Part shown: in pieces, positions 1-64,000 of the stretch
Layout: every line of letters begins with the position of its first letter
Numbering within the stretch: the first letter of the stretch is position 1
Source of the DNA: Thermoplasmatota archaeon
GTDB taxonomy: Archaea > Thermoplasmatota > Penumbrarchaeia > Penumbrarchaeales > Penumbrarchaeaceae
Direction of reading: 5' to 3'
Length of the DNA: 64,000 nucleotides
Assembly: GCA_029762535.1 (NCBI GenBank)
Contig: JARVGK010000007.1
Location: 32,001 to 96,000 of the forward strand
Translations under genes and position numbers: made by a program
Notes under the pieces: generated by a model
What the model was told of the DNA's origin: nothing
Databases searched by the model: none
The model's input: the letters and a program-made list of their open reading frames with translations, nothing else

Positions 1-2695
1 CGCACTTTAGCGTGATGGAGAAGGGGCTAGTGTACCAGCCCGCATCGTTAGGGTCCACCCCTCCGGTGAAGAATGATGTTGTAGGGACCACGGTATCGAC
101 CTTGAGTTCTATTGAGACCTGCTCCCCCCTGTTCCCTGCCTCATCAACGGGGACCAAATACAGGGTATGCTCCCCCTCGATGGCGGTTATGGAACCATCG
201 CTTATCTCCTTGGCGCCTTTGTCCCACCAGTATTCGACCCACTGAGGGGATCCCGATGACGGGTCCAGGCTTGTCCGTATCACGGGAAGCGTGTTGTAGA
301 AGCCGTTGAGTCCGTCGGGATCGATCGGGTCTATTGCGTATTCCATGACCGGGGCACTGGGGTCGAACTTGATCCTGAGCGTGCGTATCTGCTCCACGTT
401 CCCCGAGAGGTCCTCCGACCAGTACTTGAGCAGATTGTCCCCTATCAGAACGGTTATGCCGCCCTTGTAAGAGAGGCGGTTTCCCTCGTTCCACCTGTAG
501 TATGTGTTCCCCGGCTCGGAACATGTCAGAGAGAGGCCAGGATCGGAGACATACCATCCCGATGACCCATCAGGGACCTGGAGGTCCAGCACCGCGGTGG
601 TGGTAGGTATGGTATCGTCCATGAGGACGAGGTCCTTGAGGTAGGGCCTGAACCCGAGGGCGGTGACCGTGAGCTTCGCCGCCTGTATCTCATCGATCAC
701 GAACGGGACCACCGCCCTTCCCTGGGCGTCCGTGAGCAGCGTGGACATCCGGTCCTTGACAGGGGAATAGATGGTCACCGCTGCGTTCTTCACGGGAGCG
801 CTCGATTGGTCCTTGACCAGAACTGTGAAATTGGTGTAATAGTCCTCGTTGTAGGTGTAGGAAACCGTCAGGGACAGGGGCTTGGCCGTCCATACAGGGG
901 TCTGGGCCGGACCGAGGAGGTTGTGCTCCATCCAGGCGTTGTATGCCAGCTCCGGCTGGGACGATGAGAAGTACGATCCCCATGCATCGGCGTAGTAGTT
1001 CTTGGCCTCGGCGAAGATCTCCGCCGAGCGGTACTTCCGGTCCGTGGTCTGGGATATCATCCTCAGGACGTCCTCCTGTATTCCCGGGGCTCCGGGATAG
1101 TACGTGTTGTATCCGATACCACCGTAAGTGGTCCTGGAGGCCCCGACATAGGAGATCGCACCTCCCTTTCCGTTCTCGGTGAAGGCCTCCGATATCGATT
1201 CGTGGGATCCGTCGAACCAGTTCGTCTCACAGGACATGGCGGTGATGTACGGCAGACGCGAACCCTGCGAGAGCGCATGGGCCTCGTTCGCGTCGAAAAG
1301 CCATCTGGCCTCGTCCTGGAATCCCTCGGACCAGATCGTCGAGAGCCCATGACCCATATATACGACCACGGAGAACCCGTTGTTGAACCCGGATTTGATG
1401 TTGCTATACGTAAGAGGGGTGGAACCGTAATATCCGTTCGAGTAATAAGGGGACTTATCTGAGTATACCTTGGACATATGCTTGGACCATAGGTAATCGC
1501 ACTGGTCCGCCCCGTCGTAGTAATTATGGGTGTCCGCCCCAAAGAGTCCCGCCCTGCCGCCCCAGAGGTCCTGGGGCGGGTTGGACTCGTAATTGATGAC
1601 CTTCTGCACCCACTGCGTCGTGGCCGATCTCGTCGAGAGGGCGATCCTGCTCACATAGACCTCTGATATGAAATCCTGTATGTCCTGGACCTCGCCCCAG
1701 TCGGAATTGCCGTTCGCGTTCCATATATCGGGCCCGCTCGACGGGCCACCCAAGCAGGAGAAATATGTGTCCGCCGGCAGGGTCGCAGGCTCTCCAATAT
1801 AGGGATTTAGGTCCTTGACCGTTCGGGTCGGGACCGTGTTCACTTCGCCTACTAGGAGGACGTATTCCAGCCCCGTATCGGAGCCGAAATAGGAATCATG
1901 GACGTACTGCCATAATGACGAGGGGGCATCGAGGGAGGAGTAGGTCGAATCCACAGTGCTGAACGGCAAGAGCGTGGTCATGACGCCTTTTCTCATGTTC
2001 CACTGCCTGTAGGGCTCGAGCTCGTCCATGAGAGATGGATTTGCGACTATGAGCAGACGCGTCCCCTCCTTGAACGAGGGAGGGGCAGAGACCTGCCTGG
2101 AGGGAGGCGATGAAAGGTCCTGCGGCCCCTCCACCACCATGAGCGCCACCCTCTCGTAGTGTATCAACGTATTTGAGGAGGGGTCGTAGTCGAAGGGGCA
2201 TACGGATACGCTCGTGTGATGGTATTGCGTCATATCATCCCAGGAGGACCCCATGTACCTGTAGTTTAGATGGTTGACCGGATATGTCCTGTCCGCGGGA
2301 TAGGACCGCGGTATCAATGATCCCAGCTCGGGGCGGTCCGATGCCCTGAACATGCCGAAACCTCCGATGACGGCGGCGTTCAACTTTATAACCCTGGGAG
2401 ATGAGCGGACCGCCCTTATGTCCTCGACCCTTCCCCTGGTCCTGAGGGGGTGAGAGATGAAGGGCAGGGAAGGCTCCCCCTCGGCAGGGGGATCCAACGC
2501 GACCTCCATGAGTATGACGGAATAACTTGATCCTCCGTGGATCGCCTCGACCACCAGCACGCCGCCCTGTTCGATTTCTATGAAATCGGGTTCTACAGGC
2601 TCCGTATGGGGTTCGGGATCTCCTTCTCCTGAGAATTGTAGGGGTATCGCAAGGAGAAGAAGCGCTAATATCGGGACCATTATCTGAGATCTCAT
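1..2695 (-). CDS. Secreted C25 (gingipain-like) cysteine peptidase with C-terminal Ig-like repeats; runs off the left edge of the window
   Basis: Not in the ORF track because there is no stop in the window. Manual translation from ATG 2695 gives signal peptide MRSQIMVPILALLLLAIPL, YVLLVGE, ADTYFSCL, VYVSRI, catalytic YMGHG and AMSCETNWFD, HNLLG, then PDGSSGWY / PDGLNGFY / PNDAGWY repeats. The frame checked at both ends is consistent. Confidence 0.85.
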   Translation of the reverse strand, partial: MRSQIMVPILALLLLAIPLQFSGEGDPEPHTEPVEPDFIEIEQGGVLVVEAIHGGSSYSVILMEVALDPPAEGEPSLPFISHPLRTRGRVEDIRAVRSSPRVIKLNAAVIGGFGMFRASDRPELGSLIPRSYPADRTYPVNHLNYRYMGSSWDDMTQYHHTSVSVCPFDYDPSSNTLIHYERVALMVVEGPQDLSSPPSRQVSAPPSFKEGTRLLIVANPSLMDELEPYRQWNMRKGVMTTLLPFSTVDSTYSSLDAPSSLWQYVHDSYFGSDTGLEYVLLVGEVNTVPTRTVKDLNPYIGEPATLPADTYFSCLGGPSSGPDIWNANGNSDWGEVQDIQDFISEVYVSRIALSTRSATTQWVQKVINYESNPPQDLWGGRAGLFGADTHNYYDGADQCDYLWSKHMSKVYSDKSPYYSNGYYGSTPLTYSNIKSGFNNGFSVVVYMGHGLSTIWSEGFQDEARWLFDANEAHALSQGSRLPYITAMSCETNWFDGSHESISEAFTENGKGGAISYVGASRTTYGGIGYNTYYPGAPGIQEDVLRMISQTTDRKYRSAEIFAEAKNYYADAWGSYFSSSQPELAYNAWMEHNLLGPAQTPVWTAKPLSLTVSYTYNEDYYTNFTVLVKDQSSAPVKNAAVTIYSPVKDRMSTLLTDAQGRAVVPFVIDEIQAAKLTVTALGFRPYLKDLVLMDDTIPTTTAVLDLQVPDGSSGWYVSDPGLSLTCSEPGNTYYRWNEGNRLSYKGGITVLIGDNLLKYWSEDLSGNVEQIRTLRIKFDPSAPVMEYAIDPIDPDGLNGFYNTLPVIRTSLDPSSGSPQWVEYWWDKGAKEISDGSITAIEGEHTLYLVPVDEAGNRGEQVSIELKVDTVVPTTSFFTGGVDPNDAGWYTSPFSITLKC

Positions 2696-2853
2696 GGCGG
2701 ACCACCGGGAACAGGACGGGGGCATATGATACCGCTTATTAAAAACCGTTGAAGGATATAACGCATTTGGTATGGCTCCCAACACTCGTAGGGGGAAAAG
2801 GGGGAGAAACCCTAAAATCATCATGGACACATCCCCCTAGAGGAAGTCCCCGA

Positions 2854-5595
2854 ATGAGCGATACAGAGAGAGACCTGACGCCCTTGATGAAGCAGTACAT
2901 GAGGATCAAGGAGAAGCACAAGGATGCCATCCTTCTTTACAGGATGGGGGACTTCTACGAGATGTTCTTCGAGGACGCAGAGATCGGATCGAGGGCCCTC
3001 GACATCACCCTGACCGCGAGGGACAAGGGACCTTACGGGGGCAAGATCCCCCTGGCCGGGATCCCCTACCACGCGCTGGACGCATACCTTCCACGCCTGG
3101 TGAGGCAGGGCCACAAGGTCGTGATCGTGGAGCAGACCGAGGACCCGAAAAAGGCAAAGGGGATCGTGAAAAGGGACGTGGTCCAGATCGTGACGCCCGG
3201 GACCATGGTCCTGCCGGAGAAGCAGCAGGAGAAGGGGAACACCTTCCTCTCCGCCCTGATGTGGAGGCCGCATGAAGGCGTGGGATCGGAGGACGTCGTT
3301 GCGGAGGACAGGGGACTGAGCCAGGAGAAGGTCGTCATTCCACCCGCCGATTACGGGCTCGCGCACATCGACGTCTCCACAGGCGATTTCTCAGCAACGG
3401 AGATAACAGGGGACGGGGCCTTCTCGAGGACGGTCTCCGAGCTCCTCAACTACGGCTCCGTGGAGGTCATAATACCCGATTCCATGTCCAAAAGGGAGGG
3501 GGTCGTCAAGGAGTTGAGGACCCAGCTGGGGGAAGGCGCCGTGGTGACGTCCTTCCCCGACCACAACTTCATGAGGAGCTTCTGCGAGGATATGCTGAGA
3601 AGCCAGCTCTCAGTGGTGAGCCTCGAGGGGTTCGGCCTCTGCGAGAGGGAATTGGCCGTCGGGTGCGCAGGGGCCGTCCTTGCCTACGCCCGTGAGAACC
3701 AGATGTGCGATCTGGGCCATATAGGGTCGATCAGGTACAGGGGCGGTTCGGAGGGCATGGTCCTTGACTCGACCACGATCCGCAACCTTGAGGTGCTGAA
3801 GAACTCCAGGGACCACAGCTTAAGGGGAACGCTCCTTGAGCTTTTGGACCAGACCAGGACCGCGATGGGTTCCAGAGCGATGAGGTCATGGATGCAGCAC
3901 CCACTGACCGATGTGGAGAGGATCGAGGAGAGGCTGGACGCCGTTTCCGTCCTTTCAAGGGACCTATTCCTGCGCTCCGATATCAAGGATGCCCTCGGGA
4001 AGGTGTCCGATCTCGATCGGATACTCATGAGGCTCAGCACGGGAAGGGGCTGCGCCAGGGACCTTATATCGCTCAAGGGCAGCCTGGAGGGCATAACCGA
4101 ACTGAAACGACACCTGGACCAGGATGCTGTGAAGGGTTCAGCGCTCCTTGCGGGGCTCGGTGTGGAGCTTGACCCATTGGAGGATATCGTATCCCTCATC
4201 GATATTGCGATAAAGGAGGACCCCCCGCTTTCGATAAAAGACGGGGGAATGATCAAACAGGGTTACTCCCCCGAGCTCGATGAGGTCAGCCGCTCCGCCT
4301 CGGGAGCCAGGGAATGGCTCAAGAGCTTCGAGGATTCCGAGAGGAACAGGACCGGTATAAGGTCCCTCAAGGTCAAGTTCAACAACGTCTTCGGGTACTT
4401 CATAGAGGTGACAAAAGCCAACCTCGAACTCGTTCCGCCGGAGTATACGAGAAAACAGACGATAAGCAACGGCGAGAGGTTCATAACACCCGATCTCAAG
4501 GAGAAGGAGTCGCTCATCCTAAACGCCGACGAGAGGATCGCCGAGATAGAGAGGGGGATCTTCGAGGAGGTGGTCGGGACCGTACTCGAAAGCTCGAGCG
4601 GCATACAGAAGAACGCCAGGGCCGCATCGGCACTGGACGTCATAAACGCCCTCTCGGACATTTCCCAGCGGAAGAACTACGTCAGGCCCGCCATCACCGA
4701 AGGGAAGGGCATCAGGATAGAGGGCGGGCGGCATCCCGTCATAGAGGACCGGGTGCCGTGGGGTTTCGTCCCCAACGATGCGGTTCTCTCCCCCCAGGAC
4801 GGCCATCTGATGATACTGACCGGTCCCAACATGGCCGGCAAGTCCACTTACATGAGGCAGGTGGCCCTCATCGCGATCATGGCCCAGATGGGATGCTACG
4901 TCCCGGCGAGATCGGCCACCATCGGCGTCATCGACCGCATCTTCACAAGGGTCGGGGCATCGGACGACCTGTCCAGGGGGCAGTCCACCTTCATGGTGGA
5001 GATGCTGGAGCTCGCCGGGATCCTCAACGGGGCCACGGAAAGGTCCCTTATACTCCTGGACGAGATAGGGCGGGGCACATCGACCTACGACGGCATGGCT
5101 CTCGCATGGGCCGTTGTGGAGCATCTCGCCAGCCCGGAAGGACAAAAGGCCCTCACCCTCTTCGCCACTCATTACCATCAGCTGACATCGCTAGAGGGCC
5201 AGCTGGAGGGGGTCATCAACTATCAGATGTCCGTGGCGGAGGACGAGAGGGGCATAACCTTCCTCAGGAAGGTGGCCAGGGGTGCGGCTTCCAGATCCTA
5301 CGGGATCGACGTCGCGAAGCTTGCAGGCGTGCCGCCTTCGATAGTCGAGAGGGCGCGAGAGGTCCTCTCCGGATTGGAATCGGAGGATACAGGGGTGACG
5401 CCCATCATGGTTCCAAGTATGACAAGGACCCCGACAAGGTCCGTTCAAATGGTGCTGTTCCCCACTGAGGAGATGGCAGGACCGCCCAGGTCCGATCCCG
5501 TCAAGGATGAGATCGAGAGGCTGGACCCGAACAACATGACGCCGCTTGAGGCTCTCGAGGCCATCTACCGCCTCAGGAAGAAGCTGTCGGAATGA
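2854..5595 (+). CDS. mutS: DNA mismatch repair protein MutS (MutS1)
   Basis: TPLMKQY, GDFYEMF mismatch-binding motif, Walker A TGPNMAGKST, STFMVEM, LLDEIGRGTS, FATHYH, SYGIDVAKLAG. Confidence 0.97.
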   Translation: MSDTERDLTPLMKQYMRIKEKHKDAILLYRMGDFYEMFFEDAEIGSRALDITLTARDKGPYGGKIPLAGIPYHALDAYLPRLVRQGHKVVIVEQTEDPKKAKGIVKRDVVQIVTPGTMVLPEKQQEKGNTFLSALMWRPHEGVGSEDVVAEDRGLSQEKVVIPPADYGLAHIDVSTGDFSATEITGDGAFSRTVSELLNYGSVEVIIPDSMSKREGVVKELRTQLGEGAVVTSFPDHNFMRSFCEDMLRSQLSVVSLEGFGLCERELAVGCAGAVLAYARENQMCDLGHIGSIRYRGGSEGMVLDSTTIRNLEVLKNSRDHSLRGTLLELLDQTRTAMGSRAMRSWMQHPLTDVERIEERLDAVSVLSRDLFLRSDIKDALGKVSDLDRILMRLSTGRGCARDLISLKGSLEGITELKRHLDQDAVKGSALLAGLGVELDPLEDIVSLIDIAIKEDPPLSIKDGGMIKQGYSPELDEVSRSASGAREWLKSFEDSERNRTGIRSLKVKFNNVFGYFIEVTKANLELVPPEYTRKQTISNGERFITPDLKEKESLILNADERIAEIERGIFEEVVGTVLESSSGIQKNARAASALDVINALSDISQRKNYVRPAITEGKGIRIEGGRHPVIEDRVPWGFVPNDAVLSPQDGHLMILTGPNMAGKSTYMRQVALIAIMAQMGCYVPARSATIGVIDRIFTRVGASDDLSRGQSTFMVEMLELAGILNGATERSLILLDEIGRGTSTYDGMALAWAVVEHLASPEGQKALTLFATHYHQLTSLEGQLEGVINYQMSVAEDERGITFLRKVARGAASRSYGIDVAKLAGVPPSIVERAREVLSGLESEDTGVTPIMVPSMTRTPTRSVQMVLFPTEEMAGPPRSDPVKDEIERLDPNNMTPLEALEAIYRLRKKLSE

Positions 5596-5643
5596 GGGAG
5601 TATATTTTTAAGACAGCGGCATTTACCCGATGAAAGGTGAATT

Positions 5644-7068
5644 ATGATGAAGGTGACCCTCGCCGGGGCGACACTTGACCGAAGGTTCTGGAAGGACGAT
5701 CCCGCCGCCACTCCCGAGACCATATCCGCGGCCTATGCCAGGATATCCCACAGCCCGAAGACGATAGATAAGCTCAGGGACGAGGCCGTGGAGCATGTGG
5801 AATCCGCCAGGAGGTCAAACGAGACCATCGTTTACAAAATGGGGCACTCCTCCATCGCGGAGCATGCCGTGTTCAATATCGATCTCGAGGACTGCTCGAG
5901 GCTATTGGTCGAGTTCGTCGAGAGGCATCGCCTGGCCTCCTTCACGGAGAGGTCGCAGCGATACGTGTTCTTCGGAGACAAGGCCCCGATACAGCCTCCG
6001 GAGATGAGGGGGTCCGAGCTTGGAAAGATGCTGTCAGAGCTCGACGCCGATAGGTTCGAGATGTACAATCACCTTATCGGAAGGGAGGGCCTTAGATCCA
6101 AATACGGGGACTCGCTGCTGGAGGAGGCCAGGTATATCCTGGGCCTGACATGCCCCACGGACATCGGCATGACCGTTAACGCGAGGGAGTTGGAGCACAT
6201 CTTGGCCAGGGCCTCGGTCCACCCACTGTCCGAAGTAAGGGAACTGTCCGGTCTCCTCAGGGACGCGGCCGGATCCTTGGCCCCCTCCCTGATCAAATAT
6301 ACCGATGAGAGACCCTTCCGAAAGGAGGCCGCAGAGGGCATGCTCAAGGCCATTGGAAGGTTCATGGGGGAGGGAAAGGGATCCCGGGAGGAGACAGGGT
6401 CCCTTGGTTCGGGGAAGGTCTGCTCCGAGCTGCCCTCGATGTCGGATGACCCGGAATCCGAGGTGATCGCAGCCCTCATCTTCGAGCTGACGGAGTTGGA
6501 CCTACCTACCTGCAGGTCCATCGCCAGGGACCTTGACGACGATGATATGAGGGAGTTCCTCCTGCCGATCTTCGAAGGTTATCCGGTCCATGCCTCCCTG
6601 CCGCGCGCATTCGAGATGATGGACCTCGTCTTCGACCTGGAGATCAGCGCCTCGGCCTTCGCCCAGCTCAAGAGGCACCGGATGGCGACGTTGATAACCC
6701 AGCGCTATTCCCCACGGTCCTGGGAGACCCCGAGGATAATGCTCGAGGATCCAGACATCGCCGCCAGGTACGTGGACCTGATGAAGAGAGGGGCCGAACT
6801 GCACGACAGGGTAAAAGAGAGGTTCGGCCCCGACGTTGCCCAGTACTGCCTTTGCAACGCGGACAGGCGGAGGGCCGTCCTGAAGATGAACATGAGGGAG
6901 CTCTACCATTTCGTTAGGCTCAGGTCCGACGTCCATGCGCAGTCGGAGATCAGGAGGATATCGGATGGGATCTCCAAGGTCATGGTCGAGCGCTACCCCG
7001 TTATATCCTCCATGCTCTGCGGGAAGGACGGGTTCGATGATGCGAGGTTCTGCTTCCTCGGGAAATGA
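5644..7068 (+). CDS. thyX: FAD-dependent thymidylate synthase ThyX, tandem two-domain form
   Basis: GHSSIAEHA, RHRLASFTERSQRY signature, NARELEH; second domain with QLKRHRM and MNMRELYHFVRLR...HAQSEIR. Confidence 0.9.
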   Translation: MMKVTLAGATLDRRFWKDDPAATPETISAAYARISHSPKTIDKLRDEAVEHVESARRSNETIVYKMGHSSIAEHAVFNIDLEDCSRLLVEFVERHRLASFTERSQRYVFFGDKAPIQPPEMRGSELGKMLSELDADRFEMYNHLIGREGLRSKYGDSLLEEARYILGLTCPTDIGMTVNARELEHILARASVHPLSEVRELSGLLRDAAGSLAPSLIKYTDERPFRKEAAEGMLKAIGRFMGEGKGSREETGSLGSGKVCSELPSMSDDPESEVIAALIFELTELDLPTCRSIARDLDDDDMREFLLPIFEGYPVHASLPRAFEMMDLVFDLEISASAFAQLKRHRMATLITQRYSPRSWETPRIMLEDPDIAARYVDLMKRGAELHDRVKERFGPDVAQYCLCNADRRRAVLKMNMRELYHFVRLRSDVHAQSEIRRISDGISKVMVERYPVISSMLCGKDGFDDARFCFLGK

Positions 7069-7122
7069 CGGCAAAACGGTATATAATCCGGTTGAGGATA
7101 TACCCCCGGTGATAGCTTGAAG

Positions 7123-7299
7123 ATGGCCTCCAACTGCCACATCTGCCAGAGGCCCGCATTCCAGAACTGCCTGCTTTGCGGTCTGCCAACTTGCAGGGAA
7201 CACCTCGACGAGAGGGGGTTCGCCTGCAGCAAATGCGTCCCCGGGGCGAAGAGATCCAGGGCCTCCAGAGGGCCAGGCGATCCCGGGGGAGTGGTCTGA
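7123..7299 (+). CDS. Small Cys-rich zinc-finger protein
   Basis: CxxC-x6-CxxC-x4-CxxH-x7-CxxC; GGTGA upstream; lies between thyX and pgi on the same strand. Confidence 0.7.
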   Translation: MASNCHICQRPAFQNCLLCGLPTCREHLDERGFACSKCVPGAKRSRASRGPGDPGGVV

Positions 7300-7325
7300 T
7301 ATCCTTCTCCATATCCCTCGAGGGG

Positions 7326-8468
7326 ATGATGCCGCTTGACATCGATATGATAGCCGAGGCTCTGGATTCGGTCTATAGAAGGGAACCCCCGCCCTTTTCC
7401 ACCTATGTCGCCCCTCTCGTTGATATCGAGGCCGCCGCCTCACTGATGGATGGGATCGATGACCTGCTGGTGATCGGCAACGGGGGCAGCGTCACATCTC
7501 TCAAGGGGTTGAGATGGCTTGCCCCCGAATGGGAGGGGCGGCTTCATATCCTCGACACCGTGGACCCATCGCACCTAAAGAGGGTGAAAGAGCGCATAGA
7601 AGGACGCAGCGCGCACGTTCTGGCCGTATCGAAGTCCGGCAGGAACATGAACGTGCTCGAGAACCTCTCCTTGTTCAAAGGGGTGCCGACCACGGTCGTT
7701 ACGGCCCGTAGGAGGAGCCCTCTTGGAGCGATGGCAAAGGGAAGAGGCTGGGACATCGTCGAGATCCCGGACGATGTGGGAGGGCGGTTCTCGGCGGGGA
7801 CGGCCTCGGCGCTATTGCCCGCCTCCGTGATGGGGATCGACGTGCGGTCGGTGTCCTCGGGGTTGCTGGAAGCATACGAGAAGGGGATGAAGGACAGGGA
7901 TGTCCTGGACCTGTGCGGCGCCATGTACCTCAAAGAGAGGATAGGGATGCGGACCCTTTTCATCCCGGTATATTCCAGGGCGTATTCGGGCTTCAACGAT
8001 CTGGTGACCCAGCTGATGCACGAGACCCTCTGCAAGGACAGGAAGGGGCTGACGGCCCTGTGTTACGAAGGACCGGAGGTCCAGCACCACACGAACCAGA
8101 GGGTTCTCGACGGCCCGGAGGACGTCATGTCCCTTTTCGTGACCGTTAAGGGATCGGAAGGCCCCCTGATAACATGGGACGATGATGTGATGATCGGGGA
8201 TCGGGGGCTGGACGAGATCGGAGGCTATTCCCTGGGATCCGCCATGAGATGTGAATATGAGGGCGTCATGGGACATATGAAGGAATTGCGAATGCCCTTC
8301 GCCCGGATCGAGATGGAGGAGGAGAGCCCAAAAGCCCTCGGTAATTACATCGGTCTTTGGCACTACATCGCATATTACTCGGCACTGCTTCGGAACGTGA
8401 ACCCCTTCGACCAGCCGGCCGTGGAGAAGGCCAAGGAGATCGGGATGGGGTTGCGGCTAGGTGGATGA
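7326..8468 (+). CDS. pgi: Glucose-6-phosphate isomerase family (SIS) protein, short form
   Basis: VIGNGGS, VSKSG, VGGRFS, QLMHE, NPFDQPAVEKAK motifs. Confidence 0.8.
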   Translation: MMPLDIDMIAEALDSVYRREPPPFSTYVAPLVDIEAAASLMDGIDDLLVIGNGGSVTSLKGLRWLAPEWEGRLHILDTVDPSHLKRVKERIEGRSAHVLAVSKSGRNMNVLENLSLFKGVPTTVVTARRRSPLGAMAKGRGWDIVEIPDDVGGRFSAGTASALLPASVMGIDVRSVSSGLLEAYEKGMKDRDVLDLCGAMYLKERIGMRTLFIPVYSRAYSGFNDLVTQLMHETLCKDRKGLTALCYEGPEVQHHTNQRVLDGPEDVMSLFVTVKGSEGPLITWDDDVMIGDRGLDEIGGYSLGSAMRCEYEGVMGHMKELRMPFARIEMEEESPKALGNYIGLWHYIAYYSALLRNVNPFDQPAVEKAKEIGMGLRLGG

Positions 8469-8571
8469 GGGGCATTCCTCTCGAAATATTCCCCCTGTCG
8501 TTAATAATTTCGGTCCCCTCCCCGGGTGGAGGTTTTATCCGCACAGAAGGATGGGTGGACCCGGTGATGAA

Positions 8572-8685
8572 ATGTACATCGGTCCCTCGGTCTGTCCATC
8601 CTGCGGCGAGAGAACGCTCGCCATGATGGGACCCTGCCCGTTCTGCTTCAACCCCCACTGCGATCTCAAGGGATGCTCTTTCTGA
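8572..8685 (+). CDS. 37-aa CPxCG-type zinc-ribbon microprotein
   Basis: MYIGPSVCPSCGERTLAMMGPCPFCFNPHCDLKGCSF; GGTGA RBS just upstream of ATG 8572. Confidence 0.55.
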   Translation: MYIGPSVCPSCGERTLAMMGPCPFCFNPHCDLKGCSF

Positions 8686-8759
8686 TGCGTTTGGTCCTCG
8701 TTAAGGAAAATTAAATGAGCCAACAAACCCCTATACCTCCCTGAAAAGGTGATCTCGCA

Positions 8760-9311
8760 ATGACGATGAACAATAGAACAGGGATGGCGGCCGCCCTGTC
8801 AGTGATCATGCTCGTCCTCGTCTGCGGATGCCTCGGAGGGGGTGGGGGGGAGGAGAAGGATGAGATCCCATCCACCTATCCCGGCGAGTTCGAGACCGAG
8901 GGGTCCGTTCCCCTGACAGCGCAGGCACAGCCCGTGACCCGCACCGAGGAGGTCCATTTCGATATCGTGGAAACGGATATCATGGACATCACCATAACGG
9001 TGAGCGTCGAGGACGGAGATGATGGCACCAACCCGGACCTCGTGGATTCGATAAGGGTCTGGAGGGAGACGGGTGGAGATCCGGAAGAGGTTAAGGAAAT
9101 GGCCGGCGGCAGCACGCCTTACGAGAACAGCGTTAGCTTTACCATGACCGGGAACGAGAACATGACCAACTGGTGGATCGTCGAGCTCACTGTTACATGC
9201 CATGCGGGGGAAGACACATGGCCGGGGCCTATCATCTGGAGAGGGGTGCCGGATACAGGTTTCAGCTATCACATTCACGCATCTTTCAACGCATACAACA
9301 AGACCGCCTGA
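8760..9311 (+). CDS. Lipoprotein of unknown function
   Basis: Hydrophobic leader ending in lipobox-like LVCGC, Gly linker, beta-rich acidic domain; AGGTGA upstream. Confidence 0.75.
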   Translation: MTMNNRTGMAAALSVIMLVLVCGCLGGGGGEEKDEIPSTYPGEFETEGSVPLTAQAQPVTRTEEVHFDIVETDIMDITITVSVEDGDDGTNPDLVDSIRVWRETGGDPEEVKEMAGGSTPYENSVSFTMTGNENMTNWWIVELTVTCHAGEDTWPGPIIWRGVPDTGFSYHIHASFNAYNKTA

Positions 9312-9425
9312 TGAACGGTCCGACACTACGAACCTTCCATCCATGCAGTGAACCGTTCGAGTAAGTTTTAATAAGGGCGGTCATTTAGGGGGGGCATCCG
9401 TTGTGGCTTATTGGACGGTGCATTC

Positions 9426-11240
9426 ATGGCGAAGATAGGAATAACCGAACTTGTTTTGAGAGATGCTCACCAGTCACTTTTCGCGACCAGGATGAGGACC
9501 GAGGACATGCTTCCCATATTGAAGAAGATGGACCAGGTGGGATACTGGGCAGTTGAGATGTGGGGAGGTGCGACCTTTGACGTCCCCATCAGGTATCTCA
9601 ACCAGGATCCCTGGGACAGGCTGAGGGAGATCAAGAAGGCGATGCCCAATACCAACCTCATGATGCTTCTGAGGGCCCAGAACGTGGTGGCCTACAGGAA
9701 CTTCCCCGATGACATCGTCGAGAACTTCGTAAGGCTCGCCCAAAAGAACGGGATCGACGTGTTCAGGATCTTCGATGCCCTCAACGACCTCAGGAACATG
9801 GAGGTCCCCATCAAGTCCGTCAAAGGTACCGGCGCGCACTGCCAGGCATCGGTCTCGTACACTATCTCCCCCATTCACACGGAAGAATACTTCGTCAAGA
9901 AGATGCTCAAGCTCGAGGAGTGGGGCGCCGATTCCATCTGCATAAAGGACATGGCGGGAATGATCTCGCCCAAGAGGGCGTACGACATCATCGGCGGGTA
10001 CATCGAGGCCGGGGGGAAGTGCCCCATCGACCTCCACGCCCACTCCATATCCGGAATGACCGGCATGGCCTATCAGAGAGCTGCGGAGGCGGGGGTCAGC
10101 GTCGTGGACTGCGACATCTCCCCCTTCGCGGAGGGGACCGGGCACCCAGCGACAGAATCCACTGTATATGCCTTCAAGGGCACCGAGTGGGACACAGGGC
10201 TCGACATGGAGCTCCTCATGGAGATCAGGGAATACTTCAGGACAGTGTTCAACAAGTACAGGCATCTGATCCGGATCGAGGCTCTCAGGCCCGATCCGTC
10301 CATTGTATTGCATCAGATCCCGGGAGGGATGATGTCGAACTTGGTCTCCCAGCTCGAGATGCAGGGGGCAAAGGACAAGCTGGACGCCGTTCTCAAGGAG
10401 GTACCAGTGGTCCGGGAGGAGCTCGGGTTCCCACCGCTGGTCACGCCCACGTCTCAGGTGGTCGGTGTCCAGGCGGTCATGAACGTGCTCTTCGGCAGGT
10501 ACAAGAACATCCCCAGGGAGACGAAGGATTACGTGATGGGGATGTACGGGCAGTCCCCGGGCCCAATAAGAGATGAGATAAAGGAGATCGTGCTAGGTCC
10601 CGAATGGAAGAGCATGATCATCACAGGCAGGCCCGCGGACTCCCTCGAGCCCGAGTTCGAGAAGAGGAAGAAGGAGCTCGAGGAGATGGGCCTTTTGAAG
10701 CAGGAGGAGGACATACTCACATACGCGATCTACCCCCAGATCGGGCTCAAGTTCCTCAAGGGGGAGGCCTCTCCCGAGTTCACTTCTGAAAAACTACCCC
10801 TGCCTCTGGACCACCCACAGACCCGCGCCATGGTGAAGTCGTTCTTCCCAGAGGTAAAGGACATATACCTTTACGAAGAGGAGCCAAAGGGCGGCGGTCC
10901 GGTATCGATACCCACGGAGTTCGATGTCGAGGTCGACGGAGAGATGTTCGAGGTCAAGGTCAGCCCCAAGGGAGGGTTCATGGTCGCCGGAGGGGAAGGC
11001 GGTGCCCCGGCCCCCCCGAAGGACGTCGAGGGCGGTTTCAAGAGCCCGATGCAGGGGAACGTTCTATCGATCAAGGTCAAGGAAGGAGATGCGGTCACCG
11101 AAGGACAGGTTATCATGACGGTCGAGGCCATGAAGATGGAGACCGAGGTCAAGATCGACCGCGCCGGGACCGTCAAACAGATCTTCGTCCAGTCCGGGGC
11201 GACCGTGGCGACCGGCGATCTCCTGATTCAGGTGCTTTGA
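9426..11240 (+). CDS. pycB: Pyruvate carboxylase subunit B (carboxyltransferase + biotin carrier; OadA-like)
   Basis: LRDAHQSLFATRM, WGGATFD, IKDMAG, HQIPGGM, PPLVTPTSQ, biotinylation motif EAMKME. Confidence 0.9.
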   Translation: MAKIGITELVLRDAHQSLFATRMRTEDMLPILKKMDQVGYWAVEMWGGATFDVPIRYLNQDPWDRLREIKKAMPNTNLMMLLRAQNVVAYRNFPDDIVENFVRLAQKNGIDVFRIFDALNDLRNMEVPIKSVKGTGAHCQASVSYTISPIHTEEYFVKKMLKLEEWGADSICIKDMAGMISPKRAYDIIGGYIEAGGKCPIDLHAHSISGMTGMAYQRAAEAGVSVVDCDISPFAEGTGHPATESTVYAFKGTEWDTGLDMELLMEIREYFRTVFNKYRHLIRIEALRPDPSIVLHQIPGGMMSNLVSQLEMQGAKDKLDAVLKEVPVVREELGFPPLVTPTSQVVGVQAVMNVLFGRYKNIPRETKDYVMGMYGQSPGPIRDEIKEIVLGPEWKSMIITGRPADSLEPEFEKRKKELEEMGLLKQEEDILTYAIYPQIGLKFLKGEASPEFTSEKLPLPLDHPQTRAMVKSFFPEVKDIYLYEEEPKGGGPVSIPTEFDVEVDGEMFEVKVSPKGGFMVAGGEGGAPAPPKDVEGGFKSPMQGNVLSIKVKEGDAVTEGQVIMTVEAMKMETEVKIDRAGTVKQIFVQSGATVATGDLLIQVL

Positions 11241-11250
11241 GGTGATGGGA

Positions 11251-12726
11251 ATGGCTAGGGAAGGCCTGATAAACAAGGTAATGGTCGCGAACCGGGGCGA
11301 GATCGCCCTCAGGGTGATGAGGGCCTGCAAGGAGCTTGGCATATCCACCGTCGCCGTTTACAGCGATGCGGACAAGAACGCCCTCTTCGTCAGGTATGCG
11401 GACGAATCCTACAACATCGGCCCGGGACCCGCCAGGATGAGCTATCTCGATCAGGATAAGCTCATAGATGTGGCATTGAAAGCGAACGTCGAGGGCATAC
11501 ACCCCGGTTACGGCTTCCTGGCGGAGAACACACAATTCTGCAGGAAATGTCATAAGAACGGGATAGAGTTCATAGGGCCCCCTCCGGAGGCGATGGAGCT
11601 CATGGGATCGAAGATAGATTCCAAGAGGTCCATGATCGCGGCCGGTGTCAGCGTCGTCCCCGGCGTCACAGAGGCGATCCCGGACCACGAGAGGGCAAAG
11701 GACATCGCCCATGAGATCGGATACCCGATAATGCTCAAGGCCTCCGCCGGCGGCGGAGGGATCGGGATCAGAATGGTCCCTGACGAGATCGAAATGGAGA
11801 AGGCGTTAGATTCGATAAAGGTCCTGGCCAAGAACTCCTTCGGGGACGACTCGGTTTTCATCGAGAAGTACATCTCCGATCCCAGGCACATAGAATACCA
11901 GGTCCTGGGGGACAAGAACGGACACATGATACACCTGTACGAGAGGGAGTGCTCGGTCCAGAGGAGGCATCAGAAGCTCATCGAAGAGACGCCCTCCATG
12001 GCCTTGACCCCTGAGCTGAGGGAGGAGATCGGCGAGCAGGCGGTGCTGGCGGCCAAGACCGCTGGTTATCACAACGCTGGGACCTGCGAGTTCATGTTCA
12101 AGGACGACCAGTACTTCTTCCTCGAGATGAACACGAGGCTGCAGGTGGAGCATCCGATAACCGAGCAGGTCACCAGGACCGACCTCGCCCGTGAGATGCT
12201 ATATGTCGCATCTGGCCTGGACCTTAGCTATGCCCAGGAGGATATTAAGCAGATAGGTCATTGCATCGAGTTCAGGATCAATGCAGAGGACCCCCTCAAC
12301 CAGTTCGCCCCCTGCCCCGGGAAGATCACCAGGTACGCGGAGCCGAGCGGGATCGGGGTCCGGGTGGATTCCGGGGTCTATCAGGGTTTCACGATACCGC
12401 CGTTCTACGACTCGATGGTGGCGAAGCTTATCGTCTGGGGAGAGGATCGGAACTACTGCATCGAGAGGTCAAAGAGGGCACTGTTCGAGATGCAGGTGGG
12501 CGGCGTCAGAACGAACATCCCCTTCCATGAGGTCGTTCTCGAGCACCCTGCCTTCGTATCCGGAGATTACAACACCTCCTTCATCCCCAGGTACAACATC
12601 ATGGAGCAGGTGGTGGAATACTACAAGCTAAAGAAGATGGGGCAGGGCAACGCGCAGAAGGCGGCCGCTATGGCCGCTGTAGAGGCTGTCATTGTCGCGG
12701 CCGCGCAGTCGAACGTATCGAAATGA
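11251..12726 (+). CDS. pycA: Pyruvate carboxylase subunit A (biotin carboxylase)
   Basis: ANRGEIA, HPGYGFLAEN, RECSVQRRHQK, EMNTRLQVEHP, YDSMVAKLI; directly follows pycB. Confidence 0.9.
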   Translation: MAREGLINKVMVANRGEIALRVMRACKELGISTVAVYSDADKNALFVRYADESYNIGPGPARMSYLDQDKLIDVALKANVEGIHPGYGFLAENTQFCRKCHKNGIEFIGPPPEAMELMGSKIDSKRSMIAAGVSVVPGVTEAIPDHERAKDIAHEIGYPIMLKASAGGGGIGIRMVPDEIEMEKALDSIKVLAKNSFGDDSVFIEKYISDPRHIEYQVLGDKNGHMIHLYERECSVQRRHQKLIEETPSMALTPELREEIGEQAVLAAKTAGYHNAGTCEFMFKDDQYFFLEMNTRLQVEHPITEQVTRTDLAREMLYVASGLDLSYAQEDIKQIGHCIEFRINAEDPLNQFAPCPGKITRYAEPSGIGVRVDSGVYQGFTIPPFYDSMVAKLIVWGEDRNYCIERSKRALFEMQVGGVRTNIPFHEVVLEHPAFVSGDYNTSFIPRYNIMEQVVEYYKLKKMGQGNAQKAAAMAAVEAVIVAAAQSNVSK

Positions 12727-12732
12727 TCGAGC

Positions 12733-13248
12733 TCATCTTCTTAGGATATAGGCCAGCGATGCCAGGGCAGCGAGGACAGCTATAGCCAATATCGTTACGG
12801 AACCGCATACGCTTCCTGCATCGATGTCCTGGTCATCCATGATCGTTTCAAGGAGGTCCATCTCCACTTGGACATTGACCGTTTCCTCTTCATCCTCGTT
12901 CAGGACCAGCACGTATCTCATTTCGGTCGCGTCATCTCCATAATCATACTTCACGGTCTTTGAGGTCACTCCCTCGAACTTCTGTTCGTATGAGGAGAAG
13001 TCCCCGCTCATTCCGGCGGTCATGAACTGGGTCTGTGTCATAATGTATATGGTCACGGGTCCGTCGCTTGAAAAAATCAGGTTATAGCTTCCTTTCGAGG
13101 TCATCGGGATCGGCATCCCATCGTAGTCTCCAGGCCCCAGATCGAAATCGCCGGTGGGATTTACGGCAAGGACCATAAGCGGCCCGGCCGCCAATGCGCA
13201 TATCAGGAACATTGCCGATATTAGAAATAGATATTTTTGCATATTCAC
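12733..13248 (-). CDS. Secreted protein with a Cys-containing C-terminal membrane anchor
   Basis: N-terminal signal peptide; C-terminus SVCGS + hydrophobic helix + RR. Confidence 0.7.
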   Translation of the reverse strand: MNMQKYLFLISAMFLICALAAGPLMVLAVNPTGDFDLGPGDYDGMPIPMTSKGSYNLIFSSDGPVTIYIMTQTQFMTAGMSGDFSSYEQKFEGVTSKTVKYDYGDDATEMRYVLVLNEDEEETVNVQVEMDLLETIMDDQDIDAGSVCGSVTILAIAVLAALASLAYILRR

Positions 13249-13401
13249 ACCCCGGGGATAATATGGTCAAGTTATAATATAAATCTTTCTTGATCTCGAG
13301 GGGCAGGGGGATCCCTTCGCCCCCCATTATTATCTTGGTACATTTTTGGATGTAGCTAACCTGCGAAGGGCTTATCTCATATTCCAACGATAAGGGGATC
13401 G

Positions 13402-15012
13402 ATGTCCATATTCCTCAAGCCCGAACATCAAGGGTCGGAAGAGGAGATGATGAAGGACCCCGTCTGGAACGGGGTCCCACCTGTAGGTAAGAATCCGATC
13501 GGGAGCCGATCCCGCCTCCTGATGCTCGTCCTTGCGGTGTTCATGGTCAAGATAACGATCTGGACCGTCTATCGCTGGATGACCGGGAACGTTTACCCGC
13601 TGACCGATCCCAGGGTCGAGGACTGGGTCAGCCTCTTTGCCAAACCCCTTCTACAGCTGGGGCCGGTCTTCATATTATGGTGGGTCCTCTTCAAGGAGAA
13701 GGGATCCCCCTTCAGGCTGACCAAGGTCAATCTGTTCTCATCCCTGATATGGGGGTTGATCGGAGGCGTTCTGTTCTATATGGTCGCCTCCCTCATTTAC
13801 GTAGGGCAGATGAACTTCTTCGGCTTCGGAAGGGACTTCCATGTTGTCGCAGGATGGATGCTCAGGGACGTGGGTTGGTTCGGGGTGATCTCGCTTCTAT
13901 TCACATACATGCTCTCGACCGGCCCCGCCGAGGAGCTGTTCTCGCGGGGTTTCATACAGGACCAGACCGCCAGGGGCTTCTCGCTCTCTACATCGATCAT
14001 CATATCCGCATTCCTGTTCGCCATAGGTCATCTTCCCATATCCATAATGGTCCACAGGCTCTCCGCCACGGAGATCTTCTGGTACATGTGCGCCCTGATG
14101 CTCATGGGGATGTTCTTCTCCATCATCTATCAGATGTCCCGCAACATCGTGCTTGTGATCATCATACACGGGCTCTGGAACTGGTTCCTTACGCTCTTCG
14201 CTGTCAGGGGGGCCTACGACGCATCGTTCCTTGCGAACGCGGGGGCGAACTTCGGAAGGGCGGACCTTATCAACACATTCCTGACCATATCGATCATGCT
14301 GCCTTTCTTCTATGCGTTGTACAGGATCTTCTGGAGAAAGCTGCGCTCCGGGGACAGGCCGGGGATCGAGGAGGCGCTGAGGGACATCCCAATAGTTAGG
14401 ATGATAAGGGAGAGGGACAGGGGCGATTGGCCGAAAAGGCCCTGGATAATGACCGTCACCATCACGACCGTCTTCTGCCTTTCCATGATCCCGATCGCCG
14501 CTGTTGTGGGAACCTACGATCCCTCCCTTGCATATGATAGGGTGACCCCTGAGAGCATGGATCCCATGGAGGTCCATAATGTATCCTCCGTCTTCAGCGA
14601 GAACTTCCTTCAGGAGGGGGATATGTTCTTATTCGATCTGGAGAGGAACATCACGATATACATGGTCAACGTGACCCTCAAGTGGACCGACGAGCCTCCC
14701 GCGGGTCCAAGATATACCAATCTGGCGGATCATTTCAGGGTGGCCATTCTAGGTTCGGCCAGCGGAGAGCTGGATTCGGCCTCGGGATCGAGCGGGTTCA
14801 TAGAGCTTCACTGGTCCACGGACCCTGAGATGGCCCTGGACGATATCACTGTCTCTGTGGAAATGATCGAAGCGGGCGATCAGGAGCCGATGGTCTCCCT
14901 CATCGGCCTGCGTACGGTAAGTGACGACGGCAACTCGTTCCGGTTGGACGTATCATATCACACCGTCACATACCTACCAAGGACCGAAGAGAGCGGTGAC
15001 GTGAGATGGTAA
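13402..15012 (+). CDS. CPBP (Abi/CAAX type II) intramembrane glutamic protease with C-terminal extracellular domain
   Basis: EELFSRG, FAIGH, HGLWN motifs in a multi-TM protein; soluble beta-rich C-terminal domain. Confidence 0.85.
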   Translation: MSIFLKPEHQGSEEEMMKDPVWNGVPPVGKNPIGSRSRLLMLVLAVFMVKITIWTVYRWMTGNVYPLTDPRVEDWVSLFAKPLLQLGPVFILWWVLFKEKGSPFRLTKVNLFSSLIWGLIGGVLFYMVASLIYVGQMNFFGFGRDFHVVAGWMLRDVGWFGVISLLFTYMLSTGPAEELFSRGFIQDQTARGFSLSTSIIISAFLFAIGHLPISIMVHRLSATEIFWYMCALMLMGMFFSIIYQMSRNIVLVIIIHGLWNWFLTLFAVRGAYDASFLANAGANFGRADLINTFLTISIMLPFFYALYRIFWRKLRSGDRPGIEEALRDIPIVRMIRERDRGDWPKRPWIMTVTITTVFCLSMIPIAAVVGTYDPSLAYDRVTPESMDPMEVHNVSSVFSENFLQEGDMFLFDLERNITIYMVNVTLKWTDEPPAGPRYTNLADHFRVAILGSASGELDSASGSSGFIELHWSTDPEMALDDITVSVEMIEAGDQEPMVSLIGLRTVSDDGNSFRLDVSYHTVTYLPRTEESGDVRW

Positions 15013-15052
15013 AATAAAAAAGAACGGGGCCCCGGACCAACCGGAGACCCCC
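15011..15052 (-). terminator. Hairpin + T-tract terminator for the 15089-16615 gene
   Basis: Minus strand GGGGTCTCCGG-ttggt-CCGGGGCCCC followed by GTTCTTTTTTATTTT. Confidence 0.6.
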
Positions 15053-15088
15053 ATCGCCATGCTGAAGATGTTCCTCTTCTATCGGAAC

Positions 15089-16615
15089 TCAACGATCCTT
15101 GTCTATGTAGTACGTCTCGTAGAAATCGGCGTCGTGTGCATCCTTCTTGCCGATGCTCTCCCTGCGCCTCATCGCCATAAGCCCTCCTATGGACACGACC
15201 GCCACGACGACCACCAGAGCTACAGCGATGAAGAACACAATGCCAAGGACCATGACCCTGACGAAAGGCCTGTCCTGGTCCTGTTCATCAAGGGAGAGAA
15301 CTCCCACTTCATAACCGGGGTCGTGGTATATGCTGGACCCGCCGGGGTAGGAAAACCCACCTACAACGCCGAAACCGGCGTAAAGAGCGCCGTTAGCGTT
15401 GATCCCCGCGAAAGCCCTTGCGAAATAGACCTGGAAGTGCATATCCGTCTCGTTCCCATCCACCGTGACGTTGGAGACCCAGGTCAGACCGCCTATCCTG
15501 TCCCAGTTGTCCCGTATCCCAAGATGGTTCTTCTGGATGATACGGGGCCGCTCGATGCCCTGGTTCAGGACGGGATCATCGCCTGTTATGCGCTTGATGT
15601 TCTTCGGTCCAAGGTTCTCGTATCCTGCGTTGGTGATGTATGAGGCGGACCCGTCCGCCTCCCCGAATCGCTCCCAGTACTGGTTCCTGAGATGCTCGGT
15701 GGCCTTTGGCGATATCGCGGTCAAAAAGAGTATCTCCGTCGAGAGCATCAAAGATCGATTGATATTCCTGCTGTGGAAATCCCATCCCTCGATGTAGTGG
15801 TCGTACTTCACATCGGCCGAGACCCTGCTCCCGCTGTAGGTTCGGTTGCCTTCTTCGGAGACGTCGCCCATGGACCAGTCCCCATTGCTCCTGCTGACCT
15901 CCACGCGATATACCGGTACATCATCGACGGCAACGTTGTTCCTCTGCGCGTATAGATGGAAGGTCAGCTCCACCTTCTCGAGCTTGTTCTGCCTGTCAAC
16001 GGGGAGGCCCATAAGCGGCCCCTTGTAACCAAGGTCCTGCGCGGTGAGGGTCACTTCCCATTCCACGGAACCGTTCCCATTATCGGTCTTCTTCGTGTTC
16101 GAAGGGGTCCATCCAGTCCTCAGGGGCACCTTCTTGAATACCGGTTCAATGGTGTTTATATCGGAATCGTTCCCCTGATGACCCGAGGACCTTCTCGAGT
16201 CCCAGATCCCGTCCCCGTCCCTGTCATCGAACTCGTATATCGTATCGAATCGCTGGGCATAGAGGGTCTTCACCGGGATCGGCTTTCCAGATCGCAGCAG
16301 GTCCCCGTCCTCGTCATATATATCGGCGACCCCCAGGTACCTGGTGAAGATCGATATAACGTACACGTGGTTGGGGTTCTCCTCCGTTCCATAGAGAAGG
16401 CCTATCATGGCGTCGTTGTCCTCGTTGTGTATTCCGATGAAGTCCCCGCCGCCAAGGACGTTCTCGATCCTCTTCTCCGTCACTTTCAGCTCCGGGAACT
16501 CGGTCCCGGCCTCCGCCTCGGGTGCGCCTGATGCGAAGCTCATACCTCCTGTGAGGATTAGGATCGCGAGGGACACCGCGAGCGCCATTGTCGTTCCTGC
16601 TTTCATTTTCTTCAC
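15089..16615 (-). CDS. Membrane-anchored secreted protein of unknown function
   Basis: 508-aa ORF; signal peptide, beta-rich body, C-terminal TM + RRR; GAGGTGA RBS. Confidence 0.75.
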   Translation of the reverse strand: MKKMKAGTTMALAVSLAILILTGGMSFASGAPEAEAGTEFPELKVTEKRIENVLGGGDFIGIHNEDNDAMIGLLYGTEENPNHVYVISIFTRYLGVADIYDEDGDLLRSGKPIPVKTLYAQRFDTIYEFDDRDGDGIWDSRRSSGHQGNDSDINTIEPVFKKVPLRTGWTPSNTKKTDNGNGSVEWEVTLTAQDLGYKGPLMGLPVDRQNKLEKVELTFHLYAQRNNVAVDDVPVYRVEVSRSNGDWSMGDVSEEGNRTYSGSRVSADVKYDHYIEGWDFHSRNINRSLMLSTEILFLTAISPKATEHLRNQYWERFGEADGSASYITNAGYENLGPKNIKRITGDDPVLNQGIERPRIIQKNHLGIRDNWDRIGGLTWVSNVTVDGNETDMHFQVYFARAFAGINANGALYAGFGVVGGFSYPGGSSIYHDPGYEVGVLSLDEQDQDRPFVRVMVLGIVFFIAVALVVVVAVVSIGGLMAMRRRESIGKKDAHDADFYETYYIDKDR

Positions 16616-16772
16616 CTCGAGGGCCCCTCTACGGGCCCATGACAGCCATATTCGCTTTTTTTAGGCATATAAGCAGCGCGTAATTGTCCCTACTTGTATC
16701 ATGTAGTGCTCGCGTAAGACCGAATGAAAGTGGGATGACAACTATTGAATAACACCGGATCGATGATGTATC

Positions 16773-19349
16773 ATGGAGGACCTGCCCAAGCTCACGATCG
16801 AGGAGAGGATCCTTCTTGTGCTCGCCGATAACCTTCGATACGACGAGGCCTTCGAGGTGCCTTCCAGCATGACCCAGGAAGGGCTATCGGAACTGATAGG
16901 AGCGAACAGGCCCAACACATCCAGATCGCTGGGATCATTGTTGAAGAAGAGGATGGTCAGAGAGAGGCTGGCCCATGTCAAGGGCCACAGGCGCAGGAAG
17001 AAGGCCTACATGGCCATGGGCGAGGGGATCGATGAGGGGCATAGGGTTAGAGAGAACGTGTCCCGACTGAGTATCGGCGGGACCCCGGTATCTGAGATCG
17101 CTGAACGGACGGGAAGGAACGTTTCCGAAACGTTCCTATACCTCTCGAAAGGCGGGGGCCAGGGGCCTGATCCCGTTGGAACCTTTCCACGAAAGGACAG
17201 GGGATTCTTCGGTCGAAGAGAAGAGGCGATCTCCATCCAGAGATGGGCGAAGGACCCTGATAGCAACGTTCTCGTAATTTGGGGCTTGGCGGGCATCGGC
17301 AAGACCGCCTTGGTCAAAAAGGCGCTGTCCCGGCTAAGATTCGATATCGTATCGGTCCCGGTCGCGTCCACAGCCGAAGGGATACTGCATCAGATAGAGA
17401 TCGCCCTGTCGACCGATCTTCCCAGAAAGAGAGGACCTGCAGAAATTGCCGAAAGGATCTTAAAAGCGATCTCGGGAAAGGAGATACTTGTCCTCGATGA
17501 CCTTCAAAATTCCGATGCCGCTTTCCTGAGAGTGATGTCCCATGTGGCGGTCAGCCCGTATAAGTTCAAGATGGTCATGATCACCAGGACCAAGGGCTCC
17601 TTCTACACCCCGAAACACGTCCTGGAAGGCAGGATCGCTGAGATGGAGATCCAGGGCTTGAAAAAGGATGATGCACTTGATCTGCTCCGCTCCAGGGGCT
17701 TGGACCCCGAGGTCTCGAAGGATATGTTCGAAAGGTTCGGAGGGCATCCTCTCGCTCTGATGCTCGTATCGGAGAATGAGGGACTCAAGGCCTATTCCGA
17801 CATATCAGATATGATAGAAAAGGAGGTGATCTCCTCCCTCTCTGAGGAGGAGCTTTCGCTTTTGAGGGCGATATGCGTTCACCGATCCCCTCTTAACGAC
17901 ATCATGGGGCTCATAAGGGCAGGGGACCTTTCCCCATCCGCTCTCAGGACACTGTTGGAAAATGGCCTGCTGGAGACCCAGGGAGAAACGGTCAGCGTCC
18001 ATTCCCTTATCAAGAACGTCGTGGGCGAGGGAATGGGACCGGACCATTGGAAACGCTTCAACTCGATCGCCTCGGACCTATACCTTCGAAGCATCGATAG
18101 ATACCCCTCTTACATAGAAGCGATGTACCACCTGAGCCAGTCGGATAGAAAATCCGAATTCGTGGAATTGTTGAGGGATCGGGGTTCCAGGGCTCTGGAC
18201 GCGGGTTTCCTGGAGCTCTTATTGGTCCTGGATGATGTCAACCCCGCCTCCTTCGATGATACAGGGAGGGGATACATACACGCTTTGAAGGGAGAGGGTT
18301 TGGGCCTTCTCGGGGACCTCGAAAAGGCCAGGCATGAAATGGAGCTTGCCATATCCGCCGGTTCCAAGGACCCTTCCCTTGAAGCGTTCATACTTGAGAG
18401 GTTGGGAAACACACTCAGGATGTCCGGTGATGAGAGAGGGGCTATCGGTTACCTCGAGCGGGCGGAGAGGGCCCTCTTCCGGATGGCAGAAAAGAGTTCG
18501 ATGGACATATCAAGACATATCTCGGCGCTCAACGGCCTGGGTCTATCATATCGGGCCGTGGGTGAGAAAAGATCGGGCATCGATATTTTTCGCCGCTCGA
18601 TAGAGATCGCCTCGGCATGCGATCCTTTCGGTTCCAAACCCGCACTCTACCTGAACCTCGGCAGGTCCCTGATGGAGGACGGTGAGAGGTCCAAGGCCTT
18701 GATCGAGCTTGAAAAAGGTTTGGGATCCGCCCGGGATCTGGGGGACGAACATACCGCTTCCCTCATACTGGGAACCATGGGAGAGATAGAGGCGGCACAG
18801 GGGAGGCAGCAGGAGGCGATGGAGCTCTTCCAGAAGGCGCTGTCCACAACGCCAGACCCGTTCGAACTCGAGGACATGGCATCATCTTATCTCAGCCGGT
18901 CCGCCAAGGAGAAGGACGGAATGGACATGCTGAAGAGGATCGGTTCTCTCCTGAGCGTTAGGCGTTCCTCAGAGGATGCCGACCTGTCGCGTTTGTATTC
19001 CATGATCTGCAGGGTCGGCGGGGAGAGGGGGATCGCGATCCCCTCGGGCATACATGAAAAGGCCTACGATATGTTCATTGACAGAGGTATGCGTCCAGAG
19101 GCATACAAAGCCCTGAACAATCTTGGGGTCACCCTTTCAAGGTCCGGCGAACATGCCAGGGCCGTGGATACGTTGATGATGACGCTGGAGCTTGCACAGG
19201 AGGCGCGATCGAGGATAATGACCCTTTACAACCTCTCCAGGGCCCTGAAAAGGCTTAACAGGAACGCAGAGGCATCGTCCAGGATGCTCGAAGCCAAGAG
19301 GCTCGCGGAACAGGCCAGGCAGACGGACCTTATGGAATTGTTAGAATGA
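16773..19349 (+). CDS. wHTH-STAND NTPase-TPR protein (MalT/NB-ARC-like regulator)
   Basis: N-terminal HTH (TQEGLSELIG...NTSRSL), FFGRREE, Walker A GLAGIGKT, Walker B LVLDD, GGHPLAL, multiple TPR-like repeats. Confidence 0.8.
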   Translation: MEDLPKLTIEERILLVLADNLRYDEAFEVPSSMTQEGLSELIGANRPNTSRSLGSLLKKRMVRERLAHVKGHRRRKKAYMAMGEGIDEGHRVRENVSRLSIGGTPVSEIAERTGRNVSETFLYLSKGGGQGPDPVGTFPRKDRGFFGRREEAISIQRWAKDPDSNVLVIWGLAGIGKTALVKKALSRLRFDIVSVPVASTAEGILHQIEIALSTDLPRKRGPAEIAERILKAISGKEILVLDDLQNSDAAFLRVMSHVAVSPYKFKMVMITRTKGSFYTPKHVLEGRIAEMEIQGLKKDDALDLLRSRGLDPEVSKDMFERFGGHPLALMLVSENEGLKAYSDISDMIEKEVISSLSEEELSLLRAICVHRSPLNDIMGLIRAGDLSPSALRTLLENGLLETQGETVSVHSLIKNVVGEGMGPDHWKRFNSIASDLYLRSIDRYPSYIEAMYHLSQSDRKSEFVELLRDRGSRALDAGFLELLLVLDDVNPASFDDTGRGYIHALKGEGLGLLGDLEKARHEMELAISAGSKDPSLEAFILERLGNTLRMSGDERGAIGYLERAERALFRMAEKSSMDISRHISALNGLGLSYRAVGEKRSGIDIFRRSIEIASACDPFGSKPALYLNLGRSLMEDGERSKALIELEKGLGSARDLGDEHTASLILGTMGEIEAAQGRQQEAMELFQKALSTTPDPFELEDMASSYLSRSAKEKDGMDMLKRIGSLLSVRRSSEDADLSRLYSMICRVGGERGIAIPSGIHEKAYDMFIDRGMRPEAYKALNNLGVTLSRSGEHARAVDTLMMTLELAQEARSRIMTLYNLSRALKRLNRNAEASSRMLEAKRLAEQARQTDLMELLE

Positions 19350-19360
19350 TCGGCATAAAA

Positions 19361-19440
19361 AATATATATTCTATATATGAATATATAGCCTATATCCTCT
19401 AATATAGTTTACGTATGTAAATCATATATATACTATGCAC
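19361..19440 (+). promoter_or_regulatory. AT-rich phased TATAT array upstream of pstS (candidate Pho box)
   Basis: TATAT-like units at ~19363, 19372, 19382, 19391, 19401, 19414, 19425, 19434 in a GC-rich genome. Confidence 0.55.
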
Positions 19441-19463
19441 TTTGTCTGCCTCGGTGGTAATTA

Positions 19464-20483
19464 GTGAAAGGTTATAGAAAATACATTACCGGGGGCATTG
19501 CCGTTTTCGCCGTGGCCTTGATGGCCATAGTGGCGGGATGCCTGGAAGGAAGCAGTGGAAAGGAAAACCTGATCCAGACGGGTTCGAGCACGGTATTGCC
19601 TCTGGCCACGAAGTGGGCTGAGGAATACGATGGGGCCAACATAGCGGTCTCGGGCGGCGGTTCAAGCCATGGTTTGAACGCCCTCCTGAACGGCGAGGCC
19701 GATCTCGGCGATGCCAGCCGTCTGATGAAGGGGAGCGATTACGAGAAGGTCGGCGGAAACGCCGGTGACGTCAACTCCGACGGGACCGCCAAGAAGGCCG
19801 CCCCTACCGGCGTATGGCCCTACAAATGGGTAGTCGCCTATGACGTTCTCGCTACCGTTGTGAACAATGACAACACATGGGCGACAGAGCTCACTTTCGA
19901 TCAGCTCTATCACATATTCACCACGGATAACACAGCGATATACTGGGACGATCCGATCCTCAACCTGACCGGAGCCCCGCACGAGAAGATCGAGATATAC
20001 GCTCCAGATGAGGCCTCGGGAACATACGACTACTTCTTCGAGTCCCTCATCTCCGATTGGGGCAAGGACACCAGGACGGTCAAGACCAGGCTCGAGGCTG
20101 GCGATGGGGTCTATCATCCCAGCGCCGATGACAACGTGATCATGAACGCTATAAAGGCGAACAAGAACGCGATCGGTTTCTTCGGGTTCGCATACCTCAT
20201 CGAGAACCCGAACGTCGTGAAGCCCGTCAAGATAGCGGAGACGGATACCTTCGTGGAGCCCTCCTTCGCCACAGTGAGCACCTATCCGATGGCCAGGCCT
20301 CTGTTCATCTACACGAACGGCATCCCCAAACAGGACAACGATAAGGGAAAGGCGATCTATGAGTACCTGGAGTTCATCCTTTCCGAGGAAGGCCAGAGAA
20401 TGGTACCCGAGGTAGGATACGTCAGGCTATCCCTTGTGGACCCCTCTCTCGCAGCGAACCAGCTGGCAGACCTGAAGGCTTGA
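19464..20483 (+). CDS. pstS: Phosphate ABC transporter substrate-binding lipoprotein PstS
   Basis: Lipobox VAGC, TGSSTVLP, GGGSSHG, ASGTYDYF, YPMARPLFIY. Confidence 0.93.
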   Translation: MKGYRKYITGGIAVFAVALMAIVAGCLEGSSGKENLIQTGSSTVLPLATKWAEEYDGANIAVSGGGSSHGLNALLNGEADLGDASRLMKGSDYEKVGGNAGDVNSDGTAKKAAPTGVWPYKWVVAYDVLATVVNNDNTWATELTFDQLYHIFTTDNTAIYWDDPILNLTGAPHEKIEIYAPDEASGTYDYFFESLISDWGKDTRTVKTRLEAGDGVYHPSADDNVIMNAIKANKNAIGFFGFAYLIENPNVVKPVKIAETDTFVEPSFATVSTYPMARPLFIYTNGIPKQDNDKGKAIYEYLEFILSEEGQRMVPEVGYVRLSLVDPSLAANQLADLKA

Positions 20484-20493
20484 AGTGGTGAAT

Positions 20494-22368
20494 ATGGAGC
20501 CGTCGACGGAAAAGGGCGGGAACCCTTACAGAAAGAGGTTCCGCCCGGGGGAGGACCTCATATCATGGTTCCTCCTGGGGATGGCGAGCCTGGCGATCAT
20601 CGTCAGCCTGGCCATAATCTACACCCTCGTCGACGGCTCTTACGGTTTTTTTATAGACGCCCGTGTTGACATCATCGATTTCTTCACGGGAAAGAACTGG
20701 TCCCCGCACGGGGCAACCCCAAGCTTCGGCATGGGGCCGCTGATCCAGGGGACGGTGATGATCGCGGGTGGCGCACTTATCCTGGGAGGGCCTCTCGGCA
20801 TCATGGCGGCTTTATATCTTTCAGAGTTCGCCCATAACAGGATCAGGGCCGTGGCGAAACCGTTCCTGGAGATCCTTGCCGGGATCCCCTCGATCGTTTA
20901 TGGTTTCTTCGCCCTCCTGGTCATAAGCCAGGTGTTCAGGGATTACTTCGAAGCGGATTATTTCAACGCCGCGTCCGCGATAGTCGTGATGGCCGTCATG
21001 ATCCTGCCCATCGTCGTCAGCGTCTCCGATGACTCGATGAAGGCCGTACCCCGTGAGATGAGGGAAGCGAGCCTGGCAATGGGCGCCACGAAATGGGAGA
21101 CCGCCACGAAGGTGGTCATGCCCGCGGCATCATCGGGCATAATGGCCTCGGTACTCCTCGGACTCGCCAGGGCGATAGGCGAGACCATGGTCGTGGTCCT
21201 CGCGGCAGGAAGCATCGCGAAGTTCTCATGGTCAATATTCCACGAGCACATGACCATGACCGCCTACATCGCCCAGGTGGCAACGGGCGACATACCTCCC
21301 GGCATCGGGATCCAGGCGGCCTTCGCCGTCGGTCTTGTGCTCTTCGCCATCACTTTCTTGATCAACTGGCTGGCATCCAAGGTCGTGATCAGCATCAAGA
21401 AAGGCGGGTCCGGGGGCCTGAGGAGAAAAAAACTCGGCCTCCTCAGCAGCGCACTCCATCTACTTCCCAATCTGACCAACGATCTATTGGATAAGGTAAG
21501 ATCGGACAGGATGTCGAAGAACATGACGATGCGTTATGTCAAGGAGCGGGTCGGAAAGGTGGTCCTGGGATCCTCTCTCTTGGTCGCGCTTGTGTTTCTC
21601 GTATTCCTGCTCTATTCGATACTGGAGCAGGGGTTGTCAGGTCTTACCCCGCATTTCTTCACGAATTTCCCGAGCTCCGACCCCGCAAAGGCGGGGATAT
21701 GGCCCGTTATACAGGGATCGGTTTACCTCGTGCTTCTGACCATGCTCTTCGCGATGCCGGTGGGGATCGGGGCCGCGATATACCTAAACGAGTTCGCGAA
21801 GGAGAACTGGTTCAATTTGTTCCTGAGGAGGATCATCCAGAACCTCGCGGGGGTCCCGTCGATCGTCTTCGGGCTAGTGGGCCTCACCATCTTCGTCAGG
21901 TTCTTCAGTTTCGGGCTCAGCCTTCTGTCAGGAGCTCTGACCCTGGCCATAATGGTTCTGCCTATAGTGATCGTGACGTCCGAGGAGGCGCTCAGGTCAG
22001 TTCCCCAGACCTTCAGGGAAGCGGCAAGGGGTTTAGGCGCCACGAAGTGGCAGACTGTCTGGCATCACGTCCTTCCCAATGCGATCCCCGGCGTGCTCAC
22101 CGGGAGCATCCTGTCCCTCTCAAGAGCGCTGGGGGAGACCGCACCCATACTCTTTATCGCAAGTTTCTTCTCCAAGGTGGCGCCGAACTCCATCATGGAC
22201 GGTTTCTTGGCCCTTCCGATCACGATATTCTACTGGACCAAACATCCCAAGCAGGAGTTCCAGGACCTCGCAGCGACCACGATCATCGTCCTGTTGTTGA
22301 TACTCCTTACCATGAACGCGGTCGCCATATTCATCAGACAGAGATCACAATCCAAAAGGAAGTGGTAG
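20494..22368 (+). CDS. pstCA: Fused phosphate ABC permease PstC-PstA
   Basis: Two permease halves: LAGIPSIVYG...EASLAMGATKW...ARAIGETM and LAGVPSIVFG...EAARGLGATKWQT...SRALGETAP. Confidence 0.92.
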   Translation: MEPSTEKGGNPYRKRFRPGEDLISWFLLGMASLAIIVSLAIIYTLVDGSYGFFIDARVDIIDFFTGKNWSPHGATPSFGMGPLIQGTVMIAGGALILGGPLGIMAALYLSEFAHNRIRAVAKPFLEILAGIPSIVYGFFALLVISQVFRDYFEADYFNAASAIVVMAVMILPIVVSVSDDSMKAVPREMREASLAMGATKWETATKVVMPAASSGIMASVLLGLARAIGETMVVVLAAGSIAKFSWSIFHEHMTMTAYIAQVATGDIPPGIGIQAAFAVGLVLFAITFLINWLASKVVISIKKGGSGGLRRKKLGLLSSALHLLPNLTNDLLDKVRSDRMSKNMTMRYVKERVGKVVLGSSLLVALVFLVFLLYSILEQGLSGLTPHFFTNFPSSDPAKAGIWPVIQGSVYLVLLTMLFAMPVGIGAAIYLNEFAKENWFNLFLRRIIQNLAGVPSIVFGLVGLTIFVRFFSFGLSLLSGALTLAIMVLPIVIVTSEEALRSVPQTFREAARGLGATKWQTVWHHVLPNAIPGVLTGSILSLSRALGETAPILFIASFFSKVAPNSIMDGFLALPITIFYWTKHPKQEFQDLAATTIIVLLLILLTMNAVAIFIRQRSQSKRKW

Positions 22369-22371
22369 GAC

Positions 22372-23193
22372 TTGTTCGCATTCCTGAATAAGAAAAAGAA
22401 AGAAGAATGTGTTTGCCCCATACCCGGGAAAGAAGCCAAGGAAGCCTACATCGATATGAAGGGCGTCAATATATTCTACGGGTCCAATCGCGCGGTCAAG
22501 GACGTTTCGATGAGGATCAAACACCGCAAGGTCACGGCATTCATCGGACCCTCAGGGTGCGGAAAGAGCACGCTTTTAAGGGCCTTGAACCGCATGAACG
22601 ATGAGATCGACGGATGCAAGATGACCGGTTCCATATTCATGAACGGAGTGGACATACTCGGAAAGAAGGTGGACCCGGTTTCCCTGAGGACCAACGTCGG
22701 CATGGTCTTCCAGAAGCCAAACCCGTTCCCCAAATCCATCTTCGACAACGTCGCCTACGGACCGCGGATCCACGGGATCAGGAAGAAGAGCACTCTCGAC
22801 TGCATAGTCGAGAAGAGCCTGAGGGACGCCGCCCTCTGGGAAGAGGTAGGGGATAGGCTCGCGGAGTCCGCAATAGGACTATCAGGCGGCCAGCAGCAGA
22901 GGCTGTGCATCGCCAGGGCTCTTGCCGTGAACCCCGAAATGATACTGATGGACGAGCCCTGCTCGGCTTTGGACCCCATCGCGACCTCGAAGATCGAGGA
23001 CCTTATTTTCGAGCTGAAGAAGAGCTATACTGTCGTGATAGTGACGCACAACATGCAGCAGGCCGCGAGGGTCAGCGACGACACCGGTTTCATGTACCTG
23101 GGGGAGCTCATAGAGTTCGGACCGACGAAACAGATCTTCCAGAGGCCGAAGCAGAAGCTGACTGAAAATTATATTACGGGAAGGTTCGGTTAG
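22372..23193 (+). CDS. pstB: Phosphate ABC transporter ATPase PstB
   Basis: [47 protein letters not shown]. Confidence 0.96.
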
Positions 23194-23201
23194 GTGATGT
23201 C

Positions 23202-23852
23202 ATGCCAGAAAAACTTGACGATGATATGCAGAAGTTGATGTCGGATATAACCGAGATGGCGAGTCTCTCCAAAGGCATGCTGATCGATTCCGTCCGAGCG
23301 CTCAAGGACCTTGACGGTGATCTCGCCAATGACATCATATCGAGAAAGGACAGGCTCTACGAGTACGATGACCGCATCGAGGAGCGGGCGTTGAAGATGC
23401 TCACGTTATACAGCCCCATGGCCTCGGACCTCAGAAGGATAGCCACCGTTTTCAAGATGATAACGTATCTGACAAGGATAGGCAGATACGGATACGACAT
23501 ATCAAAGATAACCCTGCATCTGGTGGGCAAGCCCCACGTGAAGAAACTCATAGATATCCCGCGCATGGCCGAGATCGTGGCGGGGATGATCGATGATGTC
23601 ATAGGCGCATTCCACACGGGCGACCTTGATAGGATCGCGGACCTGGCAGAGAGGGACAATATCGTGGATGAGACGAGGTATTCGATATTCAGGGAGTGCC
23701 TCACATACATGATGGAGGACCCATCGACCATAACCCGATGCACGGATTACATAATGATCGCGAGATACCTTGAGAGATGCGGCGATCACGCATGCAAGAT
23801 CGGTGAGAAGGTTCATTACATGATAACTGGCGAAAGGGTCGAGATCTCATAA
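23202..23852 (+). CDS. phoU: Phosphate signalling protein PhoU
   Basis: PMASDLRRI, RIGRY, RYLERCGDHA; follows pstB. Confidence 0.93.
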   Translation: MPEKLDDDMQKLMSDITEMASLSKGMLIDSVRALKDLDGDLANDIISRKDRLYEYDDRIEERALKMLTLYSPMASDLRRIATVFKMITYLTRIGRYGYDISKITLHLVGKPHVKKLIDIPRMAEIVAGMIDDVIGAFHTGDLDRIADLAERDNIVDETRYSIFRECLTYMMEDPSTITRCTDYIMIARYLERCGDHACKIGEKVHYMITGERVEIS

Positions 23853-23864
23853 GGAGGATCCTCC

Positions 23865-24269
23865 TTGAAGAAGAGCGTTCTGATAATCTGCACTCAGAAC
23901 TCGGCGAGGTCCCAGATGGCCGAGGCCATACTCAGGCATCTGAAAAGCGATGAATATGATGCTTTTAGCGCCGGGACGGATCCAACTTTCGTCCATCCCG
24001 GGGCCATCGATACCTTGAAGGAGGCGGGGATCGACACCACCCGTTTGAGATCGAAATCCGCCCTGGAATATCTCGGACGTGATTTCGATCTGGTGGTGAC
24101 CGTCTGCGACAGGGCCAAGGAGAAATGCCCGTTCTTCCCGGGGGCCAAAGAGACCGAGCACAGCGGCTTCACGGATCCCGCCGATCTTATGGCCCAGGGC
24201 CTGTCCCAGCGCGAGGCCTTTGCAGAGGTCCGGGACAGGATCCGCCGGTGGATAGAGGATAGGTTCTGA
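23865..24269 (+). CDS. arsC: Arsenate reductase ArsC (LMW-PTP / thioredoxin type)
   Basis: CTQNSARSQMAE P-loop, SAGT, VTVCDRAKEKCP, DP motif; AAGGAGG RBS with TTG start. Confidence 0.85.
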   Translation: MKKSVLIICTQNSARSQMAEAILRHLKSDEYDAFSAGTDPTFVHPGAIDTLKEAGIDTTRLRSKSALEYLGRDFDLVVTVCDRAKEKCPFFPGAKETEHSGFTDPADLMAQGLSQREAFAEVRDRIRRWIEDRF

Positions 24270-24384
24270 AATATATAAAATATATATCTTTCCGGGCTTT
24301 ATATACAAGATATAGGGAATATTAATATCCTCTTCTTTGATTCCCGCGCTTGTAGAACGCGATAAAGCTTTGAAAGGTTGCGGG

Positions 24385-25458
24385 ATGGGAAATATGCTGT
24401 TCGATGGACCCGTGCGGAGAATGGAGAGGATATACTCCGGTTCACCTGGCAAAAGGATCGATGACTCGGACAGGATAGTGATATTCTCCGACATGCACAT
24501 GGGGAACAAGGGAAGGGCGGACGATTTCAAGGACAATGCCCACATCTTCAAAACGGCCATGACCTCCCTCTATGTACCTGAGGATTTCGATCTGATCATG
24601 AACGGGGACATAGAGGAGCTGCACAAGTTCAGGCCCAGGAGCGTCATGGATAGCTGGAAGGGCATATACGAAATGTTCAACGGCGCACTCGACAGAGGCG
24701 GTCTGGACAAGATATCGGGGAACCACGACCATAGGATCTGGCATACGGGGGTCCCGAACAGGGTCTCGGATATCATGACCGACGGATTGAAGCTCAGGTT
24801 CGGGTCCGACACTATTTTCGTCATGCACGGGCACCAGGCCTCGCTCAGGGCCGAGTCGCTGGAGAGATGGGTCCACTACGGGCTCAGGTACGGGGCCTCC
24901 CCCATAGGATTGAAGAACTATTCCTTCCCCCACGAGAGCGAACTCAAGTTCAGGATAGAGGAGAGGGTATATGATTTCTCGAAGAGGAAGAGGATTATGA
25001 CGATAATAGGGCACACACACCGCCCCCTCTTCGAATCCATGTCCAGGGCGGACTCGTTGAAGTTCAAGCTGGAGAGGCTGCTCAGGGATTACACTGACTC
25101 CACCGGGGATGAAAAGGCCAGGATCGAGAGGAACATACACATATACCATGCCGAGCTCGAGCGTCTCCTGCACAAGAACCCGAGGCCCGCCATGAGGGAG
25201 AGCCTCTACAACAGGGGCGTTCTGGTCCCGAACCTGTTCAACTCGGGATCATGCATAGGCAGGAAAGGGATAACGGCCCTTGAGATAGAGAACGGGAGGA
25301 TCTCGCTCGTGTACTGGTTCGATGCCGATAGGTCCACGAAATATTTCAACTACAACGGATTCAAACCCCAACGGGCGGAAGGATCCTCCATCTACAGGGT
25401 CGTTCTGAAGGAAGAGGACCTCTCCTACATATTCTCCAGGATCAATCTGCTCTCTTGA
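24385..25458 (+). CDS. Calcineurin-like metallophosphoesterase (LpxH/PlcP-like)
   Basis: SDMHMG, NGDIEE, GNHD, HGH, GHTH, NSGS motifs. Confidence 0.8.
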   Translation: MGNMLFDGPVRRMERIYSGSPGKRIDDSDRIVIFSDMHMGNKGRADDFKDNAHIFKTAMTSLYVPEDFDLIMNGDIEELHKFRPRSVMDSWKGIYEMFNGALDRGGLDKISGNHDHRIWHTGVPNRVSDIMTDGLKLRFGSDTIFVMHGHQASLRAESLERWVHYGLRYGASPIGLKNYSFPHESELKFRIEERVYDFSKRKRIMTIIGHTHRPLFESMSRADSLKFKLERLLRDYTDSTGDEKARIERNIHIYHAELERLLHKNPRPAMRESLYNRGVLVPNLFNSGSCIGRKGITALEIENGRISLVYWFDADRSTKYFNYNGFKPQRAEGSSIYRVVLKEEDLSYIFSRINLLS

Positions 25459-25462
25459 GATC

Positions 25463-25885
25463 TCAATGGCAGTAAGGGGTGAGGTCGCAGAGCTTCGAAG
25501 CGTTCACCTGCTTGAGCTTGCTCCTTTTACCCTTCTGGTACGGAAGCTCGTCCTGAACATCGATATGGATGGAGGGGGAGTTCCTTTCCATTGTCACAGG
25601 GTCGATCTTCCGTCCTATCCTCTGAACCTCTCCGTTCTTGCATATGCAGGTGTGGACGTCCCTTAGACGGTCTATCAGATAGCAGAACTCGCTCTCGTCG
25701 AGCTTCGAACCGGTCTTCTTCTGGTCATCCTTGAAGACGTAACCCAGCCCCTCGATGAAGACCGTCCCGTCATCGATGATCTCCTCCTCCCATTCCTCGT
25801 ACTTGCCCAGGGACCTGAAGAAGAGAAATCCCAGACCGGCCAGGAATAGCGTTATGGCGGATAGCGTCAGCCCGGAGATGATCAT
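25463..25885 (-). CDS. Hypothetical protein with N-terminal TM helix
   Basis: 140-aa ORF with hydrophobic N-terminus, converging on the phosphoesterase gene. Confidence 0.55.
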   Translation of the reverse strand: MIISGLTLSAITLFLAGLGFLFFRSLGKYEEWEEEIIDDGTVFIEGLGYVFKDDQKKTGSKLDESEFCYLIDRLRDVHTCICKNGEVQRIGRKIDPVTMERNSPSIHIDVQDELPYQKGKRSKLKQVNASKLCDLTPYCH

Positions 25886-26038
25886 GAGTATGGTCTGCGT
25901 GATATCGCCTCTTATATGCTGTTTATACGAATCTGGATAACGTTTTTTATCCTTGCCTATGTACTAGATAGACACTATTTAGCCGGATATAGTCTATAGA
26001 TAATATGGCGCGGCATTCTCACAAGTGGTACTTCCGGG

Positions 26039-26857
26039 TCACCAATCGTATGTGGAAGAGGTTGTGGACCTCATCCCGAACTGATCGGCCACATCGAGCC
26101 GTATCGAGTAGGTCATCGGTGACATCGGGAACGTGACCCTGGCCATCCTTCCGTTGAGGGGGAATTCCAGGTCGGGAGTTCCCGGGAGACCATCATGGTC
26201 ATATGAGATCGTCCAGTCCCAGCTCAATATCTCTCCGCCCACCCCCGGATGATCGGAAAGCGAACCGTCGAGGACCGGGACCGATATGTACGATGCCGAC
26301 CCCGCATCCCATTCCGTCTGGGTCCTTACAACGAAGACAGGGGACGGAGGGAGGAAGTTCCTGTTGAACGAGTTCCCGTAGCTGGTGGATATCTTGATGT
26401 TCAGATAGGACGTGAGCGCTATGTCCTTGTCCCCGCCGAAGAAGTAAGTGTCCGGATATACGATAATCGTCACCTGCTCAGTCGAATCCAATTTGCCCCA
26501 GGAGGCGTAATCCGTCCCGGTCTCGAGGAGAACTCCGTTCTTCATGATATCGAACTTCTCGACGACGTGTTCGTTTATGCTTATCATCCTGATGTAGGAG
26601 GTGCCCTCATGGAAGCTGGCGATGATCAATCCGATCTCGAACCACTCCGTTCCGGCAAGGTTCTCCTGAAGCGATATGGAGGATATGCCTATCTTCTCAT
26701 TATCGCTGAGGTCCTGTATCCTCTGGTTCCTCTGGTACGCGTCCTGGCGGTCAGCCACGAAAACGGCGAACGATGTGGCGGCGACGACGACGATCAGAAC
26801 GAGTATCAACGCTCCGACCACCTCGGAGACTCCCGAACCGCCCTTGATCTTCTTCAT
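26039..26857 (-). CDS. Archaeal type IV pilin-like protein with C-terminal PKD-like domain
   Basis: Class III signal peptide MKKIKGGSG|VSEVVGALILVLIVVVAA; C-terminal LDGSLS...ILSWDW...YSIRLDVADQFG. Confidence 0.85.
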   Translation of the reverse strand: MKKIKGGSGVSEVVGALILVLIVVVAATSFAVFVADRQDAYQRNQRIQDLSDNEKIGISSISLQENLAGTEWFEIGLIIASFHEGTSYIRMISINEHVVEKFDIMKNGVLLETGTDYASWGKLDSTEQVTIIVYPDTYFFGGDKDIALTSYLNIKISTSYGNSFNRNFLPPSPVFVVRTQTEWDAGSASYISVPVLDGSLSDHPGVGGEILSWDWTISYDHDGLPGTPDLEFPLNGRMARVTFPMSPMTYSIRLDVADQFGMRSTTSSTYDW

Positions 26858-27033
26858 CCTCGATGCTATGAGGGACTATCTAGATAAAATGCATCAATGT
26901 ATAGCCGATATTATATGGAGTGGAATATAGGACTATGAAGATACATTACTTCTATATGGGTCAGGTTTAAACGAGACGGGGTTCTACAGCGTTACCCGGG
27001 TAAAAGAGAACCTGGCAGTATGGATGTTTCGAG

Positions 27034-27648
27034 ATGGCATTGAAGATACCCGTTCCCGGAATGGACCAGTTCCTATGCGACATACCGGACGGTTCGATGC
27101 TCGTGATGTCCGGGGGCTTCGAGGGCACACAGTCATTCCTCGCACAGTCCATCGGGTACGGGGCCTACAAATCCGGAAGGGAGGTGACCTACGTCACCTC
27201 GAGGGCGATCCCGGACATCATGGGCGAGGTAATGAGATTCGAACCGGGAGTGGTCCCTTTCTACCTTATAGAGAACGTGCCTCTAAATGATTGGAGAACG
27301 TTCATATCCTCAAAATGCGTCCTGATAGTGGACTCATACTCCCTGCTCGTTATGAACGTGGAACTCCCTCAACTGAGGGACGGGCTGATGGAGATCAAGA
27401 CGATTGCGAAGGAGCGCGGGGCCACGTTGGTCCTTGTGGCCCACCCTCCTCTCATCGATGAAAGGAGAACGTCCGTCACGGAATACTTCGCCGACTCTCT
27501 TGTCGAGTTCAGGTCCCAGGAGGAGGACGAGTTCGTACGAAGATACCTGAGGGTCCACAAATGGTACGGTACGATACTGGAGCAGCTTATCTACTACAGG
27601 ATCGATGAAGGGCGAATGGAGATAGACCTCAGGGCCAGGATAGTGTGA
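27034..27648 (+). CDS. RecA-fold KaiC/RAD55/FlaH-like protein, degenerate Walker A
   Basis: IPVPGMDQFL.DIPDGSMLVMSG, LIVDSYS, YFADSLVEF, RYLRVHKW; lacks GKT/S. Confidence 0.7.
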   Translation: MALKIPVPGMDQFLCDIPDGSMLVMSGGFEGTQSFLAQSIGYGAYKSGREVTYVTSRAIPDIMGEVMRFEPGVVPFYLIENVPLNDWRTFISSKCVLIVDSYSLLVMNVELPQLRDGLMEIKTIAKERGATLVLVAHPPLIDERRTSVTEYFADSLVEFRSQEEDEFVRRYLRVHKWYGTILEQLIYYRIDEGRMEIDLRARIV

Positions 27649-27658
27649 GGACGTTCTT

Positions 27659-29173
27659 ATGATACAATCCAAGGGATACGAGAGATTCGGCCTAACGGGC
27701 AACCCTTTCCGGGACCTTGCCTCCGAGACGCTCGAGACCATCGACATCTTCCACGTCAGACAGGAGATGGACGATCATCTGCGAATGATAATCGACGAGA
27801 TCTTCGAGAAGCAGTCCAAGGCGGTCGTGGCCATACTCGGAGCCCTGGGCATGGGCAAGACCCAGAGGCTTCTCCTGATCCAGAGCTGGGCCAGGGATAA
27901 GAAGGCCTACTGCGTGTTCAGGTCCATCAATCCCCAGGCAAAGCTCGTCATAAGCGATGTCATAAAGACCTTGATCGATACGGTCCCCCTGACATTCTTC
28001 GAGAGGAACATCTCCGCGCCCAGATTCTATTCGGACCTGAAGAAGGCATACAGGTCCTCCCGGAAGAAGTTCGACCCGGAACTGATCGGCAGGGCCATCG
28101 CCGGAGCCCTCAACGCCCGTTCCCCTTCGATACTTATACTTAACGACCTTCACAACGTCGATCCAACGGCCGAGCTGCCGGATTTCCTTCAGGTGCTGTA
28201 TTCCATAGTCAACAACCTGGACGAGGGCGTCATGATAGCGATAGGGTCCAACTCCGCATATTTCGACGGGATAATGAAGAGGCATCAGTCCCTCGAGGAG
28301 AGGATAAACTACAAGCTGGAGGTGCAGCCCCTCATAGACACGGAGGCCCAGGAGATGGTGGCGAAGAGGCTGACGGCGAAGAGGCTCGTCGAGGACCTAA
28401 ACCCCATATACCCCTTCAACAACGATTCCATATCGATATTGAACTCGGAATCACATGGAAATCCCCGGCAGGTCCTCAAGCTCTCGGACAGGATCATCGA
28501 CCAGGCCGCGACCGAGAGGGTCATACAGATAGACGCCCAGTATGCGATGGATATACTCGAGGGATCGAGACAGAAGAGGTCCCTTCCTCCGGCCCCCCAT
28601 GAGATCCTCAAGAAGCTGAGGGAGGAGGCCAGGGTCAAGAGGCCGGCCATCCCGTCTCGGACCCCCCCGGGCATCTCAACAGAGTTCGAGAAGAAGGTCA
28701 AGGAATACGAGCATGCCCTGGAGAAGATGGAGAAGGCCCTGGAGAGGAAAGAACCCCTGCCTGAAAAAGAGAAGAGGATGCCCGGGGCAGCGGTCAAGGT
28801 CGATCTCCCGGTCGATGCTCCTCTGGAGGTCGCTCCATCGATGCCCGATCCGATCGGGACGGTGCCCCCGGTCAAGGTCGATCTCCCCGTCGATACTCCT
28901 CTGGAGGTCGCTCCCCCGATGACCGGTCCTACCACGATCGTGCCCAAGCCCTCCCTGGACGAGGAGCTGCCGCTCATCATCAAGAAGAAGGTGACGATGA
29001 GAAAATTGGAGACCGTCACCGAGGACGGCATTCCGGCGCCTCCGAAGAGCATCTTCATAATTGAGGAGAGGGAAATGCCCGGTCCTCCCAGGAAAGAGAA
29101 GGGTTCCAAGGGCGAACCGTCCGAGGATGCCGTTCTCTCCAGGTACAGGTCGGTTCCTCCGACGCGGAGTTAA
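27659..29173 (+). CDS. ExeA-like AAA+ ATPase with Pro-rich disordered C-terminus
   Basis: FGLTGNPF N-motif, Walker A GALGMGKT, variant Walker B ILILNDLH, SHGNPRQ. Confidence 0.75.
   Translation: MIQSKGYERFGLTGNPFRDLASETLETIDIFHVRQEMDDHLRMIIDEIFEKQSKAVVAILGALGMGKTQRLLLIQSWARDKKAYCVFRSINPQAKLVISDVIKTLIDTVPLTFFERNISAPRFYSDLKKAYRSSRKKFDPELIGRAIAGALNARSPSILILNDLHNVDPTAELPDFLQVLYSIVNNLDEGVMIAIGSNSAYFDGIMKRHQSLEERINYKLEVQPLIDTEAQEMVAKRLTAKRLVEDLNPIYPFNNDSISILNSESHGNPRQVLKLSDRIIDQAATERVIQIDAQYAMDILEGSRQKRSLPPAPHEILKKLREEARVKRPAIPSRTPPGISTEFEKKVKEYEHALEKMEKALERKEPLPEKEKRMPGAAVKVDLPVDAPLEVAPSMPDPIGTVPPVKVDLPVDTPLEVAPPMTGPTTIVPKPSLDEELPLIIKKKVTMRKLETVTEDGIPAPPKSIFIIEEREMPGPPRKEKGSKGEPSEDAVLSRYRSVPPTRS
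28791..28935 (+). repeat. Two-copy in-frame tandem repeat, 78-bp period (VKVDLPVDxPLEVAP)
   Basis: cggtcaaggtcgatctccc.gtcgat.ctcctctggaggtcgctcc at 28791 and 28869. Confidence 0.9.
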
Positions 29174-29307
29174 TGCAGTAAGTATCCTACTTTTATCTAT
29201 GTAAACCACTGTCCCTAACGCCTGGTATATCATATTATTTAGAGTAAATTATTGCCGTAGGCAGGGCTTAAGGCATGTATCGGTCCTCGGTGTCCTCGGT
29301 GTAGGAC

Positions 29308-29565
29308 ATGATACGGGAACTAAGGCATCAAACGGTGGTCGAGGCCATCTGGAACAGAGGGGGCTGCGCCTCCATGAAGGACATCGAGAACTTGATGTAC
29401 CAGCATCTCAAGGGGCCTTACCACTCCGATCTGGGCTTCATGTATCTGGAGGACCGAACGGCGATCATGAGGCTCAAGATCGACGAGATCCTCGACGACC
29501 TGCGCAGGAACGGGCTCGTTGAGATGATCGATGAGGACCTGTTCGCACTCACCGACGCCTCGTAG
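29308..29565 (+). CDS. Small winged-helix-like protein
   Basis: 85 aa ending LDDLRRNGLVEM..DLFALT, a typical wHTH recognition helix and wing pattern. Confidence 0.6.
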   Translation: MIRELRHQTVVEAIWNRGGCASMKDIENLMYQHLKGPYHSDLGFMYLEDRTAIMRLKIDEILDDLRRNGLVEMIDEDLFALTDAS

Positions 29566-29625
29566 ATGTAGATGCATCTTCCATGGTCCGAACGAAGCGT
29601 GGGCGCAAGACCCGATCCGCTCAGG

Positions 29626-31029
29626 CTAGAACACGGCTATGGAGAATAGAAGGACCACGACCAGGGCGAGAACGAGCGAGTGTACCAGTCCGTAGCGGAT
29701 CTTGCCCTCGGTTATCTTCCCTATTATCGTTCCAGATCCGATCCCCATTATGATCGCCAGATGGAAGAAGCGCCTCTTCAGCGTCAGAAGCCCCATCTTG
29801 ACGACAGATGCGCCCCCTTCCGACCCTTCGAGTCCCTGGAAGCCGAAGACCATGGACATGTCCAGATTCTCGAACTTGGGATAGACGTCCATAAGCATGT
29901 ATATGACCGTGAGGAGAACGCCCAAGGCCATGTATATTATAGTTATCTGAATGGTCATCTGCCTCCTTCTCTCGGCCTTGACCTTCACGAAATCGTCCAG
30001 ATCCCTCGCAGCCCTGTGCACGACGACGGCTATGTTGCCCCCTATCTTCGTTGATTCGGCGATGAGCGTCGTGTACCTCTTCACCACCCTGCTGTTCGAG
30101 GGAGCGGCCACGATGTCCAGGGCCTCTTCGAACGCCCGCCCCGCCATGATGTTCTTCGAGGCGATCCTGAGGTATTTTGACATGACGCTCGAGTCGGTCT
30201 TCGCTATCTCGACTATCGCCCTGGCCGGGTCTATGCCGCCTCTCATTCCGTCCGCGATCCCGAACAGGAGCTGGGCGAACGCCGCCTCGTACCTGTTTAT
30301 CCTCTTGAGCTCCCTCTGCGAGTCGATCGCGTACGGGGTCGTTCCGATGAAGAAACCGATTATCAGAACGATCTCGATCCCGAACCTTCCCAGGTCCGGA
30401 TGGTCGTGGACGTAGAATAGTCCCAGTATGGTGAAGGTGATGGCGGTGAGGATCGGTACGTAGAGTATTAGATACTTCTGCTGCACCGGATGCGTTATGA
30501 GGAACTTCTTGAGCCTGAATCTCCTCTTGGCCCTCAGATAGATATAACCGGATATGGCCAGTACCGCGAGGATGGCGAATATCACGCTGATGAAAACGAG
30601 GACCTGCATCGAGGAGGGGAGGGTGAGTTCGAACCCGGGCTCCGGTTCGTCGCTGACGATGAAGACCGAATCGACCATCGCCTCGTTCCCCGCGTTGTCC
30701 CTGATGATGAAGGTGAGATTGTGCGGGCCGCTCGATAGGGTGTATATAGTGTCTATCTTGACCGTCATGTCGGTCTCGTTCACTATGAGGTCGAAGTAGG
30801 CGGAGACGTCGAAATCGTCGATGTAAAGAACCGCGCTTCCCGTGTCAATGCCCGAATAATCGGTGTACTTTATCTGTATCACCGGGTTGGGATCGTATAT
30901 GGTCTGGTTCGCCGCGGGATAGACCAGGGTGACGATCGGCGGATCCGTGTCCTCTGCTGATGCATAGGACATGATGAGGACCAGGGGCAACAGGAGAAGG
31001 ACCGCTGCGGGGAACGTGAACGATCTCAT
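29626..31029 (-). CDS. Type IV pilus platform protein (FlaJ/TadC, T2SS-F) with N-terminal signal peptide and Ig-like domain
   Basis: Signal peptide ...ASA|EDTDPP, Ig-like domain ending GPHNLTFIIRDNAGN, then TM helices and T2SS-F domain (QLLFGIADGMRGG, IGGN, GKIRYGLVH). Confidence 0.85.
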   Translation of the reverse strand: MRSFTFPAAVLLLLPLVLIMSYASAEDTDPPIVTLVYPAANQTIYDPNPVIQIKYTDYSGIDTGSAVLYIDDFDVSAYFDLIVNETDMTVKIDTIYTLSSGPHNLTFIIRDNAGNEAMVDSVFIVSDEPEPGFELTLPSSMQVLVFISVIFAILAVLAISGYIYLRAKRRFRLKKFLITHPVQQKYLILYVPILTAITFTILGLFYVHDHPDLGRFGIEIVLIIGFFIGTTPYAIDSQRELKRINRYEAAFAQLLFGIADGMRGGIDPARAIVEIAKTDSSVMSKYLRIASKNIMAGRAFEEALDIVAAPSNSRVVKRYTTLIAESTKIGGNIAVVVHRAARDLDDFVKVKAERRRQMTIQITIIYMALGVLLTVIYMLMDVYPKFENLDMSMVFGFQGLEGSEGGASVVKMGLLTLKRRFFHLAIIMGIGSGTIIGKITEGKIRYGLVHSLVLALVVVLLFSIAVF

Positions 31030-31938
31030 TCAATCCACCTTTGCATAGGATGCCGATATGAACAGGTTCATGGCGATCACGGAGAAGGGGATCAGGAAAT
31101 ATGTCATGATTATGAGAAGGGTGCTCGCGTCTATCCCGTTGAACGTCGATGCCAGCGTCTCCATGAGGAACGCCGCCACCCCGGCGAACAATATTCCCAT
31201 CAGCACCAGGCTGGTATAGATCTCCATCAGGGTGCCGAGGCCCTCTATGAACTCCTTCTGTATGTCCCTCTTGAGTTTGAGGCTCGCATCGGCCTTGTTC
31301 CTGAGATACGTGTCCATGTCGCCGCCCTCGTGTATCATGTTCGAGAAGTCCCAGAGCATCTCCCTGAGATGCTGGGAGGGAGTCTCCTTGGCCGTCTCGC
31401 TTATGGCGGTGATTATGTCCTTCCCCTCCACGTCCAGGTGGTATATTATCTTCCTGAACTCCCTGGACATGTACTTCGAGTCCTTTCTCTGGGAGATCTT
31501 CCTCATTATCTGAACCGGGGAGAGGCCGGTGGATGCCAGGATGGAGAGCTCGCTCATGGTGAAGGGCAGCTCCTTGTCTATCTCCGACTTCTTCTTGGAT
31601 ATCCTCGAGGAGATGATAAGGGGATAGGAGAATATCGTGACGAGAAGGGAGACGGCAAAGAGCGAGGCCGTGAACAAGGGCCAGCCTTCCACGTTGAACA
31701 TCACCCTGAAGACGAGTATGGATATGATAAGGACCGCCGCGGCCGAGAACAGCGTGGCGTATAACATCATGGAGAGGTACATCCCCGGGGACATGTTCAC
31801 GTCCCCCTTGGACAGCCTGAGCTTGAGCCGGTTCATGTCGTATTTTAGATCCAATGTGCGACCAAGGGACTGATAGGAGAAACGCTTGTACCTCTCCAGG
31901 AACCCCTCCCAGGCGGAGGGGTCATCCTTTCTTGACAT
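31030..31938 (-). CDS. Type IV pilus platform protein (FlaJ/TadB/TadC, T2SS-F)
   Basis: IDKELPF...LASTGLSP, GKDIITAI...TPS, HEGGDM.TYL. Confidence 0.88.
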   Translation of the reverse strand: MSRKDDPSAWEGFLERYKRFSYQSLGRTLDLKYDMNRLKLRLSKGDVNMSPGMYLSMMLYATLFSAAAVLIISILVFRVMFNVEGWPLFTASLFAVSLLVTIFSYPLIISSRISKKKSEIDKELPFTMSELSILASTGLSPVQIMRKISQRKDSKYMSREFRKIIYHLDVEGKDIITAISETAKETPSQHLREMLWDFSNMIHEGGDMDTYLRNKADASLKLKRDIQKEFIEGLGTLMEIYTSLVLMGILFAGVAAFLMETLASTFNGIDASTLLIIMTYFLIPFSVIAMNLFISASYAKVD

Positions 31939-33673
31939 CGATGGCCCCCATCGATTCGAGGTTGACCATGGCCTTCGTGGGGTCCATGTAGAATTCGTTT
32001 ATCGCCCTGCTCACGTCCTTGTAATACGTCAGGTTCTTCTGGTCCATCAGCTTGAGGTATTTCTCCTTGCGGTATATCTCGTCCATTATGGACTGGAGCG
32101 TCTTTCCGGTCGATCTCGCTATGTCCTCTATCAGGAAGCTCCTCCCCGTGAACTTGAACGCATCGTTCGTGGGATCCCACGTGAAGGGGGCGTTCGTCAG
32201 AAGGTTCTTTGAGGATGGCTCGATGTCCAGGACCTCCGTCACGCCCTTGACGCGCCTGACCCTCCTGCCCCTGTACACGACCTGCCCCTGGAAAACGACG
32301 GCGTCGAGCGACATGAACAGGGACCTGGGTATGTCCATCGGGGGGTTCTCCACCCTGTGTATCAGCTCGTCGATGGAGCCGGCGTGTATCGTCGCCATCG
32401 CGGCGTGCCCGACGGCTATGGCCTGGAACAGGGTGAACGCCTCCTTGCCCCTGACCTCCCCCACTATCACGTATTCCGGTCTCTGTCTCAGGGCCGCTAC
32501 CAGCAGGTCGAACATCGATATGCTCCCCGAGGACCCTCCCGAGGCGCTGACCCCGAACCCCCCCCTTGATACGGACTGTATCCAGTTGGTGTGGTCGATG
32601 TGGATCTCGGGGGTGTCCTCTATGGAGACCACCTTGTCCTCCGGCTTCACGAACATGCACAGCGCGTTCATGAGCGTGGTCTTGCCCGAGGCCGTGCCTC
32701 CGGAGATGAGAAGCGACCTCTTATACTCGATTATCGTCCAGAAGTAGGCGAGCTGGAAGGCGGAGATCGATCCGAACCTCATGAGGTCCACAGGTGAGAT
32801 GGGATCGTGGGAGAACTTCCTTATCGTGAAGGTGGAACCTTTTCTCGTGACCTCGGAGCCCAGCGTCAGGTTGATCCTCGAGCCGTCGGTGAGGGTGGCG
32901 TCGAGTATGGGCTGATAGACGGAGACGTGCTTTCCGGCGACCTGGGCGAGTTTTACGACATAGCGGTTCAGCTCCACATCGGAGGGGAATTGTATGTTGG
33001 TCTTCATTGACCCCATCCCCCTGTGGAATATGTAGATGGGGATGTTGGGTCCGTTGCAGGATATGTCCTCTATGAACGGGTCCTTGATGAGGGCGTCCGC
33101 CCTCCCCCAGCCGATGAGGTCCCTCTGGAGGTAGTAGAAGAGGACGCGCCTCCTCTTCTCGTCAAGGTCTATGTTGTAGAGGTCCAGAACTGACTGGTAG
33201 AGGCCGAGTATGTAGTTCCTGAGCTGGTCGGAGCGTCCGTACTCGGAACCCTCGGAGATCGGGAGCTCGTCCTGGTCCATTGCGACCTCCATCTTCGACT
33301 TTATGCTCTGGATGAGGTCCTCCTCGCCCTCTTTGAGCCTGGGCTCCTTTATGAGGTACTTCATCTCGCCCTCTTTTCTGTCATATGTGATGTTGACGAA
33401 GGAATAAGGAGGGTTCACCGGATAGGTCAGGTTGACCCCGAGCTTCTCCTTGTCCAGTTCCCGCCTCATGAAGTTGAGCTCGCGCTGGATGATTATCTTC
33501 TCGGAGATCTCGCCTTTCTTCCTCAGCTGGGATTCGATCTCGCGGGCGCGCTTTCGAAGCTTTTCCCGGAACTCGGGATCCTCCATCCTGTCGTCCGTGA
33601 GCTTCTCCTTCTTCATGAAGGGCAGGTCCGCCGATGCGGTCCATTTTACAATTCTATCCATTAATCCTGTCAA
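31922..33673 (-). CDS. Type II/IV secretion ATPase (FlaI/VirB11 family)
   Basis: DPFIEDISCNG, DGSRIN, FTIRKF, GGTASGKTT, IEDTPE, ALRQRPEYVIVGEVRG, GHAAMATIHA. Confidence 0.95.
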   Translation of the reverse strand: MTGLMDRIVKWTASADLPFMKKEKLTDDRMEDPEFREKLRKRAREIESQLRKKGEISEKIIIQRELNFMRRELDKEKLGVNLTYPVNPPYSFVNITYDRKEGEMKYLIKEPRLKEGEEDLIQSIKSKMEVAMDQDELPISEGSEYGRSDQLRNYILGLYQSVLDLYNIDLDEKRRRVLFYYLQRDLIGWGRADALIKDPFIEDISCNGPNIPIYIFHRGMGSMKTNIQFPSDVELNRYVVKLAQVAGKHVSVYQPILDATLTDGSRINLTLGSEVTRKGSTFTIRKFSHDPISPVDLMRFGSISAFQLAYFWTIIEYKRSLLISGGTASGKTTLMNALCMFVKPEDKVVSIEDTPEIHIDHTNWIQSVSRGGFGVSASGGSSGSISMFDLLVAALRQRPEYVIVGEVRGKEAFTLFQAIAVGHAAMATIHAGSIDELIHRVENPPMDIPRSLFMSLDAVVFQGQVVYRGRRVRRVKGVTEVLDIEPSSKNLLTNAPFTWDPTNDAFKFTGRSFLIEDIARSTGKTLQSIMDEIYRKEKYLKLMDQKNLTYYKDVSRAINEFYMDPTKAMVNLESMGAIDVKKG

Positions 33674-33874
33674 GGCGCCTTGGCTACTCTTATTACGATA
33701 TTAATTACTGTTTCACGTAAAGGACATACAATATATAGGGATACGGAGGGGATCTTTCCCCAATGGAGAGGAAGTTGGGATCGGTAAGACAAGACAACTA
33801 TTTGGAGAACGCCTATATGCCCTTCTTTGGGTCAGGGAAATGGGTCCCGAAGGGGATCCAAGTAGGTGAAAGAA

Positions 33875-35014
33875 ATGAAGCACATGAAAAACGACAAGGC
33901 AGGGGTCTCCCCGGTCATTGCCACGTTGATATTGGTGCTCATCGCCGTAGCGGCGGGAGTTGCCTTTTTCGCATGGCAGTCTGGCTGGCAGGAAGACGCC
34001 ACAGGTAACATAAGCAATGCGAACGCACAGACGGAGATAACCATCGGTGGATCCTCCACCGTCTATCCTTTCACGGCAGTTGCGGCTGAGGCTTTCATGG
34101 AAGCCAACCCCACCGTGAAGATCTCCTACCAGTCCGGTGGATCCGGTGCAGGAACCGCTGGCGTCAGGGAGGGTGTCATCGATATCGGTGCCGCCTCCTC
34201 CGACAGGACCCAGGCCAAGCACTTCCCCGACCACCCCGACGTGGTCATCACCGCCGTCGGCTATGACGCCGTCGGTGTCGTCGTCGATGATGGCAACACC
34301 AGGATAAACGATATCAACGCAACCGTCGCAATCGAGATCTTCACAATGGTCATCACCGACTGGAACCAGGTCCCTGTTGCATCTGGCGCGTCCGGAACTG
34401 GCACAACTGGTGCAGCTGGTTCTGAGACCACTGTAACAGTCTCCACCGGAACCCTTGCAATTGGCAGGTACAGGATGTGGTCTGCAACAACTCTCGTGAG
34501 GACTGTCGATGTTATAGCTGCAAATACGCTCCCCTCAGATCTCTTCGGAGCATCCGCATCCATCTCCTGGCAGGTTATCACCTCCGCTACCTCCGCTCCT
34601 ATCGAAGTCTACGACAGGGCTGACAAGTCCGGAACCGAGGAGTGCTTCAACGAGAAGCTCCTCGGCCTCGATGGATCCTCCATCCCCGAAGGTGATCAGA
34701 CCGGTGTCGCAGGCAATCAGGAAATGCTCGACCTCTTCGAGGCTGGCGCACCCAACGCTATCGGATTCATCTCCACCGGTGTCGCCACCTCCGATGTGAA
34801 GCTCGTCACCCTCGACGGCGTCGCCGCCACCGAGGAGAACATCGCTGACGGGTCCTACACCGCCCAGAGGCCCCTGAACTATATGTACATCCCCTCCCAG
34901 CTCGGCGGAAAGCTCGCCATCGTTGAGGCGTACATAGACTTCTGCATGTCCCCCAAGAACAATATTGACTTCGCCCACTCCGTGGACTACCTCTCCTGGT
35001 ATGACCTCGAGTAA
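33875..35014 (+). CDS. Pilin-PstS fusion: phosphate-binding protein with archaeal class III (pilin) signal peptide
   Basis: MKHMKNDKAG|VSPVIATLILVLIAVAAG followed by PstS motifs GGSSTVYP, GGSGAG, DIGAASS, DRADKSGT, YTAQRPLNY; AGGTGA RBS. Confidence 0.9.
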   Translation: MKHMKNDKAGVSPVIATLILVLIAVAAGVAFFAWQSGWQEDATGNISNANAQTEITIGGSSTVYPFTAVAAEAFMEANPTVKISYQSGGSGAGTAGVREGVIDIGAASSDRTQAKHFPDHPDVVITAVGYDAVGVVVDDGNTRINDINATVAIEIFTMVITDWNQVPVASGASGTGTTGAAGSETTVTVSTGTLAIGRYRMWSATTLVRTVDVIAANTLPSDLFGASASISWQVITSATSAPIEVYDRADKSGTEECFNEKLLGLDGSSIPEGDQTGVAGNQEMLDLFEAGAPNAIGFISTGVATSDVKLVTLDGVAATEENIADGSYTAQRPLNYMYIPSQLGGKLAIVEAYIDFCMSPKNNIDFAHSVDYLSWYDLE

Positions 35015-35047
35015 TCGGGTTGATGGCAAAATATCAAATAACATCTC

Positions 35048-35095
35048 GGAGGGTTTTTTATTAAACCCTCCTTTTTTTTTATTTTCTTTCTTTTT
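35048..35095 (+). terminator. Hairpin + long T-tract between pilin-pstS and pstCA2
   Basis: GGAGGGTTT-tttatt-AAACCCTCC (perfect 9-bp stem) followed by T9 and further T runs. Confidence 0.75.
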
Positions 35096-35127
35096 GAAAT
35101 GTTTCGTCTCTAGGATAGGGTAGTAAA

Positions 35128-38100
35128 ATGGATCTCAAGGTTCCGAATTGGGCTGTTGCGATAGTTCAGGCATTGATATTCGTCATAATCTTCTTCCCCG
35201 CCCTCTTCGCATTGGACTCATTCTATCTACAATTGCCTTTCTTCATCCTGGAATTGATCATGATCTTCATCGTTCTCACCAAGAAGGATATGAGATTCTT
35301 TTACATGTTCTGGCAGTTCCAGATATATCTCCTCATTCTATTCAAGGTGATATTCGATTACAATACAACGTTCAAGACGATCGATTCTGAACCATTGGCG
35401 ATCATTGTCATCTCGTTCTTCATAACATTCCTGGAAGCATTGATCCTTGTGGGATTCATCCTTCGGGAAAAGGGCGTTAAGCCCATACTTGTGACACTGT
35501 CCTCAACGACCAGCATCGTTGTGCTGCTCATTATCATTTTTATTTTCAAGGAAGGTCTCCCGGCTTTTTCGGAGAACGATCCTATCGAGTTCTTGACAGG
35601 AAATAGCTGGACGGCAGATTATGAACCATCCTTGGAAGATACGATCCTGATCGAGGTCGTTGTTTCGGATTACGATCACGAAATATCGATACCGGATGAT
35701 AGGCTGTATCTCGCAATAGATGAGAACCATACTGTTCCCATCGATCTGAAGAACACCGGATCGAAGGATGATACCTATCTGTTAAGTTTGGAATATCCCT
35801 CCGGTCTATCGGTTCAGGATCATCAAAGAACTGTTTTTTTAAGATCTGGATCGGATCATACTTTCGATATCGATCTTTCTTCAAATATTTCCATGGACTT
35901 GGATCTGAGGATCATTGTGGGATCCATGAATGGAAGTATATCAAAGGAAAGGACAATAGACCTGGCTTTCGGAGACGTTGGGATCGATGCGGGGCCGGAG
36001 TACTTCCATTATCTGAATTCGGAGATGAATGTCCCTCGCACTCCTTTTTGGGTGAAGAATACCGGGAACGTAGTTGAGACCTATTCCGTGACATTGACCT
36101 TCGATGAAGAGATCATCAAACCTTTTGTGACCGGGACCGACAATGATTGGGACCACGATAACGATACAGTTGACATCACCCTGGACCCCATGGAAACCGT
36201 TTCCTTCAACGTGATAACAAGGATCCTGAACCTTCGCCCGTTCAGGTCTACAATAACGATCGATGTCGTGTCAAGGACGGATCCCGGCATATATGACAGC
36301 ATAGTGATCGACTTCGAGTATCGGGACAGGAGCTATTTCGATCACGATCAAACTTCTTTCGTCGTATCCAAAGGCTCCGATGTCATCATCCCGGTCTTCG
36401 TCAATATCACAAACCCGGCAAATTCCAATTTCTTCATACTGGTTGAAGATGGGAACGGGCCCCTGGAGACCTTCAGCCTATCGTATGATTCCGTAAATAT
36501 CGATGAAATCGATGAAAAGGTTCCGATCAACCTATCATCGGGTATGAAGACCCTTCTATTGACCGTCAGGTCCAATTCGAATATCGGAGGATCGGAGAAT
36601 ATCACCCTTAATATCACATTGGAGAGGGAAGGGACCTATCCTTCCTTCGGCATCGGCCCGATGATCGTCGGCACGTTCATCACCGTCCTTGTCGCATTGA
36701 TCATAGCCGTTCCATTAGGACTGGGTACGGCGATCTTTTTGGCGGAATACTGCCCCAAGAAACTGCACATCTTCCTGCGTCCTATGTTCGAACTTTTGGC
36801 CGGGATCCCTTCGATAGTTTACGGCCTCTGGGGATATTTCACATTGGTACCCTTCTTCAGGGACAACATATACGGCCCGGTGAGTGGATCTTTGGGATTG
36901 GCGATCCCCTTCCTAAGGATCACACCGGAGACCCCCAGTTCCGAGGGGACCGTGATCGTTGCCGGTTTCGTCCTATCAATTATGATACTTCCGATCATCA
37001 TAACCCTTTCCGAAGATTCTATACGAGCCGTTGCCAGGAGCCTGAAGGAGGGATCGCTCTCATTGGCCACGACTAAATGGCAGACGATAAGAGGCGTGGT
37101 CCTGAAAAGAGCGAAAAGCGGGATCATATCCTCTATCATTTTGGCCATGGGAAGGGCCATAGGCGAGACCATGGCTGTTATAATGATACTCAGGATAGCG
37201 ACGAATTATCCGAGTTCGCTCTTCGAACGGGCAGGGTCAATGACCGCGGTCATCGCCGGGACCTTCGGATGGGCATTCGATCTCGATCTTTCAAGACATG
37301 CCGTCTTTGGGGTTGCGATCGTGCTGTTCATGATCGTCTTCGTTCTTAACCTGATAGTCTTCAGGATACAGAACGGTGAGAAGAAGGGAAGTATCGCTTT
37401 CCGGTGGGTAAATCGTATCGTCGAGAAGGCCATCAATTATTGTTTCAGGAAAAAAGAAGACATGAGGACCCTTCCGACCAAGGGACCGGTGTTCGATAAA
37501 AAGAATATGACATCACTTGGCTTTTTACGGTTCCAGGAATACCTGTTCAGGTCATTGTTCGCGCTATCGGCAATAGTGATCTTCATATTCCTCCTGCTTG
37601 TCCTAAGCAATGTTTTCATTACGGGAATATCATCGATGAAATTATACTATCTTTTCGAAAAGGAAGTCGCGGGAGGATTGGAGGACGGTGGATTCCTCAA
37701 TGCCATTCTCGGTTCCCTTCAGCTGACGTTCTTGGCATTATTGATCTCCTCCATATTCTCGTTGGGAGCGGCCATATACATTACACAGTTCAGCAAACAG
37801 AACAATATCCTAACGAGGACCATACTCTTCTCTTCCGATACCCTTGCTGCGACGCCTTCGATCGTATTCGGGGCATTTGGGTTCATTTTCTTCTCCATCG
37901 AGCTCAAACTAGGCCTGTCGATGTTGTCGGCAGCGCTTACTCTGTCAATAATGGTGATCCCCCTCCTTTTAAGAAGTTCGATAGAAGCTCTCAACAGCAT
38001 ACCCAGAGAGCTTGGGGATGGTTCCCTGGCATTGGGAGCGAGTAAATGGCAGACGGTGTGGAACGTGATATTGCCGCCGGCATTGGGGGGAATATCAAGT

Positions 38101-38373
38101 GGCGTTATCCTTTCCATCGGCAGGGCCATCGGAGAGACGGCGGCCATCCTTTTCACGGCAGGTTATGCCCTGACCATAAACAACTCCATAATGTCATCGG
38201 TTGCGACCATGCCGAATATGATCTACAATTACTATGGTCTCAGCTCCCACAATCCCGCCCTTCAGGATAAATTATATTCATGTGCCCTTGTCTTGATCGT
38301 CCTGGTATTGATCCTGAACTCCATCGCCCGTTTATCACAGATAAGAACGAACAAATTGAAGGGGAATTATTAG
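35128..38373 (+). CDS. Giant PstC-PstA fusion permease with extra N-terminal TMs and ~340-aa extracellular Ig-like insertion
   Basis: LAGIPSIVYG...GRAIGETM (PstC) and LAATPSIVFG...GRAIGETA (PstA); insert with LKNTGSKDDTY and VKNTGNVVETY motifs (CARDB/NEW3-like). Confidence 0.88.
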   Translation: MDLKVPNWAVAIVQALIFVIIFFPALFALDSFYLQLPFFILELIMIFIVLTKKDMRFFYMFWQFQIYLLILFKVIFDYNTTFKTIDSEPLAIIVISFFITFLEALILVGFILREKGVKPILVTLSSTTSIVVLLIIIFIFKEGLPAFSENDPIEFLTGNSWTADYEPSLEDTILIEVVVSDYDHEISIPDDRLYLAIDENHTVPIDLKNTGSKDDTYLLSLEYPSGLSVQDHQRTVFLRSGSDHTFDIDLSSNISMDLDLRIIVGSMNGSISKERTIDLAFGDVGIDAGPEYFHYLNSEMNVPRTPFWVKNTGNVVETYSVTLTFDEEIIKPFVTGTDNDWDHDNDTVDITLDPMETVSFNVITRILNLRPFRSTITIDVVSRTDPGIYDSIVIDFEYRDRSYFDHDQTSFVVSKGSDVIIPVFVNITNPANSNFFILVEDGNGPLETFSLSYDSVNIDEIDEKVPINLSSGMKTLLLTVRSNSNIGGSENITLNITLEREGTYPSFGIGPMIVGTFITVLVALIIAVPLGLGTAIFLAEYCPKKLHIFLRPMFELLAGIPSIVYGLWGYFTLVPFFRDNIYGPVSGSLGLAIPFLRITPETPSSEGTVIVAGFVLSIMILPIIITLSEDSIRAVARSLKEGSLSLATTKWQTIRGVVLKRAKSGIISSIILAMGRAIGETMAVIMILRIATNYPSSLFERAGSMTAVIAGTFGWAFDLDLSRHAVFGVAIVLFMIVFVLNLIVFRIQNGEKKGSIAFRWVNRIVEKAINYCFRKKEDMRTLPTKGPVFDKKNMTSLGFLRFQEYLFRSLFALSAIVIFIFLLLVLSNVFITGISSMKLYYLFEKEVAGGLEDGGFLNAILGSLQLTFLALLISSIFSLGAAIYITQFSKQNNILTRTILFSSDTLAATPSIVFGAFGFIFFSIELKLGLSMLSAALTLSIMVIPLLLRSSIEALNSIPRELGDGSLALGASKWQTVWNVILPPALGGISSGVILSIGRAIGETAAILFTAGYALTINNSIMSSVATMPNMIYNYYGLSSHNPALQDKLYSCALVLIVLVLILNSIARLSQIRTNKLKGNY

Positions 38374-38374
38374 T

Positions 38375-38521
38375 TCACTGCTTCGGATAGTCGAAGATCT
38401 CGGGCGCGTCCTCGGCTATCACGTGCACTCTGGGCTTGACCTTCATGCTCATCTCGATCAATCTCTTCGTGGAGAGGACCAACGCCACGAAGATCACCGC
38501 AAAGGAGATCCCCGCTATGAT
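38375..38521 (-). pseudogene. 3' remnant of a paralogue of the 41080-41709 gene (147-bp direct repeat of 41080-41226)
   Basis: 9 mismatches in 147 bp by manual count, 8 of them silent; in-frame stop at 38582-38584 upstream and no start for a full gene. Confidence 0.8.
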
Positions 38522-38976
38522 CGATGACGTTGGGAGAACAGTGATTATATCGCTTTCATTACATAGGGACCTGTACCTCGGTCAGGATCTCCGATCCCGA
38601 TGTCTTGCCGGGATCGTTGCGAAAGGGCTCCCTTGCCTTCCATGCGGGAGGGATGCCCTTCTGCTCGAGATATTTGAACAGCATTCACCACGCCGCTCCT
38701 ACCTGATCGTAGGGGCCTTTGTGGATGGCGGACATCACTTTTTTTGCGGATATCCATTTCACATTCAGTTCCTTTTGCAGGGTCCACATGATTGCAATCT
38801 CGGTCGGACCACCATTCAAACCTAGGTTGCGATCCTTTAACGGACCCTGGAATGAAAGGCCTATTTAGTATGTGATAGGATAACAGATAGTATTATATAC
38901 AGAGCAGTTTTATACGTCTTTCTTGTGAAGTACCCGTAAAAAAGAGACTTAAAACTTAAAAAAGAGGCGGTCTAAA

Positions 38977-40203
38977 ATGTTGATAGAGTTCAAGCTCAGG
39001 AACTTCAGGTCCATCAGGGACGAGATGACCTTCAGCCTGCTGGCATCGAGCGACAGGACGCATTCCCAGAACTTAATCGTTCACGATGCATTGAAAAAGG
39101 ACCTTCTGCTTAAGAGCGCCGTGATCTACGGCGCCAACGCTTCGGGTAAGACCAACGTTCTTCTGGGTTTGAACACCCTAAGAGGACTTGTCGTCCATTC
39201 TCACAGCAACCAGATAGGTCAGGAGCTTCCTTACGAGCCGTTCAGATTGGACGAAAGGGCCGGGTCCGACGATACCTCCTTCCGGATCGCATACATTCAT
39301 AAGGACATCAAGTACATCTACGAGCTCTCCTACAACAGGGAAAAGGTTGTTGATGAGGTTCTCTACAGCTATCCGCAGGGAAGAAGGTCGTTGCTCTTTT
39401 CAAGGACCGGAACGGATAATTACAGGTTCACCAAAGATGAAAAGGAGCAGACCCTGATCAAAGAAAGGACACCCCCGAACGTCCTCTACCTTTCAAGGGC
39501 CGCACAGTTCAACTACCAACCTGCAATAGATGCGTTCGAATGGTTCAAGGAAAAGCTGAAATTTATAGGACCTTCCGACCATATCAATCTGATGAAGTTC
39601 ACAAGCAAAATGCTGGAGGACCCCAAGAGCAAGGACATGATCCTTCAGGGGCTCAGGACCGCGGACCTCGGGATAGACGATGTCATCCTCAACAATGTCA
39701 CTATCAGGGCCGAGGAGCTGCCCGGGGACCTCCCTTCGGAGCTAAAGGATAGGTTGGTAGGCTCCGAACGTACTAGGATATTGACATATCATAAGGGTGT
39801 TCCGTTTGACCTTTCAGATGATGAGTCCGAAGGCACCAAGAGAATGTTCCATCTGATCGGACCCGTAATAAAAGCTCTCAACGATTCACAGGTCCTCCTG
39901 ATAGACGAGCTCGATACAAAGCTCCATCACCTTATGAACATCTTTTTGATAGAGCTGTTCCAGAATACCGACAACCCTTCATCCCAGCTCGTGTTCACAA
40001 CACACAACACAACCCTTCTCGAATCCGAACTCTTCAGAAGGGACCAGATATGGTTCACCGAAAGACGGCCTGATGACGATTCGACCGACCTCTACTCTCT
40101 CCTTGAGTTCCACCCCAGAAACGATGCGAACATAAAGATAGGATACCTGTCGGGAAGGTACGGTGCCATACCTCTCATCAAGAGCGAAAGGTTGTGCCCA
40201 TGA
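38977..40203 (+). CDS. AAA_21 ABC-type ATPase (RloA / AbiLi-like)
   Basis: MLIEFKLRNFRSI, YGANASGKTN, ESEGT, LLIDELD..LH, QLVFTTH, FRRDQIWF, YLSGRYGAIP. Confidence 0.9.
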   Translation: MLIEFKLRNFRSIRDEMTFSLLASSDRTHSQNLIVHDALKKDLLLKSAVIYGANASGKTNVLLGLNTLRGLVVHSHSNQIGQELPYEPFRLDERAGSDDTSFRIAYIHKDIKYIYELSYNREKVVDEVLYSYPQGRRSLLFSRTGTDNYRFTKDEKEQTLIKERTPPNVLYLSRAAQFNYQPAIDAFEWFKEKLKFIGPSDHINLMKFTSKMLEDPKSKDMILQGLRTADLGIDDVILNNVTIRAEELPGDLPSELKDRLVGSERTRILTYHKGVPFDLSDDESEGTKRMFHLIGPVIKALNDSQVLLIDELDTKLHHLMNIFLIELFQNTDNPSSQLVFTTHNTTLLESELFRRDQIWFTERRPDDDSTDLYSLLEFHPRNDANIKIGYLSGRYGAIPLIKSERLCP

Positions 40204-40823
40204 CCGAAAGAGGCTATTCCAGGAGAAGGGACCGAACGCGGCGTTCCTTTAACACGGTCCTCGTTGTCTGTGAAGGGCTCAAGACGGAAAGGATATATCT
40301 GAAAGGATTGAACGAAAGGTACGGTCGTGTTCATATCCTACCTGTTCATTCCGGTTCGACCGATGTCAGGTCCATGGTAAGATTTGCTGTGGGAAAGAGA
40401 AGGGAATACCAGTTCCGGGAAGGGGACGGGAACGAGACCTGGTGCGTCTTCGACGTGGATGAGAAGGACGATGATGAGCTCCTTCAATGGATCCCATATG
40501 CAGAAAGGAACGGTGTGATGGTGGCTCTCTCCAATCCTTCTTTTGAGCTCTGGTACCTCCTTCATTTCGATTACAGGCCCGGTCCGACCGACAGGTACAA
40601 GGTCCTGGAGGACCTGAAAAGGTCCATACCTGATTACGAGAAGAGCGGTTGTTACAATCATATCCTTTACCCCCTGACCATGAATGCAATAGATAATTCC
40701 AAACGATTGAACAAAGAACATTCAAGGATAGGAGTTGACCTTAACTCCAAAAAGGCCAACCCATCGACCCAGGTCTTCAAGCTTATCGAAGCGGTCAAAC
40801 TTTTAAAAGAAAGGAATGGATAA
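40200..40823 (+). CDS. RloB-family (AbiLii-like, TOPRIM-related) protein
   Basis: VVCEGLKTERIYL, WCVFDVD, SNPSFELWYLLHF, NPSTQVFKL; ATGA overlap with the ATPase. Confidence 0.9.
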   Translation: MTERGYSRRRDRTRRSFNTVLVVCEGLKTERIYLKGLNERYGRVHILPVHSGSTDVRSMVRFAVGKRREYQFREGDGNETWCVFDVDEKDDDELLQWIPYAERNGVMVALSNPSFELWYLLHFDYRPGPTDRYKVLEDLKRSIPDYEKSGCYNHILYPLTMNAIDNSKRLNKEHSRIGVDLNSKKANPSTQVFKLIEAVKLLKERNG

Positions 40824-40948
40824 AAGCGATCGATCATCTCATCATAGTTGTATTACCTTAATAAAAACTCATAAGGCATTCCAGGCTTTTGATGCTGTGT
40901 GAAGGATTTATCCTGTGAATGGCTTTATGGAGAGGACGTATTGACCCC

Positions 40949-41072
40949 GTCCAGTTCCCCGAGGTGAACGACAAGGTATATTCGCCGGCGTTCATACTCA
41001 TAGTCATCGTTCTGATATTGAACTCCCTGGCCAGATCGATAGCTGAGGTCATCGAGGATGCAGGGAGAATAG
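40949..41072 (+). pseudogene. 3' remnant of a second, diverged pstA
   Basis: Translates VQFPEVNDKVYSPAFILIVIVLILNSLAR versus HNPALQDKLYSCALVLIVLVLILNSIAR at the end of the 35128-38373 protein; apparent frameshift before RSSRMQGE*. Confidence 0.75.
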
Positions 41073-41079
41073 AGAACGA

Positions 41080-41709
41080 TCACTGCTTCGGATAGTCGAA
41101 GATCTCCGGCGCGTCCTCGGCTATCACGTGCACTCTGGGCTTGACCTTCATGCTCATCTCGATGAGCCTCTTCGTGGAGAGGACCAAAGCAACGAAGATA
41201 ACCGCGAAGGCGATCCCCGCTATGATGAACGGGATCGTCCTCGCGTTGAAGAGGGTCTCGGAATCGATCCGGATCACCTTAACAACGACGTTGAGCCTGT
41301 ACTCTCCCTTCCCGGAGATGAGAATGAATATCCTAGCATCCTCCGATCCCTCGTTGATGACATCAACGAATAGCTGCTCGCCCTTGTCGATGGTCTGACG
41401 GAACGTCCCGTTGATGGGGTCCCTGTTCTCATCATACACCATGAACTTTATGAAGCCGGAGCTCTGCTGGAATATGCTTATGTTGACCTTCCTGTTCGCC
41501 GGGATCGAGTAGCTGAAATAATCGATATCCTCCACATCGCCTAAATTGACATAACCCCTGACGTAGTCGTTGCCGATCATCCTGTTCGCCCTGTCGAAGG
41601 AGTCGTTGGGCTCCCTCTCGTTGAAATCGGATCCCGAACAGATCCCCGAAAATAACACCGTCGATAAGATGAACACACTCAGAATGCGGAGGAAACGCAA
41701 GGAGATCAT
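41080..41709 (-). CDS. Secreted PPC-like (EPND motif) domain protein with C-terminal TM
   Basis: Signal peptide, EREPNDSFDRAN, DIDYFSY, C-terminal TM and cytoplasmic tail. Confidence 0.75.
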   Translation of the reverse strand: MISLRFLRILSVFILSTVLFSGICSGSDFNEREPNDSFDRANRMIGNDYVRGYVNLGDVEDIDYFSYSIPANRKVNISIFQQSSGFIKFMVYDENRDPINGTFRQTIDKGEQLFVDVINEGSEDARIFILISGKGEYRLNVVVKVIRIDSETLFNARTIPFIIAGIAFAVIFVALVLSTKRLIEMSMKVKPRVHVIAEDAPEIFDYPKQ

Positions 41710-42192
41710 TGGGCTCTGCTCCCGGCCATCATCATCAACAAGATAGATGAGAGTTTTGAACTTACTCTATGGATATTATATAAAATACATATTTACCCGG
41801 GGCGGGAACCTTTCTCATTCATCACATGAGGCCTTCCCATTTTTCCTTGCACCTGTTGCGATACATCGGAGAATTATTAATCCGTTTCCTAAATAGAAAA
41901 CGTCCCCAATATAGAGGATATAAATCGATCGGAATTCTCCCTCTCTATATCGCACTCATTACATCTACATAAAGAAAACACTATCGGTTCATCGACTTTA
42001 TATCCGGCATGGCGTTTTCCCTTTTGTCTGCCCAAAGGGGCAGTCACCATCCGGAGTGTCACGGAAGCGATCCCTGAAAAGGGGATCCCGCCATCAGGGA
42101 ACGAAAGGTTTTCTCATTAAACCCCCCCAGTAGAAAGATCCGATGGGTAATCCAAACTGAAGGGACTTACCACCAGCGGGATCCCCACTCCA

Positions 42193-42220
42193 TCTATGTA
42201 GAGAACATATTCTACATAGA
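42193..42220. promoter_or_regulatory. Perfect 10-bp inverted repeat (candidate operator) upstream of the WYL-like gene
   Basis: TCTATGTAGA-gaacatat-TCTACATAGA. Confidence 0.45.
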
Positions 42221-42260
42221 CAGTCCTTCTATCCATCTACAGCGATGCCGGTGGCCGTCC

Positions 42261-42632
42261 ATGCAGGAGAACGAGCAGCGAAGGAGCGAACTCATATCGA
42301 AGCTCTACGAGCGGGTCTGCCGATCCATTCTGGAGAGGCGCAGGCTGAGGATCATCATGAGGGATCCCCTTAAAAAGAGCATAGAGCTCATTGTGGAGCC
42401 CCATTACTCGAACATCGACTGGGAGGGGGACCTGTTCATGATCGCAAAAAGGGTCCGCGGCCCCGCCCCTTATGCCGAGAGAAGGGGTTGGAATATAATA
42501 TTCCTCAAGGAGATAAGCAGATACACCCTGCTCAAAGACGCGTTCGAACCCGACATCAAAATCCACGATTACATCGAGGAGTTCGCCCATACCGTCATTC
42601 GCCCGAGCGAATATGAGCTATACATCGTCTAG
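42261..42632 (+). CDS. Stand-alone WYL-like domain protein
   Basis: Pattern SILERRRLRI...IVEPH...LFMIA...GWNIIFLKEISRYTLLKDAFEP resembles the WYL consensus (AI..r..l.i.Y...veP....yl.a...r.FrldRI......F). Confidence 0.55.
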   Translation: MQENEQRRSELISKLYERVCRSILERRRLRIIMRDPLKKSIELIVEPHYSNIDWEGDLFMIAKRVRGPAPYAERRGWNIIFLKEISRYTLLKDAFEPDIKIHDYIEEFAHTVIRPSEYELYIV

Positions 42633-42844
42633 CTCGGAGCCTTCACGGAGGAGTGGAAGCCCTTGAGGCCCAGAGCGAGAAGCACTGTGCCGAGAACGAA
42701 CAGCGTCATCCAGTCGAAGAACAGATCGAACATCACGGGAACGTAGTAGGATCCCGGATGGAAGATGCCCTGATACAGCATCCTCGATCCCTGCCCCATC
42801 ATCGCGATCCCGCATATCACGATCAATATCATCCTTGCCTTCAT
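42629..42844 (-). CDS. Small two-TM membrane protein
   Basis: 71 aa with two hydrophobic segments; AT-rich upstream region. Confidence 0.55.
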   Translation of the reverse strand: MKARMILIVICGIAMMGQGSRMLYQGIFHPGSYYVPVMFDLFFDWMTLFVLGTVLLALGLKGFHSSVKAPS

Positions 42845-43104
42845 GAACGATCATCGATATGCCGTATATATATCAGGTATTGGAATATTATCAATGATGA
42901 AAAACGCATTTGCATGCAAAAACTATATGTATCAAGATAACCAATATATACCCAATTCGGGTCACGGGGATCAAGCTTCCCTTTCACCTACTGGAACATC
43001 TTTCCCGTGACCCGAAAACCTTTTCCGAAGATGCATCCCTGCATCAGGGATGCCGTATATAACCCGAACCACAATAGATTACGGACCCTTTATAGACTAT
43101 ATCG

Positions 43105-44052
43105 TCACTTCATGAAGGAAGCGCGGTATGCGATCTCGGCTATCTCGTCGATGTAGGTTATTATCCTGTTGAACGAATCGGCCACTTCCGCCCAAGCGAT
43201 CGCGTTCTCGGCCCCGTCGTGTACCCGGTCTACCCATCGAAGCTCCCTGCAGGAATGGATCACGCTCTCGGACACCTCGGCATCCTTCTCCAGAAACGCC
43301 TTGACGGACCGGTCCAGTATCTCCTGCAGCTGGAAGAACGCCGTATCGGGCGGGATCGGACCCTGCCCCGACGCGACCTTGGCCATATTCAATGCGTGGT
43401 CCGCGATCCTCTCGAGATTGTTGCTCACGGTCACGTAATTGCTGCCGTTGTCCCTGTATATTCCAAGCGTCTCCGAGTTCGATGAATCGTATAGAACAAG
43501 GTTGTAATGCCTCTTTATGAGCCAGTTGTAAAAGTTTACGCTGTGGTCCATATCCTCCATGTCGGGGATGCGGCCCTTGTCCCCCTCCATGCTCTCCACC
43601 GAAAGCCGGAGCATGCTCCGCGTCATCTTGTGCATCCTCTCGAGCGCCCTGACGGTGTCGTACCTGGAATAATCCAGAAGGTCCCTGGCGACGAGGCGGT
43701 CGGCCTCCTCCTCGACGATCTCGAACCCGGTGATCCTGGACAGCACCGTTTTGATGTCGGACCTCAGCCTGTTCGGGTCCCTGTCCCCGAACCTGAAGTT
43801 TATGGCGGTGAACCCGGATATGTAAAGGCCGATTATCTTTCGGTAGAGGGTGTCGATATCGTCATCGACGACCATGTCATATTCCCTGGGATTGCGCGGC
43901 CTTCCGGGGATGTTGAGCACCATGGTCCCGTCCCCCCTCAACGAGAGCTTCATGCTCTCCCCCTTGGACAGGCCGCTCCTGACAACCCAATCCTTCGGAA
44001 GGGATATCGTGAAGGTCGAGTGCCCTGTCTTCTGGATCTTTCTCGTATCCAT
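43105..44052 (-). CDS. Archaeal AbrB-PhoU phosphate uptake regulator
   Basis: MDTRKIQKTGHSTFTISLPKDWV (AbrB), YISGF, GFEIVEE, LERIADHA (PhoU). Confidence 0.9.
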   Translation of the reverse strand: MDTRKIQKTGHSTFTISLPKDWVVRSGLSKGESMKLSLRGDGTMVLNIPGRPRNPREYDMVVDDDIDTLYRKIIGLYISGFTAINFRFGDRDPNRLRSDIKTVLSRITGFEIVEEEADRLVARDLLDYSRYDTVRALERMHKMTRSMLRLSVESMEGDKGRIPDMEDMDHSVNFYNWLIKRHYNLVLYDSSNSETLGIYRDNGSNYVTVSNNLERIADHALNMAKVASGQGPIPPDTAFFQLQEILDRSVKAFLEKDAEVSESVIHSCRELRWVDRVHDGAENAIAWAEVADSFNRIITYIDEIAEIAYRASFMK

Positions 44053-44116
44053 GCGACCATATTCGCTATCAAGGTAGTTTATGATTGTCAATATATAATA
44101 TATTGGACCATATATA

Positions 44117-45148
44117 CTATGTATTATGCGGGGCCGCGAATTCGCGCGAGAAGAGCTGATTGATGGATATCTCGCATATGTCCTGCATGTAAGATACGAT
44201 CCTGTCCATCGAATCAAGGACGAAGGCGCAAGCGAGTGATGCCTGGGTCCTGTCGGCAGAAGCGAGAAGGGGGTCCCTTATCGCGCGGATGTTCCTCTCG
44301 AGATCGGCGCATTTATTTACAAGGGAATCGGACATGGCCAGATCGCCCCTGTTGAACGCCTCCATGGCATTGTCCAGGATGCGCACCATGGCCGCGTTGA
44401 TCCGGTTCATCCCTGATAGGTCCATGCCTTCCCCCACCGCGTCCCAGTATTTACCGATCCTCAGGACATGCCGGCTTATCCTCTCCAGACACCTCACAAG
44501 AAGAAGGTATCCCAGGGCCCCGTGGACCTTCATCTCCTCCTCGGTCTCGTCCCTGGATATCCTGGTGTAGTTCTTCATGATGAGGAGATGGAACCTCTGT
44601 ATCTCGGCATATCTCTCCTCGAGCTCTCCGACGTTCGGAGCGTCCCCTCCTTTGCGGTCCGGGATGTACTTCATCATGCCCCTGACGATGAGATGGACCC
44701 TTCTCACCGACTGTTCGAAGGAGAATCTGCCCTTGACGGTGAGGTCCCTCACGATAACATGGTCCGAATCCTCCTCGATTATATCCAGACCGGTGAAGCT
44801 GGATAATATGGACCTGATCGAGTCACGGGACACTAAATCGTTCTCCTCCATATCGAGCCTTATGGAATCATATCCCGCCAGATAGGCCGCGGTGAAGGCC
44901 CGCAGGACGTCCTCCGGATCCTTCCCGCGCATGTCGATCCTGTAAGGAGGGGTCCTGTCGACCGGGACAGAGATATCCAGGAGGGGCTTGAACAGTATCG
45001 TTCGGTCGGATACGGGAATTATGTTCATGTTGTCGCCGTTCTTGAGCCCCAATCTCTCGACCCATTTCTTAGGGAGAGTAATGAGGAACGTGGAGTTGCC
45101 CGAGCACTGTATCCTTCTCATCTCGGATAATACCTCATCCATACGCAT
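44117..45148 (-). CDS. Archaeal AbrB-PhoU phosphate uptake regulator (second paralogue)
   Basis: RRIQCSGNSTFLITLPKKWV, AYLAGYD, GLDIIEE, LERISRH; start overlaps the pstB2 stop. Confidence 0.9.
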   Translation of the reverse strand: MRMDEVLSEMRRIQCSGNSTFLITLPKKWVERLGLKNGDNMNIIPVSDRTILFKPLLDISVPVDRTPPYRIDMRGKDPEDVLRAFTAAYLAGYDSIRLDMEENDLVSRDSIRSILSSFTGLDIIEEDSDHVIVRDLTVKGRFSFEQSVRRVHLIVRGMMKYIPDRKGGDAPNVGELEERYAEIQRFHLLIMKNYTRISRDETEEEMKVHGALGYLLLVRCLERISRHVLRIGKYWDAVGEGMDLSGMNRINAAMVRILDNAMEAFNRGDLAMSDSLVNKCADLERNIRAIRDPLLASADRTQASLACAFVLDSMDRIVSYMQDICEISINQLFSREFAAPHNT

Positions 45149-45903
45149 CACCCGAACTTCCCCGATATGTAGTTCCTGGTGTTCTCCGAGCGCGGGTTCT
45201 TGAAGACCTGCGCGGTCCTGCCGTACTCTATCAACTTTCCCAGGTGCATATACGCGACGTGATCCGAGACGCGGGCTGCCTGCTCCATGTTGTGGGTCAC
45301 TATCGCCACGCAGTACTCTTTGGAGAGCTCCCTGATGAGCTTCTCTATCTTCGATGTTGAAATAGGGTCCAGAGCCGAGCAGGGCTCGTCCATGAGCAGG
45401 ATCTCCGGGTCCATGGCAAGGGCCCTGGCGATGCACAGCCTCTGCTGCTGCCCGCCAGATAGCTCCGTGGCGTCCTCGTCGAGCCTGTCGCCCAGCTCCT
45501 CATCGAGGGCGGACCTCTCCAGGGAACTCTTGACGATCGCATCGAGTATGCTCCTCTTCCTGATACCTGCCATCCTGGGTCCATATGCTATGTTGTCATA
45601 CACCGAGAATGGAAAGGGGTTTGGCTTCTGGAACACCATTCCCACCCTTCTCCTCAGGCTGACCAGGTCCGATCCCTTCGAATAGATGTCCTCGCCGTCA
45701 AGGATGATGGAGCCCTTGACCCTGCACCCTTCGATGTGGTCGTTCATCCTGTTCATGCATCTTATGAGCGTGGATTTCCCGCATCCGGAGGGGCCTATGA
45801 TCGCGGTGACCTTTCTATCAAGAACAGGGAGATCGACATCGTACAGAGCCTGCTTCTTTCCATACCATAGAGAGAGGCCTCTGACCGCCACCTTGCTGCT
45901 CAT
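45148..45903 (-). CDS. pstB: Second phosphate ABC ATPase PstB
   Basis: [47 protein letters not shown]. Confidence 0.95.
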
Positions 45904-45910
45904 GCGGAAA

Positions 45911-45980
45911 AGCCATATGGAACACGATATTTGTATATGTTCAATATATTTTATATGCCAAACTATATTCTATATATTCA
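45911..45980 (-). promoter_or_regulatory. Phased ATAT array upstream of pstB2 (candidate Pho box)
   Basis: ATAT units every ~9-10 bp; 14-mer tatattctatatat at 45964-45977 is identical to 19365-19378. Confidence 0.5.
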
Positions 45981-47136
45981 CAAGGGACTGATAGAGGTCC
46001 TCCATCCTTGCCGAAAGTCGCTCCATGGACCATTTGCGGGCATGTTCCAAAGCCTCGTTCGATACCCTATCCCAGAGATCAACATCGGTCAGCAGCTGCA
46101 CCGTTCTCATCGAGAAATCCTCCACATCGTTCTCGACCATGAAACCCCCGTTGTCCCCTCCCATGAAGTATTTCGTCCCCATCTCCCCTACCGCAACAAC
46201 GGGAGTGCCGCAGCACATCGCCTCCCCTGTGACGAGGCCCTGCGTCTCGGTGAGCGACGGGAACACGAACACGTCAGCTATGGTCAGCACGTTCTTCACA
46301 AGCTCCCGTGGAACGTATCCAGTGAAGGTGGCTTTCTTCTCGAGCCCCCTCCCCTTCACATCGGACCTCATCTCCTCGAGGTAAGGGCCGGATCCCGTCA
46401 CGAGCAGATGGGCCTCGGGGACCTCCCCGACGACCTTCTCGAGCACCCCAACGAGCATGTCCACGTTCTTCTCCAGGCCCACCCTTCCGAGATAGGCCAT
46501 GACCTTCTTTCCCTTCAGCTCCGGCCATTTCAAAAATAAGGGCGACCCCCTCTTCTCAGCCTCCTTGTCCGCACTCTGGAACTCATCGGCATCGATCCCC
46601 GTGGGAACGACGTGGATCTCCCCCTTTATACCGTAACCCTTGAGCACCTCCTTCATCTGAGGGGTGGGGGTTATCAGAAGGTCCGCCCTTTTAGACAGCC
46701 CTCTCATTATGGAGCGGGCGATCCCTCTGGAGACGGATGATGGCGCGAACGGCAGGTAGTGGCCGGCGTACTGCTCCCAGTGGGTGTGGAAGGTGACGGC
46801 CGTTGGCACCTTCCTCTTTTTGGCCCAGGCCATGGAGAGCCTTCCCATCTCGAACTCGGTCTGAACGTGGACGATGTCCGGACGGATCCCATCCAGCACC
46901 TTGAAGACACTTCTCCTCTCCCAGGGTAGGACAAGTCGGTCCTCCTTTGAAAAGAACAGCCCCGTGGATCGGAAGCGATGTGTGTTCCCATCGTCTAGAT
47001 GATCCCCCGGATAGCGGGGGGCCAGAACGTGGATATCATGCCCTCTCCTGCGGAGGTACTTCCCGAAGCGGTCTATGGATGTGGCCATGCCGCTGACGCG
47101 GGGATGATAGTTGTCGGTGGAATATACGATCTTCAT
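45970..47136 (-). CDS. GT4 glycosyltransferase (diacylglycerol glycosyltransferase-like)
   Basis: TDNYHPRVSGM, DIVHVQT, TFHT, GRVGLEKN, FVFPSLTETQGLVTGEAM. Confidence 0.88.
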   Translation of the reverse strand: MKIVYSTDNYHPRVSGMATSIDRFGKYLRRRGHDIHVLAPRYPGDHLDDGNTHRFRSTGLFFSKEDRLVLPWERRSVFKVLDGIRPDIVHVQTEFEMGRLSMAWAKKRKVPTAVTFHTHWEQYAGHYLPFAPSSVSRGIARSIMRGLSKRADLLITPTPQMKEVLKGYGIKGEIHVVPTGIDADEFQSADKEAEKRGSPLFLKWPELKGKKVMAYLGRVGLEKNVDMLVGVLEKVVGEVPEAHLLVTGSGPYLEEMRSDVKGRGLEKKATFTGYVPRELVKNVLTIADVFVFPSLTETQGLVTGEAMCCGTPVVAVGEMGTKYFMGGDNGGFMVENDVEDFSMRTVQLLTDVDLWDRVSNEALEHARKWSMERLSARMEDLYQSLVNI

Positions 47137-47153
47137 TCATCCCCCTCGATTTT

Positions 47154-48008
47154 CTAAAGTTCATCGCTCTCTTCATCCTCAAAAAAAACTTCAATGGGTC
47201 TTATATCGAGCCACTCGTTAATTTTATCTGAAAATCCCTTTCTCACCTGATGGTTATTAATATCCATTCGTATAATGAACTTATCATGATCCATCTCAAG
47301 ATAATTCTTTAAATGCGATCTCGAAAGATCCGTCATGATCCTTCTAACCTTTTCCCGCAATTGTGCCTTGCTTTTATCGCTAAAAGATTTATCGAGACAC
47401 CCCAGAAGATTATGGACTATACTTTCATAGCTGATCCATTCCGATTTAACCGAAGCCCATTTCAAAATACCTGCTATTGGTTTTTTTAACTCCTCTGGTG
47501 ACGATTCCGGAACAGCCAACAATTGAAAGGAAGGTTCTACTGTCCTGAAACCTTGCCAATTTTTTAGTATTATCTCCAGATTTCTATCATTTATCATTTC
47601 GATCTCAACATTAATGGGTGTTTCAACCTGGATCAGATTGTACCCTGGATATTTGTTTAATCCGAACTGGTCTGTTATCAAGAATGGATATCCGGCAGGG
47701 GACCTATCCCCTTCGATCGATAGCACCCGTTTGATATAATCCCTTGGTTTACAGTCTTTATACTTTTTCATGACGTCTCCCTTCGATTTCGAAGAGGACA
47801 GGTCACAGATGCAAAAAAATTCCTGAGAAAACCCGAATATATCAGGCGTCAAACCGTCATCTGTAGAACCCTCACACCAGTAATCCGAATACCCTGCTTG
47901 ATAGAAAGGTCCCTCTTCCTCGCTGGTCTTGTGAAAAAGAAATATCCCTCTCCTCCATAGGTTTATCCTTCGCTGAGCATCATCAGGCAAATATTTCCAC
48001 TCCATCAT
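47154..48008 (-). CDS. Hypothetical protein, low GC (possible degenerate PD-(D/E)XK domain)
   Basis: 284-aa ORF, AT-rich, TPDIFG...ICDLSS; overlaps the upstream gene. Confidence 0.65.
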   Translation of the reverse strand: MMEWKYLPDDAQRRINLWRRGIFLFHKTSEEEGPFYQAGYSDYWCEGSTDDGLTPDIFGFSQEFFCICDLSSSKSKGDVMKKYKDCKPRDYIKRVLSIEGDRSPAGYPFLITDQFGLNKYPGYNLIQVETPINVEIEMINDRNLEIILKNWQGFRTVEPSFQLLAVPESSPEELKKPIAGILKWASVKSEWISYESIVHNLLGCLDKSFSDKSKAQLREKVRRIMTDLSRSHLKNYLEMDHDKFIIRMDINNHQVRKGFSDKINEWLDIRPIEVFFEDEESDEL

Positions 48009-49008
48009 GGTAAAGAGTGGACATCGTGCTGAGATATCTGGAGGATAGAGTTCCGAAACGTGGAGCGATATTCATACAACCTTTTTGCTCTGTCGATATA
48101 TAGGAGAACTTATCAGCCATGTCTATCTGGACGAAATCTCCGGTATGCAGGTCAACACCACTATATCTCGATAAGTCGTTTTCCATGCCATACTGTTGAA
48201 GCCAAAGCTTCATTTCTCCTCTACCTGTCTGTGATATCGAATCAAATCCCTCGCGATCGATTTTTGATGAGAACGTTACTTCAACAAAAGTGGGACGTTC
48301 CATGTTCCGTTTCTCCAGGTCTCTGAGGCTGCCACTGTAATGGTCTCCGATCGTGCTGATCAGGAAAAATGTCTCCTCCATGTCATCGGAGGCGGAAATT
48401 GTCATATGGCCGTTGTAGAACAGTTCATATAATTGGCCGGGTCGTCCATGCTCGGACTTTCCGAATCTTGTCGAAGATATGGAAAATCGCTCTTTTATCC
48501 TTTCCAGAAGGTCATCCTGAACGTTGTTCTTTCCTATCCAAAATTTGGCTGAGAAATCCGTTCTATCGTTCCGTGGGGAAAAAATATCCCTGTACTTTAT
48601 TCCAAAACCCCGGTTAACGAAACCTGTTCTCTTCTCTATACCCGTCATGAAACGTTGGGTGAACCAAGTCCTGTCCACACCAAGATTATTCGTAAAGTTC
48701 CTTTTTATCATTGCATTGGTCGCTTCGGTCGTGGAAAGAGTGAATATCTCCCAGATCCTGCTGTTGCGGGTATCGATCCAGAATAGATCGTTGCGGTACT
48801 TGATCTCATATAGGTTGCGGTCAATCAGTTCCATACCCGATAGGTCGACAACATGAGGAAGGACCTTTTCGTCCACTTCCAACCAGAACACCTTTATCTG
48901 GGGGTTTGTCCAAGGGCCATATTTAGAATAAAAACTCACGTCCGAATTTCCGATAGAGGTTAGAAGGGAATACAGTTCCTTTCTATCCCTAACTCTTTTC
49001 ATGGCCAC
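47983..49008 (-). CDS. Hypothetical protein, low GC
   Basis: 341-aa ORF, AT-rich, with VDLHTG and GCMN motifs near the C-terminus. Confidence 0.7.
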   Translation of the reverse strand: MAMKRVRDRKELYSLLTSIGNSDVSFYSKYGPWTNPQIKVFWLEVDEKVLPHVVDLSGMELIDRNLYEIKYRNDLFWIDTRNSRIWEIFTLSTTEATNAMIKRNFTNNLGVDRTWFTQRFMTGIEKRTGFVNRGFGIKYRDIFSPRNDRTDFSAKFWIGKNNVQDDLLERIKERFSISSTRFGKSEHGRPGQLYELFYNGHMTISASDDMEETFFLISTIGDHYSGSLRDLEKRNMERPTFVEVTFSSKIDREGFDSISQTGRGEMKLWLQQYGMENDLSRYSGVDLHTGDFVQIDMADKFSYISTEQKGCMNIAPRFGTLSSRYLSTMSTLYHDGVEIFA

Positions 49009-49071
49009 ATCCCTTTTTTAGTTATACATCGTTGTATAATCATTGGCCTATTTAAAGGATATCGGGTGGTT

Positions 49072-49761
49072 TTAGAACCTTCCCCTCGCCCCTCCCCCGC
49101 CGGATCGCCCGCCGCCGAAACCGCCCCCGCCCCTCCCCCCGAAGATCCAGAAGGGAAAGAGGAACACCCTGCCTTTGGTGAGGACGCTCACGGCCACGAA
49201 TATAACGACGACGATAAGGAGCTGCCACCAGAGCAAGGGCAGACAAGGTATGGGATACCACGGTTCCTTGACCTTCGGGGGTTCACCTCCATATTCATCG
49301 ATTATGATCCGACCTATGGCAAGGGTCAGGTCGTATATGCCCTCGTAGTACATGCTCGCATTAAGGTAAGGAACGAAACCCTCCATTGCCAGCCGGTTCA
49401 CCCTCGCGTCCGGGAGAACCCCCTCCAGGCCGTACCCCACCTCTACCCTCCACAGACCCTCGGAATAGGATATTAGTATCAGCAATCCATTGTCCTTCCC
49501 CTCCTGACCCAGCCCCGTGGCCTCGAACGTTCTCACGGCGAAGAGGTCGATCCCGTCTGGCTGGGTTTCGTTGACTATCAGTATCGCCATCTCCGCCCCC
49601 GTCCTTTTATAGACCTCGGAGCAGACGGATTCGATGTCGTATATCTCCTCATCAAAAAGCAGGCCTACCTGGTCGGTGACGTAGTATTCGAGAACCGGAT
49701 AATCCCCAATGACGGATGGAAGGATGAGGATACTTATCAGGAACAGGGTGAGCGCTCTCAT
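49072..49761 (-). CDS. TPM-domain (YgcG-like) membrane protein
   Basis: YVTDQVGLL, LGQEGKDNGLLIL, RVEVGYGLEGVLPD, Gly-rich GFGGGRSGGGGA tail. Confidence 0.9.
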   Translation of the reverse strand: MRALTLFLISILILPSVIGDYPVLEYYVTDQVGLLFDEEIYDIESVCSEVYKRTGAEMAILIVNETQPDGIDLFAVRTFEATGLGQEGKDNGLLILISYSEGLWRVEVGYGLEGVLPDARVNRLAMEGFVPYLNASMYYEGIYDLTLAIGRIIIDEYGGEPPKVKEPWYPIPCLPLLWWQLLIVVVIFVAVSVLTKGRVFLFPFWIFGGRGGGGFGGGRSGGGGARGRF

Positions 49762-49771
49762 CGCGGACCCT

Positions 49772-50344
49772 TCATATCCCAGGCTGGTTGGGAGCGGCCC
49801 CGGATTCGAAGTACGAACGCTTCTCGAAGCCGAAAGAGTTCGCAACGATAAATGCAGGGAACTGCCGGATCTTGGTGTTGTAGTCCTTGACGGCGTCGTT
49901 GTATCTCATCCTCTCGACGGTGATCCTGTTCTCGGTGCCCTCCAATTCCACGATGAGATCGCTGACCGCCTCTATGGATCCAAGGTAGGGGTAGGCCTCA
50001 TAGGTCAGTATTATCGACCTCAACGCGGCATCCAGTTGGTTCGACGTCTCCACCTGCTCCTCGGTGGATCCCGCTTCCATCCACTGGGTCCTCAACGCCG
50101 TGACGTTCTGCAGGGTCCCGGATTCGAACTCCTGATAGCCCTCAACGGTCGCCACAAGATTCGGAATGAGATCGATCTTCCTCTGGTACTGGTTCTCGAC
50201 CTGCGCCCATTGGTTGTCTATCGATTCCTCCTTGCCCACGAGGTCGTTGTAGGTCCCCGCCGTCCAAACGACGGCGCCGATAAGGAAAAGGAATACGGCC
50301 CCCACGACCACGGCAGCGGCTATCAACCCCACTTTCGCGCTCAT
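49772..50344 (-). CDS. lemA: LemA family protein
   Basis: YNDLV, QYQRKIDLIPNLV, EAYP, TENRI..ERMRYN, FPAFIVA..FGF. Confidence 0.92.
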   Translation of the reverse strand: MSAKVGLIAAAVVVGAVFLFLIGAVVWTAGTYNDLVGKEESIDNQWAQVENQYQRKIDLIPNLVATVEGYQEFESGTLQNVTALRTQWMEAGSTEEQVETSNQLDAALRSIILTYEAYPYLGSIEAVSDLIVELEGTENRITVERMRYNDAVKDYNTKIRQFPAFIVANSFGFEKRSYFESGAAPNQPGI

Positions 50345-50550
50345 GATAACCACAATCAATAACTAATATAAAATCCCGAAGGCATAAATGCTAGTTCCGC
50401 AGCATTTACACATGTGTACTGAAATGTTCAGGGAAATACCGAAAATTAATTAGCCGTAATGAAAAATCCAATCGGCACATGCAAATATCCGAAAAGGTGA
50501 TGGAGATATGCAGCTCGAAGCTGACACGATCCCGGACGGTGAAAGGGCGG

Positions 50551-53500
50551 ATGGAGTCCATGACCCATAGGACCGAAACTCGGCATGTTACGGCGATGAC
50601 CCTCAAGGTCCTCGCCATATCATTCGTAATGCTCTGCCCGATGTTCACCCACGGCAGCGCGGGGATCGATCCTCGACCCTCGTCCAGGATCGAGATCGAA
50701 CTAGAGCATTACATCTCTCACACCATGATCGAAGGCACCGCCCACAGGGAGATCCTCCTGATGGAAGGAGGGATCTCAAGGGCCGAGGGAGGATACCGGA
50801 TCCCCTTCTATTCGCGAATGCTGAGCGTTCCCGGAACGATATTCGATATCGATGTCCGATTCGAGGACCCCAGCACCTTCGACATTCCGGCGGCCCCCTG
50901 GACCACACCTTCGATAATAGGCCAACGCTCTGAGATCGACCCGGAATGGGATCCGAACTCTCATCTGAAAAATGTGCAAAGCTACGAGCTCATAGACCTC
51001 GGACGGAGATCCCCGAACGGGGATAGGCTCTACTCCCTAAGGCTTTACCCGTTGAGATTCCAGGGCGACGGGTCCTCGATCCTTCACAGCAAGGTTTTGA
51101 TATCCATCGATCACGCCCCCCTTAATCCCGGCGCGTTCAACGCCGAGAGGAAGCCTTTCGGACCGATCGAATACCTCATCATCACCCACGAGGACCTCGA
51201 AGATGAGCTCATACCCTTCGCGGAATGGAAGTCGCAGAAAGGGCTGTTCACGAGGATACTCACAACAGAACACATCGGATCGGCATACGAGGGAGCGGAC
51301 CTCGCCATGAAGATGAGGAACTGTGTGATGGACATGGAACAGAGGTATGACCTCGACTATCTCCTCATCGTCGGGGATTACGATAAGGTGCCGACGAGAT
51401 ACACCTACAACGATTATGCATACACCGCCTACGGAGAGCCTGGCTACTACGCCACGGACGGCTACTTCGCCTGCGTGGATGCGGGCACGACCTGGAACAA
51501 GGACAATGATGCGAACTACGCTGAACCCGGAGAGATAGACGACCCGGTGCCGGACATGGCCGTGGCAAGGCTCGCCATAAACAGCCCATCCGTGCTTAGG
51601 TCCGTCCTCTCTGACCTGATCCAAAGGGACAAGGAGCTGCCATACTCCTCTCACAACAACGTCCCGATATACATGGTTGGCAATCCCAATCCGAACCCCG
51701 GAGACCCGGTCGATGTCATGGACCACTTCTGGGACACCTACGGTGAGGACGTTTTCGACGATAGGGAGACCATGCATTACGACGGCACGGGGACGATGAG
51801 CTTCTCCAAGTCCTCGGTGAAGATGGTGATGGACGACCGGCACCAGTTCATGGGATACTTCAGCCACGGAACGCCAACCGGCATCCCGAACCTCTACGAC
51901 CGCAGCGATGTCTCCGATCTCTCCGGGAACGGCCATGCGGGGGTATTCTTCGCCATGGCCTGCTCCACCGGATGGTTCGATAAGCCAGGCACCGGAGCCA
52001 ATTACTTCACGGGGGACTGCCTGGCCGAGGCCCTGACGGAAACCCCCGGAAAGGGCGTCGCGGGCTACATCGGGTCCTCAAGGCTGGCCGTGGGCCACAT
52101 CGACACCGCATATTCGGGGGACGCTCCAGGACTGATGGAGGACTACTGGAGGGGTGTTGGGGAGGCCATGAACGGCAACCTGAACTCAACGTCAGGCGAC
52201 ATATACAGATACGCCATAACGCGGTTCGCCTCCAATTTCCATCCTTTCCCCGGCGGGGCCTCGGACGGGTCCCTTCGCACGTACCTCGAATACAATCTCC
52301 TGGGCGAGCCCGACGCCCCGCTCATAATAAAGGAGCCCGAGCAACTCTCCCTCACCTTCGACCTCTCGCCGGACCTGACATACGTCAAGGCAAGGGTCAA
52401 GGACTCGGGAGGATCCCCCGTGGAAGGCGTCACCGTCACCATCAGCAGGCTCGGGGAGCTTGGGATCTCCGCATTGACGGACATACAAGGAGATGTCAAC
52501 ATCAGCATTCCGCCCTCGAACGGCGGCAACATATCGATCACGGCATACAGAAGGGGGGACCTCCCCTCCACCTCATATTTCGAGCTGCCAGACGAACTCC
52601 CTCCGATCGCGATCCTCGAAATATCCCCGGAAGCCCCGGACGGGCTTAACGGATATTACAAGACCACGCCCGACCTCTTCATTGGGGCCGATGAGGAGGT
52701 CGAGGTCGAATACATCCTCGACGGGCAAGGGTCGGTCTTCTGCCCCGGCAACGAGGCGATCCCCCTTCACGACGGGGAACACGAACTCGCATACAGGGTC
52801 AAGGACCTAGCAGGCCACAGATCGGACTGGGACACTATCTCTGTAAAGATCGACACCACCCCTCCCGAACTGCGGATCGATACCGACCCGCATCTTCCAG
52901 ACGGCCAAGACGGCTGGTTCAAAACAACGCCGGCCTTATCCCTTAACGCGAACGAGGAAATATTCGACGTAGGCTTGAGCATCGACGACGGTTTCTGGAC
53001 CGGATACACACAGGACATATATCTGGACGACGGAGTGACAAAGGTAGCTATCCAGGCCCGGGACGTCGCCGGGAACTGGAACACGACATCGAGGATACTA
53101 AAAATCGACAGCACGGCCCCGGTCTCATCCCTTTTCGTATCCCATTCACCTGACGGCCTGAACGGTTACTATGTCACCGCTCCCATGATCGAATTGAGGG
53201 CCCACGACCCCAACTCCCCGCAGCTGGAATACCGATGGGACGGCGGCGAGTGGAACGTATATCAAGACCCATTCGAGGCCCCGGAAGGCATACACGCTCT
53301 CGGCTACAGAGCAAGGGACGCCCCCGGGAACGTCGAAGAGTGGAGAACGGAGGAGTTCAAGGTCGATACGGTCGGACCTTCCATTGGGATCGACATAGAT
53401 CCCGAAGATACGAACGGGCTCAATGGATACTACATATCCTCGCCCATGGTAAACGCCACATGGAGCGAAGGCACATTGTTGTACGCCCTGAGGGAGGAGG

Positions 53501-54600
53501 GCTACGAGGTCTCATGGCCCCTTCACGGCAGGGATTGGACCGGACCTATCAAGATACCCGAGGGCAACTGGACGCTCCTTCTGAAATGCCAGGACGAGGC
53601 GGGGAACGAAATAGTGTCCGGCCCGCACTTCTTCAGCGTGGACCTTGCCCCGCCGTCTTTGAACATCAGCTTCTGGCCGGAGATGCCCGATGGCAGGAAC
53701 GGATGGTATGTCACGATCCCCTCGATAACGGCCAAAGCGGGCGCTGAGGACGATCTTTTCTACCGGACGCTCCCCGAAGAGGATTGGACCAAATATAAGG
53801 AGACGCTCTTCATAGAGGCCCAGAATACAAGACTTGAGTTCAAGGCCAGGGACAGGGCGGGCAACGAGAACGTAGTTCAGGCCCCCCCCATAAGATACGA
53901 TCCGGAACCTCCATGGGTCTCGATAACGAGCCCCTCCTCCGGGGACGTCCTCGGGGGCGGTAGGGTTCTTTTAACTTGGACGGGCGGGGACAACGTTATG
54001 AATGGAACTACCTACTGGCTCAGATCGGACGCCGACGAGTTCGTACCCCTGGGATACGCACTCTCGCACAACCTTTCGGGCCTATCCGACGGAAAGCATC
54101 ACGTCATCCTGAGAGCCATCGACGATGCGGGGAACCATGCGGAATCGTGGGTAATATTCAATGTGGACTCCACGCCCCCTACTGTCTCAGCATACGCCCC
54201 TGTGGGGGATGCAGTGGACGAGCTCTCGGACATCAGCGTCACCTTCTCCGAGGCCATGGACAGGGATTCCGTCGTCTTCGAGATCGAAGGGGTATCGGGA
54301 ACCGTGAGATGGAGTCTGAACGAAGCCGTGTTCACACCGTCCGATCCCCTGTTGAAAGGAACCACATACAACATAACCGTTCGGGGAAGGGACCTCTACG
54401 GGAACGAACTCGCCCCGTTCTCATGGGAATTCACCACGTTGGAGGAGCCTGAGGTCCCCGTGGAGGATAAGGACACCCCCCTCGGACTGATAGCTGCGGC
54501 AGCCATTTCCTCGATCATGGTCCTGGCCGCTATATCGGCCCTGTTCCTGCTCATCCAGCGAAGAAGGCGCAAGTATGATGAAATGGAATTCTTCGAATGA
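50551..54600 (+). CDS. Membrane-anchored C25 (gingipain-like) cysteine peptidase with Ig-like repeats
   Basis: YLIIT, WKSQKG, YLLIVGD, TDGYFA, VARL, catalytic SHG and AMACSTGWFD, YNLLGEP, about five P/xDGxNG(W/Y)Y repeats, Big_5-like domain, C-terminal TM+RRRRK; exact start uncertain (50479-50596). Confidence 0.88.
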   Translation: MESMTHRTETRHVTAMTLKVLAISFVMLCPMFTHGSAGIDPRPSSRIEIELEHYISHTMIEGTAHREILLMEGGISRAEGGYRIPFYSRMLSVPGTIFDIDVRFEDPSTFDIPAAPWTTPSIIGQRSEIDPEWDPNSHLKNVQSYELIDLGRRSPNGDRLYSLRLYPLRFQGDGSSILHSKVLISIDHAPLNPGAFNAERKPFGPIEYLIITHEDLEDELIPFAEWKSQKGLFTRILTTEHIGSAYEGADLAMKMRNCVMDMEQRYDLDYLLIVGDYDKVPTRYTYNDYAYTAYGEPGYYATDGYFACVDAGTTWNKDNDANYAEPGEIDDPVPDMAVARLAINSPSVLRSVLSDLIQRDKELPYSSHNNVPIYMVGNPNPNPGDPVDVMDHFWDTYGEDVFDDRETMHYDGTGTMSFSKSSVKMVMDDRHQFMGYFSHGTPTGIPNLYDRSDVSDLSGNGHAGVFFAMACSTGWFDKPGTGANYFTGDCLAEALTETPGKGVAGYIGSSRLAVGHIDTAYSGDAPGLMEDYWRGVGEAMNGNLNSTSGDIYRYAITRFASNFHPFPGGASDGSLRTYLEYNLLGEPDAPLIIKEPEQLSLTFDLSPDLTYVKARVKDSGGSPVEGVTVTISRLGELGISALTDIQGDVNISIPPSNGGNISITAYRRGDLPSTSYFELPDELPPIAILEISPEAPDGLNGYYKTTPDLFIGADEEVEVEYILDGQGSVFCPGNEAIPLHDGEHELAYRVKDLAGHRSDWDTISVKIDTTPPELRIDTDPHLPDGQDGWFKTTPALSLNANEEIFDVGLSIDDGFWTGYTQDIYLDDGVTKVAIQARDVAGNWNTTSRILKIDSTAPVSSLFVSHSPDGLNGYYVTAPMIELRAHDPNSPQLEYRWDGGEWNVYQDPFEAPEGIHALGYRARDAPGNVEEWRTEEFKVDTVGPSIGIDIDPEDTNGLNGYYISSPMVNATWSEGTLLYALREEGYEVSWPLHGRDWTGPIKIPEGNWTLLLKCQDEAGNEIVSGPHFFSVDLAPPSLNISFWPEMPDGRNGWYVTIPSITAKAGAEDDLFYRTLPEEDWTKYKETLFIEAQNTRLEFKARDRAGNENVVQAPPIRYDPEPPWVSITSPSSGDVLGGGRVLLTWTGGDNVMNGTTYWLRSDADEFVPLGYALSHNLSGLSDGKHHVILRAIDDAGNHAESWVIFNVDSTPPTVSAYAPVGDAVDELSDISVTFSEAMDRDSVVFEIEGVSGTVRWSLNEAVFTPSDPLLKGTTYNITVRGRDLYGNELAPFSWEFTTLEEPEVPVEDKDTPLGLIAAAAISSIMVLAAISALFLLIQRRRRKYDEMEFFE

Positions 54601-54601
54601 A

Positions 54602-55684
54602 TCAGATCCACTTCCTCTTCCTGAAGTATATCAGCATCACCAGAGGGATCGCCGCCATGAGCGTCAGGGCCAACGGGTATCCGAAATACCATCTCAGTTC
54701 CGGCATGTTGAACGGTGAATAGTCCGGGTCGAAGTTCATTCCGTATATTCCGGCTATGAACGTGAGGGGGATGAATATCGTCGCTATTATGGTCAGGACC
54801 TTCATGACCTCGTTCATTCGGTTGCTGACGCTCGAGAGGTATATGTCGAGCATGCTCGATGTTATATCCCGATGGCTCTCGATGGAGTCTATGACCTGTA
54901 TCGTATGATCGTATAGGTCACGGAAATAGAGTTTTGTCTCATCCTTCACCATTCCTGAGGATTCCCTGTACAGAGATGACACCGACTCCCTCAGTGGCCA
55001 GGTCGACCTGCGCATCGTGATCAGCTGCCTCTTGAGCTCGTGTATGGCCTGCACGGTGCCCCTCTCCGGCCTCTCGATCACTTCGTCCTCGATGGACTCC
55101 ACCTTCTCGCCCAAGTTCTCGATTACCAGGAAGTAGCTGTCAACGATCGAATCCATCAGGCAGTATGCCAGATAGTCCGATCCCAAGCTCCGGACCCGCC
55201 CCTTCCCCGTCCGGATCCTGTCCCTTATCGGATCGAAAACGTCCCCTCTTCTCTCCTGGAAGGACAGGATGTAGCCTTCCCCCAGTATTATCGAGACCTG
55301 CTCGGATTCCACCTCCCCGCCATCCTTGGACGGGTATATCATCCTCAGGACGATGAAGATGTGGCTCTCATGATGCTCTGTCTTGGGCCTCTGCGAGGTG
55401 TTGAGCACGTCCTCTATGACCAGAGGGTGTATCCCGAACTCCCTTCCTATTCGCTCAAGAAGGGACGTGTCGTTGAGCCCGTCGATGTTTATCCATCGAA
55501 CGCCATCGGCCTTGGCTTCCCTGGCGCATTCTCCAATATCGGCCATCTTCCTCTCGGAATACCCTTCGGGGCCGTATTCGAAAAGGGTGATCACCGGTCT
55601 GTCCGACCTGCTCCTGCCCGTATATACGAGGGATCCAGGGGGCATCCCTATCTTATGTTTGGTCCGGGCCTTTTCCATCCTCAT
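54602..55684 (-). CDS. corA: Magnesium/cobalt transporter CorA
   Basis: GMPPGSL, HPLVIED, QRPK, MNEVMKVLT, YGMNF, MPEL. Confidence 0.95.
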   Translation of the reverse strand: MRMEKARTKHKIGMPPGSLVYTGRSRSDRPVITLFEYGPEGYSERKMADIGECAREAKADGVRWINIDGLNDTSLLERIGREFGIHPLVIEDVLNTSQRPKTEHHESHIFIVLRMIYPSKDGGEVESEQVSIILGEGYILSFQERRGDVFDPIRDRIRTGKGRVRSLGSDYLAYCLMDSIVDSYFLVIENLGEKVESIEDEVIERPERGTVQAIHELKRQLITMRRSTWPLRESVSSLYRESSGMVKDETKLYFRDLYDHTIQVIDSIESHRDITSSMLDIYLSSVSNRMNEVMKVLTIIATIFIPLTFIAGIYGMNFDPDYSPFNMPELRWYFGYPLALTLMAAIPLVMLIYFRKRKWI

Positions 55685-55734
55685 TCGTCCACCCCATTCA
55701 CCAATGGGAATGTTCCTATATAAATCAGGACCGT

Positions 55735-57291
55735 TCAGCGGACGGCAACGCTCCTCAGCCAATCCACATCGGAGAGGTACAGGTCCCTTATGTCGGATAT
55801 CCCGAGGACCATCATGGCGAGCCTTTCAAGACCCAGGCCCCATGCCAGGACAGGTTGTTCGACCCCCGTGGGAAGGGTGACCTCCGGTCTGAATATTCCT
55901 GAACCCCCAAGCTCCATCCACCTGCCCTCGTAGAACACATCGACCTCCATGGAGGGCTCCGTGTACGGAAAATACCCGGGCCTCATCCGTATCCGCTCGA
56001 AACCCATCCTCCTGTAGAATTCCTTCAAGAGGCCCACAAGCATGTCAAAGGACGCGCCCTTCTCGACCAGAACACCCTCTATCTGATAGAACTCGGGCAG
56101 GTGATGAGCGTCAATGGACTCGTTCCTGAACACCTTCTCAATGGAGAACACCTTCAAAGGTGGTTCGGGGTGGTCGTACAGGTACCTGATGGTGCTGACC
56201 GTGGTGTGTGTCCTCAGGATCGGCTTCATGGCCTTATCCTCCGACCATGCGTACCCCCAACCTTTTGACCCGGTCCCACCACCTCTCTCATGGACCTCTC
56301 GGAAAGTACCGATAGGATCCATCTCCTTGCTGTTGAACTCCATGGGAGCGAGAGGTCTTCCCAGCTCCAGGTAGAACGTGTCCTGCATCTCCCTTGCGGG
56401 ATGGTCCTGAGGGATGAAGAGAGCGTCCATGTTCCACAGTTCAAGCTCGGCGTAGTTGCCGGTGATCTCGGTGAATCCCATGTCCAGGAATATCCTTCTG
56501 ACCCTCTCGATTATTCTCGTAAGCGGATGCGGCCTTCCCCCGGATGGTATGGGGGCCAACGCGTTCACGTCGTAGCGCCTGAAATCCACCTTGGACCATC
56601 TTCCGTCCTTGAGCAATTCCGGAGTGAGCTGGGTCACCTCCCTTTTGAGCTCTATCCCCATCGAGGCCACCTCTTTGCCCAGGTCCGTGAGCTCCAGCCT
56701 CCTCTCGACGATCTCCCTCTCGGTTATGACGTCCTTACGCCCCTTGAGGTCCTTCAGCACCGCCGGATCGATCTCCGATCCCTCTATCTCCGAACGCGAT
56801 AGGGCCTCGATCAATCTTTCGTCCTCACCCTTGACGCCTATCGCCTTCTTTCCGGCCTCCGTGATGACAAGGTATGTCTCCTCCCCCTCCTTCCTGACCT
56901 TGGCCCACCGCTTACGGTTCAGCCATCCTATGGCGATGTTGAGTTCAGCCCGGTTGACCTTTCCACTGGACACGATCTCGGATAGGCTCGCCACGCCCTC
57001 GGACCTTCCGAGTATCTCGAGCACCCGCCTCTCGGGCAGCCCCTGAACGGCATACGATCTGTGCCCCAGGGCTATCATCCTCCTGACGCTCTCGTGGATC
57101 AGGAGAAGGCCCTTCGACCGCAGCCAGGAGGCGGCGTTCATGATCTCCACCTCCTTCGAGAAGCCGCCCTTCCTCATGGCCTTGTCCAGTCTGAGAGATA
57201 TCTCATCGGATAGGGCCATCACCAGCTTTTTCTCGTTGAGGCTGAGCTCGTCCCCTATGTCCTTTTTCTCCTTGCGGGTCAAATAACTCAC
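55735..57291 (-). CDS. pheS: Phenylalanine-tRNA ligase alpha subunit (archaeal type)
   Basis: N-terminal wHTH extension, HPAREMQDTF, LRTHTT, FRNE..D..HLPEF, YFPYTEPS, AWGLGLER. Confidence 0.96.
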   Translation of the reverse strand: MSYLTRKEKKDIGDELSLNEKKLVMALSDEISLRLDKAMRKGGFSKEVEIMNAASWLRSKGLLLIHESVRRMIALGHRSYAVQGLPERRVLEILGRSEGVASLSEIVSSGKVNRAELNIAIGWLNRKRWAKVRKEGEETYLVITEAGKKAIGVKGEDERLIEALSRSEIEGSEIDPAVLKDLKGRKDVITEREIVERRLELTDLGKEVASMGIELKREVTQLTPELLKDGRWSKVDFRRYDVNALAPIPSGGRPHPLTRIIERVRRIFLDMGFTEITGNYAELELWNMDALFIPQDHPAREMQDTFYLELGRPLAPMEFNSKEMDPIGTFREVHERGGGTGSKGWGYAWSEDKAMKPILRTHTTVSTIRYLYDHPEPPLKVFSIEKVFRNESIDAHHLPEFYQIEGVLVEKGASFDMLVGLLKEFYRRMGFERIRMRPGYFPYTEPSMEVDVFYEGRWMELGGSGIFRPEVTLPTGVEQPVLAWGLGLERLAMMVLGISDIRDLYLSDVDWLRSVAVR

Positions 57292-57328
57292 CGATCTCGT
57301 TACCGGAGGATTGCCGGATGATTTTAAT

Positions 57329-57895
57329 TTAACCCCCGAGGATCAGCTCGAGGTACGACCTTCGCTCGAAGGTCGAATACCCTAAAGACCCCATCAAAGT
57401 AATGACCTTACCCTCCGCCTCTTCAAGGGTCTCCGACATGATCTCACCCTCGAGGAACACACCCAGACCCTCGACCGAGTCCACACAAAGTACCACACCG
57501 TCCATCTCGAGTATATGTCTGGTCTTATTTATGGTCCTGAGCGAGTCAAATCCCATGGAACCGAACAAATCCACCGCCTGGGCAAGGGAGCATCCTTGAG
57601 AGAAGGATAGCTCGATCTCTTTTCTGGATTTGGACCTGCCGGATAGCTTTGGCCCTTTGTATGTCAGCTTCAGGCTCTCCGATCCGTCCTTGACCTCGGA
57701 CCGGATCCTCAGAGATTCGTCCGTACTTGCCAGATCACGGCAGGGATGAACGAGATAGATATCGCTCTGAACGACACTTCCCTTCGGATCGGCCCCCAGG
57801 GTGATGAGGCGCCTCATCAGTGTCGAGCAGATCGCCTCCATCCTAACCGGGTCCTTCGTCATCTCCACGGGGGATTTCATCTCGACCTCGATCAT
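57329..57895 (-). CDS. CYTH-domain protein (class IV adenylate cyclase CyaB-like)
   Basis: EVEMK, QSDIY, LRIR, TYKGPK, KTR, DSVEGLGVFLEGE, SYLEL. Confidence 0.9.
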   Translation of the reverse strand: MIEVEMKSPVEMTKDPVRMEAICSTLMRRLITLGADPKGSVVQSDIYLVHPCRDLASTDESLRIRSEVKDGSESLKLTYKGPKLSGRSKSRKEIELSFSQGCSLAQAVDLFGSMGFDSLRTINKTRHILEMDGVVLCVDSVEGLGVFLEGEIMSETLEEAEGKVITLMGSLGYSTFERRSYLELILGG

Positions 57896-57982
57896 AAGAG
57901 TTCATCTCCACACATTGGGGACGGATGATATCCCAGAACCATTATATTGATTTCCGACCCTACACCCCGGAAGGTGCAAACG

Positions 57983-59404
57983 ATGGCCACATCAAAAGCG
58001 CGAAAGGACGATCTCTCCTACAGGAGGAGACCGGTCATGGAGACCGCTTCGGCGGATGAGAAAAGGTCCATAGAGGAGATCTGCCGCGAATACATGGCAT
58101 TCATAAGCAGGGCAAAGACCGAGAGGATGGTCGTGGACGAGATCGTCGCGCTGCTCGGATCGAACGGTTTCAAGAACATCGATACTGTCAAGAAATGGAG
58201 GGCCGGAACAAAGCTTTACATGACCAACAGGGGCAAGAACGTTGTCGCCGCCGTTCTGGGAAAGAGGCATCCGGTCGAGGGCGCTAACCTTGTAGCGGCC
58301 CATGGCGACGCCCCGAGGCTCGACCTCAAGCAGAAACCGCTCTACGAGGACGGTGAGACAAGGCTCGCGCTGTTCAAGACCCACTATTACGGAGGGATCA
58401 AGAAATATCAATGGGTCAACATACCCCTCTCCCTGCACGGAAAGGTCGTCCTCTCCGATGGAAGGGAGATCGATCTTCACATAGGCGAGGACCCATCGGA
58501 CCCGGTATTCACCATATGTGATCTCCTGCCCCATCTATATCGAAAGAAACAGGCGGAAAGAAAGCTTTCCGAGGGCATTACTGGCGAGGAGCTCAACGTC
58601 CTCCTCGCGTCCATGCCCGCCGATGAGAAGGATCCGAAGAAGAAGGTCAAGACATGGGTCCTGGAGCACCTGAACAAGGAGTATGGTATGATAGAGGAGG
58701 ATTTCGTATCCTCGGAACTGGAGATAGTTCCGGCAGGGCCTGCAAGGGAGATCGGTCTTGACCGCTCCATGATCGGGGCTTACGGACAGGACGACAGGAT
58801 ATGCGCCTATACGTGCATGAGGGCGCTTCTGGAGGTAAAGGGGAACGAGCGAACGGCCATCGGATTCGTTATGGACAAGGAGGAGATAGGCTCCGACGGG
58901 CCCACTTCGATCAAGAGCCGCTTCCTCGAGGATTTTTACTCGCGCCTCATGGACCTCAGGGACCCGGACCATCCGGACAGCGCACTTCGCCGGTCGCTGT
59001 CCAACACATTGGCCATATCCTCCGATGTGAACGGTGCGGTGAACCCTTCTTTCAAGGACGTGCACGAGCTGCAGAACGCGGCGAGGATGGGTTACGGCAT
59101 ATGCGTGACCAAATACACCGGTTCGGGCGGCAAGGTCGCCTCGAACGACGCATCCGCCGAATTCATGGGCGTCATAAGGAGGATACTCAACAACGGAAAG
59201 GTGCCATGGCAGGTAGGAGAACTGGGCAAGGTGGATGAGGGCGGTGGCGGGACAGTGGCCAAGTTCCTCGCCGAGCACAACATGGACGTCGTGGATGCAG
59301 GGCCAGCACTAATATCGATGCATTCACCCATGGAGATATCCTCCAAAGGAGACGTATGGGCCACTTACAGGGCCTATAAGGAGTTCTTCGGATACTGTCC
59401 GTAG
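57983..59404 (+). CDS. M18 family aminopeptidase
   Basis: AHGDAPRLDLK, HYYGGIKKYQW, GQDDRIC, KEEIGS, SMHSPME. Confidence 0.92.
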   Translation: MATSKARKDDLSYRRRPVMETASADEKRSIEEICREYMAFISRAKTERMVVDEIVALLGSNGFKNIDTVKKWRAGTKLYMTNRGKNVVAAVLGKRHPVEGANLVAAHGDAPRLDLKQKPLYEDGETRLALFKTHYYGGIKKYQWVNIPLSLHGKVVLSDGREIDLHIGEDPSDPVFTICDLLPHLYRKKQAERKLSEGITGEELNVLLASMPADEKDPKKKVKTWVLEHLNKEYGMIEEDFVSSELEIVPAGPAREIGLDRSMIGAYGQDDRICAYTCMRALLEVKGNERTAIGFVMDKEEIGSDGPTSIKSRFLEDFYSRLMDLRDPDHPDSALRRSLSNTLAISSDVNGAVNPSFKDVHELQNAARMGYGICVTKYTGSGGKVASNDASAEFMGVIRRILNNGKVPWQVGELGKVDEGGGGTVAKFLAEHNMDVVDAGPALISMHSPMEISSKGDVWATYRAYKEFFGYCP

Positions 59405-59409
59405 ATCTT

Positions 59410-59580
59410 TCAGAGGGAGAGGGCATTCACCGGGCACACGCCGATGCAGGCACCGCAGTCCACGCAGAGTTCTGCGTCAACCTTCGCCTTGTCGCCTTCC
59501 ATCGAGAGCGCCTGTACCGGGCAGGTCGCCACGCATGCTCCGCATCCTATGCACGTATCCGTATCCACTTTGACTGCCAT
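59410..59580 (-). CDS. 2[4Fe-4S] ferredoxin
   Basis: CIGCGACVATCP and CVDCGACIGVCP. Confidence 0.93.
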   Translation of the reverse strand: MAVKVDTDTCIGCGACVATCPVQALSMEGDKAKVDAELCVDCGACIGVCPVNALSL

Positions 59581-59659
59581 GAGTTCATTCCTCCATGATA
59601 TCATCCCCCACCTGGGCGATGGGCGACATCTACAAGTAAAGGAAGAATGTATTTAACGA

Positions 59660-60760
59660 TTGTTGATGACGACTGACGGAGCAGGTGCTTCAGGCCCTGG
59701 CGGGGATCCCATACATATCGATCCAGATAATTGGCTTCCCAGGGACCTGGCCGGGAGATGCGCTCGCTGCGGGACCGGGCCGGAATTGGAGGGATTTTTC
59801 AGATCCGTTGTCTTCCCTGAACTGGATATGGGATATTGGATATCCGAAATGATCAGAGGTATCGGACCTGGAGAGGTCACAACCTTCGGAGCCATCGCCA
59901 GGGGTCTGGGGGATCCCGCCGCCGCAAGGGCGGTCGGGGCCCTGATATCGGAAGGTGTGATCGAAGGCCCCGTTCACAGGGTGATCTTCTCCGACGGGAG
60001 GGTCCCAAGAGGCTCCATGGACCCGTTGTCGTCCGAGATCGGGGATCCGGTCCTGATCAAGCTCGAACGGCCTGTCGAATTCGAGCTGTCCCGCCCGCCT
60101 CTGATCGTCCTTTCCGACATACAGAAGGCGCTTGCAATAAGGGCGGAAAGGGGCACACGGAACGTGAACAGCGTTTGCGGCCTCGACGTCTCTTACGGAT
60201 CGATCAATGTATGCGCCCTCTCCAAGTTCACCCTTTCCGGGAAGCATGAAGGGGATATGACGACGGAGGTGGAACCCGGGCTCCCATACATTCCAGGGTA
60301 TCTGTTCTACCGTGAGGGGCCCTGCATGATAGAAGCCGTCTCCAAGGCCAGAGAGGAGGGAATGATCGATGGGGAGACCCTTCTAATGATCGATGGGAAT
60401 GGGATGCTGCATCCGAGGAGAATGGGTATCGCACGCCAGCTTGGCATGGTCCTGGACCTTCCGACATGCGGGGCTTCGAAGAGGCTGATGATGGGCAGGG
60501 TCGGGGAGTATCGAAATGCCATAAAAGGGATATCGATAGCGAAAGTGACGGATGACGAAGAGGTTATCGGAGCATCCATCAAAGCGGGGGAAAAAAAAGC
60601 GTTCTACCTATCTGCAGGGCATCTTACGGACCTTCGAACCTGCATACCCCTGGTATCGAGGATGTTGTCGGGGCGTCATCCGGCACCGGTCAAGAGAGCT
60701 CATGACCTTGCCAACGAGACGCGTAAGCGTTCTCTTAAAAACCCCATCGGGCTATCTTAA
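59660..60760 (+). CDS. Alkyltransferase-like (MGMT/ATL) domain - endonuclease V fusion
   Basis: GEVTTFGAIA..LG.PAAARAVG + PVHRV; EndoV GLDVSY, PYIPGYLFYRE, IDGNGMLHPR, SAGH; start uncertain. Confidence 0.85.
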   Translation: MLMTTDGAGASGPGGDPIHIDPDNWLPRDLAGRCARCGTGPELEGFFRSVVFPELDMGYWISEMIRGIGPGEVTTFGAIARGLGDPAAARAVGALISEGVIEGPVHRVIFSDGRVPRGSMDPLSSEIGDPVLIKLERPVEFELSRPPLIVLSDIQKALAIRAERGTRNVNSVCGLDVSYGSINVCALSKFTLSGKHEGDMTTEVEPGLPYIPGYLFYREGPCMIEAVSKAREEGMIDGETLLMIDGNGMLHPRRMGIARQLGMVLDLPTCGASKRLMMGRVGEYRNAIKGISIAKVTDDEEVIGASIKAGEKKAFYLSAGHLTDLRTCIPLVSRMLSGRHPAPVKRAHDLANETRKRSLKNPIGLS

Positions 60761-61277
60761 GGTCCTTCCTCTTCCTCTCCAGAAAGCTGTATACCGATGA
60801 ATGCTCAGAACCCTGAAGGATCATGGTGATCGCTTTCTTGGCGACCCTGAGGCCTTCTAAGTCGCCGATTATGGCAACGGTGTTCCCCTTTATCGAGAGG
60901 AAGCAGTCCGTCAGCTCCTCCACGAGGGTCCGCGTCTTTCCGCCGCTGCCGATGAGCCGGGCCCTGACCTGCATGACCCTCCTGGGGGATTTTCCCGAGA
61001 ACTCCCTGATGTCGATCTCCTCGTAGTAAAGATCGTCATCGAGCAGGCTCTGGGCCTTCTCCGGGGAGAACCCGCGCCCGATAGCTCGGATGACATCCCT
61101 CATTCTGAAGGCCTTGTAGGTGTCCGCCGTCTCTTCATCGTACAGGGTTGCCTCCCCGTTCTCAGAATCGACCTCGATCCTTGTCCCGCAGATATCCTGC
61201 AGTTGACGCAGCGTCTCCCCGTCTTTGCCTATCAAGACGCCTATCCTGTCCTGGGGAACCTTCAACTTGAACGGCAT
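60735..61277 (-). CDS. KH-domain ribosome biogenesis protein (Dim2/Pno1-like)
   Basis: RIGVLIGKDG, AIGRGFSPEKA, ARLIGSGGKTR, GSEHSSVYSFLE. Confidence 0.92.
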   Translation of the reverse strand: MPFKLKVPQDRIGVLIGKDGETLRQLQDICGTRIEVDSENGEATLYDEETADTYKAFRMRDVIRAIGRGFSPEKAQSLLDDDLYYEEIDIREFSGKSPRRVMQVRARLIGSGGKTRTLVEELTDCFLSIKGNTVAIIGDLEGLRVAKKAITMILQGSEHSSVYSFLERKRKDLKIARWGF

Positions 61278-61500
61278 CGGCCATACCTGGACTGCGATTC
61301 TGCTGATGATATAAAAGGATGCCCCCATCCCATGCTGGATGCTCATTTCCTTTCCGGGACTCGAACGGGAAAAAGGTTTTATAAACCATGTAGGATATTA
61401 ATCCGCTGCAGGAGCATTGGGTGCCTGATGGGCTGCGGTCTTTCCTGACAGCGGCGATCGTGGCCGTTCGATCGGGCAGTATCGCAATAGAGGATCGGAC

Positions 61501-62688
61501 ATGGAAGGACTTGAGAAGAAGGACGCCGGGAGCGATGACGCCCTATGGCAGGTGGAGATGGCCAAACAGCGCGGGCTGCAGACCACGAAGGGCGTCAACT
61601 TCCTCAACCTGTCCAAAGAAGCTAGGACCTACGGTAACGATAAACTTGCCCTGAGCATGCTATCTAGGGCGAGGGATATCCTGTTCAACGATTATCTCTC
61701 ATCGATCATGCAGGAGGTCGAGGGGCATAGCGAGACCGTGAAGATGAACCGACTCGAGGAGGCGATAAAACGTTCGAAGACCGCTTTCTCTTCGGGAAGG
61801 ACGCGGGAGGCGTACCAGATCATCCTGGACTCGATGAAGGATGAGGAAAAGACCGCCGAGTCCGCCCAGAAGGAGGCTTTCGAGGATCCCGATCTCTATT
61901 CCGAAGCCCTTGGCGACCTTCAGAAGGTCTGGCTGAAGATGAAGCACGAGGAGGGTAAGGGCAAGGACATCTCCAAGGCCAACAAAATGATGAAGCAGGC
62001 GAAAACACTCCTCTCCAAGCGAAACTACGGCAGGGTCATCGAGATATGCGATGAGATCACCAGGGAGATACAGACCCCGCAGGAAAGATTGACGGAGGAG
62101 GCCGATCAGAACATAGACGACATCACCAAGACCCTCAAGGCCCTGTTCCCCAACGATCCCCGTTCTCCCAAGGAGCGTTTCTTCAAGAGGCAGATCGAGG
62201 AGCTCATTGCACAGGCCCGCTCCAGCCTCAAAGCGGGTTCTGTCATAGACGGGATCAACTACTCGAAGAAGGCAAGGGAGATACTGACGCGGCTCGAGCA
62301 GGAGACAATAAAAGGAGAGATCCCCCGTCAGATAATAGAATTGAGGGCGTCCCTGGACGAGCTGAGAAGGTTCAACATCGACGTATCGTACGAGGACTTC
62401 CTCCTCAAACAGGTCGAGGAGACCTTCTGGAACGGGCATTTCATCGAATCGAGAAAGACCGCGAACAAACTATTGAACATCCTGAACAACGCGAGGATCA
62501 ACTACAGGATGAACGAGCTCAATACCAAATACAGGTCGCTCAACGACAGGTTGAAGGAGATGGTCGGACGGGAAGGCTATCTCGAGGCGAAGGAATACCT
62601 CGAAAAGGCAAGGTCCCTGATGGACCAGAAGGCATTCGACATGGCCGTTTCGTTCCTCGACAAGGCCCACCACGTTCTCGAGCCTTGA
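61501..62688 (+). CDS. Helical-repeat protein of unknown function
   Basis: 395-aa charged all-alpha ORF with recurring D(I/V)S.A...L.qA...L...n(Y/F) pattern. Confidence 0.75.
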   Translation: MEGLEKKDAGSDDALWQVEMAKQRGLQTTKGVNFLNLSKEARTYGNDKLALSMLSRARDILFNDYLSSIMQEVEGHSETVKMNRLEEAIKRSKTAFSSGRTREAYQIILDSMKDEEKTAESAQKEAFEDPDLYSEALGDLQKVWLKMKHEEGKGKDISKANKMMKQAKTLLSKRNYGRVIEICDEITREIQTPQERLTEEADQNIDDITKTLKALFPNDPRSPKERFFKRQIEELIAQARSSLKAGSVIDGINYSKKAREILTRLEQETIKGEIPRQIIELRASLDELRRFNIDVSYEDFLLKQVEETFWNGHFIESRKTANKLLNILNNARINYRMNELNTKYRSLNDRLKEMVGREGYLEAKEYLEKARSLMDQKAFDMAVSFLDKAHHVLEP

Positions 62689-62731
62689 GCCCGGGATAAG
62701 ATAGTAATAGGGATTCGTTTCTCACGCTGCC

Positions 62732-63853
62732 GTGTTCAAGAGGATAGCCGCCATCCAGATCCTCACGGGAGGGGCGTCCATGGCATCATTTACCTATATC
62801 TCCCTCTATGCCAGGGAGATCTCCCTGTCCAACCTCGAGATCACGATAATAGCGGCGCTTTTCGCGACCGCCTCTTTCCTCTCAGCATATCTTTTCGGAA
62901 GGGCCGCCGACCGCTACGGCAGGAGGAGGACGCTGATAATTGGCCTCTCATGCGCATCTTTCTTCGTTCTGCTTCAGGCGGTGGGAATGAACTTCCCTGT
63001 CCTAGCAGGCGGCAGGTTGCTCGCCGGAATAGGTTTCGGAATGTTCCCTGCAGCCCTTGCTGTCTATGCCTACGAGGCCGACATCAGGATGGGGAAGTTC
63101 TCCTCCTTCGCCTCTCTAGGATGGGGCTTGGCCCTTCCTATATCGGGAGCCATAGCCAAGCATGTCTCGATAACGGCGGTGTTCGTATTCGCATCGGCAT
63201 TGGTACTGGCCTCACTTATCATATCGCTGAACCTACCCAGGATAAGGGAGGCGCGGTTCCTCGCCCCTCTTCTTCCGTTCAAGATGATACTGAAGAATCA
63301 CAGGGTGCTCCTACCGTTGATCATAAGGCACTCGTCCGCATCGGCGATATGGGTCCTGTGGCCCCTCTTTCTGAGGGATAGGATCGGGCTTGACCTCTTC
63401 GAGATAGGCCTGATCCAGGCCACGAACGCGTTCACGCAGTTCACTACCTTTTACCTGATCGGGGACAAAGTTCCCCCCAAACCCTCCATGGTGGGGGGCT
63501 TGATCATGACCGCCATCGCTGCCACCTCTTTCATTCTCATCCAGAGCTTTCCACTTTTTCTCATCACGCAGGTATTCCTGGGCATGTCGTGGTCCCTCAT
63601 GTATATCGGGGCACTTCGCATAATGCTGCGGGAGAACGATGAGAGGGCCACGGCCACAGGCCTTTTGAACTCTTCGATAAGCATTTCAGCTCTTTTCGGT
63701 CCGGGGATCTCCCTCATCATCGTTGCGGTCCTACCACATGCGAGCTACGAGGGGCCCATGGTCCTCGCGGCCGTCGCATCGGCCCTGGCCGCACTTTACT
63801 TCGCGTCCCTATCCCTTTTACAGGGCAGGGACAAAGCTCAGTCCAATAGATAG
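62732..63853 (+). CDS. MFS transporter
   Basis: Motif A GRAADRYGRRR; about 12 TM helices. Confidence 0.9.
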   Translation: MFKRIAAIQILTGGASMASFTYISLYAREISLSNLEITIIAALFATASFLSAYLFGRAADRYGRRRTLIIGLSCASFFVLLQAVGMNFPVLAGGRLLAGIGFGMFPAALAVYAYEADIRMGKFSSFASLGWGLALPISGAIAKHVSITAVFVFASALVLASLIISLNLPRIREARFLAPLLPFKMILKNHRVLLPLIIRHSSASAIWVLWPLFLRDRIGLDLFEIGLIQATNAFTQFTTFYLIGDKVPPKPSMVGGLIMTAIAATSFILIQSFPLFLITQVFLGMSWSLMYIGALRIMLRENDERATATGLLNSSISISALFGPGISLIIVAVLPHASYEGPMVLAAVASALAALYFASLSLLQGRDKAQSNR

Positions 63854-63885
63854 CTTTTAAAACAACTTCGTCATTTTGCCGGGCC

Positions 63886-64000
63886 ATGGACGCGTCCGAA
63901 CGCGGTGTCCCGGTCTATCATCATCCGGACTACGAGGCCAATATCCAGCCGGTCGGCCACCCGGAATCACCGGACCGTATCGCTTCGATCTTGAACCTCC
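63886..64000 (+). CDS. Histone deacetylase-family protein, N-terminal fragment (runs off right edge)
   Basis: MDASERGVPVYHHPDYEANIQPVGHPESPDRIASIL contains the HPE.P.R motif. Confidence 0.75.
   Translation, partial: MDASERGVPVYHHPDYEANIQPVGHPESPDRIASILNL

Follow-up and report, generated by a model that had tools for sequence, protein, structure and literature searches.

Why should a predicted phosphate-binding protein of an archaeon begin like a pilin, and why should its gene stand head to head with those of a type IV filament machine? The question is raised by a locus in a 64,000-nucleotide stretch of DNA from a Thermoplasmatota archaeon (GCA_029762535.1, JARVGK010000007.1:32001-96000), hereafter the window. 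An initial annotation had placed here an assembly ATPase, two TadC genes, a PstS, a permease and a second pilin, embedded between two pst/phoU loci; all of these genes are confirmed, and both flanking loci (19464-23852 and 43105-45903) are real. The explanation that we favor, and to which we would give about an even chance, is a self-contained phosphate module in which a second Pst importer is combined with a dedicated type IV filament machine that mounts its binding protein, PstS2, at the cell surface.

Organization of the locus

As judged from their sequences, the second importer consists of PstS2, PstCA2, PstB2 and AbrB-PhoU regulators, and the machine of a FlaI-like ATPase, two platform halves (TadC1 and TadC2), a FlaH-like protein with a dead P-loop, an AAA_22 protein and pilinA. 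The features are as follows.

19464-23852: pstS1-pstCA1-pstB1-phoU, flanking canonical pst locus
26039-26857, minus strand: pilinA, pilin with class III signal, 272 aa (Pilin_N 8e-6)
27034-27648, plus strand: FlaH/ArlH-like protein of KaiC fold (Pfam ATPase/KaiC 6.7e-8)
27659-29173, plus strand: AAA_22-type P-loop protein (AAA_22 3e-4)
29626-31029, minus strand: TadC2, platform half (T2SSF 1.9e-11)
31030-31938, minus strand: TadC1, platform half (T2SSF 4.3e-13)
31922-33673, minus strand: FlaI/VirB11-type assembly ATPase (T2SSE 2.8e-32)
33674-33874, no strand: divergent intergenic region with hairpin (sequence and four-way alignment)
33875-35014, plus strand: PstS2 with class III N-terminus (PBP_like_2 2.2e-24)
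35128-38373, plus strand: PstCA2, fused PstC-PstA permease, 1081 aa (NCBIfam PstC and PstA)
43105-44217, minus strand: AbrB/MazE-PhoU regulator copy 1 (PhoU 1.7e-13, MazE_antitoxin 3.5e-6)
44117-45436, minus strand: AbrB/MazE-PhoU regulator copy 2 (PhoU 1.2e-8, MazE 7e-5)
45148-45903, minus strand: PstB2, ABC ATPase (NCBIfam PstB 385 bits, cut-off 343)

The limits of regulator copy 1 are those of its listed ORF, the real start probably lying slightly downstream, and those of copy 2 delimit a maximal ORF, in which translation probably begins around 45.15-45.2 kb, after pstB2. Phosphate genes, a metallophosphoesterase among them, are densely packed in the window.

A predicted phosphate-binding protein with the N-terminus of a pilin

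PstS2 matches Pfam PBP_like_2 (87 bits, cut-off 27) and aligns in two blocks to the solved PstS structures 4gd5, 4q8r and 4h1x, while its NCBIfam ptsS_2 score (145 bits, cut-off 206.6) is lowered by a 72-aa insertion. Residues of the predicted phosphate-binding motifs (GSS/T, GGSG, D, R...SGT) show no variation among 30 class III PstS relatives. The pilin-type class III signal ascribed to this protein in the initial annotation is borne out by its N-terminus, KAG/VSPVIATLILVLIAV, which scores 22.5 bits against TIGR02537 arch_flag_Nterm (cut-off 20) and in which the motif KAG/VSPVIATL is followed by a hydrophobic helix. PstS2 is the sole binding protein among approximately seven class III proteins in the window's genome, the canonical PstS1 of which carries a lipobox signal.

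Among relatives, conservation of the PstS helix reaches 57.5% against 32-40% in the lobes, with the helix figure inflated by word- and pattern-based retrieval, and in pilinA the corresponding values are 61% and 26-34%; the pilin-type helix thereby appears to be the best-conserved part of both proteins, as in true pilins. At position -2 of the PstS cleavage site relatives have K, Q, E, Y or M, a variability that makes processing less than certain. A class III helix may, after cleavage, act merely as a membrane anchor. A regular pilus lattice would not easily accommodate the globular PstS domain, which measures ~330 aa and is carried by a flexible linker.

The gap between the divergent ATPase and pstS2 genes measures 192-201 bp, in agreement with an earlier estimate of ~200 bp. 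Translation of pstS2 would start from the ATG at 33875, preceded by an AGGTGA ribosome-binding site (33864-33869) and, immediately 5' of that site, a hairpin (33842-33859) for which a four-way alignment shows a compensatory change.

Components of the filament machine

The minimal archaeal type IV filament core is complete (T2SSE, two T2SSF genes, Pilin_N and Peptidase_A24), and ORFs scanned across ~19-50 kb of the window include no FlaF, FlaG, FlaC/D/E, FlaX or other archaellum genes. The best NCBIfam match of the assembly ATPase is FlaI (410 bits, cut-off 550). TadC1 and TadC2 are half-size TadC/FlaJ platform genes with one T2SSF domain each; TadC1 is 39-54% identical to its relatives, and TadC2, present at 45 of 49 loci, bears a signal peptide and an Ig-like ectodomain (Big_3_2 0.0035, residues 56-127). 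The FlaH-like protein, annotated with DUF7125 in relatives, matches NCBIfam ArlH (3e-11) at 43 bits, below the 215 cut-off. The Walker A pattern GxxGxGK[ST] is absent from the commonest P-loop-region patterns of 52 aligned FlaH-like sequences (51 relatives and that of the window); the protein, its Walker A degenerate, probably serves the ATPase as a scaffold or regulator. The AAA_22 protein, by comparison, retains GxGKT together with a Walker B 'ND' and a Pro/Lys/Glu-rich tail. Its motifs are conserved in the commonest patterns of 37 aligned sequences, its closest Atlas clusters are archaeal AAA_22 families, and its presence at 32 of 49 loci suggests a conserved accessory.

PilinA, the locus's only class III protein besides PstS2, begins GSG/VSEVVGALILVLIVV and matches Pilin_N at 8e-6. 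Its AF2 model (pLDDT 90.8) combines a long helix (9-53) with two beta-sandwiches and finds, by Foldseek, the archaellins 9eq7 (TMt 0.71) and 5z1l and the Pyrobaculum pilin 8fk7, making it a likely structural filament subunit. Its earlier description as PKD-like agrees with motif and fold but finds no Pfam PKD match. Among 49 loci whose upstream flank reaches at least 9 kb, tblastn detected homologues at 33, most of those listed beginning with a class III N-terminus. A prepilin peptidase of the A24 family is encoded elsewhere in the genome (contig C14, L147:1448-2380, minus strand; Peptidase_A24 28.6 bits, cut-off 26.5) and shows both Asp motifs, HDLRTRRVPD and GGADAK.

A second permease and its displaced ATPase

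The permease, originally noted as an atypical PstC-PstA, proves to be a fusion (PstC TIGR02138 418 bits, cut-off 196; PstA TIGR00974 375 bits, cut-off 193) with four extra TM segments at its N-terminus and three Ig-like domains. These form a ~360-aa ectodomain that interrupts PstC in its first outside loop; it is modeled as three beta-sandwiches (pLDDT 82) and holds 8 of the protein's 11 N-glycosylation sequons. Ten long PstCA2 orthologues that we aligned are all located in such modules. Many relatives' modules have no Ig-stalk permease, or no adjacent permease at all, and the Ig-stalk part of the model is therefore lineage-specific.

The orphan PstB had been assigned to the module on presumption, and relatives support this: their pstB either adjoins pilinA or converges on pstCA. 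Modules L001, L003, L010, L015, L016 and L019 encode a pstB 60-64% identical to PstB2, mostly directly 3' of pilinA; in L003 the two genes follow each other on the same strand with a 25-bp gap, an order repeated in L010, L015, L016 and L019, and in L001 a tandem AbrB-PhoU pair after pstB matches the pair in the window. AbrB-PhoU homologues occur at 31 of 49 loci. In the window, PstB2/AbrB-PhoU are set apart from the rest of the module by a defence cassette with 147-nt repeats on either side, and we read PstB2 and the two regulators as ancestral parts of the locus that were separated by its insertion. PstB2 most likely energises PstCA2.

Conservation of the linkage between PstS and the machine

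Synteny across archaea, chosen beforehand as a test that could refute the initial reading, is conserved in several orders and in both search directions. Starting from PstS, we obtained 31 species-level loci that extend at least 9 kb to either side, and 28 of them contain the ATPase, against a chance of ~4% that a T2SSE gene lies within 10 kb of a random gene, by our own estimate from ~5 copies per 2-3 Mb. The same 31 loci hold TadC2 (29), the FlaH-like protein (26), AbrB-PhoU (21) and pilinA (20), and the ATPase is present at PstS loci of 66 of 80 GTDB species. Apparent exceptions are mostly resolved, the ATPase lying ~10 kb further on in L053 and at another locus in L065, with others reflecting contig breaks; a search of the incomplete genome of L084 returned no ATPase match.

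The module occurs in Thermoplasmatota, Methanosarcinales, Methanomicrobiales and Methanocellales. Thermoplasmatota have the divergent arrangement (55 loci, with a median gap of 265 bp), and in Methanomicrobia and Methanosarcinales the order pstS-pstC-pstA-ATPase-tadC-tadC runs along one strand (10 loci), the partnership persisting although gene order was rearranged. In a phylogenetic tree, all 67 PstS-linked ATPases fall in one clade (SH-aLRT 97), with 21 T2SSE paralogues from six genomes outside it. Starting instead from the ATPase, a search of 201 genomes recovered five orthologues (57-63% identity, 755-810 bits), clearly set off from paralogues (at most 46% and 482 bits), and a class III PstS adjoins five of five orthologues compared to none of 24 paralogue loci. 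Taken together, the synteny found from PstS, the ATPase clade and the ATPase-first result indicate that the linkage is not due to chance. The identities of the genes, the class III signal at the start of PstS2, the presence of a peptidase gene and this two-way linkage with a dedicated ATPase clade are direct observations. Being sparse among the genomes sampled (6 of 201, and 2 of the 24 from the family to which the window belongs), the module is an accessory trait.

Proposed mechanism and alternative explanations

Every part of the initial reading that is open to sequence analysis has passed, and to that extent it is supported. Under the mechanism that we propose, low phosphate would lead the AbrB-PhoU regulators to turn on the divergent operons. 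Class III signals would insert PstS2 and pilinA into the membrane, the A24 prepilin peptidase would trim both, and the ATPase and platform would pull their pilin-type helices out of the membrane and build from pilinA a pseudopilus or short fibre with PstS2 placed along its length, at its tip or at its base. So raised above the membrane, PstS2 could capture phosphate and hand it over to PstCA2, whose three-domain Ig stalk would reach toward the loaded protein, with import driven by PstB2. In this scheme we infer the phosphate regulation, the cleavage of PstS2, the action of the machine upon it, the fibre and the role of the stalk.

The best-surviving alternative, which we nevertheless consider rather unlikely, is that the genes are co-regulated neighbours with separate jobs: PstS2 would be a helix-anchored monomer independent of the machine, and ATPase, TadC and pilinA would form a starvation-induced adhesion pilus for mineral or organic phosphate or for biofilm. 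PilinA by itself has full pilin architecture, the AbrB-PhoU regulators would account for co-regulation, a few class III PstS copies (L053, L065) are distant from the machine, and archaeal binding proteins are usually membrane-anchored (PMC3387779). However, this ATPase clade was never seen without an adjoining class III PstS (five of five orthologues, against none of 24 paralogue loci), and the ATPase-linked PstS is always class III and never lipobox, though PstS1 of the same genome is a lipobox protein. Conservation of the PstS helix also far exceeds the needs of an anchor, and in Methanosarcinales the machine genes come straight after pstA on the same strand.

It is improbable that the machine is instead a pseudopilus akin to type II secretion, serving to release or expose PstS2 or some other phosphate scavenger, even though its model, Hxc of Pseudomonas aeruginosa, lies in a cluster with a PstS paralogue, is induced when phosphate is low and is required for PstS-rich surface appendages (PMC2242829, PMC3949141), and a conserved FlaH-like protein and extra AAA protein are unneeded by simple pili. 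Here PstS itself bears the pilin-type signal and helix and therefore resembles a subunit rather than folded cargo, and PstCA2 could receive no phosphate from a PstS that had left the cell. Archaea of this group are not known to possess an outer membrane that would have to be crossed.

In many organisms type IV filaments take up DNA, and DNA outside the cell is known to serve as a source of phosphorus. A pilus for DNA uptake or another task that had joined the phosphate regulon, with PstS2 merely an importer component encoded next to it, would suit a module set among phosphate genes and a metallophosphoesterase, but we think it very improbable, as relatives' modules contain no conserved DNA-binding, nuclease or translocase genes and such a pilus gives no reason for PstS to carry a class III signal. 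Chance adjacency without functional link is scarcely credible: some neighbours in a window so dense in phosphate genes may be accidental, but two-way synteny over several archaeal orders, in two gene orders and with a dedicated ATPase clade, contradicts it.

Returning to the phosphate module, a broader and more tentative reading, which we regard as possible but doubtful, is that several archaeal orders build a phosphate-harvesting filament in which PstS is polymerised with pilinA by the dedicated FlaI/FlaJ/FlaH-like machine, the fibre widening the capture radius and docking, in this lineage, on the Ig-stalk permease. Such a fibre may undergo extension and retraction and thereby return loaded PstS to the transporter. 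The pairing of PstS with its own pilus machine across many archaea, cultured methanogens included, points to an undescribed and testable phosphate-scavenging surface device.

Comparison with known systems

The closest parallel is the Sulfolobales bindosome (Bas), in which ABC binding proteins likewise carry class III signals and are cut by prepilin peptidase (a cut only predicted for PstS2), and in which a type IV filament-type ATPase and membrane platform, represented here by genes only, are needed for surface function (PMC13705601, PMC4858521). The shared logic is that of a binding protein mounted on pilus machinery. The module differs in its predicted substrate, phosphate in place of sugars; in having one machine per adjoining PstS, where a single Bas machine of Sulfolobus serves several binding proteins encoded with their transporters; in its split platform; in its FlaH-like, AAA_22 and large two-domain pilinA proteins, where Bas has the small pilin-like BasABC, none of which occur in this locus; and in its hosts, Thermoplasmatota and methanogens rather than Sulfolobales. 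We know of no Sulfolobus bindosome in which a filament of binding proteins has been resolved. Orthology with Bas was considered and rejected, the scores being 193 bits for BasE (NF053672, cut-off 1000) and 40 for BasF (NF053673, cut-off 1300).

A PstS paralogue is also present in the gene cluster of Hxc of P. aeruginosa, a machine from the type IV filament superfamily that low phosphate induces and that is needed for PstS at surface appendages (PMC2242829). Hxc is, however, a bacterial system with an outer-membrane secretin, and its PstS and DING proteins are Sec-exported folded cargo and not pilin-like. The pairing of PstS and machine has no common origin in the two systems.

With euryarchaeal type IV pili of clade 2 of Makarova et al. 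2016, the module shares a core of two TadC genes and KaiC-family ATPases; phosphate and transport are unmentioned in that survey. The FlaH-FlaI-FlaJ motor core of the archaellum is matched by a FlaI-like ATPase, a two-piece FlaJ/TadC and a FlaH/KaiC-like partner, the last of which, in contrast to archaellum FlaH, lacks Walker A. Identification as an archaellum was rejected, with FlaI (410/550 bits), FlaJ (77/550) and ArlH (43/215) all below cut-off.

Finally, a 2026 paper in PLoS Genet (preprint April 2026) proposed, from a genome-wide screen yielding 4397 candidate class III binding proteins, that such proteins 'functionalise' archaeal type IV filaments (PMC13705601). The initial annotation's view that a phosphate-specific equivalent is uncharacterised holds in that neither 'phosphate' nor 'PstS' appears in the main text of that paper, which describes no machine dedicated to one binding protein, but the general idea had already been proposed there. 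To this shared idea, the module described here adds a specific clade of filament ATPases physically linked to PstS.

Organisation of the module

The gene content of this locus, and its recurrence across archaea, point to a module in which PstS2, the binding protein of a second phosphate importer, would be processed and mounted by a dedicated type IV filament machine. The pilin pilinA would serve as the structural subunit, PstS2 would capture phosphate for the permease PstCA2 and its ATPase PstB2, and AbrB-PhoU proteins would exert control over the module. Judged from sequence, we hold the prospect that a type IV filament machine acts on PstS2 to be evenly balanced, and regard PstS2 as a doubtful, though possible, component of a true filament. 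Every gene named in the initial annotation was present in our ORF map and family scans, the principal features being:

19464-23852: canonical pstS1-pstCA1-pstB1-phoU operon, upstream of the module
26039-26857: pilinA, class III N-terminus (Pilin_N, 8e-6)
29626-31029, minus strand: TadC2, one T2SSF domain, signal peptide and Ig-like ectodomain
31030-31938, minus strand: TadC1, one T2SSF domain
31922-33673, minus strand: T2SSE/FlaI-type ATPase (family scan)
35128-38373: pstCA2, PstC and PstA scores both over curated cut-offs
43105-45436, minus strand: two tandem AbrB/MazE-PhoU genes
45148-45903, minus strand: pstB2 (PstB equivalog, 385 bits vs 343)

The pstS2 gene is divergent from the ATPase/TadC genes across a gap of ~200 bp; its likely start codon is the ATG at 33875, preceded by AGGTGA (33864-33869). 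The product (N-terminus MKHMKNDKAG|VSPVIATLILVLIAVAAGVAFFAW) scores 22.5 bits against the NCBIfam archaellin/pilin N-terminal model, over the cut-off of 20; the N-terminal helix is followed by an 11-residue linker and then the PstS fold (PBP_like_2, 2.2e-24), whose alignment to solved PstS structures is broken into two blocks by a 72-residue insertion. About seven proteins in the genome carry a class III N-terminal domain, PstS2 being the sole binding protein among them, and an A24 prepilin peptidase is also encoded. Conservation is highest in the pilin-type helix, both in PstS (mean pairwise identity 57.5%, partly inflated by the route of sequence retrieval, vs 32-40% in the lobes) and in pilinA (61% vs 26-34%). 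PstS1 of the canonical operon (19464-20483), which shares 25% identity with PstS2, carries the lipobox IVAGC, such that the genome anchors its two phosphate-binding proteins differently. This lipobox, together with the lack of any other class III binding protein, ruled out the class III signal as the organism's ordinary anchor for binding proteins.

Five nucleotides before the pstS2 ribosome-binding site lies a hairpin of six to seven bp (33842-33859, GGGTCCC-GAAG-GGGATCC), which is kept in three relatives, shows a compensatory change (GGCCC/GGGCC) in locus L011, and may represent a leader or regulatory element.

Among the assembly genes, the single T2SSF domain in each TadC indicates that the normal two-domain platform is divided between two genes. 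Structure prediction for pilinA gave a 45-residue helix and two beta-sandwiches (pLDDT 90.8), with structural matches that include archaellins and one archaeal type IV pilin; a Pfam scan returned Pilin_N only, with no PKD or other named domain. FlaH/KaiC-like and AAA_22 genes are placed between pilinA and TadC2 (27034-29173). The commonest P-loop-region patterns among 52 aligned FlaH/KaiC-like sequences lack an intact GxxGxGK[ST] Walker A, while the AAA_22 protein, in the patterns listed, retains GxGKT, shows 'ND' where Walker B usually has its acidic pair, and ends in a long Pro/Lys/Glu-rich tail. Downstream of pilinA, a 140-aa ORF (25463-25885) had no detectable homologue in the related loci searched.

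The main rival explanation, which we consider unlikely, pairs a PstS that is merely anchored by its helix with a neighbouring adhesion pilus under phosphate regulation. Less likely are a role in secretion, as in the Pseudomonas type II system Hxc (PMC2242829), and one in DNA uptake.

The permease and surrounding genes

PstCA2 begins with four additional membrane segments, and its first outside loop contains an insert of ~360 residues. Of the 11 N-glycosylation sequons in the protein, 8 lie in this insert, which is predicted to form three tandem beta-sandwiches (pLDDT 82). A Pfam scan of the insert found no named domain, Foldseek gave generic tandem Ig-like matches only, and a word-based search, which is no measure of rarity, recovered one other protein (35% identity); the insert is fast-evolving.

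Downstream of pstCA2, a low-GC stretch encoding a defence pair (AAA_21 ATPase/RloB-like) separates it from pstB2 and the phoU genes, and is flanked by 147-nt direct repeats (38375-38521 and 41080-41226) that are 94% identical. One of these repeats is the 3' end of a secreted-protein gene (41080-41709). In the locus of the closest relative (L001, PstS 66% identical), pstB-phoU-phoU lie convergent ~3 kb beyond pstCA, and the defence cassette is absent. Conservation of this trio indicates that the seemingly 'orphan' PstB at 45148-45903 is an original part of the module. In L003, pstB follows pilinA on the same strand after a gap of 25 bp, an order repeated in L010, L015, L016 and L019. The module is also flanked by genes for a calcineurin-like metallophosphoesterase (24337-25458) and a TPM-domain phosphatase (49072-49845), consistent with a wider phosphate-scavenging island.

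Conservation and phylogeny of the module

A protein search identified ~70 PstS homologues sharing the class III N-terminus, and all six examined on long contigs have a T2SSE ATPase and a pair of T2SSF genes as neighbours. Pattern scanning of one genome per species yielded 80 loci, mostly from Thermoplasmatota MAGs, the rest from Methanolobus, Methanomethylovorans, Methanoregula, Methanoculleus and Methanocella; three Methanolobus records are named strains, placing the module in cultured members of that genus. The ATPase was found in 66 of the 80. Where at least 9 kb was available on both sides (n=31), the ATPase was present in 28 loci, TadC2 in 29, FlaH-like in 26, AbrB-PhoU in 21 and pilinA in 20, bearing out the expectation that the synteny of a pilin-type PstS with ATPase/TadC genes would be conserved in other archaea, and ruling out their chance adjacency. 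Most loci apparently without the ATPase are explained by an orthologue ~10 kb further (the L053 genome), at a different locus within its own genome (L065), or by contig breaks; no match was present in the incomplete genome of L084. Thermoplasmatota loci are arranged as divergent operons (55 loci, median gap 265 bp), and in 10 loci of Methanosarcinales/Methanomicrobiales the genes share a strand, ordered pstS-pstC-pstA-ATPase-tadC-tadC. L006, the sole locus of this order inspected for a pilin, has one of class III close by.

In five Methanosarcinales loci (L006, L040, L046, L051 and L064) the ATPase (~730 aa) and two tadC genes occupy the usual place of pstB, directly after pstA and on its strand, and a search out to 10 kb revealed no pstB. 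A few class III PstS/module contigs (L068, L087 and L085) sit in MAGs that bear a Nitrososphaerales or Acidimicrobiales label, probably through misbinning and not because those are the true hosts.

The association also holds when approached from the ATPase. We built a tree from 94 T2SSE ATPases, among them module genes re-extracted from six genomes along with their paralogues. All 67 PstS-linked ATPases form a single clade (SH-aLRT 97) with the re-extracted module genes inside, and all 21 other paralogues of the same genomes fall outside. Searching 201 genomes of the phylum with the ATPase returned five orthologues at 57-63% identity (755-810 bits), all other hits being at most 46% (≤482 bits). 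PstS adjoins 5/5 of these orthologues, each time with a class III N-terminus, compared with 0/24 of the best paralogue loci; three of the five were already known via PstS, the search route being independent. The module occurs in 6 of the 201 genomes, and in 2 of 24 in the window's own family, a sparse distribution that marks it as an accessory trait.

Elsewhere in the window's genome (contig C33, L008:9572-14008), pilus machinery is paired with a PstS-like fold for a second time. Here genes for a T2SSE ATPase of another clade and for a 547-aa protein matching no known family are directly followed by one for a 282-aa PBP_like_2 protein, which has a lipobox-like N-terminus and no GSST phosphate motif; after it comes a 1642-aa FG-GAP/transglutaminase/Ig protein.

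Implications and relationship to known systems

Phosphate is often a limiting nutrient, and Pst is the textbook high-affinity importer. To our knowledge, experimental understanding of the bindosome comes from Sulfolobus sugar uptake only, and its structure is still unresolved. A Pst binding protein mounted by its own pilus machine would, if confirmed, represent a new coupling of filaments to nutrient uptake, and would be the first instance of the bindosome idea in which the machine is both dedicated and genetically linked. Cultured carriers of the module include Methanolobus bombayensis DSM 7082, M. psychrotolerans YSF-03 and Methanolobus sp. ZRKC2 (loci L040, L059 and L064), which makes this hypothesis directly testable. 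Our analysis further suggests a likely function for an entire clade of type IV filament ATPases in archaea, and likewise for their conserved FlaH-like and AAA_22 partners, to which published surveys assign none.

A 2016 survey of archaeal type IV pili by Makarova et al. mentions neither phosphate nor transport (PMC4858521). A 2026 paper puts forward the idea that type IV filaments are functionalised by class III binding proteins, and it places these proteins mostly beside ABC transporters, not filament clusters; the words 'phosphate' and 'PstS' are absent from its main text (PMC13705601). Our literature search combining PstS or phosphate with bindosome, prepilin or class III found no description of the module. 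Archaellum membership was rejected on the NCBIfam test, and orthology to the Sulfolobus Bas system by failed NCBIfam tests for BasE and BasF. The likeness to the Sulfolobus bindosome resides in the way of working, whereas the module's parts list differs from that of Bas.

Follow-up and report, generated by a model that had tools for sequence, protein, structure and literature searches.

The open reading frame at 33875-35014 raises two questions: whether a type IV pilin helix is truly joined there to a PstS fold, and what an archaeal cell might do with phosphate-binding heads on pilin stalks. The frame lies in a stretch of 64,000 nucleotides from a Thermoplasmatota archaeon, which was analysed at its full length and is referred to here as the window. 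As judged from profiles and structure models, the fusion is real. The second question is approached through two aspects that the original prediction did not include, namely a conserved T4F-plus-Pst cluster around the gene and the precedent of class III binding proteins, a kind already established with the bindosome. The parts of the fusion are as follows.

33875-35014, plus strand: pilin-PstS fusion of 379 aa (profiles, AF2 model, Foldseek)
33875-33907, plus strand: class III leader of 11 aa, with predicted cleavage after Gly11 (profile and family alignment)
33908-34015, plus strand: pilin alpha-1 helix, residues 12-47 (TIGR02537 above cut-off, match to Iho670, AF2 helix 13-47)
34031-35011, plus strand: PstS (PBP-2) domain with nine ligands, in which Ser replaces the low-barrier-hydrogen-bond Asp
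34382-34585, plus strand: variable Thr/Gly-rich beta insert in the PstS domain, at about residues 170-237

The N-terminus had been described as a textbook archaeal pilin domain. Its pilin character is borne out by TIGR02537, the archaellin/type IV pilin model, which gives 22.5 bits for the full protein and 28 bits for its first 60 aa (cut-off 20). The UpsA profile matches the N-terminus weakly (E 3.7e-5), and residues 11-86 match Iho670, the pilin of the solved Ignicoccus filament (phmmer, E 1.6e-4). The short charged leader, the G/A at -1 and the hydrophobic stretch past +1 are those of a class III substrate, and in the AF2 model a single helix at 13-47 precedes a two-lobed domain that contains a beta insert. 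The word textbook slightly overstates the case, since position -2 is Ala rather than Lys or Arg, which fails the basic-residue (FlaFind-type) rule (PMC3387779). A basic residue at -2 is also absent from six of the seven class III candidates of the host genome, and Lys or Arg is found there in 112 of 234 homologues. The profile search proposed along with the prediction has given a divided answer: PBP_like_2 (E 2e-24) and TIGR02537 are matched, but the gathering threshold of Pfam Pilin_N is missed by the fusion (15.7 against 25.2 bits). A prepilin peptidase candidate is found on contig C14 of the host, with PF01478 at 28.6 bits (above 26.5), a weak FlaK match and both Asp motifs. Three-copy complex prediction of the Methanosarcina sp. 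T3 homologue returned a score of 0.01, which weighs neither for nor against an assembly. The host genome also encodes a protein of about 2500 aa with a pilin-type N-terminus (G000:C69:93064-100656, minus strand), and similar giant pilin-headed frames occur in several genomes of its class.

The PstS fold with intact phosphate-binding motifs, which had also been claimed, is confirmed by the nine ligands of the PBP-1 of C. perfringens, all of which are in register (S60, S61, T62, S90, S108, R248, S252, G253 and T254). PF12849 scores 87 bits, and the fold is that of a two-lobed PBP-2 protein. The first 41 Foldseek matches are all phosphate-binding proteins (4GD5 at E 1.5e-20), and a ModA-type protein is not reached before rank 45. 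The curated cut-off of TIGR02136 is missed (144.8 against 206.6 bits), the match being split by the insert of about 70 aa; the ordinary lipoprotein PstS of the host misses it as well (181.4 against 206.6). Linkage to pstC, pstA, pstB and phoU is likewise that of a PstS.

The region around the gene contains several putative signals for its expression.

33812-33819, plus strand: candidate TATA box of the fusion gene, aligned with AAGCTTATTAA in relatives
33841-33860, plus strand: 5' hairpin just before the ribosome-binding site (-14.4 kcal/mol, z -3.8), present in the four closest relatives
33864-33869, plus strand: ribosome-binding site AGGTGA, five bases 5' of the ATG, with the same layout in close relatives
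35048-35085, plus strand: hairpin and T-tract between the fusion gene and the permease gene

The AGGTGA site stands as predicted, while the long leader is not supported, as the TATA-like element would give a leader of about 33 nt with the hairpin at its start. A sigma-70 promoter scan is inapplicable to archaea. Downstream, a T-tract is found in 71% and folding at z<-2 in 52% of 119 family loci, and such a terminator-like signal suggests that fusion mRNA may be made in excess over that of the permease. Ordinary pst operons, too, commonly have a terminator behind pstS. The codons do end in C (C3 0.52, the 99.7th percentile, or the 98.7th once amino acids are corrected for), but this is no sign of high expression, since the ribosomal genes of the host are not C-rich and the codon adaptation index of the fusion against ribosomal proteins is an unremarkable 0.706 (83rd percentile). 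The lipoprotein PstS (0.729) and the T4F ATPase (0.795) both have higher values. The very high expression once predicted from codon usage is therefore not borne out, and the codon argument for a major filament subunit fails with it. That the fusion is such a subunit is still plausible, and the idea is better backed by the adjoining dedicated machine, the conserved terminator-like signal, which would put the mRNA in excess, the fixed spacing between helix and domain, and the ligand-less paralogues described below.

A putative regulator box, TATAG-N1-4-CTATA, is found upstream of 37 of 119 family genes, against 7% in mononucleotide shuffles, which are a weak control; the fusion gene is preceded by a half-site only, and the host genome has 185 matches. 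Palindromes resembling TATAG-N-CTATA are also found at 19363-19395, before the canonical pstS, and at 26900-26940, in the divergent promoter of the second pilin and KaiC genes. They are candidate operators of the AbrB-PhoU regulators listed below.

Two Pst systems and a T4F machine are encoded around the fusion gene in the window.

19464-23852, plus strand: canonical operon of lipoprotein pstS, pstCA, pstB and phoU
26039-26857, minus strand: second pilin, 272 aa, with a weak PKD-like C-terminus (Pilin_N 27 bits, above cut-off)
27034-27648, plus strand: KaiC/ArlH-like protein
27659-29173, plus strand: AAA/ATPase_2-like P-loop protein, kept in the Thermoplasmatota copies of the cluster
29626-31029, minus strand: TadC/GspF platform protein 2 (PF00482), with a weak N-terminal Ig-like match (Big_3_2)
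31030-31938, minus strand: TadC/GspF platform protein 1 (PF00482)
31922-33673, minus strand: T4F assembly ATPase (T2SSE/FlaI-like), divergent from the fusion gene
35128-38373, plus strand: PstC-PstA fusion permease of 1081 aa (TIGR02138 and TIGR00974 above cut-off)
35632-36627, plus strand: three predicted extracellular Ig-like beta-sandwiches of the permease, residues about 169-500 (model)
43105-44217, minus strand: AbrB/MazE-PhoU regulator 2
44117-45436, minus strand: AbrB/MazE-PhoU regulator 1, whose actual start probably lies further downstream than listed
45148-45903, minus strand: second PstB, 64% identical to the first

The original prediction had rightly placed another PstS, with a lipobox, at 19464; its lipobox-like motif is AGC, so that two types of anchor coexist, and in a tree of PBP domains it falls in a separate lineage from the fusion. 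The second, PKD-type pilin is a candidate minor or tip pilin. The Ig-like insert forms the first extracellular loop of PstC-PstA and is conserved in Thermoplasmatota homologues. The clusters of Methanosarcinales have short PstC and PstA, often with a separate CARDB/DUF11-like gene of about 680 aa upstream, and in some Methanoregula clusters the second permease frame is long. Other genes share the region. For example, a calcineurin-like metallophosphoesterase (24337-25458, plus strand) lies between both Pst systems and possibly belongs to a phosphate island, and a pair of RloA-like AAA_21 ATPase and RloB (38977-40823, plus strand) is inserted between the permease and the second pstB. Similarly, an 858-aa protein with HTH, NB-ARC and TPR regions (STAND-type; 16773-19349, plus strand) is encoded directly 5' of the canonical pst operon.

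The combination is found well beyond this host. Searches collected 234 distinct pilin-PstS proteins, which are carried by Thermoplasmatota, Methanosarcinales, Methanomicrobiales, Methanocellales, ANME-1, ANME-2 and Nitrososphaerales. The phosphate ligands are nearly invariant among them, as are helix positions S2, P3, A6, T7, L8 and L10, a conservation that is partly circular owing to the search patterns; the same helix is present in 21 of 24 loci retrieved with PBP-only patterns. The -1 residue is Ala or Gly in all 234, which is again partly due to the search pattern. In 191 of the 234 members, +1 and the GST motif, which is the first of the ligand motifs, lie 48 or 52 residues apart, two values that differ by about one helical turn; the corresponding distance is 14-40 in 16 of 17 lipoprotein PstS proteins.

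Among 67 distinct loci flanked by 7 kb or more on each side, whose counts overstate independence as the loci are related by descent, an ATPase lies within the flanks in 62 (5 have none), TadC in 57, a KaiC-like gene in 60, a second pilin in 45 and pstC/A in 46. Some pst gene is present in 66 of them, a count in which the PstB label may take in other ABC ATPases; pstC/A is missing from the flanks of many Thermoplasmata loci. In Methanolobus, Methanosarcina sp. T3, Methanocella and ANME the genes follow one another on one strand in the order pstS-pstC-pstA-ATPase-tadC-tadC. A 100/98 branch separates the 39 Pst-linked ATPases from 24 paralogues of five genomes, and hence a single machine lineage accompanies the fusion across phyla. 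No pst gene is found near the other four T4F ATPase loci of the host, one of which is its archaellum locus, this background being that of the host genome. The full fusion occurs in 2 of 37 genomes of the host's class, many of them incomplete, which points to an accessory module. The host itself is probably an uncultured representative of Thermoplasmatota: locus L089 of a genome in its family (G036) shares its upstream DNA with L003, a locus labelled Thermoplasmatales. The PBP domains of the fusions form a distinct subfamily, a few members of which carry a lipobox or another anchor (P0181, L126). As this tree is a quick run with mislabelled rows (L191 and L192 have pilin N-termini) and one artefactual row (L013), it leaves a single origin of the fusion unproven. 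A second pilin-PstS copy lies beside a PhoU-domain gene in some Methanolobus (L164:5721-6845, minus strand; L173:4750-5868). Copies of the cluster or its genes in bins labelled Deltaproteobacteria (L133/L175) and Acidimicrobiales (L068) closely resemble the archaeal ones and are probably mis-binned contigs rather than cases of transfer.

One Methanocellaceae genome, MFD09286.bin.2.142, encodes five pilin-PstS paralogues without the GST, Arg and SGT ligands (loci L188, L191, L192, L197), all of which retain the pilin helix and a complete PstS-like fold. Four of them surround a single ATPase-TadC-TadC-pilin machine, and to three of these four a further domain is attached: ModA (115.7 bits, above cut-off), Peripla_BP_2 of the iron/B12 type (BtuF-like), which adjoins a matching ABC transporter, and one of unknown kind. 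The retention of a ligand-less fold between stalk and cargo hints, in this single genome, at a structural role of the PstS fold in the assembly, which is countered by the few subfamily members with a lipobox or other anchor.

Built on the observed architecture, ligand residues, gene linkage, ATPase clade and signals of transcript punctuation, the reading judged moderately probable is that of a phosphate-specific, bindosome-like T4F system, in which the fusion is mounted as a short pseudopilus or pilus and feeds its own PstCA-PstB. Under phosphate limitation, the divergent promoters would express pilin-PstS in excess along with the ATPase and the two platform proteins. A PibD/FlaK-like peptidase of the host would cut off the 11-residue leader, and the dedicated ATPase-TadC machine would pack the alpha-1 helices into a short pseudopilus or pilus, to which the PKD-type pilin may contribute a minor or tip subunit. 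The PstS heads, held beyond the cell envelope, would bind phosphate through the PBP-1-type site, whose residues are all present, and hand it to the PstCA-PstB of the cluster; it is a speculation that the Ig stack of the permease may span the distance.

This filament reading is favoured by the joining of pilin helix and PstS ligands in one protein, by the frequent company of ATPase, TadC and pst genes, and by the ATPase clade set beside the pst-free ATPase loci of the host. The conservation of the helix and its fixed spacing, the terminator-like signal of most loci, the peptidase candidate, the ligand-less paralogues around one machine and the precedent of the bindosome (PMC3047682) argue for it too. 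It is weakened, however, by the Ala at -2, the Pilin_N score and the unremarkable codon adaptation index, by the 5 loci without an ATPase and the relatedness that inflates the counts, and by the alternative anchors, which imply that the PBP domain can work without a pilin stalk. Moreover, buried phosphate would have to get from filament to permease, and the bindosome of S. solfataricus has been seen as 400-600 kDa complexes rather than pili. A bolder version, possible though doubtful, would make the fusion the major pilin of an extended filament of traps, in which turnover driven by the ATPase delivers loaded heads to the Ig-stalked permease and the module serves as a display scaffold for molybdate-, iron/B12- and other binding domains, as in Methanocellaceae.

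The swapping of anchors within the subfamily could instead mean that the helix is a membrane tether like a lipobox, and that the machine builds a pilus of the PKD pilin for adhesion in starvation and is merely co-regulated. The second pilin in 45 of 67 loci would suit such a tether, and so would the terminator, being the usual one after pstS. Likewise, 1376 SPIII binding proteins belong to genomes without a T4F locus, by the account of the 2026 census (PMC13705601). This explanation is nonetheless thought unlikely, as the conservation and fixed spacing of the helix exceed the needs of a tether and one ATPase clade accompanies the fusion across phyla; in Thermoplasmatota the fusion is the immediate neighbour of the machine, and some loci have no second pilin at all.

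The ligand-less Methanocellaceae paralogues, the many Thermoplasmata loci with no pstC/A in the flanks and the full lipoprotein Pst system at 19464-23852 would all agree with an appendage of another kind, one that is structural or adhesive and made in starvation, whose PstS heads are a scaffold or stick to phosphate-bearing minerals or polymers while uptake is left mainly to the lipoprotein PstS. PstS-rich adhesive appendages have indeed been reported in phosphate-starved Pseudomonas aeruginosa (PMC2242829). This is considered quite unlikely, because the ligands are nearly invariant in 234 members, a dedicated permease is present in 46 of 67 loci and the window has its own second PstB, and because a PstS site buries the anion completely, which fits transport and not adhesion (PMC5381212). 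A ligand other than phosphate, such as tungstate, molybdate, sulfate, arsenate or an organophosphate, is highly improbable. The TIGR02136 score and the lack of the low-barrier Asp, which the fusion shares with the weakly selective PBP-1 (about 150-fold over arsenate, PMC5381212), leave some room for it; the complete set of PBP-1 ligands, the run of phosphate-binding Foldseek matches ahead of ModA and the PstC, PstA, PstB and PhoU neighbours speak against it.

Since the bindosome work it has been an open question whether T4F machines really assemble the archaeal binding proteins that bear pilin signals, and validation of the link is called for in the text of the 2026 census (PMC13705601). The cluster unites binding protein, machine, transporter and regulators, and phosphate starvation would be a cheap trigger. 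As it is present in cultured methanogens (Methanolobus vulcani, M. profundi, M. bombayensis, M. psychrotolerans, Methanoculleus palmolei DSM 4273 and Methanosarcina sp. T3), the assembly question is directly testable. A paper on phosphate starvation in M. mazei does not mention pili. If the filament reading is true, an ATP-driven surface device would be added to the phosphorus uptake of sediment, peat and methane-cycling archaea. The fusion of a binding protein with a pilin signal is of a known kind; no description of a phosphate-dedicated T4F-Pst locus that has an ATPase clade to itself was found in the open-access literature.

Class III-signal binding proteins have been predicted in many archaea (PMC2910488, PMC3387779; Szabo et al. 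2007 via PMC2910488). Sivabalasarma and Albers count 4397 of them, with SPIII signals, in their 2026 census, the text of which proposes that they functionalise T4F machines for scavenging and describes their genes as usually away from T4F clusters, with the link unvalidated (PMC13705601). Unlike those cases, the cluster in the window provides a link by locus between an SPIII binding protein and a T4F machine. The main text of the census does not contain the word phosphate, and PBP_like_2 may be listed in its figures or tables (PMC13705601). Archaeal T4P subsystems 1, 2 and 4A-4I and the archaellum have the same ATPase, TadC, pilins and KaiC-like gene, and pst genes were not found in the portions of the subsystem descriptions at hand (PMC4858521, PMC13705601); phosphate is also absent from the main text of Makarova 2016 (PMC4858521). 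The machine in the window is not an archaellum by its scores (NF058587 for ArlI 410 against 550, ArlJ 77 against 550, ArlH 43 against 215), and the host has a separate, archaellin-bearing archaellum locus on contig C14.

PBP-1-type PstS proteins (C. perfringens 4Q8R/4GD5) share with the fusion the fold, the nine ligands and the Ser in place of the low-barrier Asp, whereas the fusion has a pilin stalk instead of a lipobox, a variable beta insert and a subfamily of its own. The appendages of P. aeruginosa also combine surface PstS under phosphate limitation with a T4F-superfamily machine, the Hxc type II secretion system, which contributes to the surface PstS; their reported role is in adhesion and virulence, and the abstract mentions no pilin-type N-terminus (PMC2242829).

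The closest comparison is with the bindosome of Saccharolobus (Sulfolobus) solfataricus, in which BasEF and BasABC go with GlcS, AraS and TreS and which was observed as the 400-600 kDa complexes (PMC3047682, PMC2910488). Both pair a class III binding protein with an ABC transporter, here the adjacent pstCA, with a function that would follow from the genes. The bindosome proteins bind sugars, whereas the fusion is of the phosphate type; their genes lie beside their transporters and away from bas, whereas the fusion gene is inside the machine locus. Two TadC genes, a KaiC-like gene and one PKD pilin are found here in place of BasABC, three small pilins that are absent from the locus, its only further pilin being the one of 272 aa. 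The ATPase is not a BasE ortholog (NF053672, 193 bits against a cut-off of 1000), nor is BasF matched (NF053673, 40 against 1300). Subsystem 4I is restricted to Sulfolobales in the text of the census (PMC13705601), whereas the hosts of the fusion are from other groups. By analogy, the phosphate cluster may thus work like a bindosome and yet stand outside the Bas system, and the cells that have it probably expose phosphate traps on a filament at their surface, in the manner of the Sulfolobus bindosome for sugars.
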